From assembly GCA_905178155.1 (NCBI GenBank), contig CAJINV010000007.1:1-64000 (forward strand): a stretch of DNA of 64,000 nucleotides. The letters are read 5' to 3'. Shown piece after piece: positions 1-64,000 of the stretch. The notes under the pieces were generated by a model. That model saw nothing but the letters and a program-made list of their open reading frames with translations, had not been told where the DNA came from and ran no database searches. Both the position numbers and the translations under genes were made by a program. The DNA comes from Amoebophrya sp. A120. Taxonomy: Eukaryota > Protista > Dinoflagellata. Numbering within the stretch: the stretch's first letter is position 1; each line of letters begins with the position of its first letter.

Positions 1-794
1 ACCGCCCGCATCTGACTGGCAGTTTTGAAGCCTGCGGAGGGAATGCGTTTTTGCGCAATTTTTCATCTTTTTTCATTTTCTAAGTGGCCCGGGTGATCTG
101 GGCAAAATCCGACGATTGCTTCCGCCCACGTTATGAAGCAAATTTTTGCCATTTTTTTCCAACTTTTTCCAGTTACGAAGCGGCCCAAGGCTTCCGAACA
201 GGTCGCGGACCTGCTGCTCCAACGCAGCTGCCCAGCGGGCGGAGCAAAAAACAGTCCGTCTCTTTTTCAGATATCAAGTGGGCCAAACCGCAAAAATGCT
301 CTTTTTCACCTTCTCCCGCTTGGTTTCTGCCGTTTTTGCGACATTTTTGCCCTCCTGGCCATTTTCCCATCTGGTCCGCTTTTTTTCCCTTCTCCCGCTT
401 CATTTCTGGCCATTTCCCTGACCTTCACGCCTCCCGGCGGTTGCCCTATATGGTAACGGCAACTGCCTTCGCGTTCGCGCTGCGTTTGCTAAGCAATATC
501 GCAAGCGCGCAGAGCGCGCGCGCCGGCTTCGTGGGCCGGCGCGCGCTCTGCGCGCGCGCACGCATTTGGTTACCAGATAAAGTTTGTATTTCATGCATGA
601 CCAGCGGGAGGGGTGCGATTTGTGCTACACGGACAGGGCATTTCTCATCCGGAAGGTGCACCAGAAAGCCCTCTAAAAGTCTGCGATGCGAGGTCATGAG
701 TTTGAATTTGAATTACAGGCATCATGGGTCATGAGAAATATGCATGACAAATCTTGCATTCTTCCTGACCCAGAGATTTTTGCATGATTTGATA

Positions 795-1496
795 GCATCA
801 CGATAAAGATGTTGAAGTGCTTGATTCCCGCTCCCGGCCCACACGTCCATACCCCACACTGTCGGATGAAATTTGGATGCTTCAGAACTGTCATCGCGTT
901 GATCTCCCGCTGCATGCGCACACATTCATTGTAGGTGTAATTTCTCTTGAATTCCATTCGCTTGACAGCAAACTTTTCCTGCACCTCGTACACCGTTCCG
1001 TATCCGCCCTCTCCCAGTTTTTTCAGCTTTTTCCCCAGTAGTCCTTCTGGTACCTCCAGGAGCTCCATGGACAAATTTCCATCTTTTGCATCCTTGTTGT
1101 GTACGTAAGCGCGATAAAGCTTCGTGTTCTCGCAGTCGTGATTTTTAGTGTCTCTCCCCCACGTTTCCGCGACCATCAACACACGCTGGCACTCGTCCTC
1201 ATCTTTACACTCGAAAGGAAAAATCGTGCCGGGATCCCGTGTATGCAGTGCAAAAAAGCGAGGCAGTGATTGTACTAGTGTAGTAATCCTAATCGTAATC
1301 CAATTGGATTTGCATGACAAAGTGGCGAAATCGGAAAACGAAATTTCTATATTATCGATGCCGATGCGGCTTAGGAACAAGGATATTTGTTTTTGATGCA
1401 TGACTCGTTGCAAATGGAAATGCGATTACTACCGGTAACAGCCAGATCCTTTCGCAATTGATATCGTGGGAGTGGCAGCTCTTCCCGCCCGGTCAT
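795..1496 (-). CDS. Ser/Thr protein kinase, N-lobe only visible (partial, spliced)
   Basis: ORF 694..1413 has GEGGYGTVY, FAVK and REINAMTVLKHPNFI. Removing element 1242-1463 plus 5 nt joins MTGREELPLPR to DPGTIF. No HRD/DFG exon was found below 795, and the start codon is uncertain. Confidence 0.7.
1242..1463. mobile_element. TIR introner (intron of kinase 1)
   Basis: TATGCAGTGCAAAA...TTTCGCAATTGATA; flanks CCGTG/TCGTG. Confidence 0.75.
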
Positions 1497-2592
1497 GGTG
1501 GCGTGGGCCTGCTGCGCAATAAATCTACTTCCTCCAAGGACTTCCACCAAAGCCGTTGTTCAAGGCGGAAGTGTTCTTCTAGAGAATGAGAAGTCGGAGG
1601 GAGAAGATTCTCTGAAGATCCTGATCATAGGAAGACGTGTGCACCATTTTCATGATGATCTCCGCACGATGTCATGTAAAGAGAAGGTGACTGTTGATCC
1701 TTGCGTGGCTAGAGCAGAAGCGAAGAGCTACAGGGACAGAAAGCTGCAACAGGCTCGCCGATCGGGAGAAGGACTCGCTGTTCCTGCTCGGTCAAGAAAG
1801 TTACTTGTTGTGTAGTTGTAGTGGATGTGTCGTTCTCGTGTGAACCGCTCGATTGTTCCCTGGTGGTCCTAGCTGTCTAGGTCTTGTTGATGTCGTCACC
1901 GTAGAAACAGACACGGGCAGGATCACGATCGGTCCTCTTTACTTTTTACTCGGGCGTCTTTTCGTATTCACGTCGGCGCTTAACAGTTCGTTGGCTGTAT
2001 TCGTACTAGGAGAGAAGGTAGAGACCTTCTAGCGAAGTAGACTGCCACCACGCAATGTAGTTTGATAAGCGCCGGCTTTACTCAGAAAATCTTCCAACAC
2101 GAATCTCGTCGCGAGACATCTTCTTCTTCACATGTTAGCGCCCAGTTTCCACCCGCCATGTGGTACCACCACCCTGATCCTCTACTTTCGTAACCATCGG
2201 AAGGTAGAAAAAGTTGTTCAGACTAACGATAACTACGACGCTGGTGCTTTATATATAAATGTTTTCTGTTTCGTCCTTGCGGAAGGTGTTGGTCTCGGTC
2301 GCTTTTGCTTTGCAAAAAGTTCTTGCCTGCTATGTGTCTATAATCGGAAAAACCTGTGGTTTTAGCGGTAGGATGTACCACCGACCTCTCTCCGTCTCTC
2401 ATAGATGTTATGGCGGAATCAATGGTGGGGCCAAGAAAAAAAAAGCTCTACACGAAGACAGACAAGGAAAACCGAAACAGAAGACCGAATGGTAGAAAGA
2501 CGTAGACACACGAAAACAAAAAAACAAATATAGAAATATCCTCTTCGTCGGCGTAGCGGTTATTTGCTGTGTTTCTCAGGAAAACTGCCCCC

Positions 2593-2670
2593 CCGCCATC
2601 AGGACATCTCACCCCCCTCTGCCGCCATCAGGACATCTCACCCGCCATCAGGACATCTCACCCCCCTCTG
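2593..2670 (+). repeat. Short tandem repeat, 3 copies of CCGCCATCAGGACATCTCAC
   Basis: Three copies read directly, two followed by CCCCCTCTG. Confidence 0.9.
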
Positions 2671-3817
2671 TTCAGCCTCAAACATAAGAGAGTTGCATTT
2701 CACTCGAAGTAGAACAACTGGCTCGTTGAAGGTCTTGTCGAGAACCGCGCTGCTGCTCAACAAAGTCAATATCTTTCATACTCACAGGAAAGTGATACAG
2801 TAGCTCTGTTCTTTCGAATCTGATCGTATACAGTGTCACATTTTTTTGGTCCTGCATCTACTTTTGGGAAAAAAATAAAGGCATAGCTGCGTGTGAGTTG
2901 TAAACGTAACTGCTCTATCACGTTTCCGCCTTCGCCAAAACCTTGTCGTGGTTACTTACGCAGCCTCGCAACAGTCCTGTGGCTTCTGGAGGTTATCGTT
3001 GTGGGCATATCAATAGACCTGTTTCTTTGTCGTTGCGCTTCGATGTCGATCGAATTGCCAGGACAAAAAATTGCGTTTTTCTCAGGAGGTTCGCACGTAC
3101 TCTATCTGTATGTCGAGCAGCTCTAGCTCTACTAGTAAAATAAACTTTGAGCGCATATGTTTTTCCGTTTGGTTTGAAAATTTGCAAAATCTGACGAAGA
3201 TGAAGGTAAAATATTTCGTTGCTGAAACGAGTTTCACAGGGTTGAGCTCGTTCCTTTATTTCGCCGAATGCAACATAGTGAGTGTAGGAAAGCTCTAATC
3301 GATAAAATTCACGTTGTAAACCCTGACTGTGGATGAACTAGTACTAGACAGACTTGCAGTTTTGCACTGAGCCATCAAGTGGACCCAGCTATTGCTATTG
3401 GTAGTTGTTTTCCAAGAGTCACTGTCATTCGATTTCTCAAAAAAGTAGCCTGGCTCTGGTCGTTGTTTGTACACGAATATATATTTCTTTTCCACGTTTT
3501 TTTTCCAGTACCTAGTTACACAAAGATTGGCATGAGCTACATTTACATCATCGACCACGCTTCTAGCGTTTGAATGATCTTCGAGTTGATCTTGAAAAAA
3601 GAGATAAATGCGAAGCAGCGACGTCGACCTACTTCACACCCCCATCTCTAGAAAATGAAATACTTACATCAAAAGCACAAACCTGATGCAACCCGAGGTT
3701 TCCGTTGCGCGTGATGATCGACAACTGAATCTAAAAACCACACTGATGAAAACTCAAACGACGAATATTTGTATTGGATGAAAGTTAGTAGTAAATGTAA
3801 AGAATGAGAAACGCCAG

Positions 3818-6800
3818 CTAATCGAAAAGTGTGTCCCACTCGTCGATGTTAATCGAAAAGTGTGCACCTTCGGCCCTCACCTGGCGCACGTTGCTGTTTT
3901 CTTCAGCAAGATCTTGCACATCCCTTCTCCTCACTGCCATGAACTGCTGATGACCCCATCTTTTGTCTTCGATTTTGCTCAGTACCGAATCTCCCGACTT
4001 TTGCAGTTTCCCTCTCCAAACAGAGGTCCACATGTCCCTATTCCACTTCCGCAGGTCGTTCAGTTTCTCGTCGTTTTTGTCCTCACGGGTCACCAAATCG
4101 ATTTCGATTATTCCCTGCTGGTTCTCGGCCCGCCCCCCGTTCTGCTTATGGAAGCGTCAGGTTTGAAATCGTCAAAGTTGAAAAATTTGTGATGCATAAA
4201 ATCGATACCAGTTGGACGCCCAATTTCTAAGCGGTGCATGACAAATTTCGGCACCGTCAAAATCCAGTTTGTCATGCTTTTTAGCGAAAGAAGGCATCCT
4301 TTGTCATGCCACTTTAGCAGCTCCATCCCAAACCCGAAACAGGCTCACAATCGGCCTCACTTGCAATCCCTGCAAGACAGTCTTTTCGTGCCTTGTATTT
4401 TATGCATCACAGATTATTTCAACTTTGTTGATTTCAATCCTGACACGTCCATAATTCTCGACAAATTCGTATTCCTTTTTGTCGATAATGTCCGAGAGGA
4501 AGAGTTTCTTCATTTCCCCGTTCCCGGATCGGTAGATGAAGTAGTCCTCTTTCTTGTTGGGTTTGCGCGAAGCCAGTTCCTTCGAGGGAATACGACTGAT
4601 CTCCTTCACGACGTAGTCTCGGACCGGAGCGGCAGCAGAGGGACCAGCTGGAGCTGGTTGTGGTGGTGGTGGTGCAGCCGCTTTCGATAAAGAGTCTCCT
4701 GTGAGTTTGTCTTTGTTCATCTTCTGCTCTTCGTCTATCTTGCGCTTCTTGGCACTAGCGGTGCCGCCGAGGGCGAGAGGCTGCTCTTGCTTTCCCTCAT
4801 TCTGGTGTGATTTTGCAGTCACCTCCGCGGCTTTGTTTTTGCTGTTGTTCATGGCTGCAAGAACATTGTCGCTGCTACTTGCTGATAAAGCGGATCCAAC
4901 CGCTCCTGCCTGTTTGGAGGAAGAGTTTTTCTTGTTCTGCTCCTGTTGTTGTTTGTCCTCGGTACCGAAGGGACCTTCACCCGCGTCCGCTGGGTTTAGT
5001 TTTTGCTTCTTCATCTTGTCGTGCTATGCAGCGCAAATCAAAATCTCTTGTCTGCGTCCGAATGTTATTTTTCGAGAGCAATACAGCAACACCTCCACCG
5101 AGATGTATTTAGAATTCTTTCCAAAACAGATCGAATCTCTACTACAAAAAATTCATGATAGCACCAGCGATCTATGGCGACCGTGGAGAAGAAAAGAATC
5201 GCAAAACCATCAAAACTTCCAAACTGTTCATCGAAAGGACGCAGACAAGCTCTCACTGCTTGTGGAAGATATTTTGTTCTTCAAAGCTTCAGCGTCGGTC
5301 CCAGAGGTTGCCTCGGGATTGCTCGTCAGGAGATTACTAGTGCCACGACTACTAGCTGCACCACTCGCGTTGTTGCTGTCAGAGAAGCCCTGCTGCGTCT
5401 TGCTTCCTGGTGGCCCGTCCTGGTGTTCTTGTTGTTGTGAATGCACGTAGATGTCGGCGTCGTTGAAGGTCACTCCCTTGTTCCGCTTTTTCATCTCACC
5501 GGATTGCCCTAGTAATCCACCGGCTGCGGTTTCTTGCACGCTGTTCTGGTTCGATTTCTTCCCCATGAACGGCACCTCCTTCTCTTTCGACGGCTTTAGT
5601 TTATTTATATTTTTTTTGTCGTCGACTAACAAATTCGAAGAGCCAGCTCCTGCTGCAGCTACACCGGCGCCCGGTAGAGTATTATGTTTTATTTGATGCT
5701 GGAGGAGGAGTCCGTCGGGGTCGAAGTCTTGCTGATCTTTGTTGCTCTCGTCGTGTTTGTGTCCCGGCCGCTTCAGAATCCCGGCGGGTGCTCCACCACC
5801 ACCTGGGTGTTCTTTATTGGAGACTTCAGCAAGGCCGGGCTTCTTCGACGAGAGATTGTTTTGCAGCGACGAGGAAGTTTTGTTTGCCAGGAGGTCTTTG
5901 TCATTGTTTTGCCTCAGGAGAGAGGAACCTCCAGCTGCAGCTATGTCGATAGCATTCCTGCTACTACCCGCTGCCGCGCTCGAGGAACTGCCCGCCACAC
6001 CGAAAATCGCGTTTCTCGGATTGATGGGATTGCGATGCGGTTGCTGCGAATTTGATTTCAGGTTGTCAGGGAAGTTGAAAAATCCACCAGCAGACATGTT
6101 GGAGGGGCTATTGAAAAATGCATGTTGATCCTGGTGACCACTTCTTCCCGCGCGGCGGCCACCCAGTGTTCCTCCATCCAAACTTTCGCAAAACGGCAAC
6201 AGGGCGTCGCAAAAAACGTCGGGGTCCCGGGTATCTATCGACAGGGTCTGGTGTTTTACCATCTCCGTCAGCCAGTTTTGACCGCACTGAACCATCAGGT
6301 CAGTGGCTTGGTCTTCGTCGCCCTCTGTCAGGTTACAGACTATGGCAGACTATCAAATGCAAATATGTCTCGGTCTGGAAGGTAGTTCTGAGACTTGTCA
6401 TGCACGTTTTGCATGAGTCATGATCTTGTAATCCACGCCACAGCATCAGAGTTTTTTGGAATGCTTCGTTCTTGATGCCTATTCGTTCCGCATGACAACT
6501 CCCCTCTCCGCGTAGCAAAAATTGCACTCCCTTTGCTTCTCATGCAATACAGATTGATTTTTTGGGAAACCACATGTAGCATCACAAGTTGCTTTCTCCC
6601 AGACCCAGACACATTTGCATTTGATATGGACCACAGGTCGTCGAACTCTCGGCTTAAATTCTCCTTCGGCGCTTATGGCTCTGTCAGGATCGAAATCGAC
6701 AAAGTTGTTGAAATGATTTGCCACGCATAAAACGGATGCTATTTGTAACCCAGTTTTCAAGTGACGCATAACAAATCTGGGCACAACCGCAATTCAGTTT

Positions 6801-9800
6801 GTCATGCTGTTTTGGTAAGGAAGACGCCTTTTGTCATGCTACTTTAGCAGCTCAGTTTCTATCCCTCAAAAGGCTTACTTACATGCCTTCTTTGCCTATT
6901 CTGCAAGGCACGCAGGCTGTGGGCTGCATTGCTTTTATGCGTGGCAAATCCCTTCAACTTTGTCGATTTCGATCCCGACACATCCATAGCGCTTTCCAGT
7001 AGTCAAAACGGAAGTCCGGGGCAAACCAGGGCTTGCTTTCGTCTTCGATTATCGTATCCACGTCCACCTGCCGTGACCGCGGCTGGATGTCCGCCACAAA
7101 ACCCACATCATCCTGCTCGCGCATCGTGATGTTCGACTCTAAAAAATGTCCGCCATCGAAGTCGCGGAACTGCTCTTGCGAGGAAACGGGATTGAAACCG
7201 CTGCGGAATTTGTACAGCGTAGCCAGTTCGTTCGCACAGTCGGACAGCGGCAGCCGTGGCTCCGACGTGATTTGCACCTTCTGCCCGATCATCAAGTGCA
7301 AAAATGTCTGGGTCTGGAAGATTGCCAGGTTTGTCATGCATATTTTGTATGAGAATGATGCATGATGCCTGTAATGCATGATCTAGCAACACAGATTTTC
7401 AGAGGGCTTCCTAACGTCACTTATTTCCGCATGAGAAATGCCCTCTCCGCGTAACGCAAACTGGACTCCTATGTTGCTGGTCATGCAATACAGATTTTTT
7501 TGGAATCGAAAGACAGCATCACAAGTTGCAAACTTCAAGACCCAGACATATTTGGAATGCATACCGATCGCCGCGCCGACATTTGGGCAGGACACGTCCG
7601 GGAGCGCGCCGTTGCAGTGGTTGGCAAAACAGTCCAGATTGTGTATGGGGCCCATTGCCTGGAAAAACGCAGCGTGGGAGTACTTTTCGATTTCGACGTA
7701 CTTTTTTGGAACCAGGACACCACCGTGATGTTCCACGAGATTTTTTCCGTCGTCTGCATCATCGCCGTGAGAGCCGCCGTCGTCATCCTCCTGCCGAAGT
7801 AGTTTTTCCTGTTTATTTTTCCCGGCAGTGTTCTTGTTCGTCTTCGATTTTTCTTCCTTTTCGTCAGCGACCTTGATGTCCTGCTGCTTTTCGATTTCAT
7901 TTTCTGACTTTAGCAAATCATCCTCCTTGTCCTGGACTGCTACACCACCATGCTGCTTCGCCTTCGCCTCGGCCTCCTTTTTTTCCACTTCTTCCGCTTC
8001 CCGCAGTTTTTCTACTTCTTTTTTCTTCTCCTGTCTTATCCACAAGAAATTTACCGCCTACAACAACCTGGACGTGCTAATAGCGACGGTTGGAGTGCTG
8101 CATGACGAATCCTCATCGACGGCATTAGAAGTAACGGTGTCCTGCAGCTTTGTAAGTATTTCTATTTGCGTTCACATCAAAGCTTTTTGTCATGCGCTTT
8201 GTACGCTGTGGTGGCATAAGTGCGGTAAATTTGTGTTGCGTAGCCCTGGCGAGCATTATGTCCAGCATCTCGTCGATGCTGTAGATCCGGCGATCTCGTT
8301 ATCCACCCAGAAAGAAGAGCTAGCAGTAGCGCGCCATATTTGTGATGCGCACATCAAATTCTGCATTTGAAACTCAACAAAATCAGAAAGACTGTCTCGC
8401 ATGACACGGCAATTCGAATGCAGTAGACAATGCCCAGTACCTGGCGTCACTTTATTCTTTGATGTCCTCTACCTCAGGTTTAATAGTAGCAGAAGCAGGT
8501 GCGTAAGTTTGCACTTCTTTTGCATCACAGATATGATGCAGAGGACGCACGACTAGCTCTTTCTGTGAGATACCTTCCAGTTCAACTGGAGCATGCTCAA
8601 CGCGATCTCTGTCAAAGCCGCGTCTTGTCTCCTTGCTTTTTGCACCAATTCTTCTGCCTGCTCTGCAAACTGCTTGTAGTCCTCTTCTTGCTGTTTTTTG
8701 AACTCCTCTACCTCCTTTTCCAGTGCGTTTTCGAGTTTGTCACGCTTCTTGACCTGCTTGTTGTAATCGCTTTGAATTGTCTTGAGATCCTTTTCAAAGG
8801 TTTTCACCTTTTCCGCATCACTGATCTTCTTCCCCTTCACCTGCGCTGCCGTTATTTTCGCCGACAATTCTGCCAGCTTGCTCTGGTGGTCAAACATCTC
8901 AAGCTCTGCTAGCGCCAGGTTGTAGCTGTCGCGTGCGTCTGTAACTTTCTTCGGCTCGCATTCTTCTCCCGGTCCGGCCTTGACAATCGCGCGCAGCCCC
9001 AGCATCAGCAACCGCTCAAAGTCCGAATATCCCGTCTTGATCTCGTCCTCGACGCATTCCGCGAGCTTCGGTTTGCACACTTCCCGAATGAAGGACGAGT
9101 CCTGGCCGTCGCCACAAGGCGGCGCGGGGAGCGTGTCAACTTCGCAAAGCCATTCAAGGATGACCTGTCCGAAGGTATCCAGAAAAAAAACAACAATCCT
9201 CATCCATTTTTTGATTGCATGACAAGGAAGTACTGAAGTTTGGGCAGGTTTTGCATGACAAATACAAATAATTGGATGGGGATGGCTCTTGTTTTTTCTT
9301 GGATAGACCGACGGGAGATCGTAGTTGATGTTCAGCTGTAGTGCGTCCTAGCCAATCCTGTGCAAAAGCATCGCTCGACTGGTAGCCATCGCATATTTTT
9401 TCAAAAATGCTATAAGTCAAAGGTTTACATTTTGGTCATGTCAAGTGTTTTCATGCGGAAGCATCGCAATCGCTACGAGCTGCGCGGTACTTTTGCAGCT
9501 GATATGCCCGTCGCTCCGCTTGATGAAGTCCGAGCCTTCCCAGGGGAAGTAGTCCGCTGTCCCGGCCCCGGACCGCGGACTGTTACCGTCTTCGCCCGGA
9601 ACCCGCGCGACGCTGGTCGCCATGCCGAAGTCCCCAATGACTGCGGTCTATCCTCTGGAAAAGTATCGACGTAGCTAGCGGTGGTATCACTATTATTTCA
9701 ATATTAATACATGACAAAGTCCGTTTCTTTGTCTTTCATGTCTGAGACTGAGTCCTGTGTTTTAGCTTGACAAACTGCATCTCATTGTGGTCTACGTCCT

Positions 9801-12800
9801 ACGTCGATACTTCTGCAATGCATACGTCGGTGCAGTAGGCAAGTTGCTCCGGTCTGGTAGTCTTTTTCCACAATCCTCTCCGTGGTTGGATGAACGCGTT
9901 TTCCGCTTTGAAGTCTCGGTGTAGGATTCCGCAAAACCACTATCAAAGGCGAAAGTAGACGAGCTATCCGCGCACTGTCATGCTGTGATGTTCCAAATGA
10001 CCACGCACAACGAAGTTGTGTTTTCGACGTCTTCGAATGCTGCTTGCAAGAACGAGCTGGCCGAGGGAAAGAAAATGGACATGTTGAAGACTGCAGCAAA
10101 ATCAATACAAGCCCTCTTAATAAAGAACGTGATGAAACTACTTAACTCAGGTCGTGGGGATGGCTGCTGCAAGTTTCATCTCGATACCCGCAGGAATTTG
10201 AAACCATCGGAGATTCCGCCCAGCCAGTGTCTCCCGGTGAATTTGCCGAAGAAATCCAGCGCAAAAGTATTATCGCACACTGAGGATTTTTTACAGCTGG
10301 TGGTTGCCAGAACATTGATTACACTGTGCGCAGCAACAAACATGAAAGACGAGTTGTCATTCCATTCTCGTCCATCACAGACACAGAGACAGTCACAGCA
10401 CATGAATAGGCATAACCACAAGACCAAGAGCCTAAGCATTACAAATTCATATTTCATTTTTTCGTTCCTAATAAATTTGCAGTTATGCTGCAAAGAATAT
10501 TGCTCATGGTACTAATGGTAGTAGCGCAATACTTTTGCAATGGATAGACCCCAGTGCGGTTGAAGTCTCTCTTCCGGAGGTCGCCGATCATGAGTGGAAG
10601 TGCCATCCACAGGCAGAATTCGTACACGAGATCGTCTTCCGGCGGGTATTCGTCCGAATCGTTTTCCTCTTCATGCTCGGAGTTCGAGTCCAGCTACGTT
10701 GACTCGAACTTGGCCGCACCGCGCACAGTGCGCTTCCGATGGCTGGTCCACGCACCTAGTTTAAATTTGAGTGATTCCTCAAGTAGTACATCAACTTCAA
10801 CGAAGGACGCCACAGATACGTATGATGCTAGAACACCACATCAAATTGGATACTCAACCAACTAGAAGTTGTAAGTCATGCAGCAGTGGTAAGTACCGAG
10901 TAAGCGGATGATGTTCTTGTGCCGGATCCTTCTCGTATAGTCAATTTCAATCCCCAGCCTTTTGAAGTCCGAGGCGTCACCGAGTAGGTAATCGTTTTGC
11001 ACTTCGTCGTCGTCGTCATCATCATCATCATCATCGTCGCCGTCGTCATCACTACCGTATGCATGGCAAAAGTATCGTGTTCGCAGTACGAGTACAACTC
11101 CTCGCAATTATGCATGACATTTTTTTTGTCTCAGATCCAGGAGCACGACAAATTTCACTTGTCATGCTGAGCGAATTTGATGAAGTGAGCATATTCCTTT
11201 TGCTTTTCCTGCTAAAAATAGATACTTTTGCATTTCATACGTCCCCGTCAATTTGGCCCTCGAGCAATTCTTCGACGTCCTGGTCTTCTTCTTCGTCCTC
11301 TCCATCTCCCTCACCATCCTCTTCCTGCTCAGGCTCATCCTCGTCCTCGACAGCTTTTTTGGGTTGTTTTTTCGATGATGCCGTCTGCATCTTCTTCATT
11401 GGAGGAGGTACCGCAGCTTTCATTTTCTTGTTGCCAGAGTTGCTACTAGCAGTTTTCTTGGCTTTTTTATCTCCACTGGAATCCTTCTTGTTTTTTCCCT
11501 TTAGTTGCGTGTTCTCCTTCACAAGCTGGTCGTTCTTTTTTTGCAGAACACTATTTGTGATTTCCAGCAGTATCCTGTGCAAACTCACGCCCCCACGGAA
11601 AATGTAAATCTCCATTTTCTCAGAATATCAATGTGCGTGATGCACAATCCCCTGGTGCTGGCTCGGATTTCGTATTTCTTGTCATGCTGAAATTATAATC
11701 ACAATTGAACTTCAAGCACGTGGCTTGATGATAAAGAAGATGATGATGCTTCTGCACGAACTATGCACAACTCCGCTGCGATCGCGAACGTGTCACGAAC
11801 ATCCATGTCTGACAGTCTAGCAATTTTTCTTACAGACTCTGGACCGCCGGTCATGGGAACGTCGTTTTCAGTCAGGATAAACTGCTTCTTCTCCTCTTGC
11901 TCTTTCTTTTTTTCCGCCTTCTTCCGCTCTTCCCTTTTTACTTGGTTTTTTGATTTCGGGCGGAAATTCGGCACCCGCTTAACCGCGAATTCGATTGGAG
12001 CAAGAGGTAGTTGTACCGCAGAGGAAGAGGAAGGAGATTTCGACTTCGTATGGTGTTCTCAAACGCTACGCTCTCAACGGCTGTGACATGGATTTGTGAT
12101 GCGAGAATCGGAGCAGCGAAAGGGAAAGGGATCTTCCCGGAAGACCGTTCGCTTCTTGCATTACAGATTTGGCACGGACCTCCATACTGTTTGGCTGTTC
12201 CATAATTTGTCATGCGAAATACCTTGACCGTGTCGAAGATGCTGAACTGATGGTTATAAATTTTCCATGACATCAAATCATGTAAAGCAAGTTGGGAATG
12301 TGACGCTTGAGAGTCCCATACTTCGACTTCTCGTTCTCGGGCTGTTGCATCGCTACTCTGTACACTTTTCCGTAACTCCCCGACGCGATTTTTTGCATGG
12401 TGGCCCGTCCGACCCATGCTTCCGGGACGGTCACCACCTCGATTTTGACCCCAGCGCCTGGCTTGTCCTGTTTTTCCGCGACCCGCTCGAAACAGGCCTC
12501 CCGCAGTCGCAGCTCTTTTTTCTTGGAGGTGTGGCCGGTAAAGAGTGTGGAAGATGCAGCAGTAGTTGAAGATGATGACGACGACCCGATCGCTGGGTAG
12601 TGGTACGGCTGCAGCAGTGCGGGGTCCCGCGGCTCGGTTACCCACTCGGAGAAAGACCCGGATCGCCGCCCTCTCCGTTTCCGCCTGTCCTTTTTGTTCT
12701 TTTTCCGTACTGGTAGATTGTTCCCCGACTGCTTTTCGAGCACCTTCTCAAACAACTTCTGTTGGTTTCGGTTGAGTTTCTGCTTGTGCTGTTCAGCCGC

Positions 12801-13630
12801 GTCGAGGACTTCCTGCTTCTCTTTCGAAGTCATTTTCTTCTTCAAACTCTCCTCTTCACTGGTGGTGGCATATGCCTTGCAACTATGTCTGGGTCGGGAG
12901 GAATAGGAACAATTGCGAGGTCTGCATAAACACGAAGGTCTACGTCAGAGGTCTTGCAAGAACTTTAGTTTTGCAATAGAATACCAGACGATACCTACTC
13001 CGCATGAGAAATCTCCTCTCAAGGTTGCCGGATGAAGTGAACAGCCATACTTTCTACTAACTCGCACATGCAGTTGACACACTTTTGCATGACTGACAGG
13101 AGATCGGACCGTGGGCACAAGTTTGCATCATATTCATTCGTCCACATCAAGACATATTTGCAGTCGATACGGCTTGTAGTTGTGGTTGAAAACCGCCGAA
13201 ACCGTATCCAATTTGATCCGCCATCACCGAGCCGTGCTGCTCCTGCGAGGAGAAATCCCCCGAATCCTCCATCTTAATGTCGTTACCAGTTCCAGTACCG
13301 GCGCTGTTGTTAAAACCGCCGCCGCCCGCCCTGTATGCATTGCAAAAGTATCGCGCGACGTGCAACTAGTTGTGAATAATGGCTATGGCGTACCAGCATA
13401 GTACACTGCGACTGCAAACACGCTCAGCATGACACAAAGCGGAATGTGTCATGCTGAATTTACCTAAGAACAAACCAGATTTCTCATGCTCTTGCTCGTG
13501 CAGTACAACTCGCACTGGAATTACAACTACGACCCAGATACTCTTGCAATTGATATTCCCCCGCGGCTGTTCATGGCCCAGCACTCGAGATGCGGTTTCT
13601 TCAAAGCGTACACGGTGCGGCAGGAGGAAT
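3818..13630 (-). CDS. Large multi-exon Ser/Thr protein kinase with low-complexity and coiled-coil extensions (5' end unresolved, probably further upstream)
   Basis: Motifs occur in order on successive exons: GSYGKVY (~12370), EIDYTRRIRHKNIIRL (~10930), ILHRDFKAEN (HRD 9921-9913), AVIGDFG (~9630), GTADYFPWE, and YDLPSVGQVILEW (spliced across 9176-9305). Downstream ORFs 8553, 7383, 6954, 5228, 4400 and 3818 follow; all junctions below 7563 join in frame after introner removal. Confidence 0.8.
4147..4453. mobile_element. TIR introner, family B (long TIR)
   Basis: TATGGAAGCGTCAGGTTTGAAATCGTCAAAGTTGAAA...TTTCAACTTTGTTGATTTCAATCCTGACACGTCCATA; removal plus 5 nt joins ORF 4400 to the frame of ORF 3818. 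Confidence 0.85.
5025..5271. mobile_element. TIR introner (diverged)
   Basis: TAT...ATA ends; internal perfect inverted pair CTTGTCTGCGTCC/GGACGCAGACAAG; removal joins ORFs 5228 and 4400 in frame. Confidence 0.7.
6351..6626. mobile_element. TIR introner, family A
   Basis: TATCAAATGCAAATATGTCTCGGTCTGG...CCAGACCCAGACACATTTGCATTTGATA; flanks CAGAC/TGGAC. Confidence 0.9.
6674..6988. mobile_element. TIR introner, family B
   Basis: ~55-bp TIR TATGGCTCTGTCAGGATCGAAATCGACAAAGTTG.../...CAACTTTGTCGATTTCGATCCCGACACATCCATA; perfect direct repeat GCGCT. Confidence 0.92.
7290..7563. mobile_element. TIR introner, family A
   Basis: (C)ATCAAGTGCAAAAATGTCTGGGTCTGGAA...TTCAAGACCCAGACATATTTGGAATGCATA; direct repeat CCGAT; joins VGAAIG to QKVQ. 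Confidence 0.9.
9176..9305. mobile_element. TIR introner, family D (short)
   Basis: TATCCAGAAAAAAAAC...GTTTTTTCTTGGATA; removal plus 5 nt gives kinase subdomain IX-like DLPSVGQVILE. Confidence 0.8.
9354..9504. mobile_element. TIR introner, family C
   Basis: AATCCTGTGCAAAAGCATCG...CGGTACTTTTGCAGCTGATA; removal plus 5 nt gives RSDGQDALQL in frame. Confidence 0.78.
9649..9824. mobile_element. TIR introner, family C, between the HRD and DFG exons
   Basis: TATCCTCTGGAAAAGTATCGACGTAG...CTACGTCGATACTTCTGCAATGCATA; also readable as GT-AG intron 9648-9825. Confidence 0.88.
10253..10546. mobile_element. TIR introner, family C (diverged)
   Basis: AATCCAGCGCAAAAGTATT...AATACTTTTGCAATGGATA. Confidence 0.65.
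11058..11239. mobile_element. TIR introner, family C
   Basis: TATGCATGGCAAAAGTATC...GATACTTTTGCATTTCATA; splits one acidic tract between ORFs 11235 and 10862. Confidence 0.85.
12871..13169. mobile_element. TIR introner, family A
   Basis: TATGCCTTGCAACTATGTCT...AGACATATTTGCAGTCGATA; flanks TGGCA/CGGCT. Confidence 0.8.
13334..13555. mobile_element. TIR introner, family C
   Basis: TATGCATTGCAAAAGTATC...GATACTCTTGCAATTGATA. Confidence 0.8.
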
Positions 13631-15033
13631 ACTTGTTTTTGCCGACTGCTGGTGAAGATGCCTGTCTTGTTGTTGTTGGTGTTGATGTGAGCTTTTGATT
13701 TCTCATTCGACATCTCGCATGTACATGAAGAACTGTGCAGCTCTCTGTGGTTTAGGTTGTTCTGTGCAAGGTTCAGAACAATACAAAACAGAACTTCTCC
13801 TCTTACTGGCTGTATGGTCAGCCGATCTAAAATCTTCAAATCAATTTACCGATTTAGTCCTCGCCGAGGCCAGCCGCGCCGAGATTTAGGGAAGGCTGAA
13901 CTGTTTCGTGTAGCAGCTGGTGTCGTGGTGACAGCTGTCCAATCAGCCCTGGTTATTCAGTTTCCTGAACAAAAATTCGAACTCGAAATCCACCCGGAGG
14001 TTGTCCCCGTGGTCGTGCTTGTGGGTTTAGGCTGTGGCTCGAATCGTCCTAAAAAAATGCTCGTACCGCTCCAGGTGTAGTCGTTGTATCTGTCGAAGTA
14101 GTTGCGACTTCAAAACGTTTTGGTTGGTGCACGACCGCAACACCTGACAATTTTGCGTACTTGTTACACAAGATGTCACTTATCGCTTTCACTTCACTGA
14201 CTCCGAGGAATGGAAAATGGAAGTAGAACGCGCTTCCCTTTGCATCACATCAGACGTGATGGCATTGCTCCTTGCATTAAAAGTTCAGAAGCAGCATACC
14301 ATTCCAATTCCTTGCATTAGAAGTTCATCCAAAAAATACCAGGCACCGCTCCCCCGCACTTCGTTCGTTCACCAATCGCTTCACAAGAGCGACGGACTTG
14401 GCTTTGCGAAATTTCTACGCATACGAAGAAGAAGAAGAGGGGGATGCTGCAATTCTGGAGGAAGCCATATGTCGAATCTTTATGCACTCAGGCAGTTGTC
14501 AACTCATAATGAGATCATACACTGCAGCATCACAGCTAGAATTCCCACGAGGCTACAAGAAGAATATTCGTTTTCGTTCTAGTTCAATCGCCAGCGTGCA
14601 TAGTTAGTATCATCGAAGATTATACATTGTTGTTTCACCATCTAGTATTCTTTTTCTAGCCCAGATTAATAGCGCTTCCATGCCTTGTGCTTCATCGAGA
14701 AAAAGTACCTATTCCTTACTCTCGTCATCCTCTCATCCTCACCTGACCGTCTTTATTGAGTCCCGGTCTTTTTTACCGAGCACAACACTGCGGTTAATTT
14801 GAAGCGCTCTCAAAGTACTTTTCTTGATTTCATTCCTACACTATATTCAATCGAAATCAAATTCCGACTAAAGACCGAATATCAACCGAGACTATTCCAA
14901 ACACAGCGACGATGACGATTACAAGACGAGGTCGAGAGTGACAAGTAAGCGTACTACTTGTCCGTTCCTTTCCAGAGTGATTCATTGTTTTTCCCAGTGA
15001 CGCTAGTAGTGATCATTTCTTACTTGTTAATGT

Positions 15034-16496
15034 TATCGAAGGAAAAAAGTGTTACAGTTACACACGACATCGAAAATAGCGTATTTTTTCAAGGGCAGGC
15101 TAGAACTTTTTTCGAGCTGCGGCTACCTGTCACGCCTATTGCGTTTTCATTTTCGTGTCAGGCAAAAAGAAGGCCTCCACGTAGCTGCGGCTGCTTCAGT
15201 TCACTGGAATAGCTAAGAAGGCAAGCTGCTACATGTCGCGGACCTGATTGAGAACTCCAGTGACTGATAGACCGGGCGGCGGTAGAATGTCTCAGCGAAA
15301 CAATAGAGCGGGCCAAGGTCAAAGCGATGCTTTCGACCTTGTGAGGGACAATGCCTGCTGTTTCACTTAGTCGCAAACCTGACGAACCGCAGCGACCGTT
15401 TTTGACGCCTCCAGCCTGACTTGCGCAACGGCGACACGCGCGGGAGCGAAAAGCGCAGAACAGCGCTCGCTGGCATTTGACGCGACGAGCGGCCGCTTTT
15501 GCAGTGCCAGCCTTTTCCTTCCCATCGTGGCCATGATGGCTCTACGTAATTTGCCCTTTCCTGGCCAAATCGACGCCCTGTCCCGAAAGCCAACTTTCCA
15601 CCCGGATTGCAAAAAAAAGTGATACACACTGCATTTTTTTGAGGGGTCAAAGCAAGGCCAGAAAAAATAGCAACTGTATCACTTTTTTTTCGATATGTAA
15701 CACTTTTTTCACCGGGCGGAATCCAACTTCGAGACTTTTCTCCCCGAGCGAAATCTTGATTCCCTTTGAAATGTGTAACACAGTAAATCGCAGAGTGCCG
15801 TGGGGGTTCGCAAAAAAACTGCTGTGTTACACACCAAAAAGTGTAACTTTGGCCAGCCCTCAAGGGAGGGTCAAAATGTGGGTGATTTTGCGCAAGAGAT
15901 TGCCGCTTTTTTTTCCAAATGTGTAACACCTCGACTGAAAGCAAACACGCGAAAGCGCGAGCCTTCAGCTAGAGGCTCTGTGTCAAGTTTGCACACCACG
16001 CAAAAGAAGCTGCCCCCACGTCCGTGATTGAATTTCAGGGATCCTGCGGGCGCAGGCTGTTCCGTGGGTGTCTGAGAAAATATCTCGCCTACAAGTCAAG
16101 CCGCGCATGCTTGATAGCGAAACACTCGCGCTACAGGGCTACCAAAACCCTGCCAATGTTCACCCGGAGGCGGTTTGCCACTCTTGTGACCGAGTCCCCT
16201 TCCATCTGTATTCTCTGCTTCATGTTGTCACGGGATGGGGCCAGGAAACAAAAGGCCAGCGAACCGCATTCCGGGCCAGCCATTGGGAGCGGAGCGCCAA
16301 AATAGGCGCGCCCTCAGCTAGCTAGTGTAGGACGTAACTGAGGGGGCCGGTGGCTGGCTGCATTCGTCATGTCTCCGTCATTCATCAGAAACGAAGTTTT
16401 CGCCGACCTGCGTGCCAAAAAAATTCTTACTGAACGTATGAAAATATTCGGCTTTTTTTTTGCAATGTGTAACAGTAACACTTTTTTTCTTCGATA
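15034..16496. mobile_element. 1.46-kb intergenic non-autonomous TIR element with TAT...ATA ends
   Basis: 31-bp TIR with 29/31 identity (15034-15064 vs 16466-16496, TATCGAAGRAAAAAAGTGTTACWGTTACACA); internal repeats of GTGTAAC/GTTACAC; no convincing ORF. Confidence 0.85.
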
Positions 16497-16831
16497 CTTG
16501 TGTATTTATTCGTCTTCGCCCTGAAACTTAGTATAGCAGGCTGTGAATTCGTTCTAAAAAACGGAAACATGAATCTAGGTCAACGCTGCTCGAATAAAGA
16601 TCATACTGAAGCTCAAAATCTGCAGAATCTTTCTGCCAGGTAGTATCACGTGCCTGAAAGACACAAAGACGCCCCAGCAGCTCCTTCACATCTGGTTCTG
16701 AACTGTTCTGCCGCTTGTCCGGCCAGCGGCCAGCGGCCCGCGTGCACAAGCTGTAGCTAGTTGTTTACATCCATCACAATCTCGCCGCTCGCAATTCAAC
16801 TGCCCGCGCATTTCTTCGTGATGCTGCTTCG

Positions 16832-17725
16832 TCATACGAGCGACGTTCTGTTCGGGGTCGGAAGCGATTCCAATGAAACCTCTGATGAAGAGCCATCTGT
16901 TGCTATTGTAGTTCTGCTCACGGTTTGAGCCTCGACATCGGTCCAATCCTGTTCTGGTGCTCCACCTGGGTGAGAATGCGCGGACTTGACTGATACCAAC
17001 ATTGGCTGATCGGGGCCACGCGGGGCGTAGTTGATGTTTTCGTCGGTGCCACTGGTGCTGCTGCTTGTTGCAGGAGCCGATGTTGTGCTAAAGCGGGTCG
17101 TAGGACGGGGGTTTTCGTTCTCTGTTCTCAAAATTCCCCGAAATCGCCTGCACCATTCGAAGCCGCTTTTGACAACAAACAAGCTCGACCCGGAGACGAA
17201 GAAGTACTGCGCCGGGTTGCCTGTCTCCTTCGGATCGAACGTCAACCAACTTCCGACGCACAACAATCCCGTTGCCAAAACGTACAGCGTGCTGGAGTGG
17301 AAAACAGCATCGAAAAGAACATGGGCGGAACGGTCGCTGCGGCGGGCTGATCTTGCTATTCCTTGTTGTTCGACGTCCCGTCGCGGTCCCGGTCCAGGTG
17401 GACTACTTCTCTGGTCGTGTTGTATTTCCGCACTTTCATGCTGGGCAAAAGGGTGCTGCTTGTTCATCTGGATTCTTGCCATCGAATTCCTGAAGGGGCT
17501 TCCTTGCCCGCAGCTCCGGTCATCCTCTTTAAGAAAAGCGGCAGCAGTGACCGCTGCTGTTGCTGTGCACAACGGAGGGCCCTGACTGCTTGTGTGAGAA
17601 TCGAAACTGCGGCAAATCGAAGGATGTGACGAAAACGGGACGCCACCTTCATGAGCAACTTGCTGCTGCAACATAGGACTGGCTGCGCCACTGGATGTTG
17701 CTGTCGAAGGCGTGGTCATCTTCAC
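16832..17725 (-). CDS. Membrane protein with a YrhK-like two-helix domain
   Basis: 297-aa ORF with a hydrophobic hairpin, STLYVLATGLLCVGSWLTF...AQYFFVSGSSLFVVKS, carrying the paired GS motifs typical of YrhK-like domains. Confidence 0.6.
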   Translation of the reverse strand: MKMTTPSTATSSGAASPMLQQQVAHEGGVPFSSHPSICRSFDSHTSSQGPPLCTATAAVTAAAFLKEDDRSCGQGSPFRNSMARIQMNKQHPFAQHESAEIQHDQRSSPPGPGPRRDVEQQGIARSARRSDRSAHVLFDAVFHSSTLYVLATGLLCVGSWLTFDPKETGNPAQYFFVSGSSLFVVKSGFEWCRRFRGILRTENENPRPTTRFSTTSAPATSSSTSGTDENINYAPRGPDQPMLVSVKSAHSHPGGAPEQDWTDVEAQTVSRTTIATDGSSSEVSLESLPTPNRTSLV

Positions 17726-18329
17726 GTGTGATGCGCCACTCGAAGTAGAAAAACGCTCGGCGCTAGCACGCTAGCTTCCGGAAGGATAGGCCTGACTACA
17801 CTACGGCCGAATCAGGTGTTGTAGTCACGCGACGACGGAAATGGCACCACGACAACTTCTCGTGGTCGTGGAGAGCAGCGACTCATAATTGTACCAATAT
17901 CGTGATCGTCGCTATTCCTATTCGGCGGCTTAATAAATACAATCGAAGCTGCAAATTCATCTTATTTCTTAATCGGGGGAGCGACCAAAAGGAAGAGCAG
18001 TGCTTTGCGAACACTTCAGATTTATTTCTAAGTTGCTATGTTGAAGGGTCGCATTGCGCGCAGGTTTATTTCTACGTTGCTACGAATTGCGCGCGAAAGA
18101 ATGGCTGGAAGAGCGGAGCCGTGCGAGGATTGATTTTCTGATAGCTTCGTGCTTCAAGCTCTTGTGCATGTGCGTAGTCTCTACCTATACCATAAGTGTG
18201 TGAATCTGCCTACTCATTTATCGAAGGGGAAGGAACGAACAACAACAACACTACATCTACAACATACAATGGAAAATACGCCTCGCTGCAAGTGAATTAC
18301 ACACACCAATAGAAAAAAAATAAAAAGCG

Positions 18330-19620
18330 GGCGAAGCCGGCCGCAAGGACGAGGAGGAGGGGCCCTTTATAATCATGCCGCAACCACACTGCCAGGCCGC
18401 CACTACAAGAGAAAATAACGCAGACAGGCGCGCGCGAAAGGCCCGCCGACACGGAGGAAAGCTGGCCGCGAGGCCAATTAGAGCACGACTATGGCGCTGC
18501 CACACTGGCGGGCGGGCCCACTGTATGCAATGCCGGGCGTGGGAGTGGGAACAGGCGCAGCGCGCGGCCGGCGACGCGGGGGCGCGGCGCCTGCGCCCAC
18601 TCACAAGCACTTCCTTCGCCCCGCCCAAGCGCGCGGCGGTCGACGGGCCGCCCAAATGAACCGGCCCCCACCCATCTAGCTAAGCGCGGGTAGCCGCCCC
18701 CCCCGCCCGGACTGCTGCGGGCGCCGGGCCCGCGCATCCAAACCAAGCGCGGCCAGGCAGGCTAGAAACGGCCGGCGGCCGCGCACCGCCCCAGCCGCCA
18801 GCCCGCCCCCCCATCGCCCGCGCGCCCCGCGGGCGGCTCTCCTTGTTCCGCCGACGAATCTTTCTCCCTGGCTGCGCCAGGCACGCAAGCGGCCGCGCGC
18901 GGCGCTTTGCCAGTAGCGCGGAGGGCTTTCCTGCAGTTCTACGGAGCAAACTAACAGCTACCGGCTTTCGTCTGTCAGTCAAAATCGCGCGCGGGCGGAG
19001 GCGGCGGGCTAAATGAGTTGGGCGCACGAAGAGAACGGCCCGCCCCCAGCTGAGCTGTGCCCCCAAGATCGATGCGCACGGCAGGCACGCAGGCACCCGG
19101 GGCCGGGGCCACCATCCTGCCAAACCACGCAGGCTCCCCAATATCGGCGCCCCCCTCCTCGCGTGGGCCGGGCGAGTTGCAGGACAGGCTGGCTCGCGCG
19201 CCCACTCATTGGCGGGCCCCAAGCGCCGGCCGCCCGCCCCTTCCAACCGGCGTCCAAGTTGACAGGCTGCGGCGCCTCCCGCGAGCTGCCCAATTTGGTC
19301 CGCTCGCCGGCCCGTCTCGCCGGCCCCCGATGCATGCCTAGCACACCCCGGGGGGCGCCAAGTGAAAGAAGCGCGGAGACACCGGGCCGCGCGCCCTGCC
19401 CAACCAAGGCCCGGCACCCTGTGTGGCCCCGGGGAGATGCGGCGGCCTTCTGCCCTTCTATGGGACAAGCGGGGGCAGCTCGCTGGATCAACTTCGGGAT
19501 TGCGCTGCGGATCAGTCCGAAATTGATCCGCGGACCCGCTTGCCATATGAGAGAGTGGGGGATTGACGGGGCCCCCCTTTCCTCAGAAAAAACCGCCCCG
19601 GGTTGCTTAGCCTTCTCCCC
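18330..19620. other. GC-rich intergenic island
   Basis: Abrupt composition shift with dense CG/GC runs; only Arg/Ala/Gly/Pro-rich shadow ORFs in all frames. Confidence 0.7.
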
Positions 19621-20171
19621 TGCTGTCCTACGCGAAACAGAGATCCCGACCTCTTTGCGCGCTTTGCCAGTGCTGCGGTGGACACAAACTGAGCATGAAA
19701 AACTCAGCGGGAACAAGCACCACTTCGTCACAACCAGAGCGCCAAAATATCTCTCTAATCATCCGTTCCTCAGTTCTTTCCATCCATTTTGAATCTTCTC
19801 AGCCTCAACGAATGCCCAGAACAATTTTGCATCTCATTGTCGTTCTCATCCGTAAATATCATTTTCTTCCGTTGCAACAATAAATTTGCTGCAGTACGTC
19901 GTCGTACACGTTATAATATTCTTTTCCAATTACCATTGGCAAACATAAGTCGTGCTTCAATTGACATCCTCTTCAGATTTTTTAATACAATAGTTGATCT
20001 CTTGATCTTCGCAGTGGAAGGTGCAAGACGAAAACAAGCTTCTAATTACTTCTTCAAGTTCTATCTCATCTTACAATCGATTTAAATCCTTCATCATACA
20101 GAAAAGCAAAAGCTCCTGACTGGTGCAACAGAACCCGTTGCGCACAGAAGGTATTTCTTCAATCCTTAGCC

Positions 20172-21695
20172 TTACTGCTGCTCGTTTTCCGAGGCTGTGG
20201 TGGAAGCCAGCTGCTCTGCTTGTCTTGCTTGCGCTGCCTTCAACTTCCTTTCCTCCTCGTCCCCCGCCTCCAGCATCGCCAGACAGTCCTTGTATCGTCC
20301 GTGCGCAAGAAGCGTCGAAAAGTCCACGTCTGCCAGCGTCCATTTTTCGGTCTTCAGGAGTTGTAGGTGGTGTCGCCAAATGAAGAGAAACCGGCGGGCG
20401 TTGCGGGAGTTGATGCCGCGGGTCCGGTTCTCCTCATCTTTACTTTCACGCCTCCTGCGTCCGGGCGACGGTGGTCTCGCACCACAGAAGTATTTGCACA
20501 CCCCCATAAGCATACTCCTGTCTCCACCCGCGGTCTCACGACAGGTCGTCTTCACGCTGGTGTACTGATCGTAGAGCTCTTCAAACGCACGGCTCCTTAC
20601 GATATCAGCCTTGTACGCGGTGCGTTCCGAAAAAGTTTTTCCGACGACAGTCGGAAAGAAAACGTGGTCGAGATCCAAGACCGCGGCAGCGTCGAGTGTC
20701 CAGAGAGTGTTTTTGGATCCAGAAGGATGCCGTCATGGTTTTTGCTTGACAGTTCTCTGAGTCTTCCGCTGCTGTTTCCTGACACGCGTCCGGTGCGCTC
20801 TTGTCGCCATCGGTCGTAGACGTAGTTAAGCTGTTTTTTACTAGTGGAAACGAAGAAGTAGACGATTTTGTTTTGAATTCCGGTTTTTCGATTGACGAAC
20901 GCGAATTCAGCAGGCCCTTGTTCCGGCGGATCCCATCTTCTTCTTCGTAGTTCTGCTGCGTAATCAGATCAAACAGCGCGACCAGAACTGGATTGATTTT
21001 TACAAGAACTCGGGCCTCAAGCTCGTTTCCAGCTTTTAGTGGTGTAACTGGCAGTCCAGCTGCTGCAGCGGTTCGCTCCAAAACGCTCCCCGACGAAGAT
21101 GTCGATGGTGCCGCAGAAGCATCGTTTCCAGCGTGATGCGGATCGTCTTCGTTGGTTGGTCCCGGAGACTGCAGCTGCTGCTCCTCACTTGCGAGGAAGA
21201 TGCCTTGCCGATATTCAGGCACGAGCAGAATGTTGTCACGGTACCTCCACGCAGCAGCGCTTTCGTCCGGAGAGAGTCGCCAGAACTCGTTCTTGTAATA
21301 ATTTATGTCCATTCTGGACCAAGTGCTGCTAATGCGCCTCGGGACATGGCCGAGAATTCGTGGCACGAGACCAAACGGGACAAATTTGGTCTCGCTGTTT
21401 ATCCAAAAGCGGAACTCATGATCCACCTGCGCCTGCTCGTCCAGCGGCATCTTCTCCCACCCGAACCTGGTGCTTCTCCTCATGTTACTCTTTTCCCACT
21501 TCTGGCTCTGGCGCTCGGAACGCGTAGCGTAGTCGTAGTGCGTAAATGTTCGCGGGTTGTTTCGTACGCGCGTCCTCGCTTGCTCGAGTTTTTCTCTTGC
21601 GATTTGAAGAAACGCAACCCAGGGAAATGCCTTCTGGCTGAGAGCTTCCTCCGCAAAAAAGAACCATCGCCGTATCCAGATGAAAGCACGACCAT
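20172..21695 (-). CDS. Uncharacterised protein (spliced; may be the 3' part of the gene at 21858-24464)
   Basis: Protein-like ORFs 20605..21483 and 20172..20678 on the common strand; junctions unresolved. Confidence 0.45.
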
Positions 21696-21857
21696 CTGTT
21701 AGCTAAGTCTTTCTTTCTTCATTTGGAACGAAGCTTCTTCATTTACTACTTCAGCTGCACGCACAACGTGTTGCTGATTTATCGATTTGCTTCCTCATCA
21801 GACGCACAGGTGCTTCTGCGAGTTTCACGACATCGGGAGTCATCAATAAAACTTTTT

Positions 21858-24464
21858 CTACTGCTTTGCATTTGGAGCGTAGAGAGTGAAAACGTGAAAA
21901 GGCAACGCAGGAAGCAAACGCTCGACAAAGGAAGACTCCGTCCAGTGTTCGTGTTCATCATGGATATGCTGCAGAAAATATTGGCAATCCCGACGCGCCA
22001 TATCAGCAAAATGAAGCCCGCCACCATCATGTGGATTCGTACTGACCGGGTACAGAAAGTGCCGATCATCGGGAACCCACAGTAATTCACAAGCAGACCG
22101 AGGTCGTGAATTTTTCGCTCGGTACCTCCCGGACGCCCTCGCTATCCATCTTCCCGCGCGCACACCTGCTCCGGCATTTTTCAGAGGACGACGATGATCA
22201 TGTTGCAACATTTTATCTGACGATATTCCGGCACCGAACCTAGGATTGGGGTGAGTAGAACTTCCAGCGGTCTCGCTTCCTTCGAAGAGCCGGTGCTCTT
22301 GGACATCACGCTTGCTGGTCGCTTGACTACTGGAAGCGGAAGACTGACACTGAATGTCGCCGCGATGAATTGTTCTTGAATTCCCAGCGTTTAAGCATCC
22401 CCGTTTCGTCTCGTTTGTGGTGGCGGCTGCTACGATTTCCTCTTTGATTTTTTCAATCATCGCCTTTCCAAACGGAAAATCTCTATGTCGTTTTCGTTCG
22501 AAATACTCGTCGGGCTCGTAGTCCAGATTGCCTTTGGGATGTGGGTGAAGACTGTCGAGGGTGTCATGGAACATTTCGATCTCTGCGACGCAGCCGCTCG
22601 GTCGCTCAGTAATGGGCCTCACGGGTTGTAACACAAGCATCTGCTCTACCCGTCCGCCGCAGTCGCTGATGAACTCGCGGGTTAGCTCCCCGCAAAATTG
22701 CACACTGCGGTAGCGATAGGGATGGTCGAGGAGCCCAGACAACTGCGTCGTGTTGTAACCTAGAAGTTGCTGCATTAGGAAGTGCCATTTTCCTTCCATG
22801 ATCAAGAGTGCCTCTGGATCAATCTCACCACGAGTACCCTGATGTGCTGCCACTAATTTTTCGCAGCGCATGTTTGGCTGGATGCGAGCAGCATCGTCCT
22901 GCAAGCGCGGCCGCGGACAATGGCAAACGACGCGGAAAATCGCTTCGACGGCGTCGAAGATGTCCTGGTCTTCAAAGCCATAGTATACGCAAGAATGGCC
23001 TTGGCCTTCACGCAAGCGGATGAAATTCGCCGTGTACCAAGCAAAGCTCTCTGCATCAAAATCGCCCGTGCTGTTATTGACGCACAGAAAGCAGTAGCCA
23101 AGTTTCGGGGTGTCGGACTCTACGCTGTACAGAGGATGGTCTCGATATTCTTCCAAAAACAACCATTCCGGCAGTCGCTCCATGGCCGGCAACAGGGAAC
23201 CAACGCCGTCGGAAGGATCGAGGTGCCCAGCATCCTCTCCTTCCTGATTCGCCGACCCCTCATCGTGGCGGTCACTGTTCCTCGCCTTCCCCGGCCACTT
23301 GATCGGGAAGGCCACGTGTTTGGTCGTCACGCGGATTGTGCAAACCGCATCTGTAGTTGGCGTTTCATCATCCGCGGAGACGGGGCTACCGCCGTCGGTG
23401 TTGTGCCTGATCATTTTCACCAGTTCCTCGAAGAATTTTATGTCTATGTCTTCGATGGCATCCCGGAGACCAGACGAACTTGCAGCACTGTTGGACGTGG
23501 CTCCATTCGCCGTGAGAGGCAGGGCTGTCTGCGGCTGCGGTGCACGAGCACTCGAGCTGGTCGTCGTCATGTCGTGGTAATCACTGGCAGGAGGGTCTGT
23601 CATCTCGAGGTTCAAAAACGGTTGATCATTTGTTTCGCTTTCCGTGACAAAAAACTCAATCACTTCCGTGCCGTCTCCTATCCAACCAAAAAAGATTGTA
23701 GCTTTAACTTTGTGATGCGCAACTGCAACATGCAAGATGATATACGTCTGTCTTCATGCTGGTCATGCATTGCAAACTCCATTCATGCTGCGTGTTTCAA
23801 GTACAGGCTGCGCGTGACAGGTTTTTGCAGTCATGCCAGACAGATTTGTAGAGTAGGGCTGTTCCGCCAAAAAAGTTACACCTACAATGTTTTCTTGTTG
23901 AATATCTTCTAAAAGTTCTTCAATCGGAGAAGGTCCTGGGGAACATGGTGAGTTGTCAACAACGTCGTCTCGCATACCCGAGTAGGCTAAAGTCGGATTA
24001 TTTCTGTTTCCCACATTGTTAGAAAACGTCCCGACTTCCCTCTTCGGCGTCCTTTGGCCGCCCGATCCAATCGGGCCGGGACTACCATTGGGCGAAGTAC
24101 GACGATGCGGCGTAAAATCAGACCTACACATAGGCTTATGACTGCTAGCACAAGATGAAGAGTCCCGGTTCCTGCTAAGAGCAGGAGAGGTGAAAGGAGA
24201 GCGCTCGCACTCGCTGTCGCTTACGTTGTTCTCTTCTTCCGCTGGAAGTCTCCAAACCTGCAGCATTGATGCCGGAGCCACGCGACCGAGGAAATACAGA
24301 AGAAGAAGTGCTTTAAAATTATCGACGGTGACGCCAACAATTGGTTCCCCCGTGGTAGTGTGTGTTCTGCTATACTTGATAAATTTCTTGAGCTGGGGCG
24401 CTGGTACACGGAGAAACTGCTCGTCTCCGCCGAGGCTCAGAAACTGCAGCGTCAACACTTTCAT
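21858..24464 (-). CDS. Uncharacterised protein (at least 2 exons)
   Basis: 625-aa ORF plus 233-aa ORF separated by a CATG-motif-rich intron-like stretch at ~23690-23890; no family recognised. Confidence 0.6.
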
Positions 24465-25009
24465 CCTGCTTGTGCTTCAAGGTATGAGTTATCGTCGAAG
24501 AATAAAGTAGATGATGAGCTCAATAGCAAATCCAGATGAACTAGTCCTTGGCGGGTGGGGAAATAACGTGCATCTTATTTCCAAGCTCAAGCAAGTCTTA
24601 AATATTATTCCACAACGCTGCAGCTTTTCTATTGTTTGACGAAAAGGCTTGGTGAAAACATGTTGGCGACTTTGATACTGTTACTGCGTTCTTTTGCGCG
24701 AGGCTTCATTTCCGAGTGCTTCTTGCTCTATTTTTTTCTCGATAGCAAATTACGCACAAGAAATCCAGGGCAAGGTAAGCGATGAATCTGAATGCAACTC
24801 ATCGAACTATACGTACATTGTGGCATCCGCGATTCGGTCGAGGCGAAAATTTCCTTACGCTCAGCATGCATCTTGTGCACTCCCTCCCACTCCGATCTCG
24901 ACAACTCAACAAGCGAACAACGAACGTGGCCGCACAAAGGTCCCATCACAGGACCAAAGATTTAAGCTTCAAAAATTACAGACGCAGCGGAGCGCCTCGA
25001 CTTAACGGC

Positions 25010-25960
25010 ACCTGGCGCCAGAGCCTGGAGGCCCAGGGCATAGCTCGGCCGCGTTTCAAAAAGAATGAACACGCGCCCAAGAAGAGGTAGAACCGTGAGG
25101 GGATGCGGGGCCAGCAGGCGGCGCGGCGACCGCCAACCAGCCTGCCAGCGGTGCGGCGCTGAGGTGTTTGGGCTTGTACCGCAAGCGGCCGGCGCGGGGT
25201 GCAACCAGCGGCAGGCACGGCCGCCCGCCGGGGTCGGTACAGGCAGCGGCGCGGCGCGGAGGCGCTGGGACTGGCTCTTGTTGCGGCGCAGGAGCACCAG
25301 GTAGGGTAGCGGCTAGCTACTGCTGGCGGCCGGCGCCGATTTCTTCCGCGCTGTGCATTTGCCCGCGCAGCCATCCCGTATGAAGCCCCGCCCGCTTCAT
25401 TTCCGATTCGCTGACCGGTCCGACCGGCTTCCTCCGACGTGGTGCCAACGGGAAAAGAAGCCACGCGCCGCACTGTTGGGCCGGCACCCAGCTCAGCAAA
25501 TCCTGGGGCCCGGGTGGGCGCAACGCCCCGGGCTGCGACGCCGCTACTAGCAATGGCCAACGAAGGAGCCGGGCGCGCCCGGGCATGCTGCGCGGGTGGG
25601 AATAACACCACAAGGCACGCCAATGCGCTGCCCGCCCTCCTGGATGGATGGGCTGCGGGGCACGGCTGCCGTGGTCCGCCGCTCCGGCGTGCGGCCAGGG
25701 CAAAGGATGGCCGCCGCTTGGATTGGACAGCAGGGCGGGGCGAGCTACGCCGCGCAATCTACCCCAACAACACGGGGGCCGTTCCATCGCTTCCTCTTAC
25801 TAAGGCGACAACGGCCCGGGATCGCCGAACGGATCCTCCACAGGAATGAGGGACTGCGACCGCCCACCCAACGCGCCGGATTGTGCGCACCGGAGTCGTC
25901 CACCGCGCCTTGTTCATCGACGCCATTGCTCTCTTCGTCCCGGCAGTCGCCGCGGCCGTC
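25010..25960. other. GC-rich intergenic island
   Basis: Composition shift between two minus-strand genes. Confidence 0.7.
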
Positions 25961-26574
25961 TATACAACTCCCTCAGGCGTTTCTAAACCCTCACTCATAC
26001 TTGCGCTTTGTCAACCTCAACGTCATGTAATATTGATGCATAAAAATTGAAATGTATAGCCTGGCCTCACCCCGCCGTCGCTGGTGGCCCAATGATTTTC
26101 ACTCATTCTTTCATTTCGCTCGAGTGTGTATGTTCGTAAGGTACTAACTTATATTCAGATGCTTTTTTCTCTCCATCTCCAACTGATTCATCTTGAAACC
26201 GGTACAAAACAAAATCGCGGTGGCCCGGTCATCATGCACGCTGCTCATTCGCTTCTTTCTATGTACTCTCCCTTCCACTTCCAGCATGTGTGTAGATTGA
26301 TATAAACTATGAACAACCCGCCTCCATGCGCTGACGCCGGGATGTTGTATTGATCGTACCATCTTCCACTGCCCGACGACGCTTCGTTTCTGTTTGGTGT
26401 GGTCATGTTCGTTCACGTGGACTTCTTTGAGGCTGGTCGTTGTACTTACAACTAGGAGACACAACTCCGATTGTTGGAATTCCTCTGCACTAGAGAAGAT
26501 GCGCCAACAATTTAATTGCTTTGCTAGTCCTCTTCCTTGTCACGTCGAGGTCCTGCAGAGCATCACCTTTAAAA

Positions 26575-29500
26575 TTACTTTTCCCACGTCAGCGTCAAAG
26601 TTTTTTTCTTTTTCGAGAATTTTACGACAAATGTGTCCATTGAGAAGTCCGGTAGTGGGCCCACAATCTCCTCCCCGATTTGCACCTCCCCCGTTGGCTG
26701 CGCTCCCACTTCCGGACAGGCGGCCACGTCGAGCGGCCCGATAGCGACGGTGTACTTCGTCCCATCGCTGTCTGGTTTCGTGATGCCGTAATCCGTACCT
26801 TGATACGTAATTTTACTGATCCTTGAAGTTCTTGTTGACCTCGTTGGTGATTTTGTTTTTGATGCCGGAAGGGGGGCGGCAATAGGGTTGCTCGCTGAAG
26901 AAAGCGCTCCTCCTGATTCGTCGGAGACCATGACCGTCGTAGATGTAACAGAACTACCAGAACCTCCACTACTGCCATCCTTTTGCACTGGTAGTTGTTT
27001 TTCCCGTCTACTTTTTTCTGCTTCGTCCATCGAAGAAGATGAAGAGGAACCAGAACCCTCCATGAACATGATCTCAGCTCCGCCTGTGCCCCCGCCCGCT
27101 TTTGCTGTAGATTTTGAAACAGTTGAAGCGGAGGTAGAGGTCTCTTGCTCATCCTTTGCGGCAGGTTTTTGTTTTGATGTTGAGCCCCCGGCCGTTACAG
27201 TCGCAGTTGAAGCGGCGCCGGGGCCGGCCGTAGTGGGTGTTGATTTCATCTTGTTGTCCCCTGCTGATGATTTCGCTGCTTTCTTGTTACCTTTATCTCC
27301 ATCAGTTACACCTTTCTTCTCCGAGGCCGCCACGATCTTCTTGTCAAAGCTGAATGCAGACCGGGTCGGTTTCACTGGATATCCACAGAAAAAAACCAAT
27401 CCCTATCCATTTTTTGCATGACAAACACAGGACTTTATGCGTCTTTCGCATGACAAGTTGGATGTGGATGAGTGTTTTCTCCTGGATACTGGCCCACCGG
27501 TCTCTCCCGCAGCCGCCGCTTGTTCAGCTTTCACCGATTCTATCAACTCCTTGCTCGGCTCGAAAAGCAAGAGTGTTTCGGTGGACGTTTCGACGTTCTC
27601 ATGCGATGCTGATGCAGTGCGCGCGGCCCCTGCCGAAGTAGATTGCTCCGCATTAGAAATGCAGTAGTTGATCCAAATAACCCGCACCTGCTGCTTCACT
27701 TCCTCGGAGAACAGTTTCACATTGACCCGTTCCCAGATATATCCAGTGCAAATATGATGTCTGGGGCTAGAAAAGTGGAAGTTGTAATGCGTGTCCTGCA
27801 TTTGTAGAAAATCAGTGTTGCGTGAGCAGCAGAAGGGCCGCTTCCGTTGTCATGCGAAAACGCATACGCAATTTGTAATGCGTGCTAGACATTCAGAAAG
27901 CGTTTCGAAAACTTGTCATGCTTGGCTGTCATGGCAAGCGTTGCAATCAGCAGCAAATCAGCATCACAGGTTCTTTCCAGACCTAAACATATTTGCACTG
28001 CCTAAGATTTGAAACACCAGCTCTGCCTGCTCCAAGTCGGAGAACACGTTTTTCCCAGTGTCAAAACAGTAGCACTTGTGGAAACAGTCGAGTAATTCTA
28101 CCACTTCGACCTCGATTTTCGCAAATTTTCCCGACGATGAAGCTGGTCCAGGGATTGATTTTTTCTTCTTTGCCTGTCCTGAAGTAGAAGAACCACCAAC
28201 ATTTTTACTTGCCGACATCAGTTTCTGTTCCGTCAGCGTCAATCCATACTGTTGACTCCGTTGATTCAGCCTCTCCGACAGCATTTCGCAGAGTAATTCA
28301 CTGTATGGTAAAACCTTCGCCAAAATCTTCGCGAATCTGTCGTAGGCGTCCGCGATTTCGCTAAAACCCGTGAACCCGTTTGATTTTTCCTTGATCGCCA
28401 TGGCGTATTTGCGGTAGACGTTGGCAAAGATGGAGAGGGCGAAGTAGAGGAGAATTTCTTGGAAGAAGAATTTCAACTCTTCAACCCTGTCGTTGAAACA
28501 GGTCGATTTACTGTGCTTCGTCTGTTCGGATATCAAAAACCGCAGTTCCACGAACCGCTGCAGCGGGATCTTTTCGTACTTGATGTTCCTTTTAATATTT
28601 GCGGTTCCGTCCTCCGACGGTTTATTTCCTGTCGCAGAAGCTGGTGGTGACCCATCCAATATCTCCGCGAATCTCCTCTTCAAATCCGTTGGCAATAGGT
28701 CCAAAAACCACTCCGCACTCAAAAACCCGCTATGCAGAAACGCGTCCAGCTTCTGCAGGCAAAACCGCTCCAGGTCGTTGCAGCAATCTTCCAAATCAGC
28801 GATTTCCAGAATTTTCGCCGCGTGCCGGAGTTTGTCTTCGACGGCTTCAGTGGTTCCGAACACTGCTTTTTCAAATTCCGCACGGAAAGACTTGTTTTCC
28901 GCGTTGAAACCCCAGTTGGTCAACAACTTGTTCCGGACGGACAATGGGCGGAGAACCTCGCAGTAGCTGTCCAAGAGCTCGTCGCCATCGTACAGATCCC
29001 GAATAGCACGAACGATGAGCCAGTCGTCGCAAATCACACGATGGACCGTGGGCAAACAGCCGTGATTCGTGTACGCACCGTGGAGCCACAAGGCGGATCG
29101 CTCGACATCGGTGGAAACTTTCATAGGGACGTTGTAGGTGTCGACGGTCTGCAGTGTGTGGGTGTTTGTAGTGAGAATGTTCTCGATCAACTCCGTATGG
29201 TCTACTTTTTCCGAAGATTTCGTAATATCCACGGTATCCGTTTTGACAAGAACTCCTGCTTCTGCAGCAGCGGCACCAACAGAAACTGCTAATGTCGGCA
29301 AAACCGTCTCGGATTCCTTCGTCCCGTCCGACAGCTGCCAGAAATCTGCAAGTTGTTGTGAAGAGGGACAAGCTGCTGTCGTGTCTGTGGAAGACACTTC
29401 TGAACTTCTCGATTTCAAAATCTTCAATTTCTCCTCCGTTTTTTCCACCAGCAACTCGTTCTTCCCAATCACAAACGCCTTCTCCACCGTCAATAATGTA

Positions 29501-30540
29501 CCCGCGGGGAGGAAGAAATTTTCACCATCTTGTTCTTTGCCGCAGCTCGTATTTTTCCGCACCACCAGCCCCCGGCCCTTACCGGGAATGAGCTCGATTT
29601 TCACGTTTTCGTGCACAAAATTCGTCAGTTGCCCGCACCCCTTGCAGTCCTTCAAACCCTTCACCGTCGACCAATCCCAGGGCTCCGTGTAATACTTCAT
29701 GAAGTCCAAGGCGAAAAATTTGCTGTTCGGAAATTTGTAATGCTGGCTGGTCAGCTGCAGTTCTTTCGCGATCAAGTCCATCGAAAGCCCGAACCAGAAC
29801 CCGGAAACCAAAAAACTGGCAACGGCGGCGGGGAAATCCTGCAAGGTGCGCTTGCACTGCCCCTTCCGGAAGAAGATTTTCTGCAGGAATTCCTTCTGCT
29901 CCTCGGATTGTTGAACGGCTGATGTCGACAGGACGGTCGTTTTGCCGAGAATGTCGGACTTGATAATGTCGTCAATAGTACTAGTGGTGTCGGCGGACGG
30001 GGCTGACGAAGTTGTCCTGGTAGAATCGGCCCCCGGGGATGGTAATTTCGCGTCGAAGTCATCTTTGAGCAGCAACTTAGCTGAAATTTCATTGCAAATG
30101 GATTTCCACTCCTCCAGAACGTTGAATTCTGGATGTTGAGATTCATCATCACTTGCAGCAGTATTTCCATTTTTTCGCAAGACAAGTTCCAAACATTCGT
30201 CTAAGTCCGCATCCGCCTGTTCCGGGCAGCGCAACTTGAGCCGGCAGAGGGACCGACTGAGCAACTGCTTGATAAGCTTGGTCGTAGTTGCGGTTCCTGC
30301 ATCTGGAGCTTGTTCTACTGCCGTGGTGGTTTCAACCTCCGTTACCGCAGACGAAGTGCTAGACCACTCTACTGAGTCCTCCGAAGCCGTTGCTTTCAGC
30401 TCCGCAATCGCCTGGGAGTAGAGGTCGTCCGCTTGTGCCAGGTCGCCCGCCTGAAAAGCATCCCTGGCGACGAAAAACACACACTTTTCCTCCGATTTCT
30501 CCTCCGGCTGAGGAGGCTGGTTGTAGCCGGGGGGAAACAT
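26575..30540 (-). CDS. TPR- and SET-domain protein (SMYD-like lysine methyltransferase) with a C-terminal CS/PIH1-like motif
   Basis: TPR-like helices (ADDLYSQAI, FFRKGQCKRTLQDFPAAVASF); SET motifs PGKGRGLV, YTNHGCLP and IVRAIRDLYDGDELLDSY; ends VKFSKKKKTLTLTWEK; two introners removed in frame. Confidence 0.85.
27380..27488. mobile_element. TIR introner, family D (short)
   Basis: TATCCACAGAAAAAAAC...GTTTTCTCCTGGATA; flanks CTGGA/CTGGC; joins GGP to VKPT. Confidence 0.82.
27740..28004. mobile_element. TIR introner, family A
   Basis: TATCCAGTGCAAATATG...CATATTTGCACTGCCTA; flanks AGATA/AGATT; joins FQI to WERV. Confidence 0.85.
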
Positions 30541-31049
30541 GATTCTGCTACCTGCTTGCTCGTTGGCCTTGGTTACCAGACGAGGAAAGACAGAACAAGG
30601 ACTTAAACTTGTCAACTTGTCGACTTTGACTCTACTCTGCACGCTTATATATACACACCAATTGTAAAATGTCCTTTACATACTATAGCAGGCGTCACAC
30701 TCCTGCGTCGGTGCATAGGATGAGGCAAAAATCTAAATCTGCCAGGGAGGACGAGGATGACTCTTAGACTTAGCTTAGGAAACCTGTGCATGACTGTAGT
30801 TCATCTGCGCTCAGTCATTGATGTGCTCTCGACACAAGGACAATGGACAGCCAAAGCGGATGCAACAAACTGGTGGATGCCCAACCGTATTGGCGAACAT
30901 CCTCGCGAACAAATTTTCCAAACGAGGGCAAACATTTGGCCTCTTCATGTGTCCATGGCGCATACATACTCCCCCCCGTAGAAATAAGTAAACCGACCTG
31001 ACAGACAGACACAGATGATCGGTGGACAGGACGCCCTTCCAAAGTTACA

Positions 31050-31542
31050 GGCCTACGCATCTCTGCGAGCATCGCAGCGGCAACCAAAACGCCCGGCCCC
31101 CCCGCACGAAGAGGCGAAGCGAGGCCTGCCTTGAGAAGCACCATAGGCGCCGCGGGAGAAAAGCTGCCAGGGCCGCGCGCGCCGGCGCAGATAGTTCGCC
31201 GAGGGTGGGAGCACAGGCACACCGGCAGCGGCGGGCCGGGGACGCTAGTCAGGCGAGCCAGGAGTAGAAGACACGGCCGCGCGGGCCGGCGCGCGGCGCC
31301 CTTCAAGCGGCCACACCTCTGTCACCCCACCATAATAGGCCCCCAGCTGGCTCACAACGCACCGCAGAGAGAGAGCAGGGCGAGCGGCCCACCTGGTCGC
31401 AATGAATCAATAGCCGACGGCCGGGCCCCGGCGGGGACATGGCCAAGGCAGGGGGTTGACGGGAAGGGCACTGCGTGGCGCGGCCCGGGGGCCGCCAGCC
31501 TATCGCGAACGGGCCCCCAAGGGGCGGCGGCGTGAGAGATCC
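31050..31542. other. GC-rich island, left part (flanks the large element)
   Basis: Composition like the other islands; ends at the left inverted repeat. Confidence 0.6.
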
Positions 31543-31839
31543 GTTTGGCGAGATCTTGGGGTCGCCGCTTCTGATGAGGATTAGCTTCCGGATTTCTTCC
31601 GGATTTCTTTGGAAAAAAATTTTTCGGGCTATTTGGCAGTTTACTGCTATGCTTTTGGGTGTTCCGACTTTTGCTATTCACGTTCCCAGCGTCGGAAATC
31701 AGGTGTCAGATCGTTCGTAGCTCGATTCTCGTGCGAGAACGGGCCTCGTCGAGTTTCGGCACCCCGATCCCCCCCTGTTAGGCCGCCCCCGTCTCGCTCG
31801 GCCATTTGGCCGAGCGGTTAAGGGGTGTAGGTGTTTCTT

Positions 31840-32640
31840 CCAGTCCCTTTTCACCCTTCGTGGGGCCTATCCCCTCGCCGATGCGATCCGATCACCCGTC
31901 GCGGCTTCGTTCGAACGTGCGAAGCCGTTTAGCCCCACTGGTAGTGCATCGAGATGCGATCGGCAGTCCCTTTTCACCCTTTTTGTGTTGTCTTCCGTCC
32001 CCGCAGCGATCCACGCAGTCGCAGCTACTATCGAAAACCGCCCGCACTACGTCTTGTCTTCTGCAAAGAGAGAAGACGTTGTTCCGGCCGTTTCTCAGGT
32101 GTTGCAGCACTCGCCCATTTGGGCGAGTTGGTAAGGGGCCGAGTTCGTTGTTCCGGTCCCTTTTCACCCTTCACGGGGACCGAAGGTTCGAAGCCCAATG
32201 TTGGCTTTTTTTCTTTCGGTGCGGCTTGTGCGACTGAAAGGAAAAGCGCACTACTAGGACAAGTAGGGACGGAGGGGCGAAAGTGGATCGACCTCGAAGG
32301 CCGAAGTACTTTCACACGACGGCACTCGCCCATCTGGGCGAGTTGGTAGAGGGAGGGGATGCTATCCCCAGTCCCTTTTCACCCTTCACGGGGATCGAGG
32401 GATCGATACCCAGCATTGGCGTTTTTTCTTTCGGTACGATTTGTGCGACCGGAAGGAAAAACGCACTACTACCACGAGGAGGGACGGAGAAGTGAAAGTA
32501 GACCAACCTCGAAGGCCGAACTACTTCCACGTAAAGACACTCGCCCAACTGGGCGAGTTGGTACAGGGTGGAGATGCTATCTCCAGTCCCTTTTCACCCT
32601 TCGCGGGGATCCAGGGATCGATGCCCAGTGTTGGTGCTTT
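31840..32640 (+). repeat. Left subterminal array, ~215-bp units with a palindrome
   Basis: GTCCCTTTTCACCCT at 31843, 31966, 32156, 32371 and 32586; CTCGCCCA-NN-TGGGCGAG at 32110, 32325 and 32540. Confidence 0.9.
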
Positions 32641-33186
32641 TGGAAAATGGAAGCGAAGAAGCAAGCCGTCGGGATTGAGAAAGAGAAGCCAAGATAGAAG
32701 CGAAAGAAAGAACTAGATACTGATCGTCGGTCTGATGCGAAAGCACCGCAAGAAACTGCTCCTCCTTGTTTTTTCTAAGTATCTGTGTTCGTTTTTTAGA
32801 TGGGAAGCGAGAGAAGTCGAGTCACGGGCGACGGGGGGCACGAAGTGAAGGTTTTTTTTGGTGAAGAGCGTGTTTTTTGTCCGGCCGGAAACAGAAGCCA
32901 CCTAGCATCGATCGCCGAGTTTTTTGCCAGAGTCCCAACACCGAACAAGGCCTGCACGTTATGAAAACCCAGGTAAGATACAAATTTTGATCGTAGAGAT
33001 CCACCACCTATCTACAATACTCACATGTTTCATACGCGGGCGATCCCGCGTAGCAGTCCGTCCGCTCCCCAGTAACGCGATGCCTGTGTGGAACGGATAG
33101 CGGCAGGTGCGCATTCGTGCGACCTCGGAAAGCGGAACAACTACTTCTTCTCGAGCAGAACAACTACTGCTACTTCGTCGCCCGCG

Positions 33187-36100
33187 ATGTCGAAAAAGCC
33201 GGTGGACCCCGCGAAGCTGGAGGAGCAAAAAGCGGAAGCGAGTCTGTTTTTCAACACGACGGCGCTCCTGCACGCGCGGAAGCTGTGGAAATTCGGCTAT
33301 CTACTTTGCGACTCCGCTTTTAACATCGCGCAGTCGTACTCTGCGGATTGGAGTTACAAAATAGTACACTACAGGTGCGAAATAGATGGCACCACGCAAC
33401 AAGCACTACTATTCGAGAATAGTATTCGCGGCCGCATCCGCGTGTACGCGCATATCATGGTGAGCTTCGTGTGCATCACCTTTGCCATGGGAGGAACAAA
33501 TACGATGCTAGGACATGTTGCACTACCTTGTCACGCCGTGTTGTTCCCATCATCGTCGGACTTTTCGAAGCAGAAGCGTGGTAGCTCGGGCTTCAGGGGG
33601 TGGAGCGAAGGATATGAGATTGCGGATTTGGTTTGGACGATGAACAACCCCGCGATCTACTTCAGCGCCTTTCCGAAATCCACAATCAAAGTGTGGACCC
33701 CCGCGACCGATTCAGGAGGATCCACAATATCGACCCTTTTTTATTTAGGGTCGTTCTTCCTTGCGACGGAGGCCCTAAAAAATTGCGTGATGTGGACGGA
33801 TCGCTGCAAGAACCATCAGGCCGCGCTCATCACCAAGAGCGTCGCGGAGACCTATTTGGCGATGTGCGGGCTTGATCCGATCGGGTGGCAAAAACGACTA
33901 TTTTTACAAGTAAGATTTCAAGTAGCTTTGTACTTCGCCCCTTCTCGCACTTTTTTATCATGCAAAAAATGTCTGTTTTGTATTGCAAAATGTAACAACT
34001 CGCATCACAAATTACCAGGTAACCTCCGTGAAACTACTACAAGAAAAAATCCACGCGCAACTGGACCACGTTGCCCGGTGGATAGGCGAGTGGGATCAGC
34101 AAACGCCGATGCCACGCGACGCGGCGCTGAGCGGGTTTTTAGACCGTTGTCATTTTCCCGAGGACAAGAAGAAGCTCATCCGCAAGTGCTCGGCGAAAGC
34201 ACAAACACTGGTCGTACCACACCAATGCAGGCACCAGTGTTTACGCAACCTACACTCCTGTTACCGGGGCTTTCGAGCCCCGGTATGGACCCGATGGCTC
34301 ACAATCCAACAGGCTCTGGGCCAAATAGCGGTTTGTTTAGCGATATGAAAAGACAAAAATAACTAGCACAAAGCGCAGCCGGAAGCATGACACAAAGCAG
34401 GCAGATTGAGTTTTTACGCATGACGGATTACGATCGCAGTATTGGTAGCTATCTTCGTGCTTGCTTTGTGCTAGTTATTTTTGCATGTGCATACTCGTTC
34501 TTCATGGGGAGACTATTCTGTGGGTTAGGTCCCAGAGTGCAATTTGGAGCCGAACACGTGTTGGAGCATGGGTTCCAAATAAACATGCGTGGAGACACAG
34601 GTACAAACAATTCTAGCATGACAAACACGATATTGGGCGGCGTTTCTCATGTACAGCATCGCTACCCCTCGCATGATGACCACGAACTACAAATTCCGAA
34701 TTTGTAATGCGTTTCTTCACCGCAGCCGAACTAACACACTACAAACTCGAACAGGTCCGCAATTTGTGTTCATAGTTGTGAGCTGGTTCGTCATGGTGAT
34801 CATCGGGCCCGTCGAACATTATAATGCTGCGATGTTGAAGGAGGACTTGAGGCAACGGACGAAGCTGGAGCTGCGAAAGCAATTTGATCAAGACGTCATG
34901 GAGGTCATTAACTACCTGTACAACAAGGAGAAAGCGCACACCGACCTGGCTTTTCTTCTCTGCGGCATCGGAATTGGGGCGGTGGCGTTTGACGAAAAAC
35001 AGGAGCAGCTGGTACTTTTGAAAGTTGCGTTTCTTGGATACTGTGTCGCAATTTGTCATGCATTTTTTGCAATTTTTGCCATTGCAACTTCAACATAAAA
35101 ATTTATCAGATCGAGTTCTGCAGACTGAACGCCCAGCTTTGCGTGTGGGTCAGCAGGTGCTTGCTACATTACCGCGATGGAGCAACTGATATGCGCGAGA
35201 GGTGGTTGGACATGGCGAGTACCAACCTCGACAGCGCGATAAATTTTTTGCAGAAGAAGAAGCACACTCCGTACCTGAGTGACGACCCCGGGTCGATTAG
35301 TCTACACACGGTTGCGCGGTGGTGCAAGAACCTTCCGCCGCTGACAGCGAAGAATCAACTGAGTGAGCTGGTGGAGTACTTGAAGGGGCGGAATCGCACG
35401 ACGCGGAATTGCGAAAAGCGGGCTGGGCGATTCAAGTACCACACGAAAACTATGGACGGAAAGACCTCAACAATAGCCCAGTAGTACCAGTGCTACAGAA
35501 GCGCTTGCTTTCATGCTTTGCATCGTGTTTGTCATGCATGAAATAATAACACTTCTTCGTCTGTGCAGTGCTTCCCCCTTTCGAGGGGCACGGCGCCAAA
35601 TCTGTCATGCATTTTTCACCCCTCTTTCGGGGGAAGAAAGACCAAATTTGTCATGCGTAATCGCGTCCCGTTCCGAACTCCGTTTATAAAATGAAAGCAA
35701 GCAGCAATAGCACCGTGTTCGCGGTGCTATTCCTCGTTTTTTTCGTGGTATAGGCGGAGTGAAAGGCGGAATGAAGAGTATTCCGGGCTCGGACTGCGCC
35801 CTTAACAGGGCGGACTTTCAGAACCACTCTTCCACCGCGACAGAGGACCTGCAACAACATCAGCCTGCAGAGCCTGTGCTGCCTTCTGCAGAGCCGGCCC
35901 CGAAACGGGCGTATGCGGGTGTGCGAGCCATAGACGCCAAAAGGGCGGACCAGACGTACGAGCCCGGTTCTATGCCGTCGCAGAAGGACGTGCTGAAGAA
36001 GACCACCAGCAGAAACAAGTTACGCAATACAAATTTCCTGCTCATGTGCAAAATGCATGGCAAATCTAAAGCAAGTTTCAGCATGCCGCTTGTCATGCTG

Positions 36101-38324
36101 AATAGGGTCGGAGTACAAGTCTGTCATGCAGAAACCGAGTTCGTACTTGTGCGGGAAATTTCCCATGGATACAAGTGGAACGAAGACGATAAGCATGAGA
36201 AGCTGCGGCACCATTACATCGCGGCGGAAATGGACAAAGAAAAGCGGAAAGAAGAAATCCGGAAGATGTCGGAGGCCGAGATCGAAGAAGTGGACAAAGA
36301 AGAGAAGCGGCCGCTTATTATCTGTCAGCGGGAAAGCGGATTCTACCAGGCGGTGGAAGCGGACGTGACGAAGCGGTACCAGAGTGAAACCTTCGACGCA
36401 ACCAAATGGCTTCCCGCCATGTGTAACCGGACGAGCCAGCAGGTCGGGCAGGAAACGCCGCCGGAAATAACGGTCAAAGGACGGCCAAAGCCCGCAAGTG
36501 CAGTGCTATTTGCGCGGTATTTGCGGTCGCGGAGAGCGCGGGTGCGCGAGCTGCGGAAGGAACGCAAAGAAGCAGGTGTTGCGGAGGGCGAATTGAATGA
36601 TCTGAAGCTTGCGGTGGAGGAAGATGACGATACGCAAGACAAATTGTAGAACAGCCCTGCTTTTGCGTTCAGATTTTGTATTTGTGATTGCATGACACCC
36701 TGCGAAAGATACGCTTTTGCTTTTCGAGAACAGCAGCAACATAGCATGACAAGCTGGCACCAGATTTGTCCTCTTGGAAAACACGAGCACAGCGCTTCCG
36801 TGATAGCAGACTTGATCGTGCTGAAATACAAAAGCAGGGCGCTCTACAAGTTTGAACGGCATACGCGAAGATGAAGAGCCGGTGGAGGATGACGAAGATC
36901 CCAGCAACGACGCAGCGGCTCTCATCCCCGAGGAGGTGGCGCAAGGACGGGACGTCTGCGCCCTGTTATCGCCGTTTGTGATCACCAGATTCCTGAATAC
37001 CAAGACGAAGCAGTGGGTGCCGTTTCTAGTCTCCGACTGCGTATTGACGCCCGCCAGCTTCAAGGCAATCAAGCTGCTCTACACGGGGAAACCGGAAGCG
37101 TGGCACAAAGCGACGCTCTACACATCCCACAAGGACTACCTGTTCTCTGACAGCGAGGTTACCGACTACGACCTCGACACAATCTCCGAAATGTACACAT
37201 TGGAGATAAAGGACGCGGATGATACAGGCCGTGTGCGCTTGTATTGCGGAAAGCAGGCGCAGCTGCTGAAGCCCGGTGGTCCGAAGGTGAAAGCGGGGAA
37301 GGTGGAGGAGAAGGTGATCAAGGAGGACTGGGCTTCTGCTACCAACGAGCAGAAGGCCGCACAGATGGATCAGCTACAGAAGTTTTTGCAGCCCGTTTCC
37401 GACGCTGCTTGTGCACCAAAGGCGAAGGACAAGATTTTCGTGATCCAGGAGAGCAGAATGGTGGCGCTTCCGGTCCGCGCGGAGGAACTGGATCCGCAGG
37501 CAATCCGCGTCGAAAAGGAAACCCAATCTGGTAAAGCGACGCAAACACAGTCGAATCTGGAAACGCAGACGGGATCGCAGGCTACCGCGAAGTCGACGAT
37601 CGAAATTTCCGGCAAGGAGTACAAGCTCCACATCTCCGCGCGACAAGAAACCATCAATCAGTTGGAACCGATGAGAATTGATGGCTTCAAGATAAAGGAG
37701 GCAAGCTCCGTCTCCGACCGCAAAACCGAAGGGCGAGATAGCATCCGGCTGCAGATTTTCGCGTTGGAAAAGAAGTTGAAGCAGAAGCTGGCAAAGCAGA
37801 TCTTGAACCCGAACATTACGTGGCACTGCCAGTCGAAGGGGCAGACCTTGGGGCGCGGTATGCGATTCGACGAAGCCGACGGTCCCCGCTGGACTGACAC
37901 GTGTTTGTCGGTGTGGGGTGTGCGCGCCCGTTTTATCGCCGAAAAAGCTGGCGACAACACCGACTACGAGCGGAAATGCAGTGATGAAGACGTCGAAATC
38001 CTCAAGCAGCAGCACAGCCTGTACATGAATGACGTGCACCAATGGGCCCAGACCCGCGCCGGTGGCTGCACAACGAAACTGAAGGAGTTGGAATACGAAA
38101 TGGAGATTGACAAGCGCGCGCTGCAGTGCCTCGATCCGCGGAATACTACCAGCGAGTGGCTTGACTTCCGTGACGCCACGGAAGGGGAGAAGGACATCAG
38201 TACCAAGTTGGTCGAGCGGCAGAAGGAGAAGAACTCCAAGAAGAATAAAGGCGGCTTTCTGCCCACGGTTCCGGAAGTGGAGTACGAAGCTGCTGTGGAG
38301 GTCCATGTGCCGGCGATTGCGTGA
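33187..38324 (+). CDS. hAT-like DDE transposase with long C-terminal extension (multi-exon, roughly 1200 aa or more)
   Basis: Motifs in hAT order: YLLCD (D1), PATDSGG (D2), RCKNHQAAL (CxxH), PVWTRWLT (RW) and TTRNCEKR (putative E). GT-AG introns at ~33910-34018 and ~35012-35109. Removing introners 35451-35752, 36021-36171 and 36631-36863 links ORFs 35053, 35759 and 36852 in frame. The segment 34310-34755 is unresolved. Confidence 0.72.
35451..35752. mobile_element. TIR introner within the transposase gene
   Basis: TAT...ATA ends; AATAGC at position 22 from both ends and a shared GCTTGCTTTCAT; removal plus 5 nt gives HTKTVKGGMKS in frame. Confidence 0.72.
36021..36171. mobile_element. TIR introner within the transposase gene
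   Basis: TACGCAATACAAATTTCCTGC...GCGGGAAATTTCCCATGGATA; perfect direct repeat CAAGT. Confidence 0.8.
36631..36863. mobile_element. TIR introner within the transposase gene
   Basis: TACGCAAGACAAATTGTAGAACAGCCCTGCTTTTG...CAAAAGCAGGGCGCTCTACAAGTTTGAACGGCATA; removal plus 5 nt gives DDEDEE in frame. Confidence 0.85.
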
Positions 38325-38419
38325 TGGAGCGACGGCGTACCTGATAGAGTTTTATTTGTAAACTATGAACAAGAATCTCAACTCTCTCTCGTCTCCGTTT
38401 TTTCTCCTGAAAAAGGAGA

Positions 38420-38720
38420 TCATTTTTGAGACCAAAAAATGTCCTCTGAATAACTTTTGAATATCTTTTGATTTTTCAGTTTCGAAGCAGCAAAGTGAAA
38501 AAGATTATCTTTTTTTGAGCTCTCTGAATATCTTTTTCGGAGAGCTCTGTTTATCTTTAGGCCGATGGTATACTCGGATTTCCAGCACCTTCTGAATATC
38601 TTTTTCAGAGGCTTCTGAATAACTTTCAAAAGATATGTAAATGGTGCTTCACTACCTCCGAACCTACTCACTTTTTGAGCTCTCTGAATATCTTTTTGGA
38701 GTCAAAAAATGTCTCGTTTT
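38420..38720 (+). repeat. AT-rich dispersed repeat cluster (TCTGAATA(T/A)CTTT)
   Basis: About 5-6 copies of the motif plus two copies of CAAAAAATGTC just after the transposase stop. Confidence 0.75.
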
Positions 38721-38905
38721 GGATGATCGTTTCTTCTAGAAAAATCTAAGTTAAAAGAAGCTCTCTCAGACAACGCAACTCTTCTTGCAAAAGGTAGACT
38801 AGGAACTAGCAAAATGCCTTCCTGTAGTAGTGTAGTACTGCCAGCGCGCTTGCGTGATACCAGCGGAGCCGACGACCATGGACTACCTGGAATGGACCTT
38901 TGACC

Positions 38906-39052
38906 ATGGAAACCTTCAACGCGCACGGGTACTACTCCACCTACTGCGCCTCTGCTGTTACCGTGGGCCTCGTGGACTTTGGTGCGTACTTGACGTTGGT
39001 GACCATAGCCGCGTACTTGCCGTTGCTGGTGTTGCGCGGCGTGCTGGCATAG
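38906..39052 (+). CDS. Possible 48-aa hydrophobic micro-protein
   Basis: METFNAHGYYSTYCASAVTVGLVDFGAYLTLVTIAAYLPLLVLRGVLA*; mostly G/C-ending codons within AT-rich flanks. Confidence 0.35.
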   Translation: METFNAHGYYSTYCASAVTVGLVDFGAYLTLVTIAAYLPLLVLRGVLA

Positions 39053-39866
39053 TTATTAATTGTAGAATAAATAGAATTTACAACAAGACTGCGAAAGCAT
39101 TATAGTAGGTTGAAAGTAACATAAGAACAAGTAAAAAAGTACAACACACGCATGTAGTAGAACATACACAACAGACATTGGGAAAGCATACACGGCAAAG
39201 ACCGTCCTTGACTGATATAGAGCAGAAAACAGCCTGCAGTCGCATACAGATTTGCTTTGTACAGGAATAGTTTCCGGGTGTGAGCACGCAATATGCATGA
39301 CAAACACCACGAAGAGAATTAGTGTCTCATCATCGCGACGCAGGAATAGGGAACATAAGCACAAAAGTCCACACGTAGAATGGAAAAACAACATCTCTGT
39401 ACCTCTGGAGTCTTGTGCTCCGCTGCTGGTCTGAGTGCCATCTTTTCCGTTCATTTCGTATCAACACTGCTAAGGACGAGCGACCTGATGTTAGTTATGG
39501 CTACTTTGCTTTGATATCACATCTCGCAAGCACTGAGCTGGATCTCAATTGATAGCTCTGAAAAAAAAAGCACGAAAGCGCATGTGTAACAGTGTCGGTT
39601 CTTTGTTTATGAATTTGAGATGAGGAGGCGCTACTGAACTCCAGCAATTCTTCTTTTCAACTTGCTACTACAGCAATTCTTCTTTTTCCACGCACCAATC
39701 GGCCCACAAGAAATCGCGTTTTTTTTTGCCTAGAATAGCGATGACCTTAAACGGGCAGTTTTCACTTTGCACTTCTAATCAAAACCGTAGGGAGAAAAAC
39801 TTCAACAATTTTTGCGTGAGGAAACTCAACCTTCTCTGAGTTCCTCTTCCTTCTGAAAAAGCAATA

Positions 39867-42800
39867 ATGGCACTGCGTCGTCAGCCGACCGACCAAGTCG
39901 CCCAGGAGTTTGTCCAACGGGCGCAGATGGACGTATAATTTTTGGTACTTGATGCGTTTTTCTGATGCAGAATTGATGTTGCTTTGGAAACAGATGACTT
40001 ATGGACTCTTCAGAAATAAACTGAATCTACATCAAATACAGCCCGACGCTACCCTCCTGGCCGCGATTGAACACGTCTATCGTCAAGAAGGCCGCGTGCG
40101 TACTCGGTTGACTTCTCGTGTGCAGTTTTTGAGCCGCCTCGACAGCGAGCAGATCAACTCGCAGCTGTCGTGTCCGTTTGAGCAAACATATGCATTACAA
40201 ATTACCCCTGCGCTTCACTCTTTGCATGATGATAACGTCGCGATAAAAAACAGCTGGTCATGCGTGATTGTCATGCGTTACGAGCATAGTTTACACCTTT
40301 GGCGAGGCTGTGGCGCAGCGCAAGTTTCCCTTGCGTACTTTCATTGCCCGCCACATGCTCCGCCTGCCCGGACCGGTGAAGCTGTGCTTGCACTCGCGCA
40401 CGGACTACCTGCACCGCGAAATCATGACCATGACCACCCGCGATTTTAACGGGATCACTCCCGTCCAGGAGTTACGTGTGGCCGTATTAATGCATGAGTT
40501 ATTTGCTTCAAATTTGCGTCGATAAGAGCGCGTTTTTCTGCGCATGCAAAAAGATAGATCTGTCATGCAAAAAGCACCACTCGATGTGATGAATTCGTGA
40601 AGTGTTATCGACATGAACAAAAAACCACTACAGAACCACCTTGTGGGTCGTTATCAATCCATAAGTGATGAGCAGTCGGCGGCGCGTGCTCTCGCTTCCT
40701 GCGCGAAGTTAATGCCCCTGTTCCGCTTCGAGGCCAGCAAGGTGCAGCTGGAGATGGCTGCCGTCCACGCGCTGTGTCAGGGTTCCTTGTATCGTCGCGG
40801 GAACACCCAGCAGACCCGCACCTTGTCCGACTTTTCTGCCTGGTGTCAGTACCTGTTTTGCAAAGAGAGATTTTTGATTTCTAGGTGAACAACAGATGCT
40901 CCTGCATGACATGCAACGCCAAAACTCCTTTTAGAAATGGAAATTTGTAACGCAAAAAATGATACCGTAACAGGGCCCAGGGTCGCGGTCGCGCCTACTG
41001 CACCGGTGCTACTCCGTTGACCGAGATCAAGGAGAACTGCGAGTTGATCCAGGGTGCCTTGTTGAACAAGCAGGTCCGCCAGCTGGAGACCATCGCTGTG
41101 AACGACGTGCTGGGAGCCGGTGACCCGGATCAGCCCCAGACGGTCCAGGAGCTGTTTTTCGAGAAGATCTCCGAGGTACAGTATAGTGAGTGCTTTTTCT
41201 AGAAAAAAGTATCAGGCTTCTCATGCTTTCCGTAAGAGGATCATGCCAGTCATAGGAGGAGAGAGAGATGCTTCTTTTTGAGACAGATTTGCACGCTTTC
41301 GCGTACCTTTGCCGCGTATAATTCTATCTTTATCATTTCAAAACTCCATACCTTCAGGTGCTAGAGAAGGCTGCCACGGATGAGTTGTTGATCGTCGTGA
41401 AGAATGAGATCAAGGAGTTGCTCCGTACTGGCAACCCCACTGCCACGGACATGTATGTGAGTGAGAACATAAGAAGGTCACTTGAGATATGATGCTCGTG
41501 CTTGATAACCTCGTGTCATGGTGGCCATGCGAAGACATGCGTGGAATTTTGAGCTTTGTCATGCAGAAACAGAATATCTTAGAGCTCGGTCAGCTGTATC
41601 GGTATTTCGAACAAAAAAGCTCGCCAGACATGCACGTAAATCGAGCATCATAGCCCATCCCGCCTTCTCCACTTTTGCTTGCATAATCTCCAGTCGGTTG
41701 AGCGTGCGTTCTCCACGTCCCCGTGCCCGGAGATGTTGTACTGGAACGCTGCTGCCGCCGCGCACTCGTACATGGGCGCTTCGGATATCGATGACCTGGT
41801 ATGAAAGTGCTTCTTTTTGAATTGTAGAATCAGCGATGCCAAAGCGTCTTCATTACGACCTATATTCGCACGCTGCGTTGCTGTTCAAAAATCCGGAGCA
41901 GTCGTTGTTTCTTTACGCATGCAGGACGACAATTTCAAAACTTAAACACAACTATAAATAACAACAGCGCCAGATGTGGTTTCGTACGTACTTGACCAAC
42001 GTCATCAACTGGATGGGCCGCGACTCCGGTCCGCACCCGGTCTTGCAGTGCATGGACACCTTGATCACCCGCGTTCAGGAGGGGTTTCCGAAATACCAGA
42101 AGCTTCCCCAGAACACCTTCTTGGAGATGACCGGCCGCTTTCGGAGCCAGCTCCTCGCCATGGACCAGAACCGTACTGATGGAGAATTTTCCACGTTGAA
42201 GGGGCAGTTGACCGCCATGACGACTACCTGCGAGAACGCCCTTCCGTTCGACCAGCGCGATGGGATTCTGGAGATGTCCGGCGTCAGCGACTTCTTCGTG
42301 AACTTCCCGGTCCCGGATCGCAGCCCGGTGAAGCCGTTGCACGACTTGTGTGTCATGATCTGCAACGTCTTCGTCAACGGGCCGGAGAACCTGAACATCC
42401 AGAACATCGCCCGCGATGCTCTGACGATGAAGAACGAGTACGATCAGAAGTTCGTTGTGGCGTTTCCCTCCATGATCGACGCCGCGCAGGGATTGCTCAC
42501 GGCTTTCGTGAAGATGATGCAGTCCACGGAGGAGGGGGCGCTCCGGACGCACCTTTCCAACGGCACAATAAGACTAAGAGCGAAAAGATGATGTTGCGAG
42601 GGAGGAGTGTTGATTTTTGACGCGAGCGCTACAACCACTCAGAGGCGCGTATGAAAATCGGTCCCGTGCATACAAGTTTCAATTTCAACTACACAAAACT
42701 ACTCACAGGTCAGTACGACCAGGCCATGGCGGAGCTCAACCGCATGGAGCTCCCCATGGCGTTCTTGGACATGGACGTCCGGCAGCGTCTTTACAAAGAG

Positions 42801-43004
42801 ATCGAGAGGGAGCGTCCCGTTGCCGGTGCCGCCAACGCTGCCGGTGGTCCCGCGGGGAACGGTGAACCCGCGCCCCAACGACGACGCATCAACATCAACT
42901 TGCGCCAGGCCGTGCCGCAGCAGCCCGCTGCCCAGATTGGTGCGATCCCGAATCCGGATGATGATCCCACGCTCAATGCGGACATTGCGGAAGTCGACGT
43001 GTGA
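39867..43004 (+). CDS. Multi-exon cargo gene of unknown function inside the large element
   Basis: MALRRQPTDQVAQEFVQRAQMD then a GT-AG intron then PDATLLAAIEHVY; further GC3-rich exons in ORFs 40268, 40613, 41017, 41974 and 42651, separated by AT-richer CATG-motif introns; ends IAEVDV*. Confidence 0.7.
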
Positions 43005-44371
43005 TTTTGCTATTCAGAATTAGAAATAGTACTGTCGTCAAAGTAGAATTGATAACCACGCGTACCGCGCTGGCACCTGTATGATGATGATTACACCTCG
43101 GCACTCTTTTCCTTTGACTTTCGACTATACTATACCTGAGAAGGGGCAGTGGTAAATCTGCCATGCTTAGTGGCCTTCTTCTGTTTCTACAACAAATGCA
43201 CAATTCCACTTTGGCCATCAATTTTCGATGATAGAGTTTGTTGTATGATGTAACAGCACAAGTGATTTAAGCCCCTACACTTTGCGCACGGGGTGCAATT
43301 TAGTAGGAGTTACTAGTTTGAGTGAAAAGCCGTTGGGTTCTAGTGACAAACATATTCCAGCACTCACATCGTGGTGGAGGATACAACTTCTACACAGGGG
43401 GTCGAGAGTCTAATTGTAAAAATTATTATTATTGATTTTTTTAGTGTGGAGGTGTGAGTTTCTGATGACTAGTTCTGCACTGTACATAGAGTTTTGCAAT
43501 TCGGAATTGGTGTAAAGCCAGAGTCTGAATTGTCAAATTTCACTTTGGGGTTGGAAAAGAAAAATACAAACGCGCTACACATTCTAGGTCGTAGTACTTT
43601 TATTGTTCGCGTTACACATGGCACAAGCAGCACAGGTCGGTGGAAGAATTCGGTGAAAGAACTTGGAAACTCGGTCGAAAGACGCGCGCACATGAAGGCT
43701 TGGTAGTGATGGAGTCGGAGACTCGGTGTGAGTGTGTGTTTGTATGCCAGAGCTGGCAAGCGTCGTCGGTGTGCCCGTAGCTGCGATAGTGAAAAGGCTC
43801 GTGGTGATGGAAAAGGGGACTCGCGAATAGAACAAAAGAGCCGCTAGCTCTCACATCGTACACACACTCTTCTATGCTAATCGTCCTTCATAGTAGCAAC
43901 TCAAACCAGAACGCTCTTAGACCAGTTTCGCAATCTCAGCCGCTTCTCAAAAAAAAACGATCATCTTGTATACGTAACTTCACAACTTCGCAAAATCTCG
44001 CTTCTACTTCACATCTATCACAAGAAAAAACACAATCTTCACATCTACAGCGTACATGCTCGCGTCATACATAGCTTTACACTTTTTACATTCAGACTTG
44101 TAGCCACACATGCACACTTGCTGATACAAAATGGAAGCCGCCTCCCCGGGCGGGATATAAGTTCGGGCGTATTGCAAAACTGGCAAGAGATCGCGCGCAA
44201 AGAAAGAAGTTCTTACTCATGCATAGGTGCGTAGTCCGTTCATACACATACACGGTTGCTCCGTCCGATCGATCTGATTATGCTTTTCGTGTGGACATAC
44301 AAACACACTGCAGGTGCGACTAGTACTACACAGCTACCAAAACACGCTTAACGCAGCTCCCGCTGAGCTTT

Positions 44372-45050
44372 GCGATTGTGGCGAAGGGCGATTGTGGCGA
44401 AGGGCGACTGTGGACCGCCCGGTCGACGGGCAATTGTGGATGTGGCGAAGGGCGACTGTGGATGTGGCGAAGGGCTGTTTGGAAGAAGGGCGATTGTGGA
44501 TGTGGCGAAGGGCGATCGTGGATCCGCCGCCGACAGCTGCGATTGTGGACGCGACAGTGGCCACTGCGGGTGGAGCGTGGAATGCGAGATGCGGGTGGAG
44601 CGGCCGACGCGAAAATGTGGATGCGACAGTGGCCACTGCGGGTGGAGCCGTGGATGCGAGACGGCGGTGGCGCGGCGACTGCGAAATGTGGATGCGGCAG
44701 TGGCCACTGCGGGTGGCGCGGTGGACGCGAGACGGTGGTGACACGGCGGCTGCGAAATGCGGATGCGGCAGTGGCCACTGCGGGTGGAGCGGTGGACGCG
44801 CGATGCGGGTGGAAGTGCGGCTGCGAAATGTGGATGCGGCAGTGGCCACTGCCGGTGGAGCGGTGGACGCGAGATGCGGGTGGAGCGGCCGCTGCGAAAT
44901 GTGGAAGCGGCAGTGGCCACTGCGGGTGGAGCGGTGGATGCGAGACGAGTGTGGAGCAGCGGCTGCGAAAAGTGGATGCTGCAGTGGCCACTGCGGCTGT
45001 CGCGGTGGATGCGACATGCGGGCGGAACGACGGCTGCGGAATGTGGACTG
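44372..45050 (+). repeat. Right subterminal arrays: TGTGGCGAAGGGC repeats, then 7 x ~71-bp units with a palindrome
   Basis: CAGTGGCCACTG at 44555, 44627, 44698, 44769, 44840, 44911 and 44982 (period 71-72). Confidence 0.93.
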
Positions 45051-45600
45051 CGAATGGAGCCTCCAGCTGTAGCTCTGCTACCAACGCGTGGAGGCGTGCT
45101 GCTGACGGGTGGATGTGGATTGCGGATACCAGCGTGCTGGCGACGCGCAATCGCAACTGCGGACGGAGCGGAGACGGGACGCGGAAAATACGGCGCTCAC
45201 TGCGACGACAGCGGGGAGCGGAACTGCAGACACGACTCAAACATATGCGGAATCTAGTTTACAGTGAGTATTGTGAAGCTTGCATGAGGTGGTGGTTCTC
45301 TCTGATCAAAAAAAAAAGCAGGTGGCGAACACAAATCCGAACGGCGACATTTACGGGCGACGACCATCATCGCGTTGTGCTTTTTCTAATCACAAAAAGC
45401 TCAAATTGCGTGCGTAGACTTGTAGTCTGCGGCGATGCGGGCATGATGCCTAAACAAGAACACCTTCGCGAGCCGGCGATCCCCACCTGATGTTGGTTGA
45501 GGTGGGAGGCCGGCCAGTTTGGTGTTCGCGAAAAAAATACTTTCCAAAGAAATCCGGAAGAAATCCGAAATCCGGGGCCCATCAGAGCGCGGCGGCGCCA

Positions 45601-46620
45601 AGAGATCCTGCAGGAATTCCCTGGCCCATCGCAGCGCGGTCACCGATTCCAAACGCTGCCGCGCCGGCGTGGGAGGGCGCTCGACCAGCCAGGCCGGCCC
45701 CGCCAATAGACCCAGGCGGGAGCCTGGCTGCCCCAGAAACAAGGCCGACCGGGCCGGGCGCCGCCGCCTAGCTTCCACCGGCCTGCGACCCCGAAGCGCG
45801 GCCGGCCGATCGAAGGTGGCCACGCCGGCAATGTCAACAAATGGGCGCAGGGCGGCAAGCGGGGGGGGCCCTAAGCACATAGATGCGCGCCCCCCCGCGA
45901 ACACTGACTCACTGCTCGCGGAATCCGGCCCACGAATCTGATCCGGCGCCGTGTGTGTCGCCCCTTCTGGGAGCACACCGCGCCGCCGCGCGCCCATTTA
46001 CGCAACAGCCGGAGGCGCAACACCTGCGACCTCGATATGAGTGCGCCGCCGCACCGCAGGGCGCCCGCGTGTGCAACCCTTTCGCCGGCTTGCTTCATGC
46101 CTTTTCTGGCCAAGCACCCACCCCACCCCGGACCGGCGGCATCCACGTGCCCGGTGCACTGCCCGCCCCTCCCCTTCCTCTGATGCTTCACAAGCTTGGC
46201 CCCACTGCTCCCGCGTCATATCGCCCCACCTTGCTTGGCTCGTCAGCGGGAAGGAAGCGCGCAAGCGCCGGCGCTTTGGCGTGCCCGCCTACGAGGCATC
46301 TCCGCCCTAGTCTTGGGGGGGTCGGATGGGTGGCGGCCGGAGTATGTGGCCACAAAAGCCCCGACCCTTCAGGGGGCGCGTCGTCGCACAGGCCCCACGC
46401 GCGGGCTCCCTGCTGCCTTCGCCTTCTTGCCTGCGCGGCGGCGCTGCCACCGGGTGCGTCCCTGCTTGCTAGCCGCATCCATCGGCTACGTATCCGGCGC
46501 CTGTCCTCTTCGGTAGGCTTCCCGGGGTGGCAGCGCGGGCGCTAAGGCTTTCACGCCCAAGCCTTGGAGGCCGCGCGCCAACTGCACGGCAGGGCAGGGC
46601 GCCGGTCGGAGCTCGGAAGT
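45601..46620. other. GC-rich island, right part (flanks the large element)
   Basis: GC-rich composition resumes immediately after the right inverted repeat. Confidence 0.6.
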
Positions 46621-46988
46621 GGGTCATTGTGTATGCTAGTTTGACACCCGAACAGAGGTTGCACCAGAGAAAAGCTCCTGAAGATTTGCGAACAAAATTT
46701 TGAGCCGCTATCGACCCTGTGCACATAGGCAGTGGCTAGCTCTGAGTGCGTTCGTCGTGCTCATTGGCTATACACACGACAGCAACCTTCGCGACAGAGA
46801 GACGATTTTTGGAAAATGTCTTTCACAAAAAACTGCGAGGGGTTTTCTTCATCAAAATCCGTCCGCGCACCCTGTCTCTGTTGCTTGGGTACAAAACGCC
46901 GCGCATTTCTATTCTCTTTCGCCCAAATCCAAGCCACCCTCGGCCTTGCAAGAGCATCAAACTCTTCCACCTCCACGACCCCATCTCG

Positions 46989-48730
46989 TCATCCTTCCCC
47001 TCCCCCGCCTTCCTCCTCCCAGCTATGCGTCATTTCCAGGGGCCCGCCAGATTCCGGATCCCGCAGTCGCATGCCGGTCAACTCCACAGTTCTCGCGTAA
47101 ATCCGCTGCACCTCCTTCCATTCCTCTTTCAGTAACTCGTTGCTCGCCGGGTGTTCGTAGTCATTGTAAAGTTGGAGGGACAAGGTCTTCGTATCAAATG
47201 CAAAAATGTCTGGGAGGTCTGGAAGATTGTCATGCTAGTCTGGCATGACTCTGCACTCTGTATTGCGCGGCCACCAAGAGGTCCTCTTGCCTGTCATGCA
47301 AAAGCGCAGTTTCTCATGCGAAATACGCATCACAGAAGCACGAAAAAACTTGTCATGCTTGGCGGCGCATTACAGAGCACTTATTGTTCACGGACTTGCA
47401 TCACAAGTTTCCAGACCCAGACATTTTTGCAGTTGATACTTCGATTTCGGAAACAAATCGTCCATGAGCTCCTTCCGCACGACCGACGGGATCGTAGCAC
47501 CACCTCCGCTTCCCCCAAAACCCCCGCCGCCCTGTCCAGTATTACCCGTCATCCCCGGCACGGGCCCCCCAACGCTGCTGTTCTGCGCGACGTTTGTTCG
47601 GAGAAACTGCTGCAAAAAATCTTCCACCATCTTCGCTTTTTGCGCGTAGATTTTTCTTCTAAACTTTCGCTGTTGGACACCCTGCGCAAGCTTTTCCTTC
47701 TCGGCGTATTCTTCGTCTAACTTCGCCTGCTCCCTTATTTGCTCCTCCAAAGCTTTTTTTTCCAAGTCTGCTTTGATCTCCTCCGGCGTCAGATTTTTCC
47801 GCTTCTCCATCTCTAGCTCCACTATGCACTGCAAAAGTACAGTATCTAGTAGAAATCGCATGACAAATTTTCTCAGCATGAAAAATGGAATTTGTCATGC
47901 TGATTTACCTTGGGAATCAGATTTGTAATGCAAGAATGCGATTAGTACGAGTACGATACTTTTGCAAGGCATATCCACCTTCTCACAGTTGTGATTGCTG
48001 TACCGGCAGTTCTCGCACAGAATCCGCCCGCAGTGTGTATGCATTGCAAAGATGTATGGCTCTGGAAATTTGTGATGCGGGACTCGACAATTCTAAGAAC
48101 GTCTCCATTGACGGCCAAGCATGCCAAATTGTTGAGTTGTTAAGACGTGTTGCCTCTTCCTATTTATTCTGCTTCTGCATGACAAACCTTGCACTCTTCG
48201 TTCCAGACCACAACACATTTGCAATGCATAGTCCGGACACCAGAAAGATTCTACCATGGAAGTGACAACAAAGGACATTGACTTGGCGAATCGCTTCGTC
48301 GCCCGGTTTATCAAATGTAAAAATGTTCGGGTCTGGAAGAATGCATGTTTGTCATGCTTGTTTGGCATGACTCTTAAATCTGTCATGCAAGTTACCCAAG
48401 AGCTCTATTTTTCTGTGATGCAGAAACGCAGTTTGACATGCAGAATAGGCAACACCTAGAAGCTCAGAAACTTGTGATGCTGAGCCAGCATTTCTGGCCT
48501 CATCATGAGACGCCACCCAGCATCACAAGTTTCCAGACCCAGACATTTTTACAGTTGATACGGTTCCCGCAGTGCCCGCATTTCGCCTTGACAAATTCCT
48601 TGAAGCTGTCCGCGACGAATTTTTCGATTTGCTGTCGGTGCGGGTACCGCGGGTTGTCCGGGTCTTGCGGGAGAGGATTGCTTGGACCTGAAGAATCGAC
48701 GGCGGTGGAAGAGGAGGAGGCTGCGGCCAT
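46989..48730 (-). CDS. AN1-like zinc-finger and coiled-coil protein (5 exons)
   Basis: Removing four introners gives CGHCGNR...FWCPDCGRILCENCRYSNHNCEKVE followed by a charged coiled coil, all in frame. Confidence 0.75.
47192..47438. mobile_element. TIR introner, family A
   Basis: TATCAAATGCAAAAATGTCTGGG...CCCAGACATTTTTGCAGTTGATA; perfect direct repeat CTTCG. Confidence 0.93.
47823..47973. mobile_element. TIR introner, family C
   Basis: TATGCACTGCAAAAGTA...TACTTTTGCAAGGCATA; perfect direct repeat TCCAC. Confidence 0.92.
48038..48230. mobile_element. TIR introner, family A
   Basis: TATGCATTGCAAA...TTTGCAATGCATA; removal plus 5 nt restores CPDC. Confidence 0.88.
48309..48560. mobile_element. 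TIR introner, family A
   Basis: TATCAAATGTAAAAATGT...ACATTTTTACAGTTGATA; perfect direct repeat CGGTT. Confidence 0.93.
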
Positions 48731-49473
48731 TTTAAAATTACTTATACGGGAGCGGAGCGCAACAGGAAAACGTAAATGTAATGTTAAACAGACGCCAACG
48801 AGGAAAGGCACGAATTATATTAGAAGCGTTTCTGACAAGAATTACAGCTACAAATACTTCGTCGATGAAAATCAAAAATGTGGACACTGCTGGAAAGAGG
48901 TAATCATTTTTGATATGCTATTCTTTTGACTCGACAGACCACTTACAACTATGATGGATTTTCTGCCAGTTTTTTCAGAAGATGTAAATCGAAAAACTAA
49001 CAGAAAAATCAAGTAAGATACGTCAACAGTCAGCTGGAACTGCTTCAAGATGCGAATGAACAGGCACGAGTGAACATCAGCCGCATCTCACCATTATTGG
49101 TGACACTGCTTTTCATCTCCTAAAAATCTCACAACGGACTTCAAAAACTCATCTTTGTTCTCGGTTTTGTTCATCAAAAAATCATCTTTATTCTCGAGTC
49201 AGAGGATGTTTGCTCGTCGCGATCTCATCGCGGTGGAAGCTTTGTGTTGCTACTTCAATCTTCGGCATTTTTGTTAAATCGTTCTCTTATCCTGAGAAAG
49301 TGCGACGTGCTATCACGGCAGCTCGCTCGATTCCAGCCGCATTAATAGTTCACCTAAATTCAAAAGAAAGCCAGCTGCGAAACATATAATTTATCTCGAA
49401 TCATACAAAGCGTCGTGGACAGTAGCGCTAGTTTAGCACAGCTCTCCCGCAGATTTATTAAGTTGTCTCAGTC

Positions 49474-52400
49474 TCACTCCCCATCCTCCTTCTTCTCCAG
49501 CGGTCCATTTCCACTGGTCGATGTTTTATCGTCATCTTCATCATCTTCTACCTTCGTACTCTCCGACTCCGCCGCATCTTGTTCGCTAGAAGAAGTACTT
49601 CTTGTTCCCTCGTCATTTCCGTTTTCCTCTCCCCCGTTCCCGTTGCCGTTTGCAGTTGTGCTATCGGTGCTACAGTCCGGACAAGAATCTCCCTCCGTCA
49701 AAAACGCGTCCAGGCCAAACTATCAAAAGGAAAAATCTCGCCTCCCCATACTGAAAAGGTATATTTTTGGAAATCTGTGACGCCGATTTGTGGTCACAAA
49801 TCGTGTTTGTCTTGCAAGAAGGCAACTGCGCAGACAACCGCGGCATCGTGCAGACGGTTTGTCATGCTGTTGGGCCTGCAGCGCGGATGCTTTTCATGCT
49901 AAGCGCCTAGCCCAAAACCTCTCTACTCACACTTGATATGGGCTCGCAGTGCTCTCCCGCAAGACATCTCGGATTTGTGTACACAAATCCAGCATCAGAG
50001 ATTTCGTTTTGATGTGGGGAGGAGGAATTTTTCCTTTCGATACCAACATCCCGGAATTCACCCCCAGCGAGAAATAGTTTTCCGTTTCTGATTCCAACAA
50101 TATGAGAGTGCACAACTGCTCCCACTCCCCCTCATTTGTCATGCGAGAATCCAAATCCAGTCGCTGCGCTGCCTTGCCTTTGTGGCACTGTTTGCATGAC
50201 AGATTCTGAAGGAGCACAAACAGTACTAGATCAGGCACGCAAATTTGTAATGCACAGGCTCCACGTGTGCTGGTGTCTGTATTCCTTTTCATGCCACAGA
50301 AAGAAATGCGGGTGAGGGGGAGTTGTGCACTGTGATAAACAGGTTGCTCCACGCCTCGGTTGTCTCCTTCAACAATTCGTCGGCTTTTTTCTTCATTTCC
50401 CCGCATTCATCGTTGTTTTGCAAATGCTTTTCCCCGCCGCCGCCGCCGCTGCAGAGAAGCCATTTCAGGATTAAAGCACTATGCATTGCAAAAGTACCGC
50501 ACTCTTCATAGTAATTATTGCATTACAAATTGACTCGGCATGACAAATTGCCGATTTACCTCAACAGCCAGACTTGTAATGCATAAACGCAATTAGGACG
50601 AGTGCGATACCTTTGCAGTGCATAAGCACGAAACCCGGTCAACTTTTTCACCGCGTGCTTCATGTCCAAGGACCAGGTTTCCAGCCACAAGTCCATCCGG
50701 TTCTTGGCACGGGTGCTGTAATATTTTTATTCGTGTAGAAGGATTCATCTTTGAAATTAGCATGACAAACTCGTGCGGTGCACCAGTAGCATCTTCGTAC
50801 AGGAGCACCTGCACCACAATCGAATCACAGGCCCGCATACCCGCATGACAAACACGGTGGTGGTCCATTTATTGCATGACAGATTCCTATTGATGACAAC
50901 GGAAAAATCAATATTATACAGTCCCTCCGCCGCAATAGCCGTCTGCAGTTTGTTCAAGGACAGCGTGTGCACCACCACCGCAAAGCATCCTGAGGAGAAA
51001 CGTCCCCACAGCTAAGTTGTCATGCAGATTTGCATGTTCTTGTGCAGGAACGTCTGCAAAGAGCGAGCCTCTCCATGTCGTGGGGCACTCCCAGTCGCGT
51101 TTTGGCATTTGTAACGCACGTGTAAAAAGGGTAAGCAGCTTGCTTGGAGCTTTGCGATTGAGTGCGACGGACTGTCCTTGCTGAAAATCTGCGCTACACT
51201 CCAGATACGAAAATTTCTCATGTGTGTGACCTCCAAGAGTTCTGGATTTGTGTTGCAAGAGTTTACATATGTGGAAAACGTTTTCACCCAGAATACAGAG
51301 TCCAACTTGTTCAACGCCACCGAAAACTCGTCCACATCGTAGTCGTCGACTTTGTCATCAATGTTCGCGTCCGTGATGTTTTTCACGTCGATGCTGGCAT
51401 CGGAGTGCGCAAACTATGCATTGCAATAGTATCTTTTCCTCGTAGTCGTACTCGTAGTAAAAATAGCATCACAAATTTCTCAGAGGGAGAAATGGAAATT
51501 GTAATGCTAAATTTCCGTATAGAAAACAGATCTGTCACGCATGACTGCGATTCATACGAGAGCACGATTGACTTTTGCAGAGCTTAGAAACAGCCGGTCC
51601 GCGATGATCCTCACTTTTGCCAACGCGGTGAAAACGGAGGTGGCCGAGTTGATCTCCATCTGGAGCGTTTCAAAAGCGGAGGACTTGCGTTTCTCGAATT
51701 CTTTCAGCACCGGAATCCAGTTCGGGTACAGATCCCCGTACATTTCCGGGAACGACGGTGCGTGGTTGTCGTGGACTTCTAAGTCCGGGATGATAACGGG
51801 CGGGATGTAGCTTAGCTTTTCAATTTCCTCATCTTCATTTTCTTCATCCTCATCTTTCTCGTCCTCATTTTCCGCACTGTCCCCGAGTTCCTCACGCCCT
51901 TGCGAGTCGGAGTACGGAGAGGCCTCATCATCATCATCATCATCTCTTCCTGCAACGTCGGCGTTTGTTGTTTTCTCGCCGCTTTTCTCAATCTTCCCCG
52001 CTCCCAGAGTGTTATCTCCGTCCGCCGTCTCTCCGCTCTCTTCCACATCCGCACTGTCAACGTCCTCAGACTCATATCCTGTGCAAAAGTATCGCACTCG
52101 TATAAATGCCAGGCTAGCATGACAAATCTGGTTTCTTAGGTAATTTAGCATGACAAATTCAATTTTTCATGCTGAGGAAATTTGTAATGCATTTATACGA
52201 CACCGATACTTTTGCAGTTCATAACTCAGGTTGCTGTTGGACGGACGGCGGATTACTAGCGCCGGAGGAGTTTGCCTTGTCATTTTCCGAACCTGGTGTT
52301 GCTCCACCGCTTCTTTCATCGGAATCATCGCTGTCTTTGTTTTTGTCCTCCTGTTCGCTCTCACCTTCTGGTGACTGCCTGTTTCGCCTTACACGCCTGG

Positions 52401-53214
52401 AAATGCTACTTTTGTTGAGCTTAGAAGTTTTCTGGTCAGTAGTTCCTTTTTGAAAACTCTTCTTTGCAGCTGTGCTCACCAGGTTCAGGCCCTGCTTCAC
52501 TCGATGGCCATGATGAGATTTGCTACTCTGGAGGTGCCTCGCAGCAGCTTTTCTTTGCGATCTTGCAAGGGCGCGAAAATCATGCCTGTTGCGTTTGTTG
52601 TTCCGAAGATTGCTGCTTGACCGGCCCGTCCCACGGATCTTGCCACGGCCGCCCCGTCGAAGTTGTTGATGGACGAGTTCATCTTGTGCCACTTTGGGTC
52701 TCGACGAGGCAGATGATCGTGCCTGCGAGGATTTCGCCAGAAAAGCAGCCGCTTGCCCTCTCGACGCGGCGCTGTTTTTAACTCTCCGCTGCTGCTGGTG
52801 CGGGTTGGTTTTTGCACTGCCACGGGCTTCTCTGCTGGTAGTTGATGGCGAGGACGAGATCACGTGTTGTACTTCAGGAGCGGACGCAGTAACTGTTGGA
52901 GCCGGATGTTGAACTTGAGACGAAGATTCTCCGCCTACTTTGTGAAACCAATTCTGGATCCTTTCGCCGAGAGAAGGCAGTTTTTCCGACGAAAGCAGGT
53001 GCTGGCCAGTGTCATCCACATGGTGCAGGTGATGTTGGTCCTCGTCCGCTTGATATACTTCTCGTCGACGGGAATTATCGGGCTCGATGCCTCGCGCGTT
53101 TGTGAAGGGTGCTGTAGCGGGAGTCAGGGTGTTGGCCAAGAAAACGCTAGATGGGGTGAGCCAGTGCCAAAATAGTGCTCTCAGACACAAAAAGGTCCGA
53201 GGCGAGTGGCCCAT
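49474..53214 (-). CDS. Uncharacterised multi-exon protein with a hydrophobic N-terminus (possibly secreted)
   Basis: ORFs 52219, 51552, 51012, 50289 and 49474 separated by introners; PE/SEDV junction is in frame; no family recognised. Confidence 0.6.
49721..50042. mobile_element. TIR introner, family E
   Basis: TATCAAAAGGAAAAATCTCGCCTCCCCA...TGGGGAGGAGGAATTTTTCCTTTCGATA; flanks CAAAC/CCAAC. Confidence 0.85.
50101..50337. mobile_element. TIR introner, family F
   Basis: TATGAGAGTGCACAACT...AGTTGTGCACTGTGATA; flanks AACAA/AACAG. Confidence 0.85.
50480..50624. mobile_element. TIR introner, family C
   Basis: TATGCATTGCAAAAGTACCGCACTC...GAGTGCGATACCTTTGCAGTGCATA; perfect direct repeat AGCAC. Confidence 0.92.
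51415..51586. mobile_element. TIR introner, family C
   Basis: TATGCATTGCAATAGT...ACTTTTGCAGAGCTTA; flanks CAAAC/GAAAC. Confidence 0.78.
52075..52223. mobile_element. TIR introner, family C
   Basis: TATCCTGTGCAAAAGTATCG...CGATACTTTTGCAGTTCATA; perfect direct repeat ACTCA. Confidence 0.93.
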
Positions 53215-53639
53215 TATTGTTCGCCGACGCAGGAGTGGTGCGTCGTTGTTGCTCTCATCTGGGCTATGGCGGTGGCTGTGAGGTGTAGATGTATTACGGT
53301 TCGGAAAAACAGAGCATTATGCAAATGTCGAACGGGTTCTCAACAAATGACACATGGCTTCGACTAAGTAGTACGCTGCTGTGCCTACCGAGGTAGCAAG
53401 CATTCTGCCGCCGCTGAAGCGATCAAACGAACAAAAGGCTGACGCCTTGTATGGGTACGCAGGCACCGCCAAGCGAGAGGCCTGCATCGCATCGCCCAAG
53501 CTCTGTGATTCGACAGACGGACAGGAAATCGCCCCAACGCCGCCAAACATTTCTCTTTTCTCGGAAACTGTGGCTGCGCCCGCGAGCACCTCCAAAACAA
53601 CGAACCTCGCGGGACGAACACGATAAGGCAGTACGCGCC

Positions 53640-55500
53640 GGCTAAACTACAACTGCCTGCGCGCCACGCGCCCGGCGTGGACCGGCGACCCCCTTCCCAT
53701 CCCATCACCCGAGCGCCCGGGCATACATAGAAAAAAGCCCCGGGCAGGCGTGTGCGTCGTGATAGATTGATTCTGCCGGCCGCCCGGCCGCGGGCGGGCG
53801 GCCCCCGGGCAACCTCTCTGGGCCGCCCCCATGCGGATCTCGTGGGTAGACAGTTCGCTGCTGCCGGTTTTCGGCCAGCCATCATGTGGGACCAGGTCCC
53901 TGCCATTCTGTCCTTCTCCAGATGGTTTCGCGCCCCCCTTCGGGCGACTGGGCAGGCAAGCCGGCCCGCCAAGCAAGCGGCGGCAGCGGCGGCAAGCAAG
54001 GTCAAACGGCGCGGCCCATCGATCCAATCTGCCAACAGCGGCGCGACGCTACATGGCGGGGCGCCCTAGGAGCTAAAACAAGCCGCGCGCGTGCGAAAGA
54101 CGGGCGGGGCGCCGGCTTTGTGCCGGCTGCCGGTTGCTGTGCCCACGCGCGCCAGCGCGCGGCTCGGCCCCTTCAGGCTCTGGGCAATGCGTCCGCGCAG
54201 AGTTCAGGCAGTTGGATGGGCTCCGCAGCGGGTTCAACTTGCTCTCGCCGAACTTCTTCAGGATGCCCAGCAACAAACGGGCCCCTTCCTTGAACCGGCG
54301 GCCCGTGAAGCGGGCGCAGAACTGCATCACACGGCCCGCCCCTTCTTGGCGAAATCGGCAGACACCTCCTTGATGGCCCCCCCCCATGCCAGCCTGCAAG
54401 GAAGCACGCACCCCGCTTCGGCCGGCCCGGGCCCTTTTGCAGTGTCTTGAACGACGGACCGCTACCCCCCAAGGCCCAAGGGCGTGGCCCGGCTCGCCCT
54501 CGCCCGCTTGCGAGGGAAGAATTGCAAACACGGCCCCACCACGCACTGCCGGGGCGATGCTGTCCCTGCATGTGTCCCACCCGGGCGCCATGGACACTGC
54601 ACAAACAGCGGCCGCGCCAGCGTGACAGGCTGACCCACTTGCTTCTATCTAGGCGCCCCCTTCCGGCCCGCCGTTCCCGACGTGGCTCCGCGTGTGGTGC
54701 TTGCGTCTCCGCGCGCCGACTTTGCAGGCAGGGCCATGGCTCTACCTTGCACGCGCACAACCTAGCAAGATGGGTCGGTCGCGGGCCTCCTCACTCGGCG
54801 CGCTGCGCCCGGCCTCAATGATTTGCGGAAAAGGGGCGGCCGCGCACGCACAGGGGCGCGCACTCGCTCCCTCTGACCGCCCTCGTGGCGGCGCCCGCCC
54901 AGCTACAAACGGCGCCGCAGCTCCCTGGCCTCCGCAGTTAGGACTGTTGCGCCAGGCACGTCTCGCGGTCTTGGCGGTGTGGGGGCGATAATGGAGGGGG
55001 CGCCTTACGCTTTCCGTCGCTTTCTCTCCCGCTTCGAAGGGGGCCTACGCCGCTTGCACCGGCGCGGTGGCCTTTTTCCCTTGCTTGTTTGGCGCGGGCA
55101 GAAATACTACCGCGCCCGGCTTCCCGCGCAAGTTGCGCCGGGCCGGCTGCCGTGGTCGCCAGCCTCGCGGGAAACGAAAGCCAGCGCCTCCGGTGCGTGC
55201 GGCTTTTGCTGCGGCATCGGGCAGGAAACTGACGCACATTCTGGCCATCGTGAGGCAGTGGCCGCGCATCAGCTTCGGGGCGGTCTCCAGGGGTTACATC
55301 TTTCACGATGCGCCAGATGCTCCCGCCGGGCTGCGCCTACGGTTGTTTCCGGTAGGGCGCCACACTGGGCCCATGAAGTCGCAAACCGGCCGCGTGGGCC
55401 GGGTCGGCGAAAGGAGCAAAAGGCCACAGAGCTGGCGCCCATGCGCGGGGCTAGGTAAGTACTCGATCCTTCTTGGTTCGGCGAGACCTACCAGGCGTCA
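53640..55500. other. GC-rich intergenic island
   Basis: Composition shift between the unknown gene and the coronin 3' end. Confidence 0.7.
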
Positions 55501-56845
55501 GTATCTTCTTGTGGCACCCGGGCGAGAAAAACGAACACCTTTGCCAGCCGACGAGCACAAACAAATTATTCGCTGAGCGCGGAAGATAGACGGCGTCTTT
55601 CTTTGCCATGCATTTCTGCTTTCGCCGCATTCCTCGACCTCTATTTCGCCTAGATTTGATGCTGTATTCAGGTTCATTTCTTTCTTTTTCCGTGATACAC
55701 ATGTACGTGAGACTCAAACAGACACTCTCGCGGCGTAAAAGTTTCATTGGACAGTGCCGGCCGTATGGCACCTGTACCGTCTTCGAGCCAGGGAGTCATA
55801 GTTTCATTTAAGCACATACGGTGTTTGAGATATGTGAAGTGGTTTGGTTGATTTTTCTTCAGGAGAAGGAGGCTCTAATGTTCCGGATCCAGGGCTGCCG
55901 CAACCAAGTATGTTGCGGGATTAAAAAAAGTTGGATTTAACAAAAGCGTTAGTGCGGTCTGAGAGGGATTGAAACAAGGAGCGAGTTTGTAGCTTATGCT
56001 CTTTTTATCCCTCGTTATTTTTGTTAAAATTGATTTAATATTTCCATTCGAGATTACTGGGCTTAGCGTTCCATCTGCGTGAAAAAATTGAAAAACTTTG
56101 CAGCGGTGGTGGTCGAGGTATAGTATGGTAATAAAGCGAGCGGGGTTTTCGAGGACGACCAGTAAAGGATCACTTCCAGGCTCTTTTTCATCTAGTTCAA
56201 CAAGAAACGTAAAACCATATCAAAAGAGGCTATGGCGAATTTGTTGAAAGAGTACCTAAAGGGCAACTTACAAATAGCTTTTCAGTCACTTCTGGAGGTC
56301 AGGAAGTAATAAAGGCGGGGGAGCAAGCGGCACGCGTGTAATTGTAATAAACAAGTACAACGCGCGCATCTTCCATAAAAAAAAAAAAAAATGAACGATA
56401 GAAAATCACTGTGGCCGTAGCAGCCTCGGGGATAAGGATAACAACTTACTAGTTGAAATATCGTATAGCTACTACGTGGCTGCGATGTCTTTCTCTTGCT
56501 GGGATGTGGCGAAGTTGAAACTATATCTAAAGTCGTGCATTGGCTTCGGTTCATGTTCAACGAAATTTTTGTAAAATTGAGCTGCAGGAGTGTGTCATCA
56601 TGTAATTTGAACAATTAGACGTGTAGTTATTTCTAGCTGAACTCAAGCTGGATATTCATTTCACATTCACCTTCGCAATTTACGCGTAAATTTTTCGAAA
56701 CGACGTATAAGGTATCAATTGAATCATACACCGGTCCTACGGTAGTATCTGTAGTGCCGCGCTCAAATCATTCAAATGGAAAAGTGAAAGTTGGACCCAG
56801 GAAATTTCTCTTCTCTTCCACTTTCCTCGACCAATTTCAATTCTT

Positions 56846-59800
56846 CTAATCCACCCCATTCTGGTCATCGACAGTAAGCAAATCCTTCTCCTGTCCCGTG
56901 TCAACACGGTTCATTCCCGCAACTACACCGCCCTTCTCCTTCTTCTCTTTCTTGTCCTTTTTCTTTTTCTTCACCTGCACCTGTTCCGTCCCGATTACAT
57001 TTCCGTTTTCATCATACACCTCCTGCTCCACGAATTCCTTCTCTTTTTTCTTCTTCTTTTTCTCGGTTGTTGGCAGGATCGCGGGGGCGGCTCCTTCAAC
57101 TTCTCCAACAACAGCACTTTTCTTCTCCTTTTTCTTCGTAGTGGACACTGCGCGATTACCTGCGATTATCTGAGCTGCAGCTGTTCCCTCGACTTCCCCG
57201 TCCCCCGGCAAAATCGTCTGGTCCACCGCTGGAACTACAATATGCGTTCCTGTTGGAGTCAAAACCTTGGCAGTCGTAGTCGTGGGAGTTTTCAGCACCG
57301 GTTGCTTGATGGATGTAGTTTTGCTTTTGCTGGTGCTGGTGCCGTAGTTGATTTTATCTTCTTGTGATGTCGAATTGGAAAAGTTGTCTCTTCCGGCAAC
57401 CACTTCGTTCTTGATGTTTCGCAAGATGGAAGACGATGACGAAGATCCACCTGCAGCTGCTGTTCTAGAGGATTCAGACGTCTTGATGCTGCCGCTCACA
57501 CTTTGATCCCCGGACACCAGTGCTTCTGTTCCTGCTCCTCCTGGAGGACCCTCCAGCAGACCCTGATGTGCTGTTACCCCTCCTGCTATAATTCCAGATG
57601 ATTCTCTGGTCGACAATTTCGTGCTGTCAATCCGCCTCGTCGGGGGTGCAAAAGAGCTTGTAGCTCCGGGTTGCTGCTGCTGCTGTCCGTTATCCTCGTC
57701 CCCCACTGGAGAAGCAGTCGCCGTCACATTTACGACCGGAACGGTCGCGTGTTGATCCGCCCCTGAATTCGTCGGTCGGAGGTTGTGATAATTCGACGAT
57801 GATGCAGAGTGCATTGTTGTAGAGTTGGTGGATTTATGCATAGAAGTTCCTCTCGAGGAGGAGGACGCAGCTTCAGGAGCGTCTGATGGCAGAACCTGCT
57901 GCGGTTGCCCCCCACAACTACCCGCGGAGCATGTTCCCCCGTTCCGCCCACCCGACTGCGAGCTCGCCGTCGAACTAGCCTTGGACTCCTGGCTTATGCA
58001 TTGCAAAAGCATTGCACTCGTATGATTTGCTGCTATGCATGACAAATCTAGTTTCTTACCTGCGTTAGCATTGCAAATTCCACTTTTCTTCTTCTAAGAA
58101 AATTTGTATATATGCAATTCGTACTAGTACGCTATACCTTTGCAGTGCATATGGCTTCTCGATGACAGATTACTCGCGGAACTGCTCATGTTCAGTTTGC
58201 GCCGAGTTGATCTCCCTTGGATTCTTGTTCCGTCAATGTCCAAAAACTTGCTCTGTTGCCCAGTCGTTCTCGTGCCCATAGAAGCTGCTGCTGCTTTGCT
58301 GTTGCTGCTGCTGTTGGTGTGTACAACCCCCTGAAGTAGACCACTCTGCTGCGCCGTCATCCGCTTGGACGCGTCGGAGGGTATCCTGTGCAAAAGTATC
58401 GCACTCGTAGAAATGCAAGATTTGCATTACAAATCTTTTTTCAGAAAGTAAATCCGCATTACAGATTTCATTTCTCATGCTGAGGGCATTTGTAATGCAT
58501 TTACACGAGTACGATACTTTTGCAAAGCATAGAGGGAAGGGGGTGCTCATGTCCAGCTACCTCCTGATCATCACAGTCCGTGGGCGTAGTCATATTGACG
58601 GACGTATTGTAGGTTTGTCTTGCGGAATTCATCACATGATTCACACTAGTTGTGCCTGAGACTGTTCCTGCTGTCATCATGTTGCTGGTGAAAATAGATC
58701 CGCTTAAATCTTTCGAGTTCTATGCCTTACAAATATGCCTGGGTCTGGAAGGATGCAAGGTTTGTCATGCTTGTCTAGCATGACTGAAGAGTTTGTCATG
58801 CGTTTTCAAGAAGAGATCCCTTTGCTTGTCATGCAAAAACGCAGTTTGTAATGCGGAAAACGCAACACTAAACAGCTCACTATGCCCAACCCAGCATTAC
58901 AAGTTTCCAGACCCAGACACATTTGCACTTGATAAGTTCGATCTCGACTCCACTTCTCCCGCTGATATGGTTTGCGACTGGTGCATCCCGAACGCCCATG
59001 GGGTGGCGACTTCGGGGTAAAACAGGAAGCTGTTGTTGTTTTTCCTCGACGCAGACGAAGAACCAACATCTTCCGCCGCAAAACCAACATCTTCCGCCAC
59101 ACAACTGCCACTGCGCTGTTTCTTTTGTTGATTATACAGTGACTTCTTGTAGTCCAGAGCGCCCGTCATGCTGCTCATCATGTTGATCTGCGACGCTTGC
59201 GGCTGGGATCGGATGTACTGAACGCAGTCTTCACTTGCCAGAGCCGGGGGGGACGACGACGAACTCGAACACGAAGCCGCATGACCCTCGCTGTGTTTCA
59301 TCACCGTTTTAAGATTCTGTTGCTCCCTCTTCGACTTGTTCGGTTTCTGCATTAGAAGCTTGTCAGACACGAGGCTCCTTCCTCGGGTGGACAAGTCTGT
59401 TGTCGCTGCACCAAGAACTCCTCCTTTCGGATTGTTACTCTTCGCTGGCCCAGGCCGCGCACCGTCAAAGACATGCAGGTGGTCGTTGTGCTGCGTGCTA
59501 GTATTCTCCAAAGAACCCCGACCACCATCTCCCGAGTCCGGTAACACGAAGGATGTCTTCGGTGCGGGAATCACCACGGAGTTTGTCGTGATTCCCTCTT
59601 CTATCGTTGCCGTGCTTGATCTGCGCTCTGGGTCGTCAGAATAGCAAGGGATTTTTCCGCTAGTAAATGGATTGCTCTCGCTGTTATCATCGCTGGAGGT
59701 TGCTGCTGCTGGTGCTGCTGCACTTGTTGTACTAGCTCCCCCCGCCGGGTCGTGAACTACACATAGCAGAACGCTCTGCACCTCCTTCCTAAGCCGTCTC

Positions 59801-62800
59801 ACTTCTTCCGTCAGCGTCTTGTTCGCGCCAGCCAAAGTTCCGTTTTCTACCCGCAATGCGGACAGTTCCTGCAGCGCCTTGGCGAGCTGCGACCTCAATT
59901 GTGTGTTCTCCGCAAGATGAGCTGCTGGTAAGGAAGATGTAGTTTGCTTGTTGTAATCCTGCAAAACTACTGTCGAATTGACACCGCTAGAACTTCTACT
60001 TTCCTGGCTATTTTTATTGTCGCAACTTGCTCTACTCACGGCATCCGGCGTGTCTCGGTCTTTGTCACTAGTCGAACTGCAGCCGAGTGGGATAGTAGAA
60101 ATTTTGCTCTCTTTGTTGATCATTCCATCATCATCTTTTTCAGTGGAGCTCAGAATCGGCACGACGCCTTCTATTGGAGCTGAATCGGATGTCCGTATGC
60201 TGTTTGAAGAAGTTGACTCTTTCTTGAGGAACAGACACGATGCTGGCTGTCTTTCTTTGCTAGTAGTTGTTCCCGTCATTGCTTTTGCTCCGCCCCCTCT
60301 GGTCAGGACTTTATTGCTCTTCCCCTTCTTCTTTGGGTCCTGGGAAACAAACTCCAACTCTGGAAGGAGAGAAGAAGGCTCAACGTCAGTGGATGTTGAT
60401 GTCCTCTCATCTTTATTCGTAATGGCCGTCAAAAACTCCTCAACGACTGTCTGCGACGAGGAAGACGTGTCTTCAACATCCTCTTTCAAAATCTTCAGCA
60501 GTTCCCGTTGTTTCGGCACCTGGGCAACTACCGGGTACAGATCCGACTGAAACCCCGTCGCCCGTCTTGGCACGTTGAACGGCAAAAAGGTAAGTTGGTT
60601 GTCGGAGTCTAGTTTCGCCGCGCGCGCCACTTCGTGGGTTGTCGTGTCGAGGGCAAGCTTGGGGAAGAAGCCGATACCTTGCCGAGCGATGAAATACATT
60701 TTTGTAAATGGAATCATTGTTCTGTCGTAAACTACTTCTACGCGACCTGTTTTAGTCGCGCAAAAGCAAGAGGCTTGCAAAATGCAAAAACGAAGTTGCA
60801 AAACAGTAAGTTACACTACCTCTCTGCGCCACGCCGCTTGCGTATTCGTCGAGAAAGTGCAAACTTCCGTCCTGATACTCAAAGTAACGGATGTTGCCGT
60901 CTCCCTTACCCGCGAGAAACAAGAGGCCAGTTTCTTTGTCGAAAAAAGGCGTCAAAGGGGAGGTTCCAGAGTCTAACGTGCCGCTGGCCTGGGAAATCTT
61001 CGGGTGCCGCAAATCCCACATGGCGTACTGGCGTTGGGCTGTTGAGTTTCAGATATTTTTGCGGTGATTGCTTTTTCACTCAGAACCAGAAGTCATGGAT
61101 GCTATAGGTAATCAATCTCATACTTTCTACTCAGGTAGATGAAGATGATCATCTCTATCATTTTTCATGATACGAACAAATTTACAACATCAACTAAAAA
61201 TACTGCTCGCAGAGAACCCCGTGGTCAAATAAATCTGCGACTGACCCACCGTCCCCGAGGCCAGATCCACCGCATCGAGCCAGCAAATTTTTCCGCCGCG
61301 GGCACTATCGTGACACTTCTGCTCAAAGACAGGTTTGGACGTTCGCAAATCGAAGAACCGCACCATCTTGTCCCGGCACGGCGCCGCGAGCAGCTGCCCA
61401 TCGAAAGACCAGCGGAGCTGATAGAAATTCTCTTTTTAGGTAAAAATTCAGAAGTTCTTCATGTATGTTGTACTAATCTGCATGTTGCTGTATTTGTTCC
61501 ACAGCGTGTCGTGCTTGGTTGATGTTTATTTAAATGCCGGAATTTTCTTTTTTTCCATGCGGATCTTTTATTCCACTTTCTGTTTCACTTCGGCATGTCA
61601 CAAAAAAAGACCCGAACAATACTTCTCACACAAACACGACGACATCTATACGTCCTGCGCCAGCTCCGGAATGTCGTACTCCCCGCACTTTTTCAGGCCC
61701 CGTTCTAGATATGGATTGCAAAAGCATCCCATCGCACTAGCACAAATTGCATTACAAAGTTGCTCAGCATGAGAAACGCCATTTGTAATGCTGTTTTACC
61801 TTAGGAAGAAGATTTGATGTTATGCATATTTGCAATTAGTACGAGTACGATACTTTTGCGCTCGATACTAGATCGAAATGAGCGATTTTGTAATCGTAGC
61901 TGCTCACCGTGACGAGCGGCAGCCCCCGGCTGTGCCAATTTAGCAGGTGGATTTTTTTCAGCAAATCCTGATCGTTTTCGCAAATCGGGGTTTTGTTCGC
62001 GCGCTCTACAGAGTTGGTCTGCATCATCTTCTCGTCGTCAACCTGGAAAACCCGCAGGCAGCAGTCCTCACAACTGGTTGCGATCAATTGGCCTATACTA
62101 TGCAAACATGTCTGGGTACTACGGATCTCAAACCCAACAAGATCTGTGACCACACAGTCGCCAGTTTTGTCTCGTGCTGGGAAATAGGATCTATATCATG
62201 AAAAAAGCCGACAGAGGTCGTAAATAGAGGCGAAAATAAAATTATGATCATGCATAGATGCCACACAAGAAAATAAGATGATCAGCATCACTGCCGCGCT
62301 ATGCAAGATTCAGCATGAGCAACTGACAGTTATGTTATCCAAACCCAGGCACATAATTTGCAATGCATATGGTCGTCAAAGGGACAGAACTGGAAATCCA
62401 GGATCCCACCGCTGTGGCCGGTTAGGACGCTGATTCCCTCCTCTCCGCCCAGGACCGAGGGCAGGCGTTTCGGCGGTTTGTCGCGCGCGTCTTCACTACA
62501 GGTCGTGGATAAGTCCTGTAGTTGTTCCCCTCGTCGCTCTGCATTGTTTCCTCCTGCTAGCTCGTCTGCCGTGGAGGTTGATGAAGGTGCCGATGGACCT
62601 GCGCCTGTTGAAGAAGAAGAATTCGCCGAAGAAGTAGAGCTACCACTGCTCGTTCCGTTATACGCAAGGAGACACAACGCGCCCGCACCGCCCCCGGTTT
62701 GCCAGGGGAACGCGAGGTGTTTTATCGTGAGAAAAAAGTGTTTCACTGTATAACGCGTTTGCGAATTTCGCATCACAAGTTCCTTCTCCATGACAAAGAA

Positions 62801-63086
62801 AACTGTACCATGCAATATTTCTAGGGGGAAACACGACTAAAAATACATTGTCTTGCATGTGTAGCAAGACAAGAACTTCTGTGATGCATCTTCTGCATTA
62901 CAAGCTTGTTACAGTGAAATAGTTTTTTCTCGTGATATATTTCTCGTTGATCGCAATGCCTGGGTTTTCGAGCTTCTTATCACTCAGCTTCGCGTTTTCG
63001 TACTTGTCCTTCCACGGCTCGACATTCAGGTGTCGAAACCGCGATTCCCGCACGATCGGTTTGCGAGTGGAGGAAGAGGAACGCAT
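56846..63086 (-). CDS. CORO: Coronin (WD40 actin-binding protein) with very long C-terminal extension
   Basis: SRFRH, NEKYLAFPW, GHSGGILDFQFCPFDDQLIATSCED, LFLAGKGDGNIRYFE, QRGIGFFPK and VPRRATGFQSDLYP; coiled coil at ~59790-59920; downstream exons join in frame to the stop at 56846. Confidence 0.92.
57995..58151. mobile_element. TIR introner, family C
   Basis: TATGCATTGCAAAAG...CCTTTGCAGTGCATA; perfect direct repeat TGGCT. Confidence 0.92.
58382..58531. mobile_element. TIR introner, family C
   Basis: TATCCTGTGCAAAAGTATCGCACTCGT...ACGAGTACGATACTTTTGCAAAGCATA; perfect direct repeat GAGGG. Confidence 0.93.
58721..58934. mobile_element. TIR introner, family A
   Basis: TATGCCTTACAAATATGCCTGGGTCTGGAA...TTCCAGACCCAGACACATTTGCACTTGATA; perfect direct repeat AGTTC. 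Confidence 0.93.
61710..61867. mobile_element. TIR introner, family C
   Basis: TATGGATTGCAAAAGCATC...GATACTTTTGCGCTCGATA; perfect direct repeat CTAGA. Confidence 0.9.
62094..62369. mobile_element. TIR introner, family A
   Basis: TATACTATGCAAACATGTCTGGG...CCCAGGCACATAATTTGCAATGCATA; flanks TGGCC/TGGTC; restores FDDQLIAT. Confidence 0.88.
62723..62937. mobile_element. TIR introner, family G
   Basis: TATCGTGAGAAAAAAGTGTTTCACTGTA...TACAGTGAAATAGTTTTTTCTCGTGATA; flanks TGTTT/TATTT; restores EKYLAFPW. Confidence 0.88.
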
Positions 63087-64000
63087 TTTGGAGTCGTGTG
63101 TGATGTGTGTTTCAGTTTATTCTCGTTTTTTTATGTGAATCAATACATGTAAAAATGAATCATACACGATCGGAGGCGGAGCGCCCGACAGTTGGCACAA
63201 GAACAGGAACTCTGCCCACAGACTTGTGCCAAGTCGCTTTCTGAATTGTTGTTCACTATTTTTGCGTCGTAGGAAAGAACAGAAAATCTATGCAGGAAAA
63301 GCCTCTAGCATCATGAATAAACACGCAAAAATAATTTTTCTCCAAAGTCGTGTTCGCTCCAGCAACAAGAGTAAATAGCTGCTTCTCTCTGTTTGTCCTC
63401 CTAATTCATCACAAGTTGTTACCACAACCCTCAATTTGATACTTGGACCTCGTGTCATGGCAGTGTTCCAAGAAGGTGACAACGGGTTGTCTGCAGGACC
63501 GACATCAAGGTCATATATTCAGAAACGAATTCCCCCGGCGGAGATTGTAAGACGAGCAGAAGACGGCAAGAATACCAAGGCCACAGATATTCATGTTGCA
63601 GACAGAAACGAACACAGGTGTCGTGAGTGATCGCGTCGACGAGATGACGGCGCTGGCCGCACATCAAGTAGAGCAACTTCCAAGCTATGCTTTCGATTCG
63701 TTTCTGTAGTATCTGTGTTTGCGCGGTGGAAAATAAGTTAGTAGATGAACAGAGCCACCATGTTGTCTAAATGGAGATATACTCCTTTTTTCTTTCAAGC
63801 GATCGGCCTACTAATCCACTTCCATCTTCACTGCTCTGCTATTCCCTGCTGCGGTTATCCTGCGCAAAAGCATCGAACTCGGTCTCGGAGCAATCGCAAT
63901 CATGCATCAAAATACCTTTTCCAAGCTAAATCAGCATTACAATTTCAATATAACAGTGGTCATGCTGAGCTAGTGTTTACATGCAAAAATACCACGAGTA

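Follow-up and report, generated by a model that had tools for sequence, protein, structure and literature searches.

hAT transposons such as Hermes, Ac and hobo, whose ends follow the consensus YARNG, are the described systems closest to the locus reported here, with MULE, Transib, PIF/Harbinger and CACTA/EnSpm elements as further points of reference. Target site duplications (TSDs) measure 8-11 bp for MULE, 5 bp for Transib and 3 bp for PIF/Harbinger and CACTA/EnSpm, and MuDR carries a second gene, mudrB. Among hATs, families with 5-, 6- and 7-bp TSDs have been described (6 bp in hAT6), and elements with a second gene, TET/JBP, are known, including fungal hAT7 (PMC12730594). A (C/D)xxH motif and a functionally important tryptophan are shared between hAT and MULE, with a corresponding tryptophan in Transib/RAG1, and both MULE and Transib/RAG1 excise via hairpins on the flanking DNA (PMC5499845). 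Because they are common to these groups, the two motifs alone are not diagnostic of hAT. Repbase takes significant similarity, with PSI-BLAST convergence, as the criterion for a superfamily (PMC4455052). In Amoebophrya A120, Farhat et al. (2021) found no recognisable transposase, and they took this absence as an argument against an ordinary transposase-driven spread of thousands of introners (PMC7789003).

The window analysed here is a 64,000-nt stretch of DNA from Amoebophrya sp. A120 (contig CAJINV010000007.1). Within it lies a genuine DNA transposon of 14 kb that moved recently; its family, previously undescribed, is nearly confined to Amoebophrya, a parasitic dinoflagellate. Our main reading, to which we assign a probability of about 0.7, is that window positions 31556-45601 are one copy of a low-copy, two-gene, ∼14-kb family with terminal inverted repeats (TIRs), recently active, whose gene 1 encodes a hAT-built DDE transposase. 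An earlier note, made from the letters of the window, had described a giant transposon with an inverted repeat and tandem arrays near both ends; a large, discrete and recently mobile TIR element with subterminal repeats is borne out by a second copy and six TSDs.

The second copy, on contig C4, has unrelated flanks and carries its own TSD; over 14,058 bp its identity to the window copy is 98.73%. We set the ends of the element at the point where homology to this copy stops, which gives a 14,046-bp element that starts with TTGG, finishes with CCAA and is flanked by a 6-bp TSD (Table 1). The left end had previously been placed about 12 bp off, with a candidate 8-bp TSD (AGAGATCC). That repeat is not the TSD: its left copy (31535-31542) stands at a distance from the element, and nothing similar is present at the C4 copy. 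The perfect 27-bp inverted repeat CGGATTTCTTCCGGATTTCTTTGGAAA, 14 kb apart as first described and located at 31589-31615 and 45541-45567, is subterminal. It lies 33-34 nt from the terminus at each end, so the asymmetry seen earlier around the repeat cores (46 vs 33 bp) is gone with the true ends. Besides the 27-mer, the left TIR contains CGGATTTC repeats. The terminal motif TTGRG is kept in three lineages (TTGGG, TTGAG and TTGAG). Long ORFs lie on the plus strand within the element, 14 lie on the minus strand outside it, and the interval from about 32 to 46 kb is the only one where GC skew turns positive, in agreement with the plus-strand genes amid a minus-strand cluster that had been noticed before. 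The location of the element is apparently intergenic.

Six insertions, namely the window copy, the C4 copy, one diverged relative and a three-copy subfamily, are each flanked by a perfect 6-bp TSD (GAGATC, GTCTTC, AGACTC, CATTTG, CTCTCC and CAATTC). With odds of 1/4096 for each, six independent perfect duplications exclude a chance origin. As in Class II TIR elements, then, the TIRs exactly bound the repeated unit and TSD length is constant across independent insertions (6 bp in 6/6). Subfamily 2 comprises three 13.85-kb copies with 98-99% identity. Exon 1 of gene 1 has 17 genomic matches, in several diverged lineages, and genes 1 and 2 are collinear in every lineage compared. The left flank of the element occurs once in the genome, and hence there is no paralogous empty site. 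For subfamily 1, we found no short derivatives with the element's ends.

Table 1. Features of the element and its surroundings, in window positions
Feature	Position	Strand	Remarks
Left TSD copy, GAGATC, 6 bp	31550..31555		Abuts start of C4 homology; identical to 45602-45607
Left TIR, imperfect, about 70 bp	31556..31625	+	First letters TTGGGGTCGCCGCTTCTGATGAGG
Left subterminal region, 5 copies of a family-specific motif	31791..32641	+	Includes 215-bp array
Gene 1, putative transposase, predicted about 8 exons	33187..38324	+	A25 P0005 tblastn, paralogue tblastx
Gene 1 exons (approximate), first half	33187-33912, ~34016-34342, ~34460-34602, 34724-35023	+	
Gene 1 exons (approximate), second half	35041-35463, 35729-36019, 36176-36646, 36852-38324	+	
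Candidate catalytic D (EIDGTT)	33385-33387	+	
Candidate catalytic D (TDSGGST)	33709-33711	+	
Candidate C..H (RCKNHQ)	33805-33816	+	
RW motif	34292-34297	+	
Candidate catalytic E (CEKRAGRFK)	35413-35415	+	
Nested introner, 156 nt, in-frame in gene 1 exon	36020..36175	+	5-nt direct repeat CAAGT; non-canonical intron ends
Gene 2, predicted multi-exon, conserved	39910..43004	+	tblastx, collinear in three other lineages
Gene 2 conserved blocks	40039-40158, 40382-40489, 40631-40843, 40966-41178, 41667-41753, 41974-42591	+	
Gene 2 last exon, possible	42651-43004	+	
GC-rich element, 37 bp, with short palindrome (AAGCCGCCTCCCCGGGCGGGATA...)	44131..44167	+	92% conserved with subfamily 2
Right subterminal tandem arrays, 16-/22-/25-/71-bp units	44314..45100	+	Rich in GTGGA/GTGGC
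Right TIR	45532..45601	-	Last letters CATCAGAGCGCGGCGGCGCCAA; perfect 27-mer inside at 45541-45567
Right TSD copy, GAGATC, 6 bp	45602..45607		Identical to 31550-31555

The tandem arrays reported inside both ends are present as well. On the left, a 215-bp unit is repeated 2.4 times (32107-32628); on the right, the 16/22/25/71-bp arrays were called at 44372-45052, and an array of GTGGAGC type occupies the matching position in subfamily 2. DNA of subfamily 2 outside the 37-bp element is otherwise unalignable. The family-specific motif on the left consists of an 8-bp-stem palindrome, (G/A)CTCG(G/C)CC-N4-GG(C/G)CGAG, with the 16-mer GTCCCTTTTCACCCTT next to it on the 3' side. Changes in the stem are compensatory, and the 16-mer is identical in 9/9 aligned copies, preceded mostly by A and once by G. 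The 17-mer AGTCCCTTTTCACCCTT occurs 24 times in the genome, versus 0 for a reversed-pattern control; 19 sites are in identified family copies and 5 at two other C1 loci. The palindrome and 16-mer are candidate protein-binding sites or gene 1 promoter elements. The segment GGCCGAGCGGTTAAGG has a tRNA-like look and was rejected as a tRNA, as tRNA and Rfam scans of the window returned nothing.

Gene 1 is predicted to encode a protein of about 1,300-1,400 aa (an estimate). Its exons are open throughout in the window copy; the last exon of the C4 copy has two 4-bp insertions. The D...D...CxxH...RW pattern that had been read in this large gene is there. Although 6 full-length homologues share just 19-30% identity, none of them departs from C, H, R, W, E and K, and C206/H209 are conserved in ≥90% among 19 sequences. 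A search of 1.84 billion proteins yielded only 17 relatives, each of them from Amoebophrya or a marine metagenome. With searches run exon by exon for both genes, the homologous-protein search recovered the gene 1 query alone and nothing for its C-terminal domain. Pfam gave nothing relevant for the window ORFs, the conserved exon blocks or the 6 full-length homologues, and two profile searches of PDB sequences, Hermes included, gave no match. Significant similarity to hAT transposases was thus absent both from hmmscan against Pfam and from profiles against PDB sequences. By Pfam, the hATC dimerisation domain PF05699 is absent from the window exons and 8 homologues, DUF659 and similar hAT domains from the window exons and full-length homologues, and BED or other zinc fingers from the full-length homologues. 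A six-frame genome search for PF05699 was empty too, a result of little weight since 14/14 control genomes were equally empty. Two strongly hydrophobic helices after the RW motif, odd for a transposase, draw membrane-protein matches.

Predicted structures provide the link to known transposases. An AF2 model of exon 1 (pLDDT 72) is RNase H-like (β1-β2-β3-α1-β4-α2), with D66 on β1 and D174 after β4. The top Foldseek match for this model was Hermes (4d1q; E 2.3e-4, probability 0.99), and all other good fold matches were RNase H-fold nucleases or transposases. By Z, terminase nucleases score above Hermes for exon 1 (7.5 vs 5.4). A second model, of an A25 homologue (P0005) that lacks β1-β4, was used in an unbiased VIA search of 48,161 PDB chains. 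Hermes 8edg_A ranked first with Z 8.5 over 185 residues, a Z tied with that of the unrelated helical 7fif_A. Residues 24-405 of P0005 correspond to Hermes 247-586, from just past the second D, via CxxH and RW, to the E helix. Foldseek with the P0005 model gave nothing. Each half of the catalytic region thus has Hermes as its nearest structural neighbour, at modest scores (TM about 0.29, Z 5.3-8.5), Z values of 7-8 being common background for unmatched models. We found no MULE or RAG1 Pfam match, and in the fold searches neither group outranked Hermes. Of an element-encoded DDE transposase, as expected of Class II, the models and alignments show the RNase H-like fold and the invariant D, D and E; searches gave no sequence match to a known transposase. 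These data suggest that gene 1 probably encodes a very divergent hAT-like cutting enzyme to which standard domain libraries are blind. Of the hAT-like interpretation offered in the earlier note, the architecture stands (Hermes nearest for both halves, D-D-CxxH-RW), whereas superfamily membership is not supported, given the lack of a hAT Pfam domain and the TTGRG ends.

The second gene had been taken for cargo. Yet all of its genomic matches (8/8) lie inside family elements, never alone, and the family has at least five diverged lineages in which it is always linked to gene 1, in collinear order. Judged by this conservation in every lineage, gene 2 is a gene of the element and not cargo. It has no Pfam match and no homologue outside family elements; the homologous-protein search was empty and the ESM Atlas gave nothing usable. 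Comparison with the long C-terminal tail of AT5.2 protein P0015 showed no relation.

On our main reading, the N-terminal third of the gene 1 protein is an RNase H-like, DDE-type catalytic domain of hAT-like build, with a D on β1, a D after β4, a CxxH helix, and an RW that opens a helical insertion. An invariant E-x6-K follows on a later helix, and then a long family-specific C-terminal region. By analogy with known transposases, the protein may bind the about 70-bp TIRs and the subterminal repeats, and may excise the element by double-strand breaks. The flanking DNA might form a hairpin in this step, as it does with hAT, MULE and Transib. Joining of the 3' ends to the target with a 6-bp stagger would then leave the 6-bp TSD. 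Gene 2 would be an obligatory second gene; comparable to the second ORFs of Harbinger, CACTA and MuDR, it may act as an accessory factor in DNA binding or regulation. Our data show the ends, TSDs, copies, conservation of the genes, fold and motifs, from which catalysis, hairpin chemistry and the part played by gene 2 are inferred.

How close the family stands to hAT can be argued in two directions. On the reading of the earlier note with its TSD corrected, it could be a genuine, very divergent hAT member with an extra gene, for example near the 6-bp-TSD 'hAT6', as the D-D-CxxH-RW-E order, the rank of Hermes in both halves, and the 5-/6-/7-bp TSDs and TET/JBP second genes of some hAT families would allow (PMC12730594). 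ESM-Atlas feature neighbours of gene 1 point the same way, as a weak lead only, with hAT-type Pfam families at ranks 26 and 30 (scores 0.80-0.81). We nonetheless regard membership as unlikely: no hATC, BED or other hAT Pfam domain appears in 8 homologues or the window exons, the termini in three lineages are TTGRG rather than YARNG, the predicted protein has roughly double the length usual in hAT, and gene 2 is kept in every lineage and hence is not cargo. Moreover, CxxH and W are also found in MULE (PMC5499845). In the other direction, the family may represent a new superfamily-level lineage of eukaryotic DDE transposons, Syndiniales-restricted and with an obligatory second gene, related to hAT, MULE and Transib only by fold and catalytic signature. 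We advance this tentatively, at somewhat less than even odds; if true, Amoebophrya A120, for which none had been reported, would also gain its first recognised autonomous DNA transposon.

Two further explanations would remove the transposase or the transposon altogether. The element might be mobile but moved in trans, with genes 1 and 2 as passengers or host-derived genes encoding, for example, a nuclease or a membrane-associated protein; the want of a recognised transposase domain, the TM-like helices after RW and the generic nature of the RNase H-fold matches would fit. This is improbable, because homologues of the two genes occur together in TIR-bounded copies wherever ends are examinable, the element has no further conserved coding region, the catalytic-type residues are invariant across strains, and A120 is without a recognisable transposase according to Farhat et al. 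(PMC7789003). A segmental duplication of a two-gene locus, or its duplication in the assembly, would fit the low copy numbers and the occurrence of several lineages in near-identical sets of two or three. A partial copy (C1:2823625-2829855) matches C12 at 100% identity and is bordered by N, so that an assembly effect is suspected; with N at the junction and borders that are not element termini, this pair was rejected as a source of element ends. But homology breaks sharply and exactly at the inverted termini, the six perfect 6-bp TSDs all differ, and the flanks are unrelated, the left one being unique in the genome. The TSD and TIR data effectively refute duplication, which we regard as scarcely credible.

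The genome contains at least 40 copies, 74-81% identical, of the introner within gene 1. Neither the C11 relative nor subfamily 2 has it, their HSPs continuing unbroken across the site, and its removal restores ...SRNKWNEDDKHEKL..., which aligns with paralogues. It provides a clean natural case of an introner that landed in-frame within a putative transposase exon. Six examined copies of a second local introner family have termini TATG...CATA and 5-nt duplications. The idea that the element drives introners was not supported, as both local families have 5-bp duplications and TA-type termini; because introners make 5-bp duplications vs 6 bp for the element, the element is not shown to drive them. 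That the element or a relative supplies the transposase for this genome's introner invasion is, in our estimate, very doubtful. Amoebophrya introners are short TIR/DR elements with MITE-like behaviour (PMC7789003), defined as short, non-coding and located in genes; their inverted repeats measure 8-20 nt and their direct repeats 3-5 nt. They share the genome with the element and one sits inside gene 1, but the element differs in being 14 kb long, protein-coding and apparently intergenic, with a 6-bp TSD and TTGRG termini.

A120 thus holds a family of autonomous DNA transposons that looks intact, was active recently and goes unrecognised in our Pfam searches, so the report of no transposase in this strain reflects, at least in part, a problem of sensitivity. 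Polinton/Maverick elements, considered for their 6-bp TSD and size, were rejected: they encode a protein-primed DNA polymerase B, a retroviral-type integrase, a capsid and an ATPase, whereas the element has only two conserved genes and no Pfam match for either. With PIF/Harbinger and CACTA/EnSpm, it shares a transposase (putative here) accompanied by a required second element-encoded protein, and subterminal repeat arrays; it differs from them in its termini and its 6-bp TSD, and their DDE_Tnp_4 and Transposase_21/24 families were not detected in it. The presence of a second gene is shared with MuDR, yet the 6-bp TSD sets the element apart from MULE and Transib. The element resembles hAT (Hermes, Ac, hobo) in several respects: its predicted DDE core is RNase H-like and presents D, D, CxxH, RW and, late in the sequence, E; the second D is separated from that E by a helical insertion (moderate confidence, from predicted models); and short TIRs are combined with subterminal repeats. 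Unlike hATs, the element is ∼14 kb long with an obligatory second gene, its predicted transposase (about 1,300-1,650 aa) is about twice the usual length, and gene 1 has a conserved, family-specific C-terminal α/β domain. The TSD of 6 bp departs from the canonical hAT 8 and falls within the range described for hAT6. The family extends transposon diversity with a combination of features in which a hAT-like catalytic architecture without sequence link to hAT is joined to a 6-bp TSD, a conserved partner gene, and family-specific palindrome and 17-mer sites.

Searching the window's own genome (115.5 Mb, 401 contigs) uncovered a second copy of the element at C4:5419972-5434000. By BLAST, this C4 copy is 98.73% identical to the window element over 14,058 bp, and the flanks of the two copies are unrelated; the two (subfamily 1) are 140 substitutions and 5 indels apart, or about 1%. 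Taking the points where homology to the C4 copy begins and ends as limits, we place the element proper at 31556-45601 (14,046 bp), with inverted termini TTGG...CCAA. GAGATC lies on both sides of it (31550-31555 and 45602-45607), and its left flank occurs nowhere else in the genome. The C4 copy is bordered by GTCTTC. A collinear, diverged relative on contig C11, whose DNA matches only at the left end (75% identity), carries the TSD AGACTC. Three further copies of 13.85 kb, on C17, C11 and C4, share 98-99% identity with each other and form subfamily 2, with termini TTGAG...CTCAA and TSDs CATTTG, CTCTCC and CAATTC. Thus, six of six insertions are flanked by perfect 6-bp duplications, which identifies a true TIR transposon that makes a 6-bp TSD. 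The window element is a real TIR transposon with two genes, active in the recent past and belonging to an Amoebophrya family not described before.

An earlier note had proposed a ~14-kb cargo-carrying hAT-like transposon at 31543-45600, to be checked by comparing its ends and interior with the assembly. That comparison yielded the further copies and thereby fixed the termini and TSD length. The core idea holds in part: the element is mobile and hAT-like in architecture, but the ends lie elsewhere, the proposed 8-bp TSD AGAGATCC is wrong, and neither the 'cargo' label nor a firm hAT assignment stands. Several of the sequence features then described are indeed present. The perfect 27-bp inverted repeat (31589-31615 and 45541-45567) is the subterminal portion of an imperfect TIR of ~70 bp. 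Both ends have tandem arrays on their inner side (215 bp x2.4 at 32107-32628; arrays of 16, 22, 25 and 71 bp at 44372-45052). Long ORFs are on the plus strand inside and nearly all on the minus strand outside, and GC skew is positive only at ~32-46 kb.

Beyond these repeats, the left subterminal region contains five copies of a palindrome with an 8-bp stem, followed ~22 nt on by the 16-mer GTCCCTTTTCACCCTT. All nine copies aligned share an identical GTCCCTTTTCACCCTT core, although the four lineages they come from cannot otherwise be aligned at the DNA level, and the stem shows compensatory changes (G:C to C:G and G:C to A:U). The genome contains 24 occurrences of the 17-mer AGTCCCTTTTCACCCTT, versus 0 for a reversed-pattern control. 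Nineteen of them fall in identified family copies (in the window, five at 31842-32601) and five at two other loci (C1:1854837-1854989 and C1:16438262-16438551), which were missed by the exon 1 search and may represent additional members of the family, or non-autonomous ones. Repeats of CGGATTTC are present in both TIRs, and the right-end arrays of both subfamilies consist of GTGGA/GTGGAGC units. We propose the palindrome/GTCCCTTTTCACCCTT, CGGATTTC and right-end repeats as candidate sites where the transposase or the gene 2 product would bind.

Features of the element and its surroundings (window coordinates)
Feature	Position	Strand	Detail
SET-domain ORF	27964-30642	-	892 aa, uninterrupted; PF00856, E 1.5e-5
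Gene 1 (putative transposase)	33187-38324	+	~8 exons
HMG-box-like segment	about 35880-36300		P0005 residues 457-520
Introner in gene 1	36020-36175		156 nt
Gene 2	about 39910-43004	+	
GC-rich element	44131-44167		37 bp; CCGCC...GGCGG palindrome
MITE/introner	47820-47974		~150 bp
MITE/introner	50477-50624		~150 bp
MITE/introner	52074-52223		~150 bp
MITE/introner	57995-58151		~150 bp
MITE/introner	58376-58535		~150 bp
MITE/introner	61737-61859		~150 bp

When the window element was compared with the C11 relative or subfamily 2 by tblastx, protein-level conservation was confined to two collinear plus-strand genes, and both were used as queries exon by exon. All eight genomic matches of gene 2 fall inside family elements, of at least five lineages. 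It therefore belongs to the element itself and is not cargo; homologue searches found no known relative. The GC-rich element downstream of it has 92% identity between the two subfamilies. For gene 1, the exon 1 peptide gave 17 genomic matches in several lineages. Its Amoebophrya A25 homologue, P0005 (CAD7959423.1), is collinear with 33736-38225, where the window copy has no stops. In the C4 copy, two 4-bp insertions in the last exon (window equivalents 37300 and 37593) break the frame and shorten the ORF. This copy also has a 28-bp deletion (equivalent of 39639-39666), and all five exon 1 substitutions between it and the window alter the amino acid, which fits neutral decay after insertion. 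Elsewhere in the family, C1:2823625-2829855 and C12:~1707600-1713800 share a 6.2-kb stretch at 100% identity, bordered on C1 by an N and GGGGAAAGCGGGAAGCA-type repeats; either an assembly artefact or a partial duplication of very recent date may explain it.

Pfam returned no match for any window exon or for full-length homologues of gene 1. An exon 1 profile built from six paralogues recovered only 17 proteins among 1.84 billion representatives; ten of these were looked up, and they derive from Amoebophrya A25 or AT5.2 (6/10) or from JGI/Logan contigs (4/10). Homologue searches with the conserved C-terminal domain recovered no known relative. Conserved motifs include DGT(T/S), TDSGGST, RCxxHQ, P-x-W-(T/S)-R-W-L-T and PVE-x-YN, and E-x6-K (CEKRxGRFK) is invariant.

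The AlphaFold2 model of exon 1 (pLDDT 72) has the order beta1-beta2-beta3-alpha1-beta4-alpha2, with the first D on beta1, the second after beta4 and CxxH on the next long helix. Its best PDB match in Foldseek was the hAT transposase Hermes (E 2.3e-4, probability 0.99), followed by other RNase H-fold proteins. With VIA-align, Hermes scored Z 5.3-5.4 over 142-154 residues, below terminase nucleases (up to 7.5), and an unbiased wide search gave generic RNase H/ASKHA folds only. A second model, of P0005, which lacks beta1-beta4 (pLDDT 64.6), had no Foldseek match. In an unbiased VIA search of 48,161 chains, Hermes came top for this model (Z 8.5 over 185 residues), tied with an unrelated helical protein, 7fif_A. 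Model residues 24-405 align to Hermes 247-586, a range covering CxxH, RW (P0005 residues 153-154) and then the helix bearing the invariant E (residue 390). The placement of D, D, CxxH, RW and E, together with the Hermes matches, makes the architecture of gene 1 hAT-like, at modest scores. Unusually, two hydrophobic helices follow RW. Further on, three predicted helices match an HMG box (SSRP1, Z 6.9, rmsd 2.4, 64 residues), a segment that may be a DNA-binding module; the gene 1 introner sits inside the region encoding it.

This introner is in frame and stop-free, interrupts a gene 1 exon, and has a 5-nt direct repeat (CAAGT), non-canonical ends and at least 40 diverged genomic copies. Both subfamily 1 copies carry it, but neither the C11 relative nor subfamily 2 does, so its insertion postdates the separation of those lineages. 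A second, MITE/introner family has termini TATGNNNTGCAAAAGTA...TACTTTTGCANNNCATA (TATG...CATA) and perfect 5-bp TSDs in 6 of 6 copies (TCCAC, TGAGT, CTAGA, CCCTC, AGCAC and AGCCA). The SET-domain ORF lies just left of the insertion site. GC-rich islands (62-69% GC, versus about 49% in the rest of the window) span 25001-26000, 31001-31555, 45602-47000 and 53001-55000, and the transposon is located within one of them.

How should the family be classified? Predicted structure and motifs reveal an RNase H core interrupted by a helical insertion, together with CxxH and RW. Yet Pfam detected no hATC domain or BED finger, the termini do not fit the hAT consensus, and the sequence searches gave no similarity to hAT. 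We therefore call its architecture hAT-like without placing the family in hAT. It is possibly a separate deep lineage, and the gene 1 product is probably a hAT-like DDE transposase missed by standard annotation. The (C/D)xxH + W signature is common to hAT and MULE, and its W has a RAG1 counterpart (PMC5499845). Because this signature has been tied to hairpin formation on flanking DNA (PMC5499845), excision would be expected to leave hairpins on the flanks. Compared with the introners examined, which make 5-bp duplications, the 14-kb element differs in its 6-bp TSD and TTGRG ends. No observation in this analysis supports the idea that the family drives the intron invasion. A 6-bp TSD is non-canonical for hAT, yet is seen in hAT6, and second genes, such as the Amoebophrya element also has, are known in fungal hAT7 (PMC12730594).
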